A stretch of DNA of 59,227 bases, counting the filler, from Sphacelaria rigidula (lineage: Eukaryota), in the NCBI GenBank assembly GCA_964200075.2. It is 5 parts of 5 records of this genome, joined end to end, with 100 filler letters (N's around TTAATTAATTAA, not from the genome) between each part and the next. Parts side by side here need not be neighbours in the genome. Positions count along the whole stretch, not along the records: positions 11,867 to 23,632 come from CAXNAA020004531.1; 4 more parts are not named here. The stretch is one strand, 5' to 3'. Positions 1-59,227 of the stretch are shown piece by piece. Both the position numbers and the translations under genes were made by a program. The notes below the pieces were generated by a model. That model did not search any database. It saw nothing but the letters and a program-made list of their open reading frames with translations, and was not told the origin of the DNA. Every line of letters begins with the position of its first letter. Positions within the stretch are counted from its first letter, which is position 1.

Positions 1-10
1 TGCGGTGTTT

Positions 11-34
11 GGGAGGGGGGGGGGGGGGGGGGGG

Positions 35-80
<46 letters not shown>
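11..80. repeat. Poly-G tract at contig start
   Basis: About 70 nt of almost pure G; may be partly a sequencing or assembly artefact. Confidence 0.9.
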
Positions 81-83
<3 letters not shown>

Positions 84-703
84 CGCGTTTGTTGCTTGCC
101 GTAGTCATATGAGTATTGACAATGCATCCCTTTGGAGAACAAGCACTGTTTCTGCTCCTAATAGAGACACCACCGACATTTGGGCACTCATTACGCCCCT
201 TCCATACACTATACACAACAACCTTTATACGTATCTCATCCCCTTCCTGTTTCGCCGTGGAGGGAGAAAGTGGATGGGGGCATGATTCAATAGTTCAGTG
301 CACAAGGTATTGATACTTTCACACGCACAGACGTTATGTTCTCGCACAAAACTTCGCCACGACTCCCGCTACTACCTCAGGAGATTGCGCTTGAAATTTG
401 ACCCTGGTTAGAATTGGTACCCTCGTTCTCACTCAACCCGTATCCGTATCTGTATCCTGTACGGGAGAGGGGGGGGGGGCGAGTTTACCTTACGCCAGTT
501 CTGCGTAAGCAAGCGAATGGATCCAGCCGTGGCCAAGTAATAGACGTACCCGAGATGAAAAGAAAAAAAATGAAAACATCTGTTGTTTTTCAAAAACAAA
601 AATGAAAGCTAACCCCATTATACTATAACCAAGAAACCCAACCCAGGGCAACCCTAGAAACCTCGGACAAGAGAGGTGCACACAGTAGTGTGCACTAGGC
701 AAA

Positions 704-713
704 GTGTGTATGT

Positions 714-751
<38 letters not shown>
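704..751. repeat. (TG)n microsatellite
   Basis: Direct reading of the sequence. Confidence 0.95.
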
Positions 752-753
<2 letters not shown>

Positions 754-904
754 CTTGACTCGAATCGGCTCCTCTAGGCGCCGAATTTGACACGATGATT
801 GGATCGGTATTGCCGCATCCCGTCGACTCGTGACCACGCTTCCGGTAATATGTAACGTCCTTCCGCTTCCAACAATGGAACCTAGAGGTCGTTAGACAAA
901 AACG

Positions 905-985
905 TCATCTGCGGGGATTCGACCCGGAACCTACCGCCCCTGTCTGACTGCTGGTGTACTGCCCATTGATACACAACCGGGAAGT
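905..985 (-). mobile_element. Possible degenerate tRNA-derived SINE head
   Basis: Minus strand reads cccggttgtgtatcaatgggcagtacacc...gggtcgaatcccc (A-box-like then B-box-like) and loosely resembles 11711-11766. Confidence 0.3.
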
Positions 986-1599
986 GCGGATGCGCAGGAA
1001 TCTAGGGCTTAAGCTCATGAGAGTCGGGCGGTGCATGCGCTTCGCCAAGTTGACAGGGGTTTTTAGCGGGTTCAATTTCCACACTGCTTCGAGCAAAACT
1101 TCCTAAACGCTCAAGGCGCCTACCCCACACGACTGCCGCGAGCCGGTCTGGCCGAGCCTCCGGCTAATCGGCACACGAAACCATTCGCGGGGTGAGTGAG
1201 TGTCGGGTGGGGTTTCCTCCTTCCTTCGTTCAAGGAAAACAAAAATGTACAGGATACTCCAGCTTTTGAAACTCAAGGGCAACGAAATATAGGAAGGGTC
1301 GGACAAATAATGAGTCGTCTGGAAATCACTTGGTTTTAGTATAACTGATTCGATTCGTACGAATCAATCCCTAGGCTTTGTTTTCACCGTGGCAACCCAA
1401 GTAAACGCAGCCCAGACACGTGGAATGGCGCAAAAGTTGCGTGGATACCCCTTGGACCAGCGGTGAGCTCTTCTTCTCTCTTTTGGGCAATCAGGCCGTA
1501 GGAATCGTGGATTTGGTGATTCTCAGTCGCGATGATTCGTCCTAACCGTGGAATATTGCGGGTAGAAACTCGACAGTCATGTACGCACAACAGAAGTCC

Positions 1600-2100
1600 G
1601 ATGAGTGGAGGGAAAAGATTGCAACAGGGAGAAGGGCAACCGCCTCGAAACTTCGATATGGACAAGTGATTCGTTCGTGGGAGAGCTGTGGGATATGAGG
1701 TTGGGAGAAAGACATGCAATGGATCCGAAAAAGGTACACATACCTTGGGTAGTGTGGGCGGCTCAGGTACACTTGAGGAAAACAGAGAATTCCGCTGTGA
1801 CCCCAATATACGCTGGGAAATGACTCCGAGGTCGCTGTCGTTGCGAGTGCCGAACATACCTCCAACCCGCAAGGTAATAAGCTGTGAGGGTCCACTGGAT
1901 TCAGCGTTTACTCTTCTTCTGTTCTTCTCAAAGCAGAAAGAGGTAGTTGTCATCCGTACCTTTTCCTGGCCTGTCCTGTATCGTAACGTGACAACAGCGC
2001 ATCCGCACTTTTTTGTCTCGTCAAGACAGGACGACAGTGTACCAGTATTGTTCATTTTTAAATTTACTCCAGAGGGCATTCTACAACGATTATAGTTCAT
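1600..2100 (+). pseudogene. Highly degenerate Ty3/gypsy pol remnant
   Basis: MDPKKV (RT/RNase H junction-like) and RTFSWPVLYRNVT (like the integrase Zn-domain FYWPxMxxDV motif) in different frames; no intact ORF. Confidence 0.35.
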
Positions 2101-2670
2101 CATCCGAGGCGTCCATTGGAAACGGTCACGCTCTAAGGCCTAAAGTATGCTGAGAGAACAGTAGCAGAAGTCCTTGGAAGAGAGGTCTCCACATCAACAC
2201 GTATATCTGGTGCTACAGACCAGTCACGGCGCATTTGGCACCCCGATGGGAAAGGATGTGTATCACTGCGGAAGGTGGAAGCGCTTATTGCAAGATATGT
2301 ACCCCGACACGGCAATACCCGACGAAGTTGACGCTGTGCCTTCTTAGTGGCAGTACAGCGAGTACTGTTGTACTGACTGTGTACGATGCGAACCACGCCT
2401 TGGTAGGGCCGGAATACCCGCGATTTATCCGTGAGAAAAAATCAACTTGCAACCTGAACTGTCCTATTCTGGAACCAAGTGAAAACTCCGCAAAAGGGCG
2501 ATCACGCGTCCGTCAGAGATAGGTCTATACCTTCACGTGGGAGCATGTCATCCAAGAATATCCGATTGACTGATACGAGAAAACTGCAGCAACCGCTCCT
2601 GTCATTTTCAGACCGTCGAAATCGTCATTTTTGTGTAAATCGAGATTCGTCGCCATAAAAGATGGTCCAA

Positions 2671-3138
2671 GACCGACTCTAATGGGAGCCGTTCAAAATT
2701 TCTGTCGAATACTGCCTTTTTGGCCCTTCTCCGTCGTTTTACGCCTGAAAAGAGGGCTAGGCGGATGTTGACGCCTTGGAACGACTTGCTCTACTGATTG
2801 AGGCCGTTCCAGCGCATCTTTGCATTTCCTTCTGGCCGCATTTTCATTTTTGATCGAACACGGATTTTCACCTAAAGACGGCCAAGCGATAAAATACAGG
2901 GGAACATTTCGATCACCTGACTGTTTTTTACTGAAAATCAGTGTTTGGCCTCATTCGGCCAAAATCTAAAGTGCGGCCAGCGGAAAATGCAAAGTTGCCC
3001 TAGAACGGTCTCAACGAGTAGAGCAAGGCATTCCGCGTCAACAGCCGCCCAGCCCTCTTTTCGGGCGTACATCGAAGGAGAAGGGCCCAAAAGCCAGTTT
3101 TCGACAGAAATTTTGAACGGCTCCCATTAGAGTTAGCC
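2671..3138. mobile_element. Tourist/PIF-Harbinger-like MITE, long variant, copy 1
   Basis: TIRs gaccgactctaatgggagccgttcaaaatt ... ttttgaacggctcccattagagttagcc, followed by TAA; the interior is largely palindromic. Confidence 0.8.
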
Positions 3139-3153
3139 TAAGGCCTTGTCTTA

Positions 3154-3618
3154 GACCGACTCTAATGGGAGCCGTCCAAAATTCCAGTCGAAACCTGCCC
3201 TTCTCTGTTATTTTACGCCTGAAAAGAGGGCTAGGCGAACGTTGACGCCTTGGAATGGATTGCTCTACTCATTGAAGCAATTCCAGGACAACTTTGCATT
3301 CCTTGCTGGCGGCACTTTCATTTTCGGCCGAACACGGATTTACAACAAAAAACGGTCGAGCGATCAAAAAACAGGGGGGAATTTCGATCAACTGACCGCT
3401 TTTTACTGAAAAATCATGTTTGGCCTGATTTGGTCAAAAACAAAAGTGCGGTCAGCGGGAAATGCAGAGTTGCCCTAGAACGGTCTCAATGAGGAGAGCA
3501 AGTCTTTCCAAGACGTCAACAGCCGCCTAGCCCTCTTTTCGAGCGTAAATCGACGGAGAATGGCCCAAAAGCCAGTTTTCGACGGGAAATTTGAACGGCT
3601 CCCACTATAGAGCTGGCC
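3154..3618. mobile_element. Same MITE, long variant, copy 2 (tandem)
   Basis: Near-duplicate of 2671-3138, preceded by TTA; a further partial copy lies at ~37490-37822. Confidence 0.8.
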
Positions 3619-3619
3619 T

Positions 3620-3790
3620 TGGCATATTGATTTTCGATCAAAATTGTGCGGTAGAAAAGAAAAATCCTGATCCGATAGGTCATAATTTCAACCATCGTCG
3701 AACATCGTGAAGATGGTTGAGATTACGACCTATCAGATCGAGATTTTTGTTTTCCATAGCACAATTTCGATCGAAATCAAATGTGCCACG
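3620..3790. mobile_element. Palindromic ~190-bp MITE family A
   Basis: Hairpin ...gatccgataggtcataatttcaaccatc / gatggttgagattacgacctatcagatc...; the same family occurs at ~52310-53660 (split), 55575-55780 and 57180-57510. Confidence 0.8.
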
Positions 3791-5794
3791 AGAGGGCTCA
3801 AAACACGCCCTGAGATACACGGCCCGACTGTGCATGGATATACATGACTTGCATACATGACTTGCAGGGCTATCCTCGGCATATTCCCCGTCGTGATTGT
3901 CCCACGGTTTATTGCGGTAGATGAAACTTTCACCGCAGTTTCGCCAAGCAACCAGTCTGGGCCCGTACGGGAAATCACAAAACGGACGTTTTCGGAAGAG
4001 CGGCGTTTCCCTTTCTCGGCACTGGACGCAGTCCGACACAGGTTTTGAAAATATCAACGGGCGCGACTGAAACACATGACTGAAACACGAGTACACCTTC
4101 GCGACCGAGCCCGAACAGACGTACGCCAACGGTAGGGTCTACCGCTCGGGCGATTAGAAATTTCTCCGGGATTTTCATTACTTGATTCGAATGTGAACAC
4201 CGCTATTCAGATCTTCCGTGGGGCTGACAGCCCCCAAGTGTTCCTAGCGTGCGCAGAACACGTTTTGTCAAAAATCGGCCCCACAGGTCATAGTCGCCGA
4301 TTTTTAGGACCACCAAAGTCGCACTTTGCCGAGCGAACACTTTGCACCTCCCTCACACGAGGTTCCTCAATATCCCTCGGGCTGGGGTTAGGGTTGGCGT
4401 TAGCGTTAGTTCGAGATCGTACATTTCCGAGAAACTTCTTGAAAAAGCCAACTGACCCAAGTGTTGGAACTGAACTCATGCACAGACAACCACAGCACAA
4501 GTGCATCACTCCTATTGGAGTGCCAACTCTTGCTCATCTACGCGGTATTGTTCATTTGACGGAAACTCTTGAACAGTACTGTACTTTTGTAATACTGTTT
4601 GTTTCTCCTGCCGCCCCATTTAAATTATTGGACGCCTCTCTCTTCTTCCGGTTTCTGAATATATCATGTGTATCCGGTCACGTCGAATCCGATTCCTACC
4701 TCACTGCAGTCCGTTCTCGCTCGACCAGCTGCATTTTAGTGATTCGTCCCCATCCACAAACCTCAGTCAGATCCCGCTTTGATCCTCTGAGGTTTGTGGA
4801 TGGGGACAAATCGTTGCAAAACGCAGCTAGTCCAGCGAACGGATTACAGTGAAGTAGGAATCGGATTCAGCATGGTCGGATACACAGGATTGATTCAGGG
4901 ATCGGGACAGCGAGACAGCTGTCCAATAAGAAGGACCTGCAGTAAATTCAAGTGTCGTTCGGCCATCTCGTCATGCAGCACAGGCAGCGTTTTGTTCAAA
5001 TCATCACGTCACATGGCATGCAGAGAGTACAGACTGTCCTGTACTGTCTATACTGCAGGTTTCTCGCTTCTTCACATCCTGCTCCTGTACCGAACACACG
5101 ATGCAGTGGAGAGATGCGAATCAGAAAAGTAATCCATCTTCTCTTTTTTTCCTGGGATGCTCCACCTGGATACACAAGATTCCAGGATCCAACCCCCTTT
5201 TTGATGGATAAGTCGTGCGATCAGGCGACGCTCGACCTGTTCAGATGCTACACACACCTTCACACCGTTGACACGGAGCCGGCAACACTGGTCTTTTTCT
5301 AGTGCTGTTGAAGCCCACCCCCAAATCATGAAGGAAAGAAAAACAGTTTGTTTTCCAGTTTATTCTGCTGACCGCGGGAAGTTCCCTGAGACGGCCACCG
5401 CAGCGTTTTGCATCCAGGTTTGGAACACACAAGGCAAACAATCAGCGGTCGAATCGCAAACGACGCCGAAGAGAACCAACAAAACAGAGGGGGCTTGGGC
5501 CGAGACCTCTGAGGAGACGATGCGGAGGAACTTTATTTCGGGGCGGGCATGTACGTGTGCGTCTTCGTCATGAATGTTGTGTACGGAGTAACTTCGTGCG
5601 TTTCGGTGCATGGGTCCGTGTGCCTGCGCGTGTGTATAGTAGTTGACAGTTGGACGGTGAGAGCGGATCATCTGTTGCATCGGCATCAATTTCATTTGAA
5701 AAAGTATGCATAATCCAGATGCACTACTCGTACCCTCCTCGCGATTGAAGGGTAAAGGGCCGAACGGGGTATTTTTTTTGTTGTTGTTTGCGCT

Positions 5795-7505
5795 CGATCG
5801 CAGTGAACGTTTTAGCGCAAACTTTTGGAGATCGGGAGATACGAGGCATCCCTCAACATTCCAAAAATAGAATGATGTCTGCACTCAATAAAACATGGAA
5901 GGACATTCGGGCTGACAGGTTCTCGGGGGTCCTGCGACCACACAGCCCCAGGTTTCGATTCTGTTTTTTTTCGCTCGATTGAAGCACTTCCCATCGTTTT
6001 CGTCACTAACGATTTTATTTCCGAGTTCTACTGACTCACTGCGCTGTATCAAAAAAACTGTGTTCTCTAATCCAGTGACGGTCGATAACACCCCTTGAGG
6101 AACAAGGTCCTCCCTCCATGTCACCCCAACAACACCAACTTGAAGATTGCGTCCTGAGCACGACCAGCCTCTTTTCCCAACATCTATCGACGCTAGTACG
6201 TCACGTGCCAGGGGATAGTATCATGCGAAAAAAATTAGGAAAAACCCAGCTACGAGAACTGCCAAACCGAGCTCTGTACAGCACGGGGGGGAAGGGGGGC
6301 GGGGCGTGCTCATTTGTTGCATATCTTCGTCGTTTGACCACTGACCACGCAAACTCTTTCAAGACGGAGCAGAGGAAGGGAGCAGGGGAGGCGTACTCAT
6401 TCGTCGCTTGCATTAGTCATTTGACCATTCACCACGCATCCCTTTCGAGACGGGGCACCGCTCCTACTTCTGATTGAGACACCTCAAACATTTGAGCGCT
6501 CATCAACTCTCCCCCATACATTACACAGGAACCTGTTACATGCCTTACCCCCTCAAAGTATAGCGATCACTCCATCGCTACAAAGTAGCACCAATCGATC
6601 GCATGTCTCCGTCGTTTACTTCCCACATTTCCCCCTCCAGCACACGACTACTCTCCGTTGCAGGGCCCTCACACGCAAATACACTTACATTTTTTTCGCG
6701 TAATCCATGGACCGTGTAGACATGTTTTCATCTTTATCCCCTACCTTGACTTGACCCCCCCTCTATTTTCAGGTGCTTTTTCCCGTCTACTTTCTGACGT
6801 CGTGATTATTTCCCCCTCATTTTTGTCACATCTCTCACTTTTGTCCCGTACCCCCCACAATTTATCCATCGAGATTATCATCTCGTCTTGGTTTTCGTTC
6901 CACGTCCTTCCTTCCCTACAGTCGCGACTACGCCATTCCATCTCATTCCAGTCTGCCCTTTCGTTGCTTCCTTCCATACAGCCCCATCAACTATGGCTGC
7001 ATAGCACAAGGAGGTGAACCAATCTCCATCATGTTCGTGGTAATTTTGATGGATCTGCTTCTAGTATTTCTACAGAACCATCACGCTACTGAAAAAAAGT
7101 TCTTTGAACCGGAAACGGTCATTAACAGCCCCTACATCCATTTTCGTATCTGGGCATTTTTCTGAATTCTCTCGCATAGTACTCTTTCTTAGCACTCGAA
7201 AGTCCTAGCGTTGATGGATATTGAGAAAAGAAGCAGCTCGACCCCAGGACAATCCTGACGTCGTAGAGGCGACATCGAGTAAAAATCTCGTTCATCAGAG
7301 GGTGTTATCGAATAATCCCCGGTTCAAAAAACTCAGAACCTGGGGTTATGTGGTCGCAGGACCCCCGAGGACCGGTCAGCTCGTAAGTCCTTCAATATAT
7401 GTAGTGAGTGCTTGCTTTATAACTCTTTTTCGGAATATGTAAAGCGGATGCCTAGTATCTCACTATCCCCAAAGTTTGGGATCAAACGTTCACTGTGACG
7501 AGCGA
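5795..7505. repeat. Pair of ~180-bp inverted repeats (5795-5970 and 7325-7505)
   Basis: gggggtcctgcgaccacacagccccaggtt versus aacctggggttatgtggtcgcaggaccccc; homology extends to the cagtgaacgttt / aaacgttcactg ends. Confidence 0.7.
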
Positions 7506-9254
7506 TGGCACAGAAAAAAACTTTGGAAAGTTGCCGACAACGGAAAAGTTACAGAAATCGCTCCGTTCAGCTGCTAACTGCTACTCCGTTTGTCATCCGA
7601 TCCTTGGTGTCTGATTGGCCTGCAAGATTTTTGGATCAGGAAAACTCTTGACGCTCCTTGAAAAAATACGCTGAATGTTCGGAGCCCAATTGGTATCTCT
7701 GAAAGTGCTTCCTCATTTCGTCGTCTCGGTAACCCTTTGACCACGAGCATACATCATCTGGTTAATGAGTGCATGGCCACATGGCCTACCCTTACGGTCA
7801 AAGCGTCAACACCTAGACCGCGAGGTTAGTTTTCTATTGAATCGGCATCAATTTCAAGTGAAAAAAAGCATGCCATGATCCAGAAAGACTTATCTCGCGG
7901 TCCAAGGGTCAAGTCGGGGCCTAACCAACCGACAGTTGCAGAATGAGTTTTCAGATTGAAATAAGTCTCAATCCCCACACGATGGTTTCCCTAAACCAAA
8001 AAGTAATTATGCGCAATACCATGCCTGTCGGCATAGTACACCTCGATTGCGTGATGAGTTTTTCAGCACTCTTCACCCACTCTGTAGAAGAAGCCCACGA
8101 GACTGGCGAAAGTGGATGATCAGGACATACGTAGGAAGATCTGAGGTTTGTCGATCGGTACGACTCATTACTAGAAATAATGAAACTGTTCCACCGAACA
8201 GATTACGGCGACGCAGGAATCGGATTCAGCTTGATCGGGTTGACACGATTGATTTGGGGACCGGACGAAGAGAGACAGCCGTCTGATTACTCAGATAGAT
8301 CAGCAGTACCGTACAGACTGTTATTCGGAAATCTCGTGATGCAGCACAAGCAGCGTTTGTGTTTTGTTTTCACTCTGGCCTGCTTGTGGAGAGATGATAT
8401 AGAACACGGGAAAACGGAATTTTCGCTCAGCGCCGTGAGCATAACAGAGGCGTGGAAGGGCGCTGAAATAGTTAACACGCGATCGAGGTGCACTACTAAG
8501 CCGACACAAATCAATTGCGCATGAACAGTTCTAGGTTAGAGGAAGCCCTGTTATGAAGTCGAGACTCACTTCAAGATTGACGAGTGAGTAATCGTAGACG
8601 TATCTCAGACCCCACGTTCCCGGTATATTTTCAACAGTACCGCCATTCCCATAAATTCATTCATCATTTTCATTCCTTGCCTTGACAATGAATGAGACCC
8701 GAGCTTCCCTACCGAAAAAGTCCAAAACGCTTGAGCTTGATATTTGTGGAGCGAAAAGGCGACGGGAAAAAGCTGCCGAACCAATCAGACGAAAGTCCAA
8801 CGGTTGCATGCGATGTACCACCGTTGAGAAACGTGTGCTCGACATTTGAATGCATGCCCCGGTACCTACACTCAAGCTCGACGCCTGGCGACTTCAGGGG
8901 TAGCCATAGGACGCTATGGTATCATGCACTTCTCTTTCAGTGACGTTGGTGAGGGATTAAGCGAGTAGTGGCCACTTGCGTGAACGTTTCAAGGGTGCGT
9001 TGGGTAGGGTAAGTACCCGGGTATTTACTTTCCCAAATTTTGTATTCCGATGGTCCGATCTCCAAACTCCACCCAATATGCGGGTAACTCTAACCAAGTT
9101 TTGGATGCTCAAGAGTACGATCTTTCAAAAAATAAACCAGGAACGTTTGCTCGATAATTCTGCAGACAAGGTCGGTTCGAAGTGATCGACGCGTTTGTCC
9201 GAGAACAGACGACGCTGCTTTCAGCTCGTGAGGGTCCAACCTTGACCCTTAAAC

Positions 9255-10835
9255 GGCGAGCGTCGCCTCGGAACAGTTTTACAGGCTAACAGTCCGGAGA
9301 CATTTGGGGGTTTCCGGTGGGCGGGTGGGGGCGGGTGGGGGGAAAGATTCTATCTGCAGAGCAGCCAAAAAGCTCACCAAGTCAACCTTGTGTCTGTGGA
9401 AGTTTCCCGCTGCAAATTAGGGGCCGTGCACGAGACCCGAGAGGCGCAGAATGACCACTCTGACCAATTGCGGTTGTCAAAATGAGCATGTAGTTCCCCT
9501 ACAGATGGACTACTTCGCTATCCACTGGCATATCTCATTTTGGTCATGGTAATTCCACCATAGATTACATGGGTACGAATAACTTCTTTGTACTCTGCTC
9601 GAGGTCTATGCCGCCTGTCTGACGGCTCATGTGTTGCCAGCATAGCCTCACACTGTCTGCAGTGTTTTTGTTGAACACTAAGCAGAGGTATCAACAGCAT
9701 GCAGCAAATTGTGTCCAGTCGAGAGCGATGGCGCACTTATACTGTCTCTTGCCGTTGTATCCAGCGAAGACATACAGTACGCATACATTTTGACCCTGGA
9801 CGCAATCGAAGGCAGGGACCATTTTGCTCAGGGGTTCTCCGGGACTATTCTCTACGTAGATGCCCAGACCCACATGTTTATGAAAAAGGCGTTTTGTGAA
9901 GCGGGAAAAGAGCAGGTTTGAACCCCAAGTGCGACACAGTCCAATATAGTCCACCTGCGGGGGGGGTCGCTGGCTAAGGGTTAAGGGAACCAAAAACAAC
10001 GAGCGAACAGCAGAGGAAGCGTCCAAACGCGGCATTTTGATTGGTCGCCGCGATATCACGCGGCGGGGTGATATCGCCGCGCCCAGTCAATATCATGCTT
10101 TCGGTCGCTTGCGTGGCGATTCGTTCTTATTTTGGTCCCTTCTCAATCCTTCGACAGCGAGCGTCGCCTCGACAACAGTTTCACGGGCTGCCAGTCCAGG
10201 AACATCCAGGGGGCGAGGGGGTGGTTTTCGACATGATGGGGCCTGTGAGCAGAATGGCCGCAAAAATCACCAAGTCAACCATGTGTGTTTGGGCCGTTCC
10301 GACGGAAAATTTTCAGCCAGGGACGAGACCCGAAAGGAGCGGGGTGACCACTCTGACCGATCACGGCTATCAAAGTTGTCACCTTGTTTCTCTTCAGGTG
10401 GACTACTTCGATGTCTAGCCGTTTCTCTCATTTCGGTCACGACAATTCAACCATAGATTACTTGGTCATAAAACAATGTGCTTCTCAATCTACTCGTGGT
10501 CTGTGCCATCTGCCTGACCCCTCTTGTGTTGCCACCGTTGCTCCACACTGTGTAGTGTTGTTACCGAACGGTAAGCAGAGATGTTAGCAGCATGCCGAAG
10601 GCTGTTTTGTTCAGTGGAGGGCAATGGATTGCTGACTGTTTTTTGTGCCGTTGTATCCAGCGAAGACATGCAGCACACATACTGACTCTGCACGCAAATT
10701 GGCTGCAGGTTCACAACCGGTCAGGGGTTCTCTGGAACTATTTTTTCTATAAGGATGGCCAACATCCGCATGTTCATGAAAGATGGCGTTGTGTGTATCA
10801 AGAGGAGAGTTGTTTTGAACCCCAAATGTGGCATG
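9255..10835 (+). repeat. Diverged direct duplication (~9255-9940 and ~10158-10835)
   Basis: Shared collinear blocks cgagcgtcgcctcg, caccaagtcaacc, gccgttgtatccagcgaagacat and tttgaacccca at ~900-bp offset. Confidence 0.8.
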
Positions 10836-11710
10836 GTAGTAATCGAAAATAGAGCTACCGCTGTGTAGAGTGGGAGTTGAAGGGCACGAGAGAAACTCCT
10901 ATAATTTCTGATAGGCACCGGAGGGCACTCAAAAACTTTTTCTTTGACAAACGCGACTCTTCTGTCCATTTTGTCCCTTCCTTTTTGCGCTGCAAAAGAA
11001 GGCCGAAGAAACGGATTTATTTCTTCCATGACTTTGAGATCACACGCCAAGAACAAAGTAAACTGCCTGGATGGCACTCATCGAGAATCGCACAACCACT
11101 GAGATTCTCTGGCCGAGGCTTCCGTTGCTGCCACGGCCTGAACTGCAGCTTCTCATGGGTAGGATGGCGATGTTCGTCTCCCACTACGTCACGAGTTGTG
11201 CATGCACACGATACGCATACCTCTTGAGCTAATGTTACGCCAACTAGAGAATATTTCTGCAGGGCGTGATATTGGATATTTGGTGTGGTGAGGGGACAAG
11301 AGCCCATCATATCGTTTAGAGCTCTTCCCGTTGTGAGATAGGTACCCTTGATGCTTCGAAAAACGTGCTCGCCAGTGATTTGTATATGGATACAGGCTGG
11401 GCCAGCTGAGAGTGATTTCTAAATGTATTTTGACGATGCTGTGGGTAATTTGAATAGTTAGACACAAAAAATTTGACACCACATTTGTATGATCACTACG
11501 CACAACATTTCTCGAAGGCATTCGCAAAAAAAAAAACAGGAAGTTAGAGCGATTTGAAGTTTCTGTGAAAACTAGAAAAATGCTAGAACACCGCGAAAAA
11601 AATAAACGGATGCACCTCGAGAAATGTTGTGCGCAGTGAAAATAAACATGTTGTGTCAAAATTTCAGCGCGTATCTCTTCGAATTACCCACAGCATCCAC
11701 CTTTTCGTCT

Positions 11711-11766
11711 GGCACCCGGTGGTCCAACTGGTAGAACCGCGTCTTATTACAGAGGTCACGAGTTCA
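11711..11766 (+). mobile_element. tRNA-derived SINE head or tRNA pseudogene, cut by contig end
   Basis: ggcacccggTGGTCCAACTGGtagaacc...gaggtcacGAGTTCA: Pol III A-box and the start of a B-box at tRNA-like spacing. Confidence 0.55.
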
Positions 11767-11866
11767 NNNNNNNNNNNNNNNNNNNNNNNNNNNNNNNNNN
11801 NNNNNNNNNNTTAATTAATTAANNNNNNNNNNNNNNNNNNNNNNNNNNNNNNNNNNNNNNNNNNNN
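11767..11866. other. Artificial contig spacer
   Basis: 44 N + TTAATTAATTAA + 44 N. Confidence 0.99.
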
Positions 11867-12719
11867 ACCTTGGCTGTCGATCTCATTCAGCGTGGCGGCG
11901 GAAGCCGCCGAACCCCTTGTATATATATATATATATAGATGCTGGCCGCATCAAGGAGTTGAAATTCACCACAGGTATATAATCACATTGATTTCTCGAG
12001 AACATGCTGCTCCCGCAAGTGTGTCGGTACAGGCTGGTTCACGGGAAAAAAACAAAAAACACTCATCGGCAAACCTTCACGCCGTTTTAACCCTTTGGGA
12101 ACCCTCCCCTCCCGTCCCCGTTCCAGACGCCTCATTATTTCAAGTGCTGACAGAGAAGAAAATATGAAACAAGAAAATACCGACGACAACCATTCTTATG
12201 CCGGAAGGCCACAGAGGAATCCACCGAAATACGTCACGCTTGCACCAAAAATGTCGTCCCGGTGCGGTCGGGTCATTTTTCACTCAATGAGGGGACGCAG
12301 CCAAAAACCAGCAACGAGGCCCTCTGGACTACAGATTACAAAAATCAGCCCCTCCACTCTATTTTCTAGTCACTTCGTCCCGTGTGCGACTGCGGCACAG
12401 ATTTATAACGGTGCCACACCCACCGTAGTGCTGCTGTGCTGCAGTCCGGAGTTCGCACCCGCTCAACACTTGTCAAGCGCGCTAGGGAACATGACAAAAA
12501 CAACGCAGTATGGCCGAGCACACAGATATCCCCTCACCAGACGTAAAAGGAATGAGCTGCGATGTTTACGCGATCCATCGCCAGTTAGAAGCGGTTGCGG
12601 AAACGCAAGGGAAGGCCGCAGCGAGGGTTTTTGCAGAGCAGGCTGCAAGAGCCGTGGGGGCAGCGCATTGGCCCCCGACGCACACATGACCCCCCCGACA
12701 GCTCCCGGATGCCATCAAC

Positions 12720-13394
12720 TTGGATGCCGCTAAGGAAAATGCATTCAGACACTCGGGCCTGTGTGGAAAACACCAGGCGGCCATAATTGCGGCTTTGCGA
12801 ACGGAGGACATCGAGAAAAACGGAAAGGAACCCACCGGAACAGCCTATCGCAATCAGGTGCGGAGAATTGTACTCCACTATGGTCGGTACATGCAATTGG
12901 GTAGAGTACAGCGTCGCGATGTGGCTTTAGTCTAACCTGTGGTGTAACACCCTCACATTGCAGAAGAGCGTAGCCCATGAGGACAGACGGTACACACGAT
13001 AGCGCCGGCCAGCTTGATCGATCATACGCAGCACGGGGCATGTCTTGGCAACCGTAATGAATGATGAACCCGTACTGTACACAAGTGAAACCGTCAAAAT
13101 GCAAAACAGGAAGTGCTGTACAAACGGTACTGTACTGTGCATGCCGTGAGACATCAGTCAAGTAGCTATTCTCGTGCACGGAACCACTACAGAGCAGAAG
13201 GGTAGCACCCCTGGCCGGGTGTAAAAGCGACCAGCTCTATGTGCCGCACACCGACGGTGAAATATTGTGGATATGCCGTATGGTTCGATCTGGTGGGACG
13301 ATCAATCTGCAGTGTACGGGCAGTGTTGCCGAAATGTACAGTGGAGACAGGTGAAATATATCATGCATACCCCCGATATAGAACAGCACCATAG
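12720..13394 (+). pseudogene. Small accessory gene remnant inside the piggyBac element, possibly P2RX7_C/KolX-like
   Basis: Coding-like 12720-12857 (..GLCGKHQAAIIAALR..GTAYRNQ then GT) and 13239-13394 (VKYCGYAVWFDLVGRSICSVRAVLPKCTVETGEIYHAYP), which resembles the Y..Y...R..LPxC.V..I...YP motif. Confidence 0.3.
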
Positions 13395-14169
13395 CACCCC
13401 AGCGGCTCCCGCGAGTGGTCGCCTCTTGCTGGAACACACTGACAGATACACCGACATTGCATGACCTTGGGAATACACCGTGCGTGTCGCCGTTGTTGTT
13501 GTAACTATTGCGCAGGCGTGTTTCGATGCAGCCAAAAGCATCAACTTCCGAGGAAGGGGGGTACAACTGCGTCGAGAGGAATGCTTTACGTAGGCTTGCC
13601 GTGCACTCTGACCGGGGGGGAGCCTATGAGCGCCGTCATTCAGCATGCGTTCATGTAGGAAAAATATAGTCACTACTGCGGCTGACGGAGTAGTTTTGAA
13701 TTCAGAATGAGGAACAGTGCACTTGCCAGTGGTGATAGACCACAGCGGCGTTAGAATTTAGCGTGTCTTTGTTCCCTAGCGCATGAGTGAAGTCCTGCGC
13801 AGGAACATGCACGTAGGAAGGGAAACTAAGCCTGCAGCGTCTCACGGCGGGCGGGTGTGTATGTGCTAGATTTACTGCATGATCTGGGATGAGAAAGGCC
13901 CCCACCGGCGGAGCGAGTGGTTGAAGATATGACGTACATGAAGACGAACGTAGGTGACAGGGAGGCGTGGGAGGACGGGCGGTAGGGGGAGGCGGGAAGC
14001 ATGTGTCGTTCAAGTATGTGACCCCATTATCGTGCATGGATACGGGCGTGAGTGTACGGTATGCTTAGGGTAAGGAAAGGGGAGTCACTGGTGCTACATA
14101 TTCAACACGGGAAGCACCGCATGATTCAACAGTTCATGGCGTGATGTCACCAGACATGTTATCTGATGG

Positions 14170-14335
14170 TGCAGCCCCGTTGTATTCATTGTTTCCAGCA
14201 CTTTTCCACCTTGCATCGAATCGTGCAGCGAGCGCACGACCTCATATACTGTTTTTGGTGTTTGCGTTTTTATTTGGCCGGGATGTTGACGCTGGCACCG
14301 GTGGCCGCCAAAAAGCAGACCAACGTGCACCATGA
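14170..14335 (-). pseudogene. Remnant of the piggyBac C-terminal cysteine-rich domain
   Basis: WCTLVC...(TPKTVYE in the adjacent frame)...CARCTIRCKVEKCWKQ*, with stops and frameshift; correct strand and position for the transposase C-terminus. Confidence 0.4.
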
Positions 14336-14347
14336 AAGGCTTCACCC

Positions 14348-15539
14348 CATAAGACTTGAAATATTGTGATGACAAAGGGCCATAAAAAATAACAACACGA
14401 CGAGTGGCATGTGCGGCAATCCGGCAACTCCAATCCCCGGTGGCCGCAATCACTCCGTACCCCAGTCCCGCACGAGTCACACAAAAATCAAAGTTGAATC
14501 CCCAAAATACATCACGGCGTGCGGCCGTACTGCCCCGGTGTGCTCGAGGGCATTTGTGACATCGAACACAGTGTAATCATCCTCAAAGATGAAAAACAAA
14601 ATGAAGAAATAATGAGAAACGCAATCAGCCGCCGACAGCACGCGGCGGCGATCACACATTCTTGCCATACCCGCCCCACCACCGTCACCGACCCCTCCGA
14701 AAACAATATACAAAAAACCGGCGACAGTCACGCCGTGCAACGGAAATCCACGTCGCGATAGTCACAAAAGCAGCCAACACCGCACGGCCGTTACCACATC
14801 ACGGTGGAGAGACAATGTCAATCGACCGCCGAAAAGTCACTATCCACGGGCGTGCCGCTCCCGCTCCTGTTGCCGACACCATGACGATACAACCCGGATG
14901 CGGTTCTACCGGGTAATACACAATCGGCCGCCGCAAGTCGACGCCGGCGACCGCACCCGTCGGCATACCGACACTGTTTCTATCGCCGACGGGGAAAGGA
15001 AGAACACATAATATCAGCGGCGGACACGTTTCTTCGTGGTCGCCCGCAAACACTGCTTGACTGCATGCGGGACGCGTCCTTCACGCTCGAAAGCAGCACA
15101 TAAGAGTTCAAATGTTGTGGTAATAAACGGCCGTGAAAAACAATAACACGACGAGTGGAATGTGCGGCAGGCCAACAACTCCAATCGCCGGTAGCCACAA
15201 TCACTCTGCAACCCAGTCCAGCCCGACTCACAAAAAAAAAAAAATGAATCTAAGATACATAACGGCGTGCGGCCGTGCCGCCCGGTGCACTCAAGGGCAT
15301 TTGCGACATGGAACACAGTATAATCATCCTCAAAAATGAAAGAAAAAATATGAAGGACACAATCGGCCGCCGACAGCACGCGGCGGCGATCACACATTCT
15401 TGGCATACCCGCTCCACCACCGTCCCCAAACCCTCCAGAAACTGTATACACAAAACTGGCGACAGTCACGCCGTGTAACGGAAATCCACGCCGCGATAGT
15501 CACAAAAGCAGCCAACACCGTACGGTCATTACCACATCA
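14348..15539. repeat. Two ~445-bp direct repeats (14348-14801, 15099-15539)
   Basis: Collinear from cataaga... to ...ttaccacatca, including the identical block cgccgacagcacgcggcggcgatcacacattctt. Confidence 0.9.
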
Positions 15540-15683
15540 TAAAAACAGCCGGTACACTCCATACCCGTACGCATGTCCCGACACGCCATCAGCCTGTGTT
15601 GAACCCCAAGACCCGACCGGCGGCTACGGCGCTCCCCCCACAACTGCCGCGGCGCTCCCGCCTCCATGGTCATGCCTACGCAC

Positions 15684-15810
15684 CTTTTCTCATGATCTCG
15701 GCACCTTGTGCCGGTCGTAATCGAATGTGTCGCTATTCTCGTTTTTGCTGCTTGCCGTCATGCGCGGTCGGTTTCTCCTCCGCGGTGCAAAAGTCGACGT
15801 AGTCATTCGT
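15684..15810 (-). pseudogene. piggyBac-like transposase exon (TNDYVDF...), frameshifted
   Basis: Pyrimidine-rich acceptor ...ttcttggcttgCAG, then TNDYVDFCTAEEK; after a 1-nt shift ..FDYDRHKVPRS*EK and donor GTGCGT. Splicing to the previous exon gives IDLIVKY|TNDY. Confidence 0.6.
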
Positions 15811-17316
15811 CTGCAAGCCAAGAACGGAAGCAGTGGCAAACAGGTGCGTGCCGCTTCGGTAATTTTCCCACGTGAAAACGGCGATCAATCCTAGTTGCCA
15901 TTACCAGCAAGAAAAATGTCCAGCACATCAACTTGTCCAGTCTCCAACCATAACCATAGAGTTTCAGTGTGAATAATATGATCACGTGCCAGTCCAACAC
16001 GTGCCCACGCAAACACTGGGTACCGCTATGATTCTTAGGCGTCATCGCGAGCGACCACGCGCGAATGCATTGGCCCGAAATACTGCATACTCTGCTTAGT
16101 TGTCATCTACCGCGATCTGAACCTTTCCCTTCCTCGGCGCGACTCCCCAACATGAAACAATGAGCCAATCTTATCCTGGTATACAGGACAGCGTTAGAAA
16201 AAAACGCTACCAGCAACGCAGTGTTTGTCGCCGTCAACACTCCGCGTCACAAGCACCCCGAGCTATACTCCGCGGTAGGTGATCTCTTCTCTATCCTGAG
16301 CCCGTTTGCGACAAATAATTGACCTAGTTCTCGACCAGGGATGATGCAATTCCTTGTGACATGAGAAAATTCAGCGATATTCGATAACAGTGGTGTACGA
16401 ATCGTGCCCGGTTGTCCAACACCGAGTACAAATTCGGAGAGATTCATTAGACCAAATTTTACGGCAACGAATCTCATTTCTTTGAGAGACCGGGATTTCT
16501 TGAAAATCAGGGGAACTTCACTTCGCGACCTCAAAATCAGGGGAACCGTTGCATGGCACAGACAGTAGCACAGACTTGTGAAACAGTTCTGTACGCAGAC
16601 AGTCGTTTCTGGCATAAGAGTCGCGTAGTCGTGCATGAAGCTGAAGAGCACGTGGGCAGCGGTATTCCTTCGAGTACAGCGTCGTACCGTTGTGCCCTAG
16701 GGTAATGCAGTGCAGGACACTCCATCAGTACACTACATGATAATAGTACATCATGGCACAGTCGGTATTGCGAGCGCAGTGAACAAACGGTGTGTGCGAA
16801 GAGTTCAGTACTGCAGTGCCAAACGTCACTCTGCAAGCACAGCGACAACAGAGAAGGAGAGTACAGTACAGTTCGTAATATTGATACATTTGGCAGCGCC
16901 GTGCAGCACAAAATATTACCATCGCCGCAGGACACAGCGTCAACACTTATTACTCGCTGCTCAAAACCCGAGCGAAGCTGCCTCAGCAGGTGGCGCGGGC
17001 AGGCACCACCTGCGGTATCACGATACTGCCTCTTGCTGCGGTGCCAAAGTACCAAATCCTCGTACCCTACCATTGTACGCCAATGCAAGCACGTCACCTA
17101 AAAAAAGGCGGGGGAAGTAACGATCTCGGAGCAATTTCACCCGTTTTCTTCCGAATAATCGGTGGAATTCCTTCGGAGATCGTGATACCCCGATTTTTTC
17201 TCCCCCGACTTGGTCAAAATCGGGGCCCATAAAAGGCGTTGCCGGATTCCCCCCCCCCCCCCACCGATGTAAAAAAAAAAGTCGAGATTGGTCACTGCCA
17301 CAAAAGACGGACTTAC

Positions 17317-17625
17317 ATATTTCACGATGAGATCAATGGCCTCCGGGGGAAACATGATGTCGAAAAATGAGAGCACGAGATCCTCCACGCTCCCTTCGAC
17401 CACGGCTTTATACCCCCCGCGGTCCACCTTCGGCAGGCGCTCCAGGAGTTTCTCCGACAGGATGAACTCCGCGCTCCGACGCCGCCCCGCTTCGCGCTTG
17501 GGATATGTCTCGTCTACTCTCAACCCCTCTGTGGTCCACTTCGCCGAACCCACACCAACAAAATCGCCATCAGGGTCCACGCTCCCGTCGCCGTCATCGT
17601 CGTCACGGTCATTGTCGGCGTCGCC
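17317..17625 (-). pseudogene. piggyBac-like transposase exon (acidic linker plus start of a DDE_Tnp_1_7-like region)
   Basis: 309-nt open phase-0 exon with CAG acceptor after ttctctttctccccc and GTAAGT donor; ends LSFFDIMFPPEAIDLIVKY. Confidence 0.7.
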
Positions 17626-19013
17626 CTGGTGGTGGCGGATAATGCGTGTGTCACGCACATGGGGGAGAAAGAGAATATCGATGATGGACTCGCCAACACT
17701 CGCGACAGAGTGCATCGGAACTGTACTCCCACCGCGTGCGATGGAAAACCCAACTCGTGCTGTATTGACTACATATACGCGCAAGTAATATACAATGCAC
17801 AATGCAAAGCTGCAGGTGGCCCAAGCCTTTTTCACGTCGCATTGGAAGCAAATAGAACAGGCGGTCCGGCGCTATCTGTACTTCATGTGGCCCTCACCTG
17901 TTTCACATCGTACTGCACGAAGCACGCACATACACGCACGCACACACTTAAGGCACGGTGCATGCAGATAGTGCGGACGACACCGGCTCCCGGTAATGCA
18001 CACAAGCGAATGGCAACTATCCACGAACTTCGCTGTGTTTCTGCGATCGCAACCTCGGCTTGCCCGTATAATGCTATCAAATTTTCTGACATAATTCCAC
18101 CTCAGCGTAAATATCATAGCGTTTCAGTAATTAGCACACAGCAGATCCGCGCTGGTTCAGTTTGTTTGCCCCAACCTGCACGCACCCCCCCTGCGTGTCT
18201 TGCCCCAATCACAGCACACGACTATAACTGAAGTACCAGAGTACACGCAGTAGACGATTTTCCCAACATTTCTTGGTTTGCACAGCACTTCGATCCCACC
18301 CCGAATCTGTGCAGACCGTTTGACTCGAGACGAAACAGCCAACACGCCATGGAGGTTTCAACAGCGTGTTGAGAGCACTGCATGCCGGCATCACATTATC
18401 TTTCATCGAGACGAACGGAATGACAATATACAGCAACTCAGCCATTCCTAGCGGGGATCACCGTCTCCACGAAGGCCTGAAGACGCCACAGCGCAACGAC
18501 AGCTACAGCACACGATACAGAGCATGAGTGTGTTTGCGTTGCAGCACAACGATACAGGACATGTCCCATTCGATAGTTCTTTTCCTGATCGCAGGTGGGT
18601 CCTCGATGTTGCCGAGTGGCGATTTTCAAAAGCTCGGCCATGATCGCGGTTCCCGCGCGAAAATATTCCAATTCACTGTGAATTACCCCTATCTGTGGGA
18701 GGGGAGTCGAAATGCTGGACAGCTGCAATGTTGTGGGCGAAACACTTTTCTATCACCGACAGCCGCCTGTCTGAAATACGTGAATGCTGTGGAACTAGTC
18801 ATTTGCCGATACTGATCACAGTATAAAACTGCCAATCTGATCGATGCTAGCATAACAAGTAAAGGTCTGAACACCACCGTCAACACCACAAGCGTAGAGT
18901 GGTGGGTGGATCTGTGTACCCGTTCGAAAATGGTACTGCTCCGGATAGTGTGTATTTCTCAACTGCTCCAAAAGTGGGGATGTATCGTTTTCGAGGTTTC
19001 TGCTAGTACAAAG

Positions 19014-20796
19014 CAAGGTTGTGTTCTGTAAGTTACGGGTACGTCCTGTAGGGTATGGGGTTCTTTAGAGAACTCATAGAACTGTCGGGTACCGGTATGA
19101 AACTCTTACAGAGTTTACAGAACTGTCGGGTACCGGTATGAAACTCTTATAGATTTTACAGAACTTGTCGGGTACGGTGAGGGAGGGTTACAGAAAACCG
19201 GTACCGGCATTCGGGTAACTCTTTAAGGGAATACCCGCCCCTTGGGTAAGAGTAAAGTTTTTGTAGAGAACGCACGGAAATGTCGGGTAAGGGTATGGGA
19301 GGTTACAGAACTCACCAAAACTGTCGGGTAGGGTATGAAGGTTGCACAGCAAACCCTACCCGCAGCCGGGTATATTATCAAGGGTATACCCGTGCCCCCC
19401 GGTCACGGTACGGGAGGCTTACAGAACTTACAGAACTATCGGGTAAGGGTATGAAAGTCTCACAGATATTATAGAACTGTCGGGTACCGGTATAAAAGTC
19501 TGACAGAAGTCCCAGAACTGTCGGGTACGGTAAATACCCGGCAAAATACCCCGGGTATATAGAATCCGTGCCCTACGAAACAAGACCTTGGTATCATCAT
19601 CACCCCTGTCGTGGGACCTACGCCACTACAACAGTGGCGAAATATATATGATAGTTCACGATAACTCTGAACGGCGTTCATGGGGTTGATAGAGAAAGAC
19701 TACACGAACAATCGCAGTAGTACATGTGCACGGGATCGTCAACATCTATCGGTTTCACGTACACTCCCAGAGAGTACATGAAGGAGCATTCACGACTGCC
19801 CGTTCTCTGGAAATCCTTCGGCACGCGACAAAGTCGCCGACGGCCTTGACGACTTTCGGTGGCATACTCCGCGCTGTACATGTCGACAACGGCCTCGGAA
19901 TTGATGACGACACAACCACCATCAACGTCGATGACGTGTGTCGTGCCACTTGATCCCCTAGTGGCGCAGATGAACCGCCCCCGCTCGAGCCACCACTCGA
20001 GTCTGGGGGTGATCCATCCTCACGGTCTGCAGGGCTGCTCATGTTTCGCGTTTCCACTCAGCGGTACGTCGTATCTCGTCAGATCCCACACTAAAGAACT
20101 TTTCAACATTGAATTGTTGTTGGTGTGCAGTTTTGAATGAAGGAGTTGGGTGGGTTGATCGATGGGGGGTACACGTTCAGGTCATGAGGTTGTGTTCCGA
20201 TTGAACCTATATCCGTACCTCCCCAAGGTATATACCTGTGCTCATACCTGCAATCGGGTATACTATAACGGTATGCCCCAACCCCAGGTAGGGGTAAGGG
20301 AGGCTTACAGAGCTCACAGAACTGTCGGGTACCGGTACCGGATGAAAGTCTTACAGAACTTACAGAGCTCGTCGGGTACGGTACGGGAGGCTTACAGAAA
20401 ACCGGTGCCGCCAATCGGGTATTTCTTCAAGAGCATACCCGCCCCTCGGGTTAGGGTAAAAATTCTGTACAGAACTCACAGAACTGTCGGGTAAGGGTAT
20501 GGGAGGCTTACAAAACTCACCGAAACGATCGGGTAGGGTATGGAGGTTGTACAGAAAACTGTACCTGCAATCAGGTATCTCGTCGAGAGCATACCCATGC
20601 CCCCCGGTAACGGTACGGGAGTCTTACAGAGATCACAGAACTATCGGGTAAGGGTATGGAAATCTTACAGAGATTACAGAACTGTCGGGTCCCTGTATGA
20701 AAGTCTTACAGAAGTCACAGAACTGTCGGGTACGGTAAATACTCGGCAAAATACCCCGGGTATACAGAAACCCGTACCCTACAGAACACAACTTTG
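19014..20796. mobile_element. hAT-like non-autonomous composite element nested in an intron
   Basis: TIR caaggttgtgttctgtaag ... acagaacacaactttg; arrays of acagaact(g)tcgggta / cgggta in 19014-19590 and 20185-20796; same layout as 52406-53618. Confidence 0.75.
19680..20057 (-). pseudogene. 5' fragment of a possible hAT transposase (BED-finger-like start)
   Basis: Frameshifted coding-like METRNMSSPADRED... then ..SFMYSLGVYVKPIDVDDPVHMYYC, lying inside the hAT-like ends. Confidence 0.3.
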
Positions 20797-20883
20797 CAAA
20801 ACTACGTCACAGATGTTCAAAGACATCAACCATGTAGAGAATACCCTACAACTGTATCGAATACTCGTATCCTTCCATCTCAC

Positions 20884-22160
20884 CTCCACCGGTGCGTTCG
20901 TCGGAGGCTCCATCCTGGCGACCGTCTTGCGTACTTCTTGGTACCGCTTCTCGGCAAATTTTGGTGCATACTTTAACACTGCCGCCCACGTCTTAGGGAT
21001 CGACGCCTGCCCCCCTTCCTCGTCCTCCCCGCCCTTCAACTCACCGTCAGACCCGTAGTACCGTTCGGCCTCTCCATCATCGGCGTCTTTACTGTCTGCC
21101 TCCTTCTTCTTTGGCCTTCGCTCACGTTCCAGTCCCAACCCGCCGACCCCCCAGTTCTTGTGCTTTCCACGAAGAACCGCGCCGGCCTTGCGACGGGCCG
21201 TGCATCGCTTCCCTTTCCGTGCGCCTCGCTCAAACACCGCTGTGCACGCCGTGCCTTCGGTATATTTCGCTTGTGGAGCCACGCCAGGGGAGAAGTGAGG
21301 CTGTGCAGGTAAAGACGGCGCGAGGAGAGGCATGTGCGGCATTGCCTCCACGTCGAGATCGTGCCGATACCGCCTGAGTTTCGGCAGCATCAACCCCTGT
21401 ACAGCGCCTCTGATCATTTTTGCCACTCGCGTTTCCGCCACACCATTTAGGAACAGTGCTGCAGTACCAGGTGCTGTTTGACGACCGCGGCTAACATCAT
21501 CTGTGGAACAGTACCTTACATCCACCCAGTGGTTCTTTTCATCCAGAAAGTAACGTTCATCCATGAACCCATTCGTACCGCTGTACAGTTGTACCGCATT
21601 TCCGCCATGATGTGGCTCCCACACCATAACATTCGCGTCCAAAACGGCACTGGCCGCTGCGAGTCATGGCATTTTCAGCCACAGACCCTCACATTCTGCC
21701 CCCCACTTCAGATGCCTCCTGAACCACCCGATGGTGCCCCTATCGACCACGATAGGCGGCTCGTGTTCGAACGTCTCCGTGAGAGAGAGGTTCCCCGCCA
21801 TATTTTGGCCGTTTCTTGTGATGACATGTCGGTCTTCATCTGCCTCCCCGTCACAGGTGTTGTACACTACAGTACCGCATATGGCTTGCACCATGTACTC
21901 GCATGCGCCCATCATCGGGCACCGGCGTAATGCGGCCTAGTGCTGCCGTCAGCAAAGACTCACGAGCGCAGTTTCCTAAAGGTGTTGTCGACAACTCGGT
22001 TGCCTCGCGGCTATGTTCTGCAAGCTCCGCAAAGCAGCTCCCGTCCTCATCGCGTACCGCGTTCACGATATCAGACCCACGTTTGGTATTCGGTGGTCCC
22101 GGAAATGCTGTACGTGCCACGTTTGTGGCCTTCATCTCTCCCTCGAGGATATCCATGCTT
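20884..22160 (-). pseudogene. OTU-like cysteine protease plus Cys/His finger exon, 5' part of the transposase gene
   Basis: Cys box TTPLGNCARESLL, middle motif GLWLKMP*LAAASAVLDANVMVW, His box YFLDEKNHWVDV, then CTAVFERGARKGKRC..VL(R)GKH. One frameshift (~21920) and one stop (21664-21666). Phase-0 donor GAG|GTGAGA at 20884. Confidence 0.6.
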
Positions 22161-22504
22161 CTGTGTGGATGGGCTGTATGGCTGCCTAGTTGGGTTGTGT
22201 TTGTGCTCAGGGAGCCATTTCGTACGAGACTGTAACCCACTATGTTTGTAGTTTGTCAGCACGCCTCCGCACATTTTGTTTACTTGCAGTGCTGAAAAAG
22301 ACCGATGGGTCGAACAAAAAACAACGTTCTTCGCCACCGTCGAAAATAGGCAACCTTCTTTTTTTCCGTGTTTTATTCGCGCGGGTCTGAAAAACACGCC
22401 CTGGGCAAAATAGTGCTGTGTGGGAGCTGAAAACTATCAACCATATGTCCTTCAAAACCAGCACCTCCAAATCAGCACTTTTTCCACTGCCAGTCCCAAA
22501 AGGG

Positions 22505-22770
22505 TTAAGGAGTTAGACCCTGAAAAATTACACAGGTGTTCTATGGGTCCTTACGCAACTTTGGAAGGACGAGTTTTTTTTTCACTTCTTGACTCTTTTC
22601 ACCGTTTTTCCGGGGTCACACTTTTGTCGGGAAAAATTCAGTCCAGTCGGACCCCCGTAAAACGGGAAAGAATAAAACCTCGTTCATAAAAAGTTGCGTA
22701 ATGATCCATAGAACAGCTGTGCAAAATTTCAGGGTCTAACTCCTTCGAACGGCGTGAAGGTTTTCGCGTT
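22505..22770. mobile_element. Inverted-repeat host element interrupted by the piggyBac insertion
   Basis: ggagttagaccctgaaaaattacacaggtgttctatgg is inverted relative to ccatagaacagctgtgcaaaatttcagggtctaactcc; the missing part of the arm sits at 12071-12090. Confidence 0.75.
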
Positions 22771-23507
22771 TGTGCGATGAACCTTGCCGTGCCACGGTGA
22801 AACGGCAAACTACTAGAGTTTGGTATAAAAATGGCGTCTCAGGGCATTTTTCGACGTGAACATGAAAATTCAAGCACCAGTTAATCGAGTTTGGCCACGA
22901 AACTTTGTGGGGTTCTTCCTTGGGTGTGCGGCGGCAGAGCGTTCGCGAAACAAATGAAAAAAAAATACTTGGATCCCGTCGGACCCCCGAAAAACGGTAA
23001 AAACAATTCCAGAAATAGAAAAACCTCGTTGATCGAAACTTGCGTGATGGTTCAAAGCACATTTGTGCAAAGTTTCAAAGTCTAACTCCTAATAAATGCG
23101 TCAAGATTGCGCGGATGTGCGTGCAAACTCCTCACTACTTGTTTTGAGTATGAAAACATATTTTAGGGTAAATTTTACGTCAAGGCAGGAAAAATTGTAT
23201 GATATTTCCGAGTTTCTCCACGAAAAATTGTACATGTGTTCCTTGGACCATCCTGGGACGCATCATGTTATTATTTTTCCTGTTTATTCATTCTGTACCG
23301 CCTGTCGGGGGTCTTTGTACTGAGACCCCCGGAAGCCGGTAGAGGACGGAGAAACTATGAACCCTTGCAAGAACACCAGGAACACAAGTTTTCCATTTGG
23401 CGCATCAATACCTACGGAACTGCCAAGTTTGAGGATGATCTGAGTTTTTCTACGACAGATATACGGGAAATCGTCACGAGGCTCTCCGAGTTTTTCCTGC
23501 GTATCAT

Positions 23508-23632
23508 GACTGCTGAAAGCGGAGGCGATGGAGGCCCTGCTATACGGATGCATGACATGGTCCCCACGTCGCGAACACTACGACTTGCTTCGAAAGGTGC
23601 ACTACCGACTCCTCCTGCGAGTCATCGGGTAC
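23508..23632 (+). mobile_element. RTE-type LINE reverse transcriptase fragment
   Basis: LLKAEAMEALLYGCMTWSPRREHYDLLRKVHYRLLLRVIG; homologous to 56720-56832 on the minus strand. Confidence 0.8.
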
Positions 23633-23732
23633 NNNNNNNNNNNNNNNNNNNNNNNNNNNNNNNNNNNNNNNNNNNNTTAATTAATTAANNNNNNNNNNNN
23701 NNNNNNNNNNNNNNNNNNNNNNNNNNNNNNNN
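23633..23732. other. Artificial contig spacer
   Basis: N run with TTAATTAATTAA. Confidence 0.99.
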
Positions 23733-24271
23733 TTCTTGTCTTCCACCCCCTTATTCTATGCAGTTTGTTTGACTTTGACTGCAGAAGTTTCTCGCAAATA
23801 AGTTTCCCCCCCCCCCCCCAATTTCAGGTATTGGCGGGCAAAATGAGGATTCATTTCAAACAGCTTCTGGTGCACAAATCCCATCTGCGAGTGTATATGG
23901 GATTTCTACAGCCTCTTCTGTTCGAAATAAATCCTTTTTGCCCGATTCTAAACTTGGAATTAAGATTTATTCCGAACAGTAGAGGCCGTGAAAATTCCAG
24001 ACTTCCATAGCACTTGTGCCTTCAAAAACAATCCAGGGGATTTTAATATTGACACAGACCTACGAGGGTCCCAACCTTGAAAATCCCCTAGGGGATTACA
24101 AATACCCAAGATCCTCTAGGGGGGATTTCAAAACGGAAGGAACCGAGGATGAAGTTGGGAAATTCCTCTACAAGGGAGCCGAATGGCCGCGTGTGCGGCA
24201 AAAGTGGTGGAAAATGTGAAATGATACATCTACATACATATATTTACGTATTTATATATGCGTATATATAT

Positions 24272-24478
24272 CGTAATGCGTGAGAGGACCGCGTGCTTGG
24301 GGGACCGCATCGTAGTCTAAAACACCTCAGGATCGACGTTTTTCGAAACCAATCGGGCAAGTCCCTACAGGGACCATGCCCCTGACCTTAACCCCAACAC
24401 TAAAACCCTGACCCTAACCATGGGGGCGTTCAAACTCCGATGCGGTCCCCTGAGCACGTGGTCCTCTCACGCATTACA
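24272..24478. mobile_element. ~210-bp MITE family C, copy 1
   Basis: ~40-bp TIR gtaatgcgtgagaggaccgcgtgctt.../...gcacgtggtcctctcacgcattac; internal CCCTAA-like repeats. Confidence 0.85.
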
Positions 24479-26835
24479 TATATGACGGTCATTTGTCATA
24501 ACTTTAGGTCTGGGGAAGCACAGCTTCGGAGTTGAAACTCATTTCAATGTTCAAATTCGTTCCTAAGGGTGGTCTCTTGAGCGCACGGCAAACGTTGTGG
24601 TAGTATGTGGCCATCCTGGTACTTTTTACAACATTCGTACATTCAACTCCTGCGCAACGGAGTGCAAGAGCCAAACAACGCATCATTCGCACTTCTCAAC
24701 CAAGAATGATACAAGCACCCAACGCGTCTAAATTGCAGGTGGTCTCAACTCCGTGATTAAGTATGCATCGCGCACCTTTCGTTCATGTAAGCTTGCAAGC
24801 TTTTCCGCGCAAAACAGTTCATAGGAAGCCATGGCTCGAACCGCTACTCACGCCATGCATACGAATGCAACAACGGCAAGTTTCTCATCAAGCGCCGAGC
24901 CACCACGACATGTGTGCATTATGAACTATCTCGGTGCAGCACGTTGAAAGCGTTGTCAATACTCGTCCCATACACCAAGATGTGTTTAGCCACCATACAA
25001 CGACCACAGCGCCTCTTCCTCATGCAGTTTTCATGACGTCTTGAAGTCCTCAGACTCCTCTTCTTGACCACGGCTGGCCAACCTTGAACCAACTCTCGCG
25101 CGATCCCCCCGACCAACGCACGCAATAGTTGCGCCTCGTGTTCCGCAGGCTGTTGGGGCAGGCCAGCTGTTGATGAATCCCCCACACCTTGCGCGCGAGC
25201 GATACCACAGCATGCTCTAGCACTACCTCAAAACCTCCTTGGCTCTGCTCTTGCCAGCGCCTCTCGACGTAGACACGCCTTGAGCTGGTCTTGTTTGCTG
25301 CAAACTGATCAGGTCTGCAGAGTCATAACTGTCTTGATGTGTCAGCTGTTTTCCAGCGGATCACATGAACGCTTTTGACGGAGTTCTGCACTCAAGACGA
25401 GATTGCTACGTGGACTCCTTCCATGCTACAGTCATTCATACATTGACCTTAGCTGTTTATTATGCGGAGAGGAGCATCCCAGCTTCTCTCCCACAGAGTG
25501 AGCGAAGTAATCCAGGCGATCAAAATGAAACACCCCCGCGGAGATCACCGATCATACTTGCCTACCCGGAGTACATTAACCAGCTGTAAACATGCCCACT
25601 ACATGTAGTCCCGATCCCATTCGAGTACCAAACCTATGCAACAACGACAGCCAAAGTCTACGGGGGTTCTCCCGCATGCACCAGCTTCATACAAATACTC
25701 AACGTATACTTGCTTCATGTAGGCAGGCGTCCTGTGTAACCTAAAAACCAATAGTTCCGACACCAAAGTGATGAGAACTTCCAGGCAATCTGCGTGGAGG
25801 TAGCGCTCAAAGAATAACCCTTCGGGGGTGGGTCACCTGGGTCTCGCATCCACTTTTCGAGTGATGATAATGCCAGTGTGACAGAAGACCCACCCTAGCT
25901 ATCAAAGGGTCGCTGTCGAGCCACCAGCGCTTGCCTCTGCACGTGTATACTCAAATTGCACACTCCACCGCCAAAGGGTTGAACCTTGAAAGAGCGAAGA
26001 GCACGGCGGCAACAATCCCGGAAACTCTTGAATGGGCGGGTAAGCTGGCCCAAAGAGATCCATGAACCGTGAAAGTTGAACCCAATCGGCAACATTTGAA
26101 CAGAACGCACTGGAAACCTACGATCGGAAACAGCCATTGAAGAGCCTACCTGACGTGCACGCAGATTTAGGCAACGAAGAAAGTAGATGCCACCGCGCCC
26201 CTGTGGTGGAATTGTTTCGACGCTTCGAGACGATAAAGCGGGATTGGTGTGTGTATTATCGTGCACCGCTGGCCGCAAAGTCTAGGTGCGGTCCATGAGT
26301 GGAATCAGCATTCTATTTGTGAAGCCAAGTAGTCAGTCGCGCGGCACTAGCGGTCCATTGTTAGATGTCATGGAGCGAAGTACATTAACAGAAGATCATG
26401 GGTGTTCCACAGGGTACAACATCGATCCTCTCTTTTTTTTTTTCGTGGGAGCCGTACCTGCGTTGAACAGCTATACAGCTGGTGTTTGCGTCCTCTCCAC
26501 CGGTGCTGTAAGCGCTCTGTGAACACCTTCCCTGCCCTAGACACAGACCTACGACAATCCAACGCAATGGCCGCGGAGAAGTAACGTTCTTGTGTTATTT
26601 TTTGTTCTCTTCACAGATAGTCGGACACTGACGAGAGCTAAACGTGGCCAACATCGATCACGGCCACTAGCGCTCGTCTACGGCAAGCACGAGGACGCGC
26701 GTTCGACCCGAGTTGTCCATGGAACACATGGTGGCGTCACATTATATGGCATACGATATTGCCGATCCAGGAGGGACGAAAGGAGGACAGAAAACGAGGC
26801 TTTATACACGATGCCGCTCCCGGCGACGAGTATGC

Positions 26836-27516
26836 ATGTCGCTACCGTCTTCCAGGTCGTATTCGCTCTTCGCTTTCATTGCTTTTTTTGCCTCGACTGT
26901 GCTGTACGACAGACAGGGTGGCGTTGCAAGCGCGATTCCTTGCGCACCCACCACTCAGCAATCTATTACGGTGAATCCGTCGTCCGCGACTACAGTATCG
27001 GCCGTATTCGAATGTGAGGGCGGAAATTTCGACGTGACGTGGTCCGGTATCGTTAGTGTCCAGGAGTCGATCGTGATCGGCAACGGCACTACGGTGTCTA
27101 TCGCCGGAAACCACGTCAGTGACCTCACAGTCGGAGATTCTTCGGACAGCACCGGCACCAGCAGTGACGAATCGTCGGCGATCCTTACGACCGACAATAT
27201 CGGGCCTGTGTTCTTGGTGCGTGGGGGAACCTTGAATATTGAGGGCGTTGCCATCCGAGGAGGCAACTCTATGAACGCCACGGAAACAGCCGGACTGAGC
27301 GTTATCAACGGCGGGGGTATATCTGCGGAGGACGCAAACGTGACGGTCACAGGTTGCACTTTCGAGAACAACTTCGCGGATTGGGTAGGAGGGGGTTTAT
27401 TTGCCAATCGATCGAGGGTAGAGGTGCGTGATTCGGCGTTTCGGGAGTGCAAAGCAGGGGATACCCCGGTGGCGGGTGAGGTCGACGGCGTGGAGGGTGC
27501 AGGAGGTGGCGTTGGG
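26836..27516 (+). CDS. Polymorphic outer membrane protein-like (parallel beta-helix) secreted protein, exon 1
   Basis: Signal-peptide-like MSLPSSRSYSLFAFIAFFAST; FECEGGNFDVTWSG; GGGI / FENN / GGGLF repeats; phase-0 GTGAGA donor. Confidence 0.85.
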
Positions 27517-27951
27517 GTGAGAGAGTGCGCAAGCTCGTGCATGCATGTGGCAGACAATATCCCTAATGCTGGTGTGTTTTGTCCTGGCTGTTGAGCATAA
27601 ATGTCTGCACGAGCGCGAGTCGCTGTGGTGGGCACGTGTCTTCACATTGCTTGCGATTCCGTTTAAGCGTGCCCTGAGCTTGTTTTGAGAGTGTTATATT
27701 TGGCAGGGTGTGCTGTCTGTCTTCAGTCTTTAATCATTTCCATCATCATGCAAAGGCGTTAGATCTTGAACATGCCTTGCATGACTCATTTCCTCATGCA
27801 CCTCGGCCTCGGGTTGTTCTCGTTTTTTACAAGATTCTTCTCGTGTCTGAACCCGGTCCCAAAGCTCCAGAATGCGCCACATAACTTCCTCTTCTGCTCT
27901 TTCCCGCCACACCATATTTCCCTTCTCGCATCATGGACGCCTCATGAGTAG

Positions 27952-28105
27952 GTTGAATGGGGGGACTTGTTGGTGGATAACTGCCTATTCTACGACAATT
28001 TTGCGAGCAAAAAGGGCGCGGGCGTGCACATGGCCAACGGGAAGTTGTCCGTGTTGAACTCGATTTTTCTCAATAATTTGGCCGGAAGCAACAACGAAGA
28101 AGACG
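27952..28105 (+). CDS. POMP-like protein, exon 2
   Basis: TAG acceptor; VEWGDLLVDNCLFYDNFASKKGAGVH...FLNN; phase-1 GTGCGT donor. Confidence 0.85.
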
Positions 28106-28416
28106 GTGCGTAGACAATGCGAAACGTGACTTTGGTGTGATTTGAGATACTGTATGCACTAGTGTCCGTAACGTGGTTCGTATTCATAGAACGGTGAGCC
28201 AGCGTGTCGTCCATATGCATCCTGTGTCTCAAGCTTTCCCTGTCGAGGCATACACTTCTGCCAGCACGAACGCGATGCTATTGATGCTCTCCTTCTGCAT
28301 CAGTGACTCGGCAATAATCATTCGTGGTGTGCAAATCAAAATACCCTCTCGCTTCTCGCTCCTGACCGTTCACCCGTGACCTGGGAAATCCCGCGTCCTC
28401 TCGCCGATTCGTTCAG

Positions 28417-28733
28417 CGGAAGAAATCGGCCAGGGGGGCGACATGTCAATCACAGCATGCGTGGCAGGTTTCGACAACGTCGGGGCGTGTGGAGCCAACG
28501 AGTCTATATTCACCAATGCCCATGTGGCGCGTAAAGGTGGCTCGGTACAGCTGTCGAGGGGAAGTTTGGGACCGGCGCACGTGGAGTTCCATGGGTGCAA
28601 TTTCATGAACGCTTCGGCGGGGAGATACATCGAGGATGATCCGCAGGGGGACGGGGGCACGTTTTCTGTGGGCAAGCAGTCGACGCTGGTTGTAGTGGAT
28701 ACTGTTGTGAGCGGCTCCTACGCAGGGAACAAG
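28417..28733 (+). CDS. POMP-like protein, exon 3
   Basis: CAG acceptor in compatible phase; GQGGDMSI..RKGGSV..GDGGTFSVG..YAGNK; GTAAGA donor. Confidence 0.85.
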
Positions 28734-29421
28734 GTAAGAGTTCGATCGTGAGCTGTTTCTCTACCTTCACATTGTTGTCGTTTTGGAGTTTTCTCTTGAT
28801 GCGTGCTTTTTCACGAGGTACTCGCTTGAGAAGTCGTATCACTGAGGCGAACGGGACAGCTCTGTACCGTGACATCCGTTGGAAGCGCATCTGAATCGCC
28901 TCGTGACCCATTCTAAATTGCTGAATAGGTCATGTATTTTGTCCAATGGTGAGTACACGTATACCATATACCAACGGCGGCTCACCCACATTGAATTACT
29001 GGAATGTAATGCCAACAAGTATCGATCAGCCGGACATGAAACCAGACACCAATTGTCGTAGTTTCTGATTCTAAAGTTCCCCTGGCACGGCAGAGTACAA
29101 GCGCTTGAGCTCACCACTGTTTGCGTGATCGTCGTTTCTAGAATAGACACCAGGAAAATATTTCGGTGTATGGTTTTCCAGGCCCACGGCAATCAGGGAC
29201 TTTGAAGAAGACTACCGACACCACCGTAACTTCTCATTAGACGAGGTCTGCTCAAATCAATCCATGCTACGATGAGGAGTCATCTTCTGACGTAAACGAA
29301 GTATCTAGTGTACGCGAGAAAATACCCAGTGTGATCTTCGGTGGTTAATGACGTTGATGCAACATCAAAATGATCGAACTTGCCCCGACGACCAACCGGT
29401 CCCATGCAATTCTTCCCAAAG

Positions 29422-29697
29422 GGTGGGGCGCTTTCCATATCCGGAGGAGGTAATTGGTCTACCGATGAAGCCGGAGGCATCGTAATCTTGATGAACTCCA
29501 CTTTCCAAGATTCGAAAGCGGGTCGAGAGACCGGAGGAGTCGTCTACGGCAACGAATATACCGTGGTGAACGTTACGGGCGATAGCAATAGCTTTTTTCG
29601 AAATGTCTGTGGCACTGACGGCGGAGTGGTTGCTGCGTCGCAAAACACGAGGGTGGTCGTCGAGGGCGGAATTTTTACCAACAACTCAGCCGACGAG
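29422..29697 (+). CDS. POMP-like protein, exon 4
   Basis: GGALSISGG..TGGVVY..DGGVVA..FTNNSADE; 276 nt; GTAAGC donor. Confidence 0.85.
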
Positions 29698-30357
29698 GTA
29701 AGCCGGGGCACCGCGGTACGGACCGTTTCTGTATATTGTCGGGAAGATGAGCAGATGGAGGATCGACGCAGTCGGGTGTCGGGGTCGAGCGGAAGAGTTT
29801 TGGGAGACACTGCCTCTTTGCGCACAACGTGAAATACCGTTTCTCAAAGGCGTGGCATGCATATTGAGCCACTTGTATGGGGTGTAGTCCATGTAAACAT
29901 CTTGAGCGGTACTTGCTGTCTGTACCGTGTATCCCACGAGTCTGACGAGACATCTGGAAGGGGCAACAAACTCATTGCCTGCTTTTATCACTTGTTGCGG
30001 ATGAGGTGTTCCCCGAGAAATGCAGTCGTGTTCACCAGACTGATGTACCCAAGGTAAGCAAAACAGAAGCACTTGATGGAGGAGAAGAAGAAAAGAGACA
30101 TAAACAAGGAGAAAACAAGTGGTGTGGCTGAAAAGAAAAGACACGCAGAGTCCAAACAGAAATGGAACGAAGGAAGCAAGTGGAAAGGACAGGATAAGAA
30201 CGAAGAAAGAACAGGAGAGGAAATGCCAGTCCCGTCCCTACGGCATGGCTTCAGATGAAAAATGCCAAGCGTGACAACACACATGCCCACACACAAAACA
30301 AAACAGACGTCCATGCAAATCTGATGGTATGTTTATGTGGATCTTCGATGCCTGTAG

Positions 30358-30630
30358 GGTGGCGGCGTATTTTGGACAAACGGCGAGCTCACTATCTCAG
30401 GCGGCCAGTTTATTGGAAACGAGGCGGAGGGAAGAGGCGGGGTGTTTTTCGTCAAAGACGGCCAAGTTGTGTTGGAAAATGGCACTTTTGAGGGCAATGA
30501 AGCGGAAGACGGAGCTGTGGGCTTCACTAGCGAGGACGCTGTGCTATATGTCAATGGAGGAACGTTCTTGCGGAATATTGCTGGCAATGGCGGGGGAGTA
30601 TTCTTTGCCGATGAGGATACCACGTTCGCG
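30358..30630 (+). CDS. POMP-like protein, exon 5 (gene continues, end not found)
   Basis: GGGVFWTNG..FIGNEA..RGGVFF..FEGNEA..GGGVFF; 273 nt; GTGAGT donor. Confidence 0.85.
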
Positions 30631-30940
30631 GTGAGTTTTGGGGCGGATTCGGGGCAAATTATCCGAGGAGGGAGTTTCGTGCAGTAAGTGTTATGCTTCG
30701 CCAGTCTCAAAACCCCGTGTACTGAGACGAAAGTGCGACAGCTAACGTTGAAGGAGGTGTGTTGGCTTGCACCGTTCGTGAACCCATTCGTGGTGGCTGC
30801 TATGAGTAGCGCATTTACAGAGCTACATTCACCCTTTGCGTTCAAGATGGCCTTCAAGGGGTGCCACCGACTGGTCTTGAATGCCGTGGGCAACCCGGGT
30901 GCTGTTCCTGAGCGGCTGCTCTCTGTTTGCGAGTACGACC

Positions 30941-32450
30941 TGTAAGGACAACGCATAATAAAATATGTAGTTGTTAACCTCTCACGTATGCCATCTTATT
31001 CAACCAGAGTCATGGTTGGTGAGATATCCTCAATGGTCGACCTTAGGTCGCCTTCTGGCTCTCCGCACCCGAGGGGTTAACTCTCCTACGCACGAGAAAA
31101 CTACATGAACCAACGTAGCGTTGTGCTGAAATGCAGAGACTGTAGTAAAAGAATGGCACTTGTGAGCGGTGCGAGTAATGAGACTTTTACAGTTTTTGCA
31201 TGATTTAGATGTGTCTCTTTGAAACTCTGACGAGAGCTACGATGTGCTCGAACCTAATGTAACGCTCTAAGTCCTTTCCTACATCAAGTACAGTGAGGCT
31301 GCACACATAGGCTGTACAGGCTTTCTTCACTCGCTATATCGCTACAGATATTCTGCCAGGTCATGAGCCTATCCAATGAAGATTTGGGATCAACGTCGGC
31401 TCTCTCTCGAGGATATTCCCCCCTTAACGGGAAGCCCGATCAGCTTTCTTGTTGGAATGCGATGCTGAGTGTTCTCATGGATCGGCACGGCCTAGGGGGA
31501 TTCATGTCTAGCGCGGATGCGGCGCAGGGCTACCCTGAAGAGGAGACGACCGACCAGCAGAAAGATGCCTAAGCCAAACCAAACAGACATTTGACCAAGA
31601 GAATGCAAGTTCTTCACTCGAGTCTACCTAAGAGTCGCGGACAACGCGGAAATCGTACGAAGGCGTTGCGGGTCAAGTGGTGAGAGCGCAAGGACCGATT
31701 GGAGAGCCTGCGTTTGGTGATGGACGTAGCGGGTATCTTGCAGTTCTTCCCAAGAACCGACTTGAGATGGAGCGCGCATTCAGGACTTGCATGACAAACC
31801 CTCGGATCCTCGTGTGATTCAAGAGTTGCACCGCATATTCCTCGAACTCTCTCGACTCGGACACAGCATAATTGGCGACTCATGCTACGACAGGGGGGCG
31901 GGGGTGTTTGATTCAACGAAAACCTTGGCTCATCGGTGTGTCAGACGGCCTAGCACACTCGCGGTGCGCTTATATTTGGTTTAAAACGGTGTCAATCAGT
32001 ATGAACGAGCGTTATTTATCGGTAGGAAACTCGTTCGAAACACCGTCGCTGCTTTCAATGACGATTTGAAGTGGAACTCGCGAAATAAATGACCCAAAAA
32101 ACCCCGCCCCGCCCCCATCGTAGCATGGCTCTGACGCTCGTCAGAAATACGCGTTTTCCAAGTATTGCCTGACTACGACGCGCTGGAGGCTGTGATATTT
32201 TTCGATCAAAAACGATATCGCGCTATTGCCTTCGACAATGTCCCATCGCAAGTTTCTGAGTTATATGCTTTCTAACTGCGGAGTAAGGTACAGGCAGGCA
32301 ATTGATCGCGTGGGGGCTCAAACGATGAATGCGCACTCAAAACCGTCACGCATGCGGGCGGCTGTGGTGCACGATCCTACACGCGAACGGGGACGAGGCC
32401 GGAACGCCAGTTGTTCATGAGACTCTCGAGCCCCTCTGAAGCATCGAGTA
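30941..32450 (+). mobile_element. Degenerate Ty1/copia-like 5' region (possible LTR plus gag remnant)
   Basis: TG-starting segment ending ...cacaCA before taggctgt; then the gag-like ORF YSPLNGKPDQLSCWNAMLSVLMDRHGL at 31363, broken by stops. Confidence 0.4.
31881..32127. mobile_element. MITE inserted in the gag-like remnant
   Basis: TIRs catgctacgacaggggggcgggggt / accccgccccgcccccatcgtagcatg. Confidence 0.65.
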
Positions 32451-34510
32451 GCGTCAATGCGACGAGGAGTCGAGCTGTCAACTCTTTCGCGTCCAGCTAG
32501 GGAGGGCGTCGGAACGTTCGGGGCGGAGTGGATCGCCATGGGTGTTGTCGATGTCTACCGAGCACGACTCGGAACGATGTTCACTGCGTGACGATCGCGT
32601 GGAAGACGAGACACCGCGTACGCAACAAGCCAACGGCACGTCCTCTTCTTCCGTATCGGAGACAATTTCTCATGCGTGGTGCACAGGAGTTGTTTGTCAA
32701 GTGAAAATATCTGGTGTCATCGACTCCAAGATTGTGAGAGGCGACCATGACGGTGGCCGACCGAGCGTTGAATGCTTGAATGAGGATGCCTCGTGGCCGG
32801 AAAATGTCATCTTGCCCGCCCAAATCGTGCAGTACGACCATGATTTCAGTCTATCATCCGAGCGTTGAAAGCTTGGACTCGAACATCTCGACGACAGCGA
32901 TTGTCATCACGGTTGACGGGGCCGCGAGCTTGCTGATGCAAAAACAAGACCTCCCCAGCAGTACTACAGTATTTTGCTCAGCGTTTCCCGCCATGAAGGA
33001 AGAGACCAGCTCGGCGGGTGTAGCGCTATCAACCTCGACTGTGCTTCGACGACGCACATGGTCTCGACAAAGTCCAGTTTGGAAAACCATGTAGGCGTCA
33101 TAATCGGCTGCCCCGTCCGCATAGATGATGAAGCGTGCGGATACTCACTCGCCGAGTTCAGGGGTACGATAAAACACAAGAAGGGGGTGACGATAGATCT
33201 CATCTCCAAACCGCTGGGAAGTCCTAGCGGAAATCCAACTTTCCCAATATCGATTGCAGTTGCAAGGATGTTCGCTCTTCGGTTGGTACTGAGTGAGCAG
33301 CCGCAGAAGCTTCCAAACGTCGGACGGATCAGATCGTGACAGATGCGGATCGGCTTATGTGGGGTGTAGATCGTGATCTGTCCGAGCTGTGCTGTCCCTC
33401 GTTCACGTTTGTCAGATGGAGATCTACAGAACCCGTTTCACCTATGGATATTTGCGGAGTGACGAGCTACATGACCCGCTTAACACACAAACGCTCATGT
33501 AGAACTGATCTGCAAAACTGCGTCATCTGCACAACATTAATAGTTGTCACTTACATAACTCGGCTCATTCAAACGGAGCAGCTTCTCGTCGACCCGTGTG
33601 ATTTTAACCTCTTGTATACCAAAAGCTACCCCTCACCTGTGAGTGAGATCCGAATCCAGTATACAAGAAACAGTGTTGTGTACTCCTCACCTACCTGCTA
33701 ACCTAGATGACCCTGGTACATGGTGCGTGTTCATAATACCGTAGGTTGACTGTAGCAACCCGGGCACATGAAACAGGAAGTTGATGCTCCAGTGACTTCA
33801 CTCCTTCATGAAGTTGTGCCAGCGGCAGCATGGATGATCCTTTTCGTATTTCCTCGTTCAGGGTGCGCACTCATGTGCGGCTGGAAAAGGAAGGGTCACT
33901 GTAGCTCTATACTCAATTGACACATCATGGCGCTGTTCGGCCAGCGTCCGACCAAAATCATGAACGTGTACATTGCCCGCGTTAGTGAAGCACGGGTGGC
34001 CCCCGCAAGCCCGCCCGACGATCAGCCTCATGATCTTTGCGATCTGCGAGTGATCGGATATTTGTATGAACCGTTTGACCTATACACATTTCTCGGCTGG
34101 TGACCTGAAGAACCCGGTGCTCTGTACACATGGCTTCATGAACGATCTGTATGACCCGTGTGATTCGTGCGAGTCCGCTTGATGGTGATCTGCATGGCCC
34201 GAGTTACTTGTACTAGGGTTTTCATGAGTCATTCGTATACTCCGTTTTATCCGTCCAGGGCCCACCACTTCGACACACCTGCGTAATCCGAATCAGGTGT
34301 ACTCAAAACGCCGATAACAACCTGTGATACCCTCATGACTCGTACAAGGTACCTCCTTCGTGATCGATGATACCCGGGACACAAGAACCGTTCCATAGCT
34401 AGCTGCACTGCGTGATCCGAAACGTGTAAGCAAACGCGCGCACACTCTACCTGTGTAACACGGGTGACACAGATAATGATCTGTTCGACATGTGGAAGCT
34501 TCATCATATC

Positions 34511-34721
34511 TGTAATGCGTGAGAGGACCGCGTGCTTAGAGGACCGCGCCGTAGTTCAAAACACCTCAGGGTCGATGTTTTCCGAAACCAATCGGGCCAG
34601 TCCCTGCAGGTAACACGCCCCTGACCACAACCCCAACCCCAACCCTAACCCTAACCCTAACCATGGGGATGTTCAAATTCCGATGCGGTCCTCCAAGCAC
34701 GCGGTCCTCTCACGCATTACA
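34511..34721. mobile_element. MITE family C, copy 2
   Basis: Same TIRs as 24272-24478; contains (CCCTAA)3. Confidence 0.85.
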
Positions 34722-35114
34722 AAATCGTTGCCGCAGCTGACCCTAGCATCGCCGAAGGGGGTATTGTAACCCCTTTGCGCCGAAACAACTTGGCGACAGT
34801 AAAGTCTACTGGAGTTAGCGCTCATTGAGTAGCCCAGTGGCTGTTTCTTCTTCTTCAGTATTCACTTCTCACACTTTCCCTTGTTGGAGGCTTGTCTGTT
34901 GTCCGAAGGGGTCGGCCCAACTCTCCCACCGTTGATGTGACGTGTCCACAAATGTTCATCCCGGCGTCCATTCGAGCTGTTGAGCTCGTAGATCGAATTT
35001 CCGCTTTGCCCCAGAGTTGTCATCTCTGTATTTAACCCTGCTACTGTGTAGGGTTTGCTGTGCTCACTCTGGCCTGGCGCACTCAACACGGGATCTCACA
35101 AATTTGGGATGTAT

Positions 35115-35498
35115 CTTCTATTGGGGATGAGAAACCCGGAGAATGAATATCTTCGTATCCACACCAAATCTTCGAAATATGGTTTCATTTCTTCACCGAC
35201 TGATAGCTATAGACAACTGCTACACACCATAGGAATTTGAATATCGATCACCGAAATGTTGGGGTCATAGGTGGAGAACCAATTTCTGGGAATTTCAGGT
35301 GTCCGAACGGACGCCAAAATGGTTCCGAAATGGGTTTTTTCACCTAGGGCCCCAACATTTCGGTGATTGAAATCTAGTTTCTATGGCGTGTAGCAGTTGT
35401 CAAAAGCTATCAGTAGGTGAAGGAATAGAACCATATTTCGAAGATTTGGTGTGGATACGAAGATTTTAATTCTCCGGGTTTCCCATCCCCAATAAAAG
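35115..35498. mobile_element. Foldback element with ~150-bp TIRs
   Basis: cttctattggggatgagaaacccggagaat...ccgaaatgttggg is inverted relative to cccaacatttcgg...tctccgggtttcccatccccaataaaag. Confidence 0.85.
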
Positions 35499-35598
35499 NN
35501 NNNNNNNNNNNNNNNNNNNNNNNNNNNNNNNNNNNNNNNNNNTTAATTAATTAANNNNNNNNNNNNNNNNNNNNNNNNNNNNNNNNNNNNNNNNNNNN
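35499..35598. other. Artificial contig spacer
   Basis: N run with TTAATTAATTAA. Confidence 0.99.
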
Positions 35599-37974
35599 CC
35601 CCCCGATTTTGAAGAAGTTGGCATCTCACAAAAATCGAGATTCGTTGCCACAAAATATGGTCTCATCTCCTTCAAAAAGAACCCGCTTCAGTAACTGAGC
35701 ACATTGTGAATGACCTTCGTCAAATCTGTTCAGAATCTAATGAGACGACGATTCATGTGATACGTGCCGTGCGCACTGCACACGCACACAAACGGTCAAC
35801 AGCGACACATTTTCGAGTGTAATTTGACACGCACGATCCTTATTCCTCCAATACAGAACTGGTTTCCGTCAAAAGCGGCCTTGTGTAGATTGGCAAGCGC
35901 TGCCGCTGGAACCAATGCGCGTGAGTGGTGGATGCCTTGGCGTGTTTCTTCGGGGCAGGTGTTGTCTTGCCTTGTTTTGTCTTGTCTGTAGCAGTATAGA
36001 GATGTTGGACTAACGACCACTTCCAGGACCGCCGAATTTCCGGACCTGCGTGTAGATCTGGGTTTCGATCTGCACACAACTACTTCTCGGTAAGAGTCAA
36101 GCTGGTCGTTGTGGGGACAATTCCCCTTCAAAAGGGGTTAATCAAAAAGGGGCAGCGAATAGATCGGAGTTGGGTTATGCGTTTTTGGAATATTACAACG
36201 CTTGTCGGGGAAAAAAACGCTTCCCAGGTAGCACAACGCCCCTGGACATTCTCTAGATAGCAGAACCGTCAGAATATGATCGCAGATGAGAACAACACTG
36301 TCCAGCTTACGCGTAGAACCGCGTGTCGGTCAAATAGGCGTCCTGTGCCACCAGAGAACTGACGGTACAGACGCACACACGAACAGCAGCAGTAGTATCG
36401 GCTCAGCCTTTCTCCTTCTATGCGAGCGAGAAACCAGACCACACCTCGTCTATGCAGGCGGGCTTGGTGTCTCTCGGCGGGACACACAAAGGAAGGGGTC
36501 AAACTGCTCAAGTTCATGGCAGTGCCCGCCCTGGAGACCTTCAATGTTTCGACATCACAGCCTCGTGTTGTTTTTACACACATCCTGCAATCAAAGCAGT
36601 GCTACGTTTCAGGTGCTCAAGAGTGCTTCTGGAGACATGCGGCTACAGAAAAAGTTGCCGACGACTGTCACTGCACGTGTGCACGTGTGTAATTTTGTAA
36701 GTGTGTAAGTCCGTGTGTGTGCGAGCGCGCGCACGCGCGCAAACGTGTCTTTGAAGTCGACCAGCTTGCGGTCTATCCGACCAGACGGTGCTCGGCGCAT
36801 GTATGTGGACTACACGCACACAGGGGCAGCGTATCAACATAAAAGCGATAGATTTCAAACCCACAAAGCGATGCTGAAGACATGCGGTTACATACCAAGT
36901 TCCCAAGCACTTTTGTGGCTATAGCTGTGAGCAACTCCTGAGGTCAAGGCCGCGACGACAACAACGGTAGCCGTCACCCTCTTCCAATAGAGCACACCCT
37001 GTGCAACACGTTACAGATGAAAAAGTGTACTACGTATAGTCGCAGTACAGTTTTCACTCATGAAATTGAATTGGTCCAGGATGTGCTCAATCGACAGTTT
37101 ACAGCCTACAGCGAACAGCAAGTTTTGCTGACCTGGTGATATGCCCTCCTTCGCCGGCTTGAGGGGAGGATTACAACAGATTCGCGCTGCTTTCTGTTAT
37201 AGGCATGGCTCAGGGTATCACTGGCCAGGCACCTACTGACTCTCGTATACTGACAAGCACCACGAGGTATACCCCGCCCGATTGCCTTATGGGGGGTAAT
37301 CATGTCCGATTTCACAATAAGTTGAACGTTGTTGTCAGACTCTCCGACGATTTCCAGGTTGAATCAGATGCCCAGTACGAATGTACCGCGCAGATATCGG
37401 AACGGTTTACTGTGAAGACAACAACAACAACAACAAATTCTGACAAAAAAAATCACTTGCAACAACAGTTCGAAAACGTCCAATGATAGGGGGCAACTTT
37501 GGATTTTCCGCTGGCTGCACGTTCATTCTTGGCCGAACACGGATTTTCAATGACAAACGGTCAAGCGATCAAAGTACTGGGGGATTTTTTTTCATCACCT
37601 GACCGTTTTTCATTGAAAATTCGTGTTTGGGATGATTTGGTCAAAAACAAAGTGCGGCCAGGGGAAAATGCAGAGTTGCCCTAAAAGGGTCTCAATGAGT
37701 AGAGCAAGTCATTCCAAGGCGTCGACATCCGCCTGGCCCTCTTTTCGAGCGTAAATCGCCGGAGAAGGGTCCACAAGGCAGCTTTCGACAGGAATTCTGA
37801 ACGGCTCCCATAAGAGTTGGCCTAAGCACGAACGTACGGAGTAAGAACAACTCTGATGGGAGCCATTCAATTTTTTTTATTTTCAAAAAATTCAAACGCG
37901 TTTTTTTCTGCCACGATTCTGAACGGGGACCAAAACACACATTTTTCAACTGGAATTTTGAACGGCTCCCATCA

Positions 37975-38148
37975 GGCCAACTCTTATGGGAGCGTTTAGA
38001 ATTTCATTTGCAATAATTTTAAATGACTAGTTTTTTTCTTTGCCGTGGTTGTGTATTTTGTGCCCGTTCACCATCATGACAAAGAAAAATATATATCCTC
38101 CGACATTGTTGCAAAATAAAATTACAAACGCTCCCATAAGAGTTGGCC
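37975..38148. mobile_element. Tourist/PIF-like MITE, short variant
   Basis: TIR ggccaactcttatgggagcgttt / aaacgctcccataagagttggcc; abuts related elements at 37490-37974. Confidence 0.85.
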
Positions 38149-39056
38149 TTACGGCATGAAGTTGGAATCGCACATATATATTGAAGTTGGCGTTGCCGAA
38201 GAGTTCTGAACCTGAACAATAGCACCCAAAGAAGACAAAACGGCTGCACAGCCGTCACGTTACTTTTCCAACCTTTTTCAATAGCATTTTGTTCCCACCC
38301 ATCTGTACGGACCGGACCACCGGCGGTTCAGTATCTCGAGCAATCTCCAGCTTAGATTAGATCGTTTTCGAAACGATTCAAACGCACTACAGACAGTACG
38401 TACAACAACTGCAGGACGTGAATGATGGACGTGGGCACAAATTGCGTTGTTGGTTTTACAAACAACACAACGCATCCAACACACCATGATGGGAGCGTTT
38501 TCGGCAGTGTCTAGACTTGTGTGCTGACCGGGACACAACAACAGTACTGCAGTTCGGGCAATCCTTAGCGCAGATCAAATCGTCTTTACAGGGCATCACA
38601 CTACCTGTCAGCTACAGGACAGGATTGCTGGCTCCGCGCACCAAGGACCTTGTCCCTTTGCGACGTTGCGAAAGATACGACATCCAACAAACACATACTG
38701 TAGAGCATTTTCAACTTTGACAAGACAGCACTTGCCTGCCGACAGCACTTGTTCGTGACACAAAAGCAGTACAGCAGCTCAGGTAATTCCAGCAGAGACC
38801 AGACAGCTTTGGCAACATCCAAACACACGATTGTGCAGTTAAAGTGCGACAGTTAGGGATGCGAATCGCTCACAAAACGTATAGGAAATCTTCCCCAAAA
38901 AGTGTGCTGGCTCTTGATGGACAAATCAAGCTAGCCAGTCAGAAACAAAGGATCCGTCCGGTCGGTTCCAAGAAAACCCGGAAGGGCTTCTGCGCAGATC
39001 TCACACTCTGCCGCAGCTGCATTCATCATGGGCGTACTGATGATTCATTTTTCAAG

Positions 39057-39960
39057 TGAAGATTATTCCGATGCAAATGACGACCCTAGGGGACAAAGCC
39101 AAATTAGAACAGAGAGTACAACAGCAGTACAATGCAGGACAAAAGCTGTGTGGTATAGACAGTACAGTGCAGTGTTGTCTTGTCTCTCCCCCTGCTGACT
39201 TCCTCCCCTTCCTAGATGGGCACCATAAATTATCAGACTACCCGAAATCTTTGAAAAGCGTTGAACCCATGCGCCTCCACCGCGGGTCACCTGGGTCTTA
39301 CATTCATGTTTCAAGTCAAAATTATGCCAATGCAGAACAGATTACTCTCCCTGAAGGGAGCTGTGTAGATGGGCGAAGCCGAACAAGGCTCAATACAGCA
39401 CAGGACAATTCAGGACGATGCAGAACAGTACAGTTCAGGAGAGCGTTGTCTCCTCTCCGCCTCCTCCCTTCGTTCCTCCCTGTTGCTCCCACCATCTATG
39501 GTCATTACCAGGTGAACCAGATTACAAAAAACCTGTTGGGAGCGGAAACTCGTCCTGCCCCCAGCTCTGGAATCGAACCCTTGGACCTCCACAATCTAGG
39601 TCTTGTGCTCATCTTTCGAGTCAAAATTATGCCAACGCACAACAGATGACTCGCCGTGAAGGTGGTAATATATAGATGGGAAAAGCCGAAAAAGGCACAG
39701 CAGTACAATGCAGGGCAATGCAGTACAATACAGTACAATCCAGTTCAGCAGAGTGTTGTCTTCTCTCTCTCCCTCCGTGCGTTCCTCCTCACTGCTCCCA
39801 TCATCTATGGGTATCATCATGGACCAGGTTGCAAGAAACATTTGGAGAATATGAACTCGTCCTGCCGCCAGCTATGTACGTGAACCCTTGGGCGTCCATG
39901 GTCGACAATCTGGGTCCCTTTCATATTTCGAGTCAATTCATTCCAATTCAGTATATGTGA
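39057..39960. repeat. About three diverged tandem units of 260-310 bp
   Basis: Recurring gtcaaaattatgccaa (39315, 39620), cagtacaatgcagg and ccatc...tatgg blocks. Confidence 0.7.
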
Positions 39961-41454
39961 ACACAACCCTGAAGCCGCATACAAGTAGCAGCGCAGAGAT
40001 GATCTACAGCGGGCAGGCCACATGTGGCGGTGAAGGTGGACTCTGCATAACCAAGGAAGAGAAGAGCACACGACAATCACCATGATGTTGTCTGTTCCAG
40101 TACACACCACGCTCTCTTACATGGGTCCCCAGAGCGGCTGGGTATACAAGCAGCAACGCTTCTCTGTTACTAACTTGTCGGACTGCACCACACACGGACA
40201 TACTTTTACGAAACCGAAAAAGTTACTCCGGCTCAGACCTCTCCTACCTTCTCGCCTCCACTGTCCCGTCTGCGTGTATTTCTTGTCATTTGCTCTTATC
40301 AGGGACCGTGGTTTGTTAGGGAGAGTCCCTCGATAGGCCGGCTAAATCAGAGACGATCTCGTCGATCACGACTGCGATTTGAATGCTGTTTTTTGCGGTG
40401 TGTGCTTGAAATCACAATACATGTTCTGATGACTTCGCTTTCCGGGAACCTCCCACGCTCGGCAGACCAGGCGGCAAAAAGTATTTTTTTTGCAGAGTTT
40501 GAGCGAACGCTACAAGAGTTGAGAAGAAAGCAGCTCATCTTGCAATGCGTGTCAGGGGTGTGGACGTGTATGTGGCGCCTGAACAGGAAGGACGTCGCTT
40601 AAACGCACGATTTGTCCGTTCTGATGATGTTTTCTTTAATCAAGTGTATCCACATGGAAAAAAGAAAACGAGGATGAGTTGTCTATGGTTGATAAAATTC
40701 CGTCGAACAGCCTGACAAAATTCGGGGGCTAACACCCCCCCCCCCGATTCGCGCCCCTAGCAGTCAGGTGCAGTAGACGAGAGAGCTAGTCTGCGTGTGC
40801 TGTAGTACAGTAAAAACTCGGCAAGTCCCAGTTTACTTCTTGTGACAAATTCTAAACAGGTCCCCAAGCGTTTAGAATCGTCCCCCAATTCCGAGCGCTT
40901 GGTCGGAATTTAGCAATTTTGTGGATCTGTTCAGAATTTTGGGGGCCTAAAATCTTGACGATTTTGTTCCATGAGACCGACTCTTATGGGAGCCGTTCAG
41001 ATTTCTTTTTTTCGAAAAAACAGGTGGTCACAAAACCCACCATCATGGAACAAAGTCGTCAAGATTTCGACCTCCAAAATTCTGAACGGACCCCAAAAAG
41101 TGCAAAATTTTGGCCAAGCGTTCAGAATCGGGTGACGATTCTGAACGCATGAGCATCTGTTCAAAAGTTGGCACAAGAAGTAAAATGGGACATGTAATGT
41201 TTTGTTGTACAACAGCGCACGCAGATGACTCTCTCATGTGCTGCATCTGTCTCTGCGCGATCGTGTATTTAAACCTTGCCAAACCTGTCTGGTATCTGCT
41301 AGATTACCTGAGCTGCTGTACTACAATTGCATTCCGAACAACTGCAGCTGGCAGGCAGTGCTGTCTTGCCGAAATTAAAAATGCAATGTTGCTGACACGA
41401 GGTATAGAAGTCACGTGACTATTCATGGGCGCACAGCTGGTTTCCATCGCCAGC

Positions 41455-41780
41455 AGTAGCCACGCTGGCTTTAATCCCATCGCCAGCAGTATGCACGCAT
41501 GCGAGACACACTCGTCGTGCACAGCTCCCACAGAGAGGTGCACACAGCTATATCTCCCAGCACTTCGCCGAGTGAGCAAGCATGGGCCCATCGGCGGGTA
41601 GTACGGACTAGCGCTTTCCAGCACGGTGGCTATCACGCGCAAGGTGAGTGGGCGTTGTCGCATGATCGAAACGCGGACCGTCTCTCGCACGAGGAAGAGC
41701 GGCAACAGCAGCAACAGCAGCAGTATTGACACCGCTTGATTGAGACCCACCCCCAACCGTACACATCTACTGGCAGTAAA

Positions 41781-41811
<31 letters not shown>

Positions 41812-42525
41812 ATGCTCTTTCTCCTTTTCGTGTGGTAGACGCGGCTAGTGTTTCGACCCGTAACAATGTCCACCACCCGGCGCGTTATTGCCTGTGTGTG
41901 TGTGTCTGTTGTCGTCCCATTTATTCTGGGCGCCTGTCTACCCCTTTCGGGATATGTGGGCGCATGAGCCGGGGTGGTCACACAGGAGGAAGGTCAACAC
42001 AGGAGCTTTTTCTTTCCTACTTGTTTTTAATACCCCACCTTCCTTCTGTCTCTACTTAGAATCAATTGTCGTTGTCACCCCCACTGCATTTTCAGTACGT
42101 ATCACTTGTTTTTCCTGTAGTGGACGCTGGCTTTATTCGCATCACCAGCCATAACAACGCGTGTGAGACACACTCGACGTGCACAGCTATCACATAGAGA
42201 TTCGCACTGCTATTTATCCCAAAACTTAACCGAGTAAGGAAGCATGGACCCATCGGCGCGTAGTACGGACTAGCGCTTTCCAGCACGGCGGCCATCATGG
42301 GCAACGTGCGTGGGCATTGTCGCACCATCAAAACGCGGACCGTTTCTCGCCCGAGGAAGAGCAGCAACAGCAGCAACAACAGCAGTATCGGCACCGGCTG
42401 ATTCAAACCCACCCACAGCCGTATATATCCACTGGTAGCAACGCTGCTGCTGCTGCTGCTGCTGCTGCTATTGCTTTTTCTCCTTCTCGAGCGGGAGGCC
42501 GCCCGCATTTCGACCCACGACAATG
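41455..42525. repeat. Direct duplication (~41455-41880, ~42122-42525), each copy with (CAG/CAA)n then (GCT)n tracts
   Basis: Shared tagtacggactagcgctttccagcacgg, gaggaagagc and microsatellites. Confidence 0.85.
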
Positions 42526-42953
42526 CCCATACACTCTTGAGCGTGATTGCAGCCCTGCCTGAGGTCGCTGGTCTATTCGTGTGCTGTTTTCGTCATGACA
42601 TCACTCGTCGTCTCGTCGTCCCCCCTACATTGGAACGGCGTGTGATTTCTCGTGAAAATGAATTTGTGAACCGTCACGTCACCATCACTATATACCTGTA
42701 TCACGAAATGATTATCACCTTCCTTGTTTCGTCAAAATGACGCCTTCTGATATATATCTTCTTGGGGTGCTGTTGTAGAGATGCACACTTCCTAGGTCAC
42801 GCCAACTTAAATATCCATGTGCAACTACAAATACTAGGCCATATTAATGTCAATTTTGACCCCGAACCAGAATCGTGGCGGAAAAAAACGCGTTTGAAAT
42901 TCTTGGAAAATACATTTTTGAACGACTCCCATAGGAGTTGGCCTAAGGCCTTA

Positions 42954-43132
42954 GGCCAACTCTTATGGGAGCGTTTGTAATTTTATTTTGCAATAATTTT
43001 AAACGATTTTTTTTCTTTTTCTTTGCCGTGGTTGTGTATTTTGTGCCCGTTCACCATGATGACAGAGAAAAACAAAAACTCCTCTGAAATTGTTGCAAAA
43101 TAAAATTACAAACGCTCCCATAAGAGTAGGCC
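42954..43132. mobile_element. Tourist/PIF-like MITE, short variant
   Basis: Same TIRs; flanked by TTA and TAA. Confidence 0.85.
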
Positions 43133-43212
43133 TAATGAACGTTTTTGTGAACACCCGTTCTTAATTGCTTTGGAATAAAATCTGAACGGCTGCCATTGGA
43201 GTTAGTCTATAA

Positions 43213-44260
43213 CAAGAGGTATCTCAAACTCGAGATTCCTTGTATGTTGAACTCGAGATTCCCGGTATATATTTTCTAGCAATTTACAGTCCAATATATC
43301 AGGAACCTTGACTTTGAGATGCCTCTAATAACGAACCCTATAAATAATACGAATACAAAACAGGCGCCAACGAATGCGGATAGGTGGGCTGAGTGGGTTT
43401 CTGCGCAACAGTTCGAAAAAGTCTGACAATAAGGACAAAAGAAGAACGAAGTAAGAGGTATCTCAGAGTCGAGATTCCCGGTGTATTTTTCTAGCAATTT
43501 ACAGTCCAATATATCAGGAACCTCGACTTTGAGATGCCTCTAATAACGAACCCTATAAATAATACGGATACAAAACAGGCGCCAACGCATGCGGGTGGGT
43601 GGGCTGAGTGGGTTTCTGCGCAGCAGTTCGAAAAAGTCTGACAATAAGGACAAAAGAAGAACGAAGTAAGAGGTATCTCAGAGTCGAGATTCCCGGTGTA
43701 TTTTTCTAGCAATTTACAGTCCAATATATCAGGAACCTCGACTTTGAGATGCCTCTAATAACGAACCCTATAAATAATACGAATACAAAACAGGCGCCAA
43801 CGCATGCGGGTGGGTGGGCTGAGTGGGTTTCTGCGCAGCAGTTCGAAAAAGTTCAACAACAAGGACAGAAGAAGAGCGAAATAAGAGGTATCTCAGAGTC
43901 GAGATTCCCGGTATATTTTTCTAGCAATTTACAGTCCAATATATCAGTAACCTTGACTTTGAGATGCCTCTAATAACGAACCTTATAAATGATACGAACA
44001 AAAAGCAGGCGCCAACGCAAGCGAGTGGGTGGGCTGAGTGGGTTTCTGCGCAATAATTCGATAAAAGTCTCAACAACAAGGACAAAAGAATAACGAAATA
44101 AGAGGTATCTCAGAGTCGAGATTCCCGGTATATTTTTGAGAAATTTACATATTTATCAGGAACCTCGGCTTTGAGATATCTTAATCATGATCTTTAAAAG
44201 TAATACAAATACCAAACAGGCGCCAGCGCATGCAGCTGGGTGGGCTGAGTGGGTTCAGCG
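43213..44260. repeat. 215-bp tandem repeat, ~4.8 copies
   Basis: taagaggtatctcagagtcgagattcccgg recurs at ~43452, 43667, 43882 and 44098; near-identical ORF-track peptides 215 bp apart. Confidence 0.95.
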
Positions 44261-46048
44261 GGTTAGGTTGGTTGGGTTGGAAGGGTTAGCCGGTGTTATG
44301 GGTGGGTGTTGGTGGACCTATGCCCTCCGATTTGAGCATATACTGTGTTTGTAAGGCAGGGTTAGCTGGGTGTCTCTGTCGGCCATCCGATTTCAAGCAT
44401 CTGCTTTTCGTGAGGTTTGGTTGACTGGGTTGGTCGATTAGGTTGGTTGGATGCATGGGAGTCTGTGCCCTCCGATTCGAGCATACTGTGGGTTGGTGAG
44501 AAGGTTTTGGTTCAGATTGTAACTGTTGTTGTTGTTGTTGTTGGAAAAGTGAAAAGACGACCGCAATTTGGCAAGGAAAACGACCCCAAACCATTAAATT
44601 TGCAAGTCTGCAAGCAATCGGGCAGTCTAGCTTTATCATCAATCTGGAGTATTCTAGAGTAAATTTAGTTTTCCCCATATCAATTTAACGGATGTCGACG
44701 CTACTTCGGGATACTTGCCGGTGCTTGCTCTGCAAACCATTATACTGCTGTTGTCCCTACTGGCTGAATGGTATGTTGGTTTTGTACGCTCTCCGTGTCT
44801 GAGTCTGAACAGGTGCTTGTACTGCTTTTTGCATGTGAAGTCCGCGGAGACAAACGGTGCAGGGAAAGTGAAAGCGCATATCATGGGTGACTCTGCGTAG
44901 AGTAGCGGCGTCCTCTGGATGCATGTTGGCTGAGGGTCATGTGCAGATTTTTGTCAACGAAGTTTCCGATCGGGTATATATACAGCCTACATCATGTGTT
45001 CTTGACAGCTTGTCGTTCGCAGCGGGTTCATCATTGCCGTAGCAATTCAACCTGTAGGGACTAACTTCTGTACGTACTGTAGCAAGATATACACGCTATG
45101 GCTGTCCTCATCCTTTCAGGCCTGTCTGCTGGCGCTACATAATCGTGCATCATTGGCGCATCCTGATGATGTGTCGTGTACCTCTGTCCTGTACATGCAT
45201 GATGGCCGCGGGTGATGTACGGACGTGTTTCATCGAGACCAAAAAAAAGGCGGGAGAAGAATCGAACGAGGCAGCTTGCTGGCCCACAACGATCACTTTG
45301 TGTCCTGACGAGGATTCACAAAACTGGCTTTCTGGGAAGAGCGGTGATTCTCTCCGCATTGGACGCAAGCGGAGATAGGTCTGGAGATCTCGGCAAAATG
45401 AACATGTACCGAGATAGAAACAAACTTCACGACGAGGTTATCAGTTTACCGCACCTCAAATCGGCGCGCCGATTTAGACAAAAATACGCCTGTCGCGCAC
45501 GCTATGAGCACGGCACTCCCATGAAAGAGCCGGATTTACACCATACTGAAATCAAATACGGCCACAAACCCCGAATAAACACGACATCCACGGCACAAGT
45601 GCAGCACGACTGGTGCTAGCTCTCTGTTTCACGGGGAATCCGTCAGGCGACTTGATTCAATGACGAAAGTTTGAAAGAAGTAGTGGTTGAAGTATGTACA
45701 GTACAAGGGTGTGTCCTATTGAAACAAGGAGAAGCGCACGAAACAAACTTCCAAAAGCAGCACGTTGAGTGATCGCCGGGCGTGTTCATGGTTGCGGCGA
45801 CTCACCGATGTACTGCAGTGTTGAAATTCGTGTATCGAAATATCGAGTATCAGTCGCGATTTTCGGCAATTCACAGTATCGGAATCGCGAGCTGAATAGT
45901 GAGCCGATACTTCCGATATGCAAACTGGCTCTGTCGGGGACCCTGCCTGCAAAAAAGGGGAGGGGGTACGTAGGGCATTCACGTCACCGCCCCCCCTCTT
46001 TCTTGCAAAAATGACCCTTCAAAACAGCAAAAAAGGCCCAGGAACTAA

Positions 46049-46220
46049 GGCCAACTCTTATGGGAGCGTTTAGAATTTTATTTTGCAATAATTTTAAACG
46101 ACTTTTTTTTTTCTTTGCCGTAGTTGTGTATGTTGTGCCCGTTCACCATGATGACGAAAAGAAAAACTCCTCTGAAATTGTTGCAGAGTAAAATTTCAAA
46201 CGCTCCCATAAGAGTTGGCC
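46049..46220. mobile_element. Tourist/PIF-like MITE, short variant, perfect TAA TSD
   Basis: TAA|ggccaactcttatgggagcg ... cgctcccataagagttggcc|TAA. Confidence 0.9.
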
Positions 46221-46272
46221 TAAAAAACCGATTTTTTGGCAATTTTTCCGAGTATCTACACAAACATGGATA

Positions 46273-47010
46273 CAGTAGTGGTCCCGGTTTAGCGGTGACC
46301 TGATTAGCGGATGGTACCGATTTAGCGTCAAAAGGTCGGCTGACACCGTTTCTTCCCGGTTTAGCGGTTGCATAACCGCTAAACCGGACGGTGACGGTTT
46401 TAGCGATTATTTAGGGCGGTTGAATCCGGAGTAGCGGAGTTCCACAGTACTGTACTGTACTGTATTGTACCGCTGTACAGCGGCATTGCAGCAGCAGTAG
46501 TTGTCGAGCCGCTGCTGCTGTAGATGAGCGACACAAACAGCTGCTGTAAACACACGACACAAACATCTGCTGCAAACACACGACACACACAGCTAGCTAC
46601 ATACAGCACTGCGAGTGGCAGCTACCCGTTGAAACCATGCCCTGCGCAGCATTAAAGTTCTCCAAGTTTCCCAATACAGGAAAAATTTTATGGACGCCGA
46701 GGCTCTGACGCAACATGCGAAGGAAGCGTTTCTTGAGCTGGTGGACGACACCCAAGTTGAGGACATCGACACTTCTGACGACGAGCTAGACTCCCAGGAC
46801 GTTAAAACTGCCGGACAAGAGTTGTCGATGGCGCCACCGCCGTACTCGGATATCTCGTCGCTTTTTGGGCAGCTAGAGCAGTACGCAGAGTCGTGGTATC
46901 GGAGAAGCAGGGTTCCATCTTCGCAAGGCGAACATGTCTTTTCTTGCGGCGTACGCTTCTAGACCAACAAAGCAGACAGACATCAGGACCATAATTTCCA
47001 AGTCGTAGTC
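46273..47010 (+). mobile_element. Internally deleted pogo/Tigger-like (Tc1/mariner) element
   Basis: TA|cagtagtggtcccggtttagcg end with repeated ttagcgg; acidic C-terminal remnant ending ..ASRPTKQTDIRTII, like pogo-type transposase tails. Confidence 0.5.
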
Positions 47011-47363
47011 GATACTGCTCTTCACCCGATGCACAAGATTTGATTGAACATATTGCTTCGTTGCGTTTTGCTCAAGTATACAGTACTGGACTCGTGATAG
47101 CAAGAGGACTTGCTGTAGCATACAGCAGTAGAAGGGGTCTCCAGCAATTGTGGTGTGCAAGTATCAGGATGGTGAAATGGTGTGAGCCAGGTGGGGTGTA
47201 CTCATGATGATGCATGCCTGAGCCAGGTGGGGGGGGGGCAGAGTTTCCTTCATGAATTTTCTTACTTCGAAGTGCAGCAGTAATGCTGTACAGCAGTACA
47301 GCACCGGCCCGCTAGTAAGAAACTGAAAAATCGGCCTGAGGCTAGGTTTCTTATTTTCCTGGG

Positions 47364-47463
47364 NNNNNNNNNNNNNNNNNNNNNNNNNNNNNNNNNNNNN
47401 NNNNNNNTTAATTAATTAANNNNNNNNNNNNNNNNNNNNNNNNNNNNNNNNNNNNNNNNNNNN
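47364..47463. other. Artificial contig spacer
   Basis: N run with TTAATTAATTAA. Confidence 0.99.
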
Positions 47464-49438
47464 AACTCATGGAAAAAAAAAAAAATGGTACTTCAGTAAA
47501 TTTTTTTCTTATGCCCTATGCACTGTCCATACCAAATTTCAGGGCCCAACTCTAAATGTATAAAAGAGCATGGGCCTGCAAACTTTAAATCCGCCTCTAG
47601 GCTGGCCCAGCTCGTATCTACTACGCCTTGGTGTATTTTGGCTACAGATGCCAATTCAGGAGATAACCTCCCCTCGCGATCAAAGGGATAAGCATCGAAA
47701 GATTCACGGGAAAAAGGACGGGGAAGCCACAGTTCCTCAGGTAACAAAAGTCATTTCAATCATGTGGGCATAGTTTAGAAAATCGAACTGTTTTGTTTCT
47801 ATAGCTGTTACGAAATTCGGTGTATAACATGTTGTTACCGTGGGTGACCTCTCTGCAGACGGGAGTCAGTAGTGAAGAGCAACGAAAGCTCCAGTTTGCA
47901 GTATTGACGCACCCCTCTATACCACGCTAGCATCAGTCAGGTCACCACCATAGGAATTTTTTTTCACTTGACATGCCAAGAAGGTCTCCACAAGTGTTTG
48001 ATCTCTCTCTCACACACACCCCAACTAGCCTGTGGCAGGCTCTTGCGGTCGGGCGCCACGATGGTCAGCAAAGGCTATGATATTATACTATAATACTGTA
48101 TAGTGTCATAGCCTTCGATGGTCAAATGTATCAGGGTAAAATCAACGATGAATAACACCCCTCAAGTTAAAATTAGATCATCTGTTATTTTTGCTGCAGC
48201 GCATCGTTTTTGATGGGATGTGTTTGACAGAGAACAGTAGTAGCGGTGACGGGAACATTACCCTGTTTGTTAACGACATGTTTTTCCACGCACAGAGGCG
48301 CGTCTTGTCCAAAAAGAGAGGCAGAGAGAAATCGATCTTCGCATTGGTGAGCTCCACAGACAAGAAGAGACGAAATCTCTCCGCAGCTCGATGTTCTTTG
48401 GGGGGCTGTGCGCAGCAACATAGTGACATCCCTACCTGTACATGAGAAATTGGGTACATGCTGGCAACGTCCATGATGCCAGTCTCTCGAGCGATTAGTA
48501 ATCGTCGAGCGCGGACACAGAAAGGACACGGGCGAGGAGCTTCCTCTCTGTCGTTACTTCTCTCTCTCTCTGGTGATATCGTCATCGACACGCGTGTACA
48601 ACGCATTCGTTCGGTGAACCCAGCCACAACTGATTCACCGTTGCAGAGTTTCCCAGCATACACCACCTGTATGCGTTTTCGCGCTGGTCACAGTTTCTTT
48701 CTTGCCCAACTTGCACTGCAGTATGCATCTTGGAGACAGATCATTTACCTCCAGCAGACGTTATTAGGTGGCCTCTGTCCACCGGTCATTCATCTCGCAC
48801 GCTCGGAGACTGGTCAAGTCCGAAAAAAAAATGCGAGATTTGTCTGGACTTGACCAGTCTCATAGAAAAATGAGCGGTCTTCAAGGAAAAGGCGAAGTTG
48901 GCCAAAACTACAGTAAACTGCGGCAAACGGGAGAACGTATACCACCTGGTGCAGCACTGGAATCAACCGTCCCAACGAAGTAGTACAGCAAGGCATTCCA
49001 AATTATTGTCAAAATCCACCAAGCTGTCTTTCATGGCGTAAAACGACGTTGAAGCTTGACAAAGGCGTCTCTTCTCTGGATTTTTATTTTTGCCTGCCAT
49101 ACTGTAATAAGGAGCGGTTAATATGAAGGCTCCCGACGTTCATCCTCGAAAAAAATCCATCCTCAATCTGTCAGATCAACTGTTGGTCAAGTTAATGCCT
49201 TACACTAGTATTAGTAGTACAATGTGATATCTAGCTGAATAGAGTAGTAGATACCACGTACAAGAAAGAGCACTACAGAACATCTACTGGTGAACATCAC
49301 CAGTGTTTTCGACCGCGGACCTGATGAGGCGGACGAATATGATGAAGAATCAAAAGACGCTTGTCCATGTGTGAGGTAAGTTACCCCGCGCGTAGATCAC
49401 TCTTTTCTTCTGTCCCTGTGCCCAAAACAACAACACAG

Positions 49439-49452
49439 CTGCTGTGCCAGAG
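49439..49452 (+). CDS. Predicted 14-nt micro-exon (coding or 5'UTR) of the His-rich gene
   Basis: Pyrimidine tract then caacaCAG|ctgctgtgccagag|GTGAGA; its phases link the exon ending at 49375 (GTAAGT donor) to 49672. Confidence 0.45.
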
Positions 49453-49671
49453 GTGAGAAAGACGTCGAGCATGTACACGCTGGCATTGAAGCGTGCTTTG
49501 TACTATATTCATCCCTCGTCCTTGATTGTACTTACCACGATGAATGCTGTTGTAATTATATCGCCATGCATGTTCATGTACATCGACCTTCATTTTGTTC
49601 TTTGTTCCAAACTTCCAGACTCGCCCATGTTGTGTTCGTCTCGCGTCCCCCCCGTCTTACGTTCCGGACAG

Positions 49672-50179
49672 CAAAGAGCGCGTACGACAGGATGTCTGAT
49701 TTCTATGAGCACAACGAGGACGAAGAGCACCACGGACACCACGGGCACCCCGGGCACCATGGCCATGGAGGCCGTCATGGCCACGGAGGTCCCCACGGCC
49801 ACGGAGGTCCCCATGGCCACGGAGGTCGCCACGGCCACGGAGGTCCCCATGGCAGACATGGGCATGGTGGGCACGAACAGCATGAATGTGAGGAAGGTGA
49901 GGAAGGTGAAGGGCATGGTGGTCACCGCTGGGGTCATCATCATGGAGGAGAAGAAGAAGAAGGAGGAGGAGGAGAGGGAGAAGGGTACGGTGGTCACGGC
50001 GGAGGAGGAGGGTACGGTGGCCATGGCGGAGGTGGAGGGTACGGTGGTCACGGCGGAAGTCATGACGCAGATGGGCCCGTTGATGTCTCAAGCTGGAATT
50101 TCCTCAGGAGAGGCGACAATCTTCCTTCGCCGTACCTGGTTGGTCCCATCGTTGGGACTGTTACGGAAACTGATGCGCG
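49672..50179 (+). CDS. His/Gly/Glu-rich exon leading into a PhoD-like (alkaline phosphatase D) N-terminus
   Basis: MSDFYEHNEDEEHHGHHGHPGHHGHGG(R/P)HGH... (18-bp repeat), GYGGHGGGG repeats, then YLVGPIVGTVTETDA; phase-2 GTGAGT donor; ATG at 49692. Confidence 0.75.
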
Positions 50180-52405
50180 GTGAGTGCGCTTAGCATTCTT
50201 GTCACGGTGATCGTATAGTGCCTGTGCTACCCTACCATTGCCAGTACACCCCCGTATGGTGTTCCATGTTGTGCATGGCATGGCAATTCAGCAGGCGGGT
50301 GGGAGCCTGTATTGGTGAAGACAAAGTTTGATATGGGAAGATTCGTTTTGTGCGAATGGCCGGTGGGGCGGGGGATTTCGGCTTGAACGTGATGCGTCTC
50401 AACCGGTGAGATCTTGATGTATTACCACAGTACACGTCTCGTGTCTCTCCTTCATCTTGTCGGTCCTGATGCCCAGGATCGGTGGGTTTTGCCGGCCTGT
50501 CTCACAGGACTTCGTCGAGTTGAACATGGTTTGAAACATTGCACACACTGATCCTGAACACCAACCGTCGTTTTTCGAACACACGTGCAGACCACATGAC
50601 ATCATCACACGGACGGTGTTTCACCACTGGAGTATATTGTGTTGTCTGTATGTGCGTGCACAACTGACTCTACCGTGACTGTCGAAAACTGGACGATGTG
50701 CAGCAGGCATCCCCACCTGGTGGCCAAGTGGCCACCCTGCTCCCTGATGAGGGTGGCTCATTGCGCTGTGTAGCTGGTTACCCTGAACTGAATGGCTGTA
50801 GTTCGTCTTCCCCAAATTCATGATCCCACTTCGTTGGTGACTCCGCATCATCGTTGGCGGTTCCCGTTGGGTCGGCTATATCTTGCCTGCTGCTTCCTTA
50901 AATAGTCGAAACTTTTGGCGTCATGCTTGCTGTGTATTTCCCCGTCTTGACTGTACTGACTGTCGTGCACATTAGCAGGGGTTGTACAAGCATGCCTCAT
51001 CTTTTGCATCATGTATTCTCCGGCTGTAGTAACTGAGATTTGTAATCATGAACAAATATGGGCTGTACTGTATGTACCTACTGTCCTGCGTTGCTTCGGA
51101 AACAATTTCAAGCACGTTTTCAAGTTGTCTTTTTCACTTTCATCCTGGCGCGGTTATTGCGCAGTGTTTGCAAGCTATCCAGCCGTAGGCATGAGATGCA
51201 TCATCATTTTGTCGTGCCCGAGATCACAATTGGAAAACCAGATGACCCCGATCGGGCAACGGTGTGTGAGGACACAGCTGTCTATACGACACCTTGTGGC
51301 GGTAGTTGTCTTGGTGGAGTACGATACCTTGTATCTCGTATAATGGTAGCATGGTCAGTTCCAAGCGGCGACGTCAGACCGTGATCGGCGCATTCCGAGT
51401 CTAACCCTTACTTGACCCAACAACCTGAGCCATAATGAGGACCCTCGAGTCAGAGAGGCATGTGATGCCCAAGGCAACAGTTGAGTTGGTACAGCTCTAG
51501 GTGCCGATTTCAGCTTGAAGGCATCATGGCCACAATGACATGAGCACTCAGCACCGTCGGCTGTTGGCCCTCTGAACATATCCATCTGATTCTGTGACCA
51601 GCCTGGAATATAATATTAGTACACATCATGACATGACGACAACCGGCGAGCCCAACTGGTTGTTAAGGTCATGGTGACGTCGATTTTCGTGCGGCTGAAC
51701 AGCAACCAAGATATCATTGATTCACCCGTGGTCGTGTTGAGATGTCTCATTGATGGTCTGTAGTTCCATGACCGTTGAGTTTTTGCCTCTATTTTACCGA
51801 ATTGTTCCACAGGTTTGTGCGCACCGTCTGCCCCTCTCTAGAGGTGTCTCAATCTCGAAAAATTACCTGTATATCCCACACCCACTCTAACCCCATCGAT
51901 GGTAGAATACTGTAGGATATACCAGGAATCTCTTGTTGGAGATACCTTTACTACAGTATCGATTATCCCTCATCGAGAGTAGGTCATCCGTCAGGTGCTA
52001 AATCGGCATCAATTTCACTCGAAAAAAGTATTCATGGGTAAGCGCCGGCTAAGCGTCACAACGGTGGTGGTATTCGGATGAGTCTTCTTGCACAAATCAC
52101 GGGTGGGAGGAGACGTGTTTGTTACTTCTGCAGGTATTGTATCCCGCGAATCTCACGTGGAGAAGATGCCAAACCACCACCACCCCTGCGTAGAATTTAC
52201 GGTTGGTTCCTGTCATGCGGATCACGGGCTGGAAACGTACCATTCGCTTTTGATTCAAGGAATCAGGCGAGTGATGAGGCCATTTCTGAAGCCTTGTCTT
52301 CGCGCATCAGTTTTCGATCGAAACTTGCCGTGAAAAACAAAAATACCGAATTGATGGGCTGTGATTTCAACCATCTTCAAAATTTCCGATGATGGTTGAG
52401 ATTAT

Positions 52406-53618
52406 CAAGATTGTGTTCTGTGAGGTACGGGTACGTTATGTAGGGTATGAGATTGCCATACAGACTTTACAGAACTGTCGGGTACCGGTATAAAAGTGTT
52501 CCAGACTTTACAGAACTTGTCGGGTGCGGTACGGGAGGCTTACAGAGAACCGGTATCGGCAGTCGGGTAACTCTTCTCGGGTATACCCGCCCCCCGGGTT
52601 CGGGTAAATGTATTGTACAGAACTTCCAGAACTATCGGGTACCGGTATAAAAGTGTTCCAGACTTTGCATAACTTTTCGGGCTCGGTATGGGGAGGCTTA
52701 CAGAGAACCGGTACCGGCAGTCGGGTACTCTTTTCGGGTATATCCGCCCTTCGGGTTCGGGTAAATGTATTGTACAGAACTTACAGAACTATCGGGTACC
52801 GGTATGAAAGTGTTACAGACTTTACAGAACTTATCGGGCTCGGTATGGGAGGCTTGAAGAGAACCGGTACCGGCAGTCGGGTACTCTTTTCGGGTATACC
52901 CGTCCTTCGGGTTCGGGTGAATGTATTGTACAGAACTCACAGAACTACCGAGTAAGGGCATGAAAGTCTTCCAGAGATTACAGAACTGTCGAGTACCGGT
53001 ATGAACGTCCTACAGAAGTCACAGAACTGTCGGATACGGCACATACCGGAAAAAATACCCCCGGGTATACAGAAAACCGTACCTTACATAGCACAACCTT
53101 GGTTTTTTTGTTTGGTGTGCTGAAATGAATGAGAGGGCAGGGTGTGTTGGCAGGAGCTGAGAGGTACATTTTGATTGAACCTACACCCACACTTCCAAAG
53201 GGTATATACCTGTGCTCGTACCTGCAACGGGGTATATCTGCAGGGTATGCAAGGGTATACCCTAACCCCGGGTAGGGGTATAGGAAGCTTACAGAACTTG
53301 AAGAACTATCGGGTACCGGTACGAAAGTGTTGCAGACTTCACAGAACTTGTCGTGCTCGGTATGGGAGGCTTACAGAGAACCGGTACCGGCGATCGGGTA
53401 ACTCTTTTCGGGTATACCCGCTCTTCGGGTTCGGGTAAATGTGTTGTACAAAACTTACAGAACTATCGGGTAAGGGTATGGAAGTCTTACAAAGATTACA
53501 GAACTGTCGGGTACCGGTATGAAAGTCCTACAGACGTCACGGAACTGTCGGATACGGTACACACGGGGAAAAATACCCCCGGTATACAGAAAACCGTACC
53601 TTACAAAACACAACCTTG
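52406..53618. mobile_element. hAT-like composite non-autonomous element with 8-bp TSD
   Basis: gagattat|caagattgtgttctg ... aaaacacaaccttg|gaaattac; inserted into a family-A palindrome that normally has that 8-mer once. Confidence 0.85.
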
Positions 53619-53846
53619 GAAATTACGGCCGTTCAGATCGGGAGTTCTGTTTTCCACCGCACGTTTTCCATCAATAACTAATGGGCTAATAAGGGCGTGT
53701 CTCGGCACTTTTTTCTTCGATCGTGAAAGTGCTGTCGAAAAGAAATTATCTCATCTGACAGGTGCACCGCATTTATGTTCCTCGAAGGCTTCAACTCAAA
53801 ATTATAATTGGCGGCGCGCGGTGAAGAATGCGACTAGTGAAAAAAC

Positions 53847-54928
53847 CAGGCCTCTTCACGTCACACGTCACAAACGTACGTCACAACAGTGTGAGATGAC
53901 GTACCGTACCGGTGAAGAAATGTGACGTGACGTATAATTTTAATACGTCACAGTAGCGTATTTCGAAACGTTACGCGTCAGACTATGATACGTTTGTGAC
54001 TTGTGAATGAACGTCACAACCGTCGCACGCTCGACTTGTACCGCAATCAGTGTGGGATGAGCAAATGTGATACTTGCATGATACGATACATGGGTTTACG
54101 AAGAGTGTACATACGTCATCATAATACGCACGCGATGTGAGCGCAAGTTCAGCGCCACGGCAGCATGCACTGCCACAAGACACCCAACCATAGAACATAG
54201 ATCGGGCGAAGATCGGAATCCGAAAGGGCGAGATTCGAATTTCCGAATTTCAAATCTCCAACTTCGATAGCACAGACGGAGCGACGTGTAACGCAACAAT
54301 GAGTGCGGCCCAGGATACCGTAACGATGAGCGCAGCCCAGGGTTCCCCTGCCACGGCAGAGAGAGGGTGCTGCAAGAGAGGATCGTGCAGCAAGCGGAGC
54401 TTTGTACCTCTTCAAAATATAGATCTCCTGCATTCACGCCCTGCTGAGAGAGCAAATCATCATAACGAGGAATCAGATTGCCATGTGTTGGGTGCCCTAC
54501 GGAATGCCAACCGACTACCAGCTATCACCAACGCATGATCTGTACCCACTTGCGTCTGTATATGTACATCATGGCCTGCGCGCGCATCTTGGTATCTCAC
54601 TTTCTGATTATCTTGCATCAAAAACGTACCACTGTATTTCCTTGAAATTGCAACGTGTGAGTCAGGGACGCATGAGCGATACACAAGCTGAAACGCGTTC
54701 TTGCAGTCCAACACAGCGAGCAGAACGCGCCTCTTGCTCGAACAAGGCACCCACCGTGAACCTCCCGTGCGTAGCGTTCATTTGCCCTCAACACGGTCGA
54801 AGTGAAACGTTTCATTTCACGATACACGTTACGTGAAACGTTTCAAAATACGTTACTGTGACGTAACCTAACGTATCACTCCTGAATACGTCACAAGTGT
54901 GACGTAACGTGTAACGTGAAGAGCGCTG
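53847..54928. mobile_element. Second hAT-like non-autonomous element
   Basis: TIR caggcctcttcacg / cgtgaagagcgctg; TSD gaaaaaac / gagaaaac (7/8); ACGT/TGACGT-rich subterminal repeats. Confidence 0.85.
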
Positions 54929-55574
54929 GAGAAAACATTTTTTTTCGATCGAAAACATGCAGTCGAAAGGCACGAAGCGGCACTTGACTCTCATCTTACA
55001 GATCATCACGCCATATAACACCCGTTCACAGCACCATGCAAACTCCATCCAACTCATTCTCAGCTACCACCGCAACCCTGCAGTATAGAGCACGAGTCGA
55101 GCACAACGACACATACACGAAATTAGTTCGGTGGTACTTCCTTTATTTTTTGTCGGCGGAAACTTGCGCATCTTCTCTCATTGTAGTCATCGGGGACGGA
55201 ACTGCGTGCGGTACGGTGGGCAACCGAATTGCGTGCACGCTCATGGACAACGCAGGCAGTCCAAAGCTGCACGTTACTGAAATTATTTTCAAGTCGCACT
55301 GTAGGCAGGGAGAATTGATGGTCTTGGGCCGTCTGCACTGCGTATTGTCGGCTTCCCCCTTATCTTCTCCACGAAACATGCACACACGCACTCGAGATAC
55401 CCTACTTGCAAGCAGTGCAAACAGTACAGACCATGTTCCGTTTCACGAATTTCACTGTCTTTTTTCGATCGAAAGTTTGAAAATCCATCCGGACCCAACT
55501 GCGTCAAAACGAGAATTTGTCATTTGACTCAATTCCACCGCTCGTTTTTTCGATCGAGAAAAAAAGGTGCTAGG

Positions 55575-55780
55575 TCGCCCCAAGACAGGCCCTTATAGCA
55601 CATGAGTTGTCGATGGAAACTGGGCGGTGGAAAGCAAAAATCCTGATCTGATGGGTCGTACTTTCAACCATAGTCGTTTATTTTAATGATGGGTGAAATC
55701 ATGATCTATCAGATGGAGATTTTTGCTTTCCACCGCACAATTTCGGTCGAGAACTCATGTGCGAAGACAGGCCCTCACCA
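55575..55780. mobile_element. Palindromic MITE family A copy
   Basis: gcacatgagttgtcgat...tttcaaccat / atgggtgaaat...gaactcatgtgc. Confidence 0.75.
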
Positions 55781-56319
55781 CATGAGTTTTCGATAGAAAG
55801 TTGTTAGATTAATAACCGTTTCGATATCTCCGCAGTACATTCGTTCTGAACATCTGATGCGGACGCCTTCCGTGGTCACGGCCTAGCGAAATAAAAGAAC
55901 GAAGTAGATCCAGATTAAAACTCAATGAACGCGACACAAGTAAAACAGGGATGAATGATGAACAAGGAAGATTCTACATATGGCTAGCCTCAGAAGATGC
56001 GGTGCCGCAGGTGGCCATTTAGACTTCAGGGGGTGGCACCGGGTTTTTCCACTCGACGCGCGACGCGAAGTAAAAATGAACACAGGGTCCGACTACGGGC
56101 GAGACTCACGGCCCCAAATACCGACAACCAAAGAACTAAGAATCGCAACGTTCCATCTTTCGGCCTCTCGAAGGACCGGCGTATGTACAAGCATACCAGG
56201 TGTATCAAGACAAGCGCTGCGTGACATAACGACACCCCTCATGGGGTGGGGGGGTTCATTCCCCAACCCCCCCTTCTCTGGACCGTCGTCATTGCTGTGC
56301 TATTTGGGCTTCGTTGGTC

Positions 56320-57170
56320 TCGCGTCTAATCGCACGCAGTCGGCTGGCCTCCTCTTCATTTCTGTGCCATGAAGTTATGAACCCCTCCGCTACCTACAGC
56401 ACTCCCGCGTGCCACGGCAACCCCCCTCCTTATTTGCTGCTGAGGTCTACGGGGCGTGGTCAATTCCGAATGTCTGGCGGTTGTCGTCCGAAGAGCCGCC
56501 TGTGGCTTCGAAAGCGTGGAGATCGTCTCCCAGGCACTTCAGCCAGTTTTGTTCCGGGCACCCTGGTCCTGGATCCTCCCCCTCGACTAATATTCCAAAC
56601 GCTATTCGCTTCGGTAATCGTCCGTCGGGTTGTCTAGCCAGGGCTACCGCGAACAGCAGTCGTTGTTTGCCGGGCGATGGCTTCGGCACTTGGGCATCCG
56701 GTTTCCTTGAGGGCCTGACTCGCAGGAGGAGCTGGTAGTGCACGTTTCCAAGCAAGTCGTAGTGTTCGCGGCGTGAGGCCCACGCCATGCATCCGTATGG
56801 TAAGGCCTCCATCCCCTCCGCTTTCAGCAGTCAGACCTTGAGTCTCCATGGTGCTTTCGGTCGGTCAAATCGGTCGAGCTCCCGGGAGAACTTTGATGCA
56901 CGCCCACGCTGCTCTGCTCCGATTGTTGATTTCTTGCCTGCGTTCGCCCTCTTCGTTGATCAGCCCCCGCCCAAATATCGGAAACTTCTACTCTGGACGC
57001 ATCTCTGACCCGATGCTTCAATGATCAGCGGTGGGGGAGACGGTGTTGGTGACTCCCCCTTGTTTGATACTTGCCTCGGCACTCGCATCAAGAGAGTGTC
57101 CGTCTTCTTCTCCGATACGGTCAGTCCAAAGGCCCCAAACACGTCCACTATGACGATCATCATCCTCGCC
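56320..57170 (-). mobile_element. 5'-truncated RTE-type LINE, RT C-terminal part
   Basis: FGLTVSEKKT..FRYLG; EALPYGCMAW; RLPKRIAFG..PEQNWLKCLGDDL; frameshifted. Confidence 0.85.
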
Positions 57171-57179
57171 AGTCCGAAA

Positions 57180-57510
57180 CTGCGCTGTAGAAAATAAGAA
57201 TCCTAATCTGCTAGGTCGTAATTTCAACCATCGTCAAAAATTGTCGAGATGGTTGAAATCACGACTCATCAGATCGGGATTTTTGTTTTCCACCACTCAA
57301 GTTCGATCGAACACTAATGTACCGAGGCCCTGTCTTGGCACATGAGTTTTCGATCAAAATTGTTCTGTAGAAAGTAAAGATTCTGATTTGATAAATCGTA
57401 ATTTCAACCATCGTCGTTGAAGATGGTTGAAATCACGACCTATCAGATCAGAATCTTTGCTTTCCACCGTACTTTTTCGATCGGAAACCCATGTTCCAAG
57501 ACGGGCCCGG
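57180..57510. mobile_element. Two tandem palindromic MITE family A copies
   Basis: Two hairpins sharing the junction ggccctgtcttggcacatgagttttcgatc. Confidence 0.8.
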
Positions 57511-58081
57511 AGACAGGGCCTAAGACACCGCTTCAGAAGTCTTGCGAAACACGTGCGCAGCGAACCGTACCTTTTATTTATACGACACGTATCAAGGGCG
57601 GGAACACGTGGAATTCGTACCGCGAGACCAACTTTTATGAATACGAATCTCGATTTTTTTAGACCCCGAGTTCTTGAATTCGCGAACTCAATATCGGAGG
57701 GACCGTTTTATACGACAGACAACACTAACAGTATCACATATTTGTGAGATATCAAATTAGTTCTGCACAGTCATTTTCTGTCTGAGCGTGGTACTGTGTA
57801 CTCGTGCATGAAGCCGAAGGGCCCGCAGGCCGTGAAAAACCCTTCGAGTACGAGTACAGTGTCACACCCTAGTACCCTAGGGCAAAACAGAGCAGGACAC
57901 TCCCATCAGTACAGGTACGGGGTAAGCATATATTAAAATGAAGATCGAGATACAAACATGACCATTTTTTCTTCATCTCTTCGCCCTTGGTGCAACAACT
58001 GTCCCGAGTCCATGACTGAAGCAACGCTGAATGAAAGCATATCCTTTTGCACGAAACGATGCCCCGCCGATGGATGTACAG

Positions 58082-58163
58082 CGTGCTTGTGGAGCTGGCC
58101 GCCGACAACAGTGTGACCATGGAAGCGTACATGGACGGCGAGGTGGTGTGCAGCATGACAGAG
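58082..58163 (+). CDS. Next exon of the His-rich/PhoD-like gene
   Basis: CAG acceptor in phase 2 gives TETDA-R-VLVELAADNSVTMEAYMDGEVVCSMTE; GTAAGT donor. Confidence 0.7.
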
Positions 58164-59227
58164 GTAAGTGCCACAAACACCAAGAAAAACGCCCGCTATC
58201 TACAGATCATATCCCCGGTGAGCGGCGAGTCACAGGCACGCCCACGTGGCATGATCTGTTTTTTTCTTCGGCAGTGTCGTTCCTGTTCGATAATTTGTAG
58301 GCGGTATTTTAGGAGGTTGAACGCCCCACACGGAACACGTGGCGTCTGCTGATGCCGAAACTTGGTGCACGTGTGGATTGAAGCCGCAGGCAGGTGTTTG
58401 GACAGCAGTTTCGGCGACCTCGGAATGATTATGCACTTGGATGGCGTGATTCCAAGATCCAGAACATTTTTCAAGGACAATTCTAGAGCGTAACAATACG
58501 AAATCCGCGCGGGGGCAGGGGTAGATCTTGCCGCGTAGTCAGGGGGGAGAGTTCTTTTGCCAAGGACCACTGCGGACCTGTTTTTGAGGGGACAAAGTCT
58601 GGTACCTCACAGCGCCATACTTGGCACGGCGGTCACCACGAAGATCTGAGAATGACAAAGGTGGTTGTCGTTCTCTTCTATAAGAAATCAACTGGATATA
58701 TCCACGAGGTATGCTCTCACGTAAAGATGTCCACTAATGTCTGACAGGCGTGTGATTGCCCTTTGGGATTTCAACGTCGTTCCAGAACAGGACGGGGTGC
58801 GAGTTGCAATTTCAAATCTTTGAACGAATGGATCGCGGGTATTCAAGCCCTGCCGAGGTGTAGTTCGCACCGTACAGGTAGTACTACCGTACTCGTACTG
58901 CCACGAGGAACACACATTGTTGTCTTTGTCGGGAATCGTCGTGGCGGAATACACCCTTGTAATCTAAGCATATCAAGCCTTGGATCATGACCGTCAATAG
59001 TGACGCCGCGGATTATGAGTTACAATCGTTGTGGAGTGCCTCCACAAAACACACACACACTGTTGACGGAGGGAGGGGGGGGCAGAGTAACTGAGCACAA
59101 GTATCATTTTGAGACTCACACAACTCTTCTTTCCGCAACGACGTCATGCAAGTGATTAGACCCACTTTTATGGCAAACGAATCCCGATTTTTTTGGACCC
59201 TGATTTTGAAAAAATCGGGGGGACTCA

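Follow-up and report, generated by a model that had tools for sequence, protein, structure and literature searches.

The segment at positions 12091-22504 of the 59,227-nt window (the whole stretch of Sphacelaria rigidula DNA that was analysed) is probably an old copy of a moderately repeated family of large, piggyBac-type cut-and-paste DNA transposons. It lies in one arm of an abundant hairpin repeat, where it inserted into a TTAA and duplicated it. The presence of a 10.4-kb insertion at this position is confirmed. Direct reading of the sequence and of the sister arms of the host repeat bears out what the first-pass annotation described, namely an insertion with short inverted repeats of the form CCC...GGG, a duplicated 4-bp TTAA, and an empty site. 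The features that define the insertion and its surroundings are as follows.

12028-12086, unstranded: left portion of the split arm in the host hairpin repeat, which belongs to a very high-copy family
12087-12090, unstranded: left copy of the TTAA target-site duplication, read directly; replaced by CGAA or ATTA in the sister arms
12091-22504, unstranded: element body, 10,414 bp (10,422 bp including both TTAA copies)
12091-12102, plus strand: left terminal inverted repeat CCCTTTGGGAAC, one occurrence in the window
22493-22504, minus strand: right terminal inverted repeat, GTCCCAAAAGGG on the plus strand and CCCTTTTGGGAC on the minus strand, one occurrence in the window
22505-22508, unstranded: right copy of the TTAA target-site duplication, read directly
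22509-22763, unstranded: rest of the host hairpin repeat, with what is left of the split arm, then the loop, then a sister arm that is intact (22671-22763); inverted-repeat matches I1 and I23

The limits of the element are set by the split host repeat together with contigs of the DNA runs that link position 12088 to 22508 (two in X1, two in X4 and three in X5). In the sister arm at 22763-22728, where the site reads CGAA, the sequence to the left of the element, aaaccttcacgccgtt (12071-12086), adjoins that to its right, ggagttagaccctgaa (from 22509), and the inverted-repeat matches to the sister arm extend over 16 of 16 nt (I23) and over 75 nt at 84% (I1). An empty site sliced from the window aligns across the junction with two paralogous arms, one of which (22763-22507) has CGAA at the insertion site and the other (23108-22982) ATTA; these uninterrupted sites each hold a single 4-mer. 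Since the interruption of the host repeat fixes both boundaries without recourse to the TTAA or inverted-repeat motifs, an explanation by chance is untenable. The earlier placement of a TTAA behind the right end stands, but not at 22504, where the element itself ends; the motif starts at 22505. Bridging contigs in X1 and X4 reach several times the depth of a single copy and hence, at least in these two runs, represent other copies of the host repeat, neither an empty allele nor excision products. The abundance of the host repeat is evident from the summed depth in the bin 12028-12086 (13,410 in X1 and 48,765 in X4, with contigs identical to this copy at ~13 and ~33), and loose contig ends of low agreement lie before 12028 (127 contigs in X1, 45 in X5 and 22 in X6).

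The terminal inverted repeats CCCTTTGGGAAC and CCCTTTTGGGAC comprise 12 nt with one single-base indel. Further inward, past these 12 nt, the two ends resemble each other no more than shuffled sequences do, the best local score of 18 being reached in 177 of 500 shuffles. A sub-terminal inverted motif common to both ends, AAGTGCTGA, was likewise rejected, as shuffles do as well. The heptamer TTAACCC occurs seven times in the window against an expectation of 6.1, and the motif by itself is thus insufficient proof of an element. A third TTAACCCTT is found at 9976-9984, with neither a partner end nor any similarity to the element at 12091-22504.

That the segment is no transposon at all, but the product of an assembly join, or a segmental insertion with TTAA on either side by coincidence, is hardly credible. 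Such an origin might be suspected given that the window consists of five equal pieces concatenated and that the runs contain 0.56-0.58 of the sampled words of the element. However, the element, both of its junctions and the sister arm lie within one piece (11867-23632), contigs identical to this copy are found in three runs (records 3, 10 and 27), and an exact 4-bp duplication, inverted ends and a multi-copy interior would not be expected together.

The identical contigs have depths of 12.9 (X1 record 3) and 32.7 (X4 record 10), and the median summed depth of the interior is ~305 in X1 and ~646 in X4 over the 18 bins outside its high-copy parts, an excess of ~20-25-fold that is not to be read as a copy number. 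Interior sequence belongs to a moderately repeated family, whose collapsed contigs are ~9-13% diverged from this copy (for example, 61 differences over 584 nt in X4 record 8 and 34 over 389 nt in X1 record 6). The two end bins are alike in depth in all four runs (618 and 714; 1,496 and 1,733; 105 and 103; 416 and 358). Among the matches listed, two contigs of run X6 follow this locus as far as 22508 and depart from it beyond, and no loose contig end falls at 12091; the exact 22-nt pattern of either end returned no match in metagenome contigs. These data support a multi-copy family that remains large even when nested DNA is subtracted, as had been proposed.

The combination of a TTAA duplication with CCCTT...AAGGG ends makes piggyBac the best-fitting superfamily. 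The copy has a TTAA insertion with duplication and short 5'-CCC...GGG-3' inverted repeats, and has no detectable PF13843 (DDE_Tnp_1_7) transposase. As the transposase is undetectable in this copy, we infer membership of the piggyBac superfamily from the ends, the target site and the match to the literature description. The 12-nt CCCTTT...AAAGGG inverted ends would then serve as sites for binding and cutting by a piggyBac-family transposase. The TTAA target, taken in the first-pass annotation to define piggyBac together with short CCC-starting inverted repeats, is insufficient by itself, since Kolobok is described as another TTAA-specific superfamily that duplicates TTAA, with 5'-RR...YY-3' ends (PMC9587614). 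We consider it very unlikely that the copy is a non-autonomous member of Kolobok or a Sola-3-like superfamily instead of piggyBac. Besides the shared 4-bp TTAA duplication, such an assignment would draw on the failure to detect a piggyBac transposase in the copy and on two TTAA-flanked non-autonomous entries of the Ectocarpus library, DNA4-N1 and DNA4-N2, which are marked there as 'possible Kolobok or Sola-3?'. However, these entries start with GGGGG or GGGCG, and the 5'-CC...GG-3' ends of the element differ from the 5'-RR...YY-3' ends described for Kolobok (PMC9587614), whereas its CCCTT start and AAGGG end are the signature noted for PiggyBac-1_Ec32. Also, Pfam searches of the ORFs and of the six frames found no THAP or other Kolobok-associated domain.

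The length of the putative piggyBac copy owes something to repeats within it, as listed below.

14343-15539, unstranded: internal tandem duplication with a period of ~0.74-0.75 kb; 14343-14801 and 15094-15539 are 80-88% alike (D4, D6, D11, D19)
16583-16975, unstranded: high-copy repeat within the element, at depth-bin resolution; summed depth 9,902 (X1) and 11,841 (X4)
18155-18940, unstranded: second high-copy stretch, at depth-bin resolution; summed depths 5,186 and 2,247 (X1), 9,225 and 4,816 (X4)
19013-20797, unstranded: nested repeat of 1.8 kb with 28-nt inverted ends (I4, 89% complementary) and arrays of 41-nt units

The repeat at 19013-20797 has a relative at 52406-53622 in the window, and family contigs skip it: in a contig of depth 599 (X4 record 11), position 18915 is followed by 92 other letters and then by 20797. 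Loose ends are found behind 20796 in 160 contigs of X1, 174 of X4 and 50 of X5. A nested hAT element of ~1.8 kb had been proposed here. Insertions of hAT elements are flanked by an 8-bp target-site duplication. The repeat is real, but its hAT label is unverified because no 8-bp duplication surrounds it, the flanks GTACAAAG and CAAAACTA being different; nor was a hAT transposase or dimerisation domain found within it by Pfam in the six frames and in ORFs of at least 80 aa. The high-copy repeat at 16583-16975, whose neighbouring bins have depths of a few hundred, is probably also a nested insertion, and an inverted-repeat search for the ends of this stretch and of that at 18155-18940 gave nothing convincing. 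After its own insertion the element would have acquired at least the nested transposon at 19013-20797, probably two others, the 0.75-kb internal tandem duplication, and a stop codon within the reading frame of its best-supported gene.

This gene lies on the minus strand, and the gene-like features of the element are the following.

17317-17553, minus strand: exon A, ending ...IVKY and followed by a GTAAGT donor; located by tblastn of database relatives
15811-17316, minus strand: intron of 1,506 nt, GTAAGT ... cttccgttcttggcttgcag, with a high-copy repeat inside
15721-15810, minus strand: exon B, beginning TNDYVDFCTAEEK; matched by P0002
12858-13515, plus strand: candidate intron of 658 nt, CAG/GT ... 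pyrimidine tract ... CAG/G
20782-21663, minus strand: longest open frame, 294 aa, with no sign of being a gene

Exon A is matched in tblastn by P0001 (54% over 81 aa, E 9e-23), P0002 (88%) and P0005 (43%). The minus-strand intron is supported by P0002, a 68-aa database fragment that links 17430-17317 straight to 15810-15721, and the exon junction is kept in relatives that are just 43-54% identical (P0001 and P0005). The reading frame of exon B is broken by a TAG at 15733-15735, a position at which P0002 carries L. An exhaustive library search with the 244-aa frame at 17140-17871 gave five matches, of which P0001, P0002 and P0005 are short true relatives and P0003 and P0004 are long repetitive proteins; longer homologues of this frame were not found. 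For the plus-strand candidate intron, a joint from 12854 to 13513, of the form 'GT..AG (cut +3)', is present in a single contig of depth 394 from run X6, which we guess to be RNA, and in no contig of the DNA runs X1, X4 and X5; none of the listed runs is recorded as RNA. The position of the plus-strand intron near the left end and of the minus-strand intron further right fits convergent genes, and only ~1.4 kb of unique DNA separates the two gene remnants. The 294-aa frame has neither a Pfam match nor a homologue at near or shorter lengths. Thus, of the multi-gene, intron-containing element that had been described, the introns are borne out by two canonical examples (the candidate at 12858-13515 on the plus strand and 15811-17316 on the minus strand), whereas 'multi-gene' overstates what are only gene fragments.

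Searches for a transposase were consistently negative. The 64 ORFs of at least 80 aa had no match to PF13843 or to any other Pfam domain, and none of the six full frames (stops read as X) had a Pfam match at E up to 1. PF13843 was absent as well from 53 minus-strand ORFs of at least 30 aa at E up to 10, and from 133 further ORFs of at least 30 aa at E up to 1; the weak sub-threshold Pfam matches in these sets (7 among the 53 and 25 among the 133) include no transposase family. Each of the six frames was without a match to PDB sequences. The exon junction ...IVKY/TNDY..., which we had suspected to be the start of the piggyBac transposase core, was discarded as evidence, P0001, P0002 and P0005 having no relevant Pfam match at E<=10. 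P0002 also has no match among PDB sequences, and the protein atlas returned nothing above 0.78. Overall, neither product of the two gene remnants is identifiable as a transposase by Pfam and PDB-sequence searches of the database relatives. Non-autonomous members of a family are by definition without a transposase.

An autonomous piggyBac, with a transposase that escapes raw-frame Pfam and PDB-sequence searches because it is broken up over many short exons and strongly diverged, appears quite unlikely. The two canonical introns would suit such an element, a published relative of 9,969 bp is annotated as autonomous, and transposase genes of Ectocarpus are described as having many introns and little conservation, a hindrance to translated searches (PMC12477816). 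However, the transposase of that relative was found, according to the same description, by blastp to the Repbase piggyBac Pokey1_HM (PMC12477816), and a comparable transposase should therefore show here, where the ORF, frame and PDB-sequence searches found none. The in-frame stop in the best-supported gene and the mere ~1.4 kb of unique DNA between the remnants also argue against autonomy. Given the in-frame TAG in exon B, the nested repeats and the internal duplication, the copy at 12091-22504 reads as decayed and, from the negative transposase searches, as non-autonomous in its present state. A recognisable transposase may have been lost from this presumably old copy, or never encoded by it, and mobilisation would have been in trans, by an autonomous relative. 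The cargo would be remnants of spliced, lineage-restricted genes, with function not assigned, in a piggyBac-type element that resembles PiggyBac-1_Ec32.

Classical piggyBac members are 2.5 kb long and have a single ORF. Such elements, for example insect piggyBac and Pokey of Daphnia (PMC3849761), have in common with the present one the TTAA target and duplication, short inverted repeats starting with CCC, cut-and-paste transposition and non-autonomous derivatives, whereas the element studied here is four times larger, has introns and is without a transposase. A closer counterpart is PiggyBac-1_Ec32 of the curated Ectocarpus TE library, described as an autonomous consensus of 9,969 bp with CCCTT-AAGGG termini, 13-bp inverted repeats and a TTAA duplication, with two tail-to-tail spliced genes encoding a transposase and an 'Ectocarpus-specific' product, and with 75 copies amounting to 434,803 bp (PMC12477816). 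The likeness extends to the TTAA duplication, the CCCTT...AAGGG termini, the inverted repeats of ~13 bp (here 12 nt with an indel), the size of ~10 kb, a family of tens of copies (75 there, beside the ~20-25-fold depth excess here) and possibly to spliced genes on opposite strands of which one is lineage-specific. In contrast, the consensus has a transposase recognisable by blastp and this copy has none that is detectable; nested DNA (1.8 kb or more) and the 0.75-kb duplication also contribute to its 10.4 kb, the subtraction of all nested and duplicated DNA leaving ~6.7 kb of family sequence as against 9,969 bp. Compared by published description, the copy may be a deletion derivative or may belong to a different family.

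The first-pass annotation had envisaged a large, multi-gene, intron-containing lineage. Such a lineage is not new, given that the similar ~10-kb PiggyBac-1_Ec32 was already published in 2025 (PMC12477816) and that far larger piggyBac elements are known, such as Teratorn of medaka, described as a 180-kb element of the piggyBac superfamily with a herpesvirus genome as cargo (PMC5601938). Teratorn is likewise far above the typical piggyBac size and carries extra genes, though in the present element the extra DNA consists of nested repeats and lineage-restricted genes with function not assigned. Likened by description, the element would thus be of a known kind, that of the large intron-rich brown-algal piggyBac. 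As a large, intron-rich, two-gene brown-algal piggyBac and bigger derivatives are already on record, the biological gain is small. The copy nevertheless provides a clean worked example, with both ends, the duplication and an empty paralogous site in one short stretch, and can be used as an anchor for annotating the family in the source genome. The point of remaining interest is the conserved gene that travels with the family and has no assigned function. We suggest, with considerable doubt, that large brown-algal piggyBac members lacking a transposase might spread in a Pack-MULE-like manner, carrying expressed, spliced, lineage-restricted genes, and that the minus-strand gene may be an accessory factor of the lineage rather than dead cargo.

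The window consists of five 11,766-nt pieces, with an identical spacer between pieces each time (44 N, TTAATTAATTAA, 44 N); the pieces are possibly not neighbours in the genome, and reading a feature across a spacer is invalid. The argument for an insertion made in the first-pass annotation is unaffected by this piecewise construction, because the element, both of its junctions and the sister arm all sit in piece 2 (11867-23632).

Features of the element, its host repeat and the window layout
11767-11866, 23633-23732, 35499-35598, 47364-47463: spacer N runs
12028-12086 plus 22509-22790: host repeat of the insertion, a hairpin with arms of ~90 nt
about 22982-23121: related copy of the host repeat
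12091-22504: element proper, 10,414 bp, by direct sequence reading
12858-13515, plus strand: candidate intron, GT..AG, from a joint in X6, a run only guessed to be RNA
14343-15539: tandem duplication in the element, units of ~0.75 kb, 80-88% identity
16583-16975: high-copy stretch, at bin resolution
18155-18940: high-copy stretch, at bin resolution
19013-20797: nested repeat, 28-nt inverted ends, 41-nt tandem units

The left junction (12071-12104) reads ...aaaccttcacgccgtt TTAA CCCTTTGGGAACCC... and the right junction (22490-22524) reads ...ccaGTCCCAAAAGGG TTAA ggagttagaccctgaa..., and the two element ends are inverted repeats of 12 nt that differ by a single indel (CCCTTT-GGGAAC versus CCCTTTTGGGA-C), outside which no significant end-to-end likeness was found (best local score 18, equalled in 177 of 500 shuffles). 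The motif alone is no evidence, since the window is expected to contain TTAACCC 6.1 times and does so seven times. The interrupted hairpin repeat is an independent criterion and thus fixes the boundaries. Its flank at 12071-12086 pairs perfectly with 22748-22763, and that at 22507-22581 pairs with 22671-22745 at 84%. With 12091-22508 sliced out in silico and the remainder aligned to the window, the empty site aligns uninterrupted across the junction to two arms, 22763-22507 and 23108-22982, the 4-mer at the insertion point being TTAA in the filled site, CGAA in the former arm and ATTA in the latter. The 4-bp duplication and the inverted ends coincide exactly with the boundaries set by the host repeat. 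The junction reading and the two continuous arms bear out the proposed insertion with TTAA duplication, inverted ends and empty site.

Contigs of three DNA sequencing runs (X1, X4 and X5) and of X6 were aligned to piece 2 at 80% likeness. Contigs bridging 12088 to 22508 are present in X1 (n=2, depth 115), X4 (n=2, depth 235) and X5 (n=3, depth 29.6), and place the boundary to within one base. Contigs identical to the element copy have a depth of 12.9 in X1 (record 3) and 32.7 in X4 (record 10), with none listed for X5; as the bridging depth in X1 and X4 is several times higher, the bridging contigs are read as other uninterrupted host-repeat copies and not as an empty allele. The summed contig depth of the host repeat ranges over 13,000-115,000 in the runs, about a thousand-fold or more over single copy, and the repeat is probably a MITE family; loose ends with low agreement at 12028 represent its own mobile boundary. 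In each of the four runs the bins adjoining the two element ends are about equally deep, two X6 contigs match as far as 22508 and then diverge, and no loose end at 12091 is found among the contig rows listed. Two scans of metagenome contigs with exact 22-nt patterns of each end gave 0 matches.

The fraction of the element's sampled words present is 0.56-0.58 in four runs and 0.22 in one. Leaving aside three high-copy stretches, the interior has a median summed depth of ~305 (X1) and 646 (X4), roughly 20-25 times that of the identical-copy contigs, summed depth being no copy number. The collapsed high-depth contigs (records 1, 5, 6, 7, 8, 11 and 12) differ from the element copy by ~9-13%. In contigs from further members of the family, 14603 is linked to 14920 through 8 different letters, and the duplication region therefore varies among copies. 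Record 11 of X4, at a depth of 599, connects 18915 with 20797 via 92 other letters and is therefore taken to represent family members without the nested repeat. This repeat had been annotated as a nested hAT; it is indeed a nested repeat, but the hAT label is unverified because neither an 8-bp flanking duplication nor a domain within it was found. Hundreds of contigs diverge past 20796, and the loose-end consensus there, which starts with the same eight letters in three runs, suggests that other copies may extend slightly further. A relative lies at 52406-53622 in piece 5; the two together represent a high-copy repeat family made mostly of 41-nt tandem units and bounded by 28-nt inverted ends. 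The stretches at 16583-16975 and 18155-18940 are probably further nested insertions.

Pfam searches identified no family among 64 ORFs of at least 80 aa on both strands (E up to 0.01), in six full frames with stops as X (E up to 1), among 53 minus-strand ORFs of at least 30 aa from 12091-17900 (E up to 10; seven weak sub-cut-off hits) or among 133 further ORFs of at least 30 aa (E up to 1; 25 weak sub-cut-off hits), and no weak hit was to a transposase family. The 133 ORFs were drawn from 177, the 44 omitted lying in or overlapping the nested repeat (18949-21055); these were covered by the six-frame scan and, where at least 80 aa long, also by the 64-ORF scan. The six frames found no match to PDB chain sequences (E up to 1). 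Thus, there is no detectable piggyBac or other transposase in this copy.

For the longest frame, 294 aa on the minus strand at 20782-21663, the search for homologues of near or shorter length was negative. A 244-aa minus-strand frame at 17140-17871 has three short relatives in a library of 1.84 billion proteins, P0001 (E 1e-20), P0002 and P0005. In tblastn, 17430-17317 and 15810-15721 are immediately adjacent in P0002, a fragment of 68 aa; a GTAAGT donor follows ...AAA TAT at 17316, while ACG AAT at 15810 comes after a pyrimidine tract and CAG. These signals delimit a canonical intron of 1,506 nt in the minus-strand gene, into which P0001 and P0005 both continue from one same point. The downstream exon carries an in-frame TAG at 15733-15735, where P0002 has leucine. 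Our suspicion that a piggyBac transposase core starts at the exon junction (...IVKY meeting TNDY...) found no support in searches of Pfam, PDB sequences and the atlas, and the gene is therefore treated as one of unknown function; this conserved accessory gene is the single thread worth following. The plus-strand joint is present only in X6 (one contig, depth 394) and in no contig of the three DNA runs. The plus- and minus-strand units converge, compatible with a 'tail-to-tail' arrangement.

Membership of the piggyBac superfamily is the best-fitting reading of the element, and one we hold with good confidence. Kolobok elements also generate TTAA duplications, but their termini are 5'-RR...YY-3' (PMC9587614), unlike those of piggyBac, whereas the element here has CC...GG. 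The Ectocarpus TE library (PMC12477816) has four piggyBac families, and its other TTAA families begin GGGGG or GGGCG and are marked 'possible Kolobok or Sola-3?'. The family PiggyBac-1_Ec32, as described there, is like our element in its termini, the length of its inverted repeats and its target; its size class and approximate abundance agree too, as does its gene arrangement with that predicted for our element. PMC12477816 also describes several giant families carrying non-transposase genes only and intron-rich transposases as hard to detect, and Teratorn, at 180 kb, illustrates that piggyBac elements can get far larger (PMC5601938). The outline of the "large, multi-gene, intron-containing lineage" proposed at first pass is real, while its novelty is lost to prior publication for a brown alga (PMC12477816). 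The copy itself is decayed and presumably old, given the lack of a detectable transposase, the nested insertions, the premature stop and its distance of ~10% from the family contigs.

In piece 1, a third, lone ...AAGGGTTAA (minus strand TTAACCCTTAGCCAGC) at 9969-9984 resembles a piggyBac-type right end, for which neither a partner end nor similarity to the main element was found. Near this lone end we noticed a direct repeat of ~440 nt (9493-9931 versus 10386-10828, 70% identity).

Follow-up and report, generated by a model that had tools for sequence, protein, structure and literature searches.

The locus considered here raises the question of whether a piggyBac transposon of brown algae carries an OTU-type cysteine protease in the same chain as its transposase. 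It lies in a 59,227-nucleotide stretch of Sphacelaria rigidula DNA (hereafter, the window), for which an initial annotation proposed a spliced gene in which an OTU protease and a Cys/His finger precede a piggyBac transposase. Why transposases should carry ubiquitin proteases was asked in 2010 (PMC2836005, accessible part), and no tests of this were found in the literature searched. We find that the locus is very probably a decayed copy, with internal deletions, from a piggyBac family of brown algae in which an OTU cysteine protease, a C-C-C-H finger, an acidic linker, a DDD transposase and a Cys-rich tail would be joined in one chain. Three independent lines support such a spliced gene, with a protease of the OTU fold ahead of the finger and the transposase, and the proposal has thus held: the OTU fold and catalytic residues in relatives, the architecture and junction of a relative's gene model, and the position of the OTU exon within TTAA-flanked ends. 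The window copy, being dead, matters little beyond its role as a pointer to the family.

The OTU domain and its brown-algal relatives

The protease and the finger are encoded by the first exon, in which the following features were recognized:

20884-22156, minus strand: exon 1, with OTU-fold protease, Cys/His finger, acidic linker and terminal helix (homolog comparison)
21968-21976, minus strand: OTU catalytic Cys box G-N-C, Cys codon at 21968-21970 (homologs; profile match to nairovirus OTU GNC)
21454-21465, minus strand: position of the lost catalytic His box, about 10 codons deleted (comparison with homologs)
21160-21246, minus strand: C-C-C-H type finger, third Cys changed to Arg in the window copy (homolog comparison)

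The start codon agrees with the start of homolog P0006, and the exon is now broken: a deletion near 21904 shifts the frame, a stop lies at 21664-21666, and two further deletions are in frame. The LGNC motif first read as the OTU Cys box is genuine, as judged from the homologs and from its alignment to the nairovirus OTU GNC. The NHW at 21526-21534, which had been read as the catalytic His, aligns to a strand upstream of that residue and cannot be it, since the genuine box (NHF-D in the family) was lost from the window copy when about 10 codons were deleted near 21460. A PDDG..C stretch spanning the frameshift was also considered as the catalytic box and rejected; P0003 and P0006 identify it as a deletion product and GNC as the box. 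The finger of P0003 has a weak match to zf-TRM13_CCCH (E 0.029, below cut-off).

The domain search suggested as a check gave a divided answer. Pfam returned no relevant match for 13 window pieces and no OTU match for P0003, the OTU domain of the family being too divergent for its cut-off, and PDB searches with single sequences gave chance-level matches only; the profile matches and the top-ranking structure matches of relatives, on the other hand, were to OTU proteases. Searches with exon 1 gave 26 matches at E<=0.001. About 24 belong to the family, and its named members are all from brown algae, in at least three genera. No DNA loci of these relatives were found in viral contigs or metagenome contigs. 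The family profile matched OTU proteases in 22 of 22 PDB matches (best E 0.0073), and Atlas gave 0.93 to PF02338 clusters.

The fold was tested on relative P0007 in place of the broken window copy. Its AlphaFold model has a pLDDT of mostly 85-95 across the OTU domain (P0003, modelled without an alignment, reached 35.5); Foldseek gave OTU proteases only among the matches listed, and in VIA ranks 1-32 were all OTU proteases, with Z up to 9.9 as against <=3.7 for unrelated rows. Superposition on the OTU deubiquitinases yeast Otu2 (7pl7), nairovirus OTU (3phu) and OTUD1 (4bop) gave Z of 9.4-9.9 and rmsd of 3.4-4.0 over 135-153 residues, with the G-x-C and H-F-D boxes in register, although identity is just 11-19% and the family domain is longer, with insertions. 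Relatives of exon 1 therefore have the OTU fold, according to both the P0007 model and the family profile. They also keep its catalytic residues, in register with the nairovirus GNC and HFD boxes: the Cys in 9/10 and the His in 17/18 homologs covering each site. Mean pairwise identity is 26%, and 10 of 189 columns are conserved at >=85%; the Cys, the Gly before it, the His and the Phe after it are among the 10 most conserved. The result is a divergent OTU family, missed by Pfam, in which catalytic residues persist at this low identity.

Other positions are less constant. At the position three residues before the Cys, Asp is replaced by Phe or Leu in the window and its two closest relatives; the second residue after the His differs among homologs; P0025 has Ser in place of the catalytic Cys, and P0013 lacks the His. 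These exceptions, the variability of the oxyanion-side Asp and third triad residue, and the divergence beyond the Pfam cut-off would suit a real fusion whose OTU domain, not a working deubiquitinase, serves to bind ubiquitin or just to cleave itself from the transposase. We consider this improbable given the conservation of the Cys, Gly, His and Phe, residues that pure binding would presumably not need but that self-cleavage would.

The spliced gene and its counterpart in Ascophyllum

Downstream of exon 1, the gene was resolved as follows:

17626-20883, minus strand: intron 1, 3,258 bp, GT-AG, phase 0 (donor signature in homologs; P0030 departure point)
17317-17625, minus strand: exon 2, acidic linker and beginning of the piggyBac transposase N-terminal block (P0030 match)
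15811-17316, minus strand: intron 2, 1,506 bp, GT-AG, phase 0 (splice sites; P0030 alignment)
15733-15810, minus strand: 5' part of exon 3 (acceptor ranking; stop 15733-15735)
14348-15539, no strand: a sequence of about 450 bp present twice with 83% identity (14348-14801 and 15099-15539), at the expected position of the core; no core remnant
14170-14335, minus strand: candidate remnant of the Cys-rich C-terminal domain (pattern and position only)

Both junctions are in frame, phase 0 and GT-AG, as initially read, with GT donors after 20884 and 17317 and AG acceptors before 17625 and 15810, and the 5' part of exon 3 does complete the TN.Y motif across intron 2. The counterpart is an Ascophyllum gene model of 1161 aa (CAM9438324.1, here P0030), in which OTU, finger and DDE_Tnp_1_7 are joined with a junction matching that of the window. 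Pfam gave four matches to it, including a weak OTU (E 0.037) and DDE_Tnp_1_7 (E 1.6e-27). P0030 and the genomic ORF P0007 diverge at residue 507, which is the position of the window donor, and a [K/E/Q]V donor signature occurs in 10/14 homolog ORFs against a background of 9%. Exon 2 is the second-best tblastn match of P0030 in the window (E 0.08). Exons 2 and 3 together align to P0030 residues 507-640 with a score of 93, reached by none of 2000 shuffles (maximum 55), and the acceptor at 15810 ranks best of 205 downstream AG sites (gain 29, runner-up 19). Pfam gave no direct match to DDE_Tnp_1_7 for the window pieces, and the window gene is assigned to this transposase family through the domain of P0030, whose N-terminal block exons 2 and 3 match.

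The end placed at 15684 for exon 3 is not confirmed, given that the stop at 15733-15735 precedes it and the donor there is in phase 1 in that frame. The 20884/17625 joint is absent among the best 15 of 2,021 joints from four sequencing runs, a result of no weight either way, all of these being contigs that are RNA by guess only; none of the runs listed as matching is recorded as RNA.

Candidate catalytic sites of P0030 read FDEQM (738) and MDNYF (832), and MDNYF aligns to MDNYY of piggyBat. The third Asp site reads GGVH, where we take GGVD to be the expected motif, and hence P0030 may be inactive or partly mis-modelled.

The OTU-transposase fusion, a predicted protein, is supported by this one gene model and by the conserved donor signature, and there is a slim chance that it is a gene-model artefact, the OTU exon being expressed separately as a passenger gene or in an alternative short transcript. 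Among the five named gene models the fusion occurs in one: P0009 (Pylaiella, 501 aa) is modelled as stand-alone, continuing beyond the donor and terminating with no transposase, P0029 covers just 190 aa, and the models P0005 and P0006 are incomplete. Weak searches for further long fusions found none, either with alignment A3 at 1079-3080 aa or with P0030 residues 520-1010 at 638-2032 aa, and Atlas gave P0030 no cluster with OTU and DDE_Tnp_1_7 among the five matches listed, small clusters being outside the search. Extra genes are moreover frequent in the giant transposons of Ectocarpus (PMC12477816). Against a separate gene, conservation among the homolog ORFs is lost at the donor signature, with no common stop, in 10/14 cases; exon 2 of the window continues in phase with no start codon of its own after the acceptor, and window and P0030 have the junction in common despite an identity of about 26%.

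The window copy was described at the outset as dead and lacking a recognizable DDD core, and this is confirmed by Pfam, which found no transposase core in nine read-through frames, and by spliced, frameshift-tolerant alignment of P0030 residues 616-1005 to 12091-15740, where the score of 48 was reached by 10/60 shuffles. The copy is therefore non-autonomous, and its membership of the piggyBac superfamily stays. Motif-like stretches at 12780-13530, picked out by eye as core remnants, scored at chance level and were discarded. The Cys-rich tail claimed at 14170-14335 could not be substantiated: it matches no relevant Pfam family, and its score against the P0030 tail was reached by 2120/5000 shuffles. 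Of the three window sites with a C-x2-C..C..C-W pattern, it is nonetheless the sole one outside repeats, and its position is that expected of the tail.

Element ends and insertion site

The gene lies within one piggyBac element of 10,414 bp (window 12091-22504), with TTAA on each side and CCCTT/AAGGG termini:

22505-22508, no strand: TTAA target-site duplication, 5' side of the element (sequence; joints 12087/12088 to 22507/22508 in runs X3 and X4)
22494-22504, minus strand: 5' terminal inverted repeat, CCCTT type, 10-11 bp, one extra T relative to the opposite end
12091-12100, plus strand: 3' terminal inverted repeat, pairing with the 5' end
12087-12090, no strand: TTAA target-site duplication, 3' side of the element (sequence)
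22509-23632, remaining half 11868-12086, no strand: high-copy host repeat, the insertion target (empty-site alignment, depth)
19013-20797, no strand: nested MITE-like insertion in intron 1, 1,785 bp, with 28-bp inverted ends and 41-bp internal repeats
12510-13957, plus strand: candidate second gene, decayed and in convergent orientation to the transposase (layout as for PiggyBac-1_Ec32)

Both the TTAA duplication and the short inverted repeats are those of a piggyBac element, the terminal five bases being identical to those of PiggyBac-1_Ec32 of Ectocarpus. The rebuilt empty site aligns, through the point of insertion, with the other arm of an inverted repeat internal to the host repeat (93 columns, score 116), and the sequencing runs gave empty-site joints in other contigs and high depth at the host repeat. 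The window copy transposed as one unit, its target being a TTAA in a different repeat.

About 350 bp separate the 5' end from the start of the OTU exon, which is absent from the rebuilt empty site and, lying within the element ends, is cargo. That a piggyBac inserted in an intron trapped a host OTU gene, in the manner of CSB-PGBD3, with the protease outside the transposon, is scarcely credible, for although piggyBac is a natural exon trap in which N-terminal fusions are tolerated (PMC5381638, accessible part), the element ends refute such an origin for the window copy, and the relatives include one 90% cluster whose 32 members are spread over different contigs and often truncated, as expected of a repeat. 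Such a trap could still be the distant origin of the family.

The element ends, the MITE and the possible second gene were absent from the initial annotation. The MITE is missing from sister copies (joint 18915 to 20797 in 3/4 runs), and a related sequence lies at about 52400-53620 of the window. The second-gene candidate has a near-open frame at 12513-12857, a Cys/His finger-like stretch, a coding-like base pattern and a possible exon at 13836-13953; Pfam gave no match to it.

Known systems and the possible role of the protease

Among the closest described systems is PiggyBac-1_Ec32 (PMC12477816), which resembles the window element in size (9,969 against 10,414 bp, both about 10 kb), CCCTT-AAGGG termini, TTAA duplication, spliced transposase, brown-algal host and possibly a convergent second gene. 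It differs in having 13-bp inverted repeats, as against 10-11 bp, and no annotated OTU or protease domain; 'OTU' occurs 0 times in the text and five supplements of that paper. Compared by its published description, it may belong to the same family with the OTU domain overlooked, or to a family without one.

OTU proteases are indeed known on other transposons, as the initial annotation stated. In the accessible part of its description, Ginger1 (PMC2836005) combines a cut-and-paste DDE transposase and an OTU protease in one chain, with introns, and the proposed role is ubiquitin control of transposition or repair. Its transposase is Gypsy-integrase-like, its OTU domain C-terminal, its hosts animals, its inverted repeats 40-270 bp long and its target duplication another one. 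P0030, in contrast, has an N-terminal OTU domain and a DDE_Tnp_1_7 core, with no integrase family among its four Pfam matches. Helentron-type Helitrons likewise have an OTU-like protease fused to their transposition protein, but use rolling-circle RepHel chemistry, with neither a TTAA duplication nor piggyBac ends (PMC6431247, in part). PGBD1 (SCAN) and CSB-PGBD3 share an additional N-terminal part spliced to a piggyBac transposase; they are domesticated loci with the host exons outside the element (excerpts of PMC5381638), whereas the exon added here encodes a protease and lies within the ends of a mobile, multi-copy element. No piggyBac-OTU fusion is described in the literature searched, in the parts accessible, Repbase reports and most subscription papers being outside its scope. 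The pairing of OTU and piggyBac is thus apparently new, although known from other transposon types, and piggyBac, the superfamily most used for gene delivery, joins Ginger1 and Helentrons among transposons that independently acquired an OTU protease. With routine piggyBac transposition assays, tolerance of N-terminal fusions and chromatin maps of Ectocarpus, the question of why transposases carry such proteases becomes testable in this system.

In intact copies, the transposase would bring the protease to the element ends and target DNA, where the tethered enzyme could remove ubiquitin from neighbouring proteins and so favour transposition. If the enzyme is active, we tentatively place first among its substrates the transposase or transpososome itself, which would escape ubiquitin-driven removal. 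A close second would be histones or repair factors that carry ubiquitin where the element is cut out or inserted; H2B ubiquitin on the element's own chromatin, with an anti-silencing effect, is unlikely, and self-cleavage or another activity is less likely again.

As for silencing, Polycomb complexes are absent in Ectocarpus and H3K79me2 marks its transposon genes; DOT1, the writer of this mark, is stimulated by ubiquitinated H2B in yeast and animals, according to the accessible parts of the sources. An element-bound transposase with an OTU deubiquitinase could locally strip H2B ubiquitin and thereby lower H3K79me2. We give only a small chance to the reading that brown-algal piggyBacs have a built-in anti-silencing enzyme, by which local ubiquitin removal would protect the element from this repressive mark: kinetoplastid DOT1 is described, in the part of the source available, as not requiring ubiquitin, and OTU domains are also found on transposons of hosts with other modes of silencing.

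Exon 1 and its relatives

The family to which the first exon of this decayed piggyBac copy belongs has an OTU fold and conserved catalytic residues. Pfam returned no match on pieces of the window, whereas both the profile of the relatives and a predicted structure led to OTU proteases. A search with the read-through exon 1 gave one uninterrupted relative, P0003 (39% identical), from which phmmer recovered 26 matches; all named relatives are from brown algae. Together with one sequencing run labelled algae metagenome, this points to a brown alga as the host. The family alignment comprised 20 of these together with the window copy, omitting short fragments (P0010, P0011, P0015, P0026) and finger or low-complexity matches (P0012, P0024). 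The family carries G-x-C towards its start and N-H-F towards its end, the catalytic-box Cys being present in 9 of the 10 relatives covering the site and the His in 17 of 18. Of the 189 columns just 10 are conserved at 85% or above, both residues among them, at a mean pairwise identity of 26%.

Searched against PDB, the family profile matched 22 sequences with a best E-value of only 0.0073, the GNC and HFD boxes being in register. Every one of the 22 is an OTU protease, judged from its name or entry (nairovirus OTU, otubains, OTUD3, EschOTU); those with polymerase or replicase as their sole title are viral OTU domains, some of them identified as such by structure comparison. The LGNC named in the initial annotation is the right Cys box; its NHW is not the His box, which is deleted in the window copy. 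An AlphaFold model of the relative P0007 (24-sequence alignment) was confident across the domain, and with it every match listed by Foldseek was an OTU protease, as were ranks 1-32 of 48,161 chains in the structure comparison VIA-align (Z up to 9.9, with an rmsd of 4.0 across 142 residues; unrelated chains Z ≤ 3.7). In Atlas, a protein cluster resource, residues 30-320 of P0003 scored 0.93 with PF02338 clusters, one unnamed cluster being ahead at 0.94, and the nearest named OTU clusters were those of giant viruses (Nucleocytoviricota). The domain may have come from a virus, nearness in Atlas being in itself no sign of transfer. Many members have a C-C-C-H finger after the OTU domain, the third Cys of which is Arg in the window copy.

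A probable fusion of OTU domain, finger and transposase

The three parts are combined in a single gene model from Ascophyllum nodosum. The 90% cluster of P0007 contains P0030 (CAM9438324.1), a 1161-aa model that combines an OTU domain (E 0.037, below the cut-off) and the finger with DDE_Tnp_1_7 (residues 579-987, E 1.6e-27) and a Cys-rich tail. P0030 is identical to the genomic ORF P0007 save at two positions to residue 506 and then diverges, at the place of the window donor in the alignment. As initially annotated, GT follows 20884 and 17317 and AG precedes 17625 and 15810 on the minus strand, with both junctions in phase 0 and in frame; the acceptor at 15810 was the best of 205. Exons 2 and 3, which had been assigned to a piggyBac transposase, aligned with P0030 507-640 at a score of 93 (maximum of 2000 shuffles, 55). 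[K/E/Q]V, which an AG|GT donor would give, occurs within a 12-residue stretch in 10 of the 14 relatives that retain the last helix of exon 1 (background 9%; 10 reached in 0 of 200,000 simulations, for a stretch picked after viewing the sequences and relatives that are not independent).

Counting against the fusion, just one of five named gene models is fused, the Pylaiella model P0009 is a protein on its own, and P0030 has GGVH where the third catalytic Asp is expected. No further long fusion came up in searches with the family alignment and with P0030 residues 520-1010. One brown-algal genome project, from which P0030 may stem, describes gene models built from transcript and protein alignments (10.1101/2024.02.19.579948). 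Overall, the initial observation was partly confirmed, and the reading of one OTU-finger-transposase gene is supported, with corrections, by the fold and catalytic residues of the relatives, by the architecture of P0030 with its matching junction, and by the place of the OTU exon within the element ends.

In the window, exon 1 runs from the ATG at 22156 through 20884 on the minus strand, with one frameshift and one stop. Contigs without differences span 21688-22415 (sequencing run X1) and 21463-22155 (run X7), and thus the frameshift is real rather than an assembly error. A stop at 15733-15735 interrupts exon 3, and the donor annotated at 15684 falls in phase 1, which leaves the 3' end of this exon tentative. 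The copy is dead, as first judged: no catalytic core was detectable with Pfam on nine read-through frames, and aligning the P0030 core with introns and frameshifts allowed gave a score of 48, which 10 of 60 shuffles also reached, as did 5 of 18 other stretches of the window. The comparison drew on a single relative, about 26% identical, and could miss short decayed exons. Where the core would be expected lies a duplicated stretch of about 450 bp, its two copies 83% identical. Pattern and position make the stretch at about 14170-14335 a plausible, though unproven, remnant of the Cys-rich tail. A near-open plus-strand frame at 12513-12857, on which Pfam gave no match, may mark a second gene of the element, convergent with the transposase. 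The candidate gene spans 12510-13957 on the plus strand and includes a stretch resembling a Cys/His finger.

Element ends, target site and copies

The element, a 10,414 bp unit, moved into a TTAA; it belongs to the piggyBac superfamily as a non-autonomous copy. TTAA is found at both 22505-22508 and 12087-12090, each adjoining a CCCTT-type terminus, and the termini agree over 10-11 bases apart from a single extra T. The target is a high-copy repeat with its own inverted repeat (11868-12086 and 22509-23632, with internal inverted arms; the piece 23507-23624 recurs at 56716-56833). When the element and one TTAA were excised in silico, the flanks aligned over 93 columns, across the insertion point, with the partner arm of the repeat; in runs X3 and X4, contigs link 12087/12088 with 22507/22508, the empty site. 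The OTU-like exon begins within the element, about 350 bp from the 5' end, which makes it cargo and rules out a trapped host exon.

The scaffold gaps of N with the TTAATTAA spacer at 11767-11867 and 23633-23733 are assembly padding and not TTAA target sites; two more gap positions are at about 47200-47400 and 0-100. At 8900-10600 a diverged pair of copies is spaced by about 895 bp, with 9247-9700 aligning to 10148-10593 (repeat families D5, D12, D15, D18 and D19), possibly another piggyBac-type relic. Near this pair is a further AAGGG-TTAA terminus-like site (9978-9984), for which a search for a partner terminus found none.

The element is covered by sister contigs of about 90% similarity; one has a depth of 1,229 and others of the same run 58-87, which suggests many near-identical copies, depth itself being no copy number. 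The alignment of three sister pieces breaks off at 21902-21904, where the frameshifting deletion lies. Sister copies lack the 1,785-bp MITE in intron 1 (19013-20797), which belongs to a MITE-like family of very high copy number that has internal repeats of 41 bp; its two members in the window (the other at about 52400-53620) are about 75% alike.

Possible role and known systems

An intact protein would bind the element ends, and the tethered protease would strip ubiquitin from nearby proteins. Were the enzyme active, the most economical substrate would be the transposase or transpososome itself, a choice we hold only tentatively. Histones or repair factors at the break come next, at only slightly lower probability; this idea has been put forward for Ginger1 (PMC2836005). 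The boldest reading, anti-silencing through H2B ubiquitin and H3K79me2, would be less probable again. Polycomb complexes are reported missing in Ectocarpus (10.1101/2020.03.09.980763), where H3K79me2 is described on transposon genes (PMC12477816) and the DOT1 family as expanded (10.1101/2024.02.19.579948); in yeast and animals DOT1 is reported to require ubiquitinated H2B, whereas that of kinetoplastids does not.

Ginger1 and Helentrons are likewise described as pairing OTU with a transposition protein, and the element belongs to neither. By description, PiggyBac-1_Ec32, annotated in 2025, resembles it in length, ends and duplication; the main text and five supplements make no mention of a protease (PMC12477816), and that family may contain an OTU domain unnoticed. 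A 2017 piggyBac survey describes SCAN and CSB additions, in domesticated genes (PMC5381638). Literature searches found no paper on an OTU-piggyBac fusion, and the element appears to be one more independent capture of an OTU domain.

Elsewhere in the window, minus-strand frames at 56400-57200 resemble, by eye, the C-terminal part of a LINE reverse transcriptase (no Pfam match on one piece), and a coding-like, repetitive His/Gly-rich stretch lies at 49700-50190 on the plus strand (no Pfam match). Brown algae have polymorphic-membrane-protein-like repeat genes, and the multi-exon host gene at 26671-33000 on the plus strand, GG-rich with F-x-x-N repeats and a weak beta-helix match (E 0.0078), looks like one of these.
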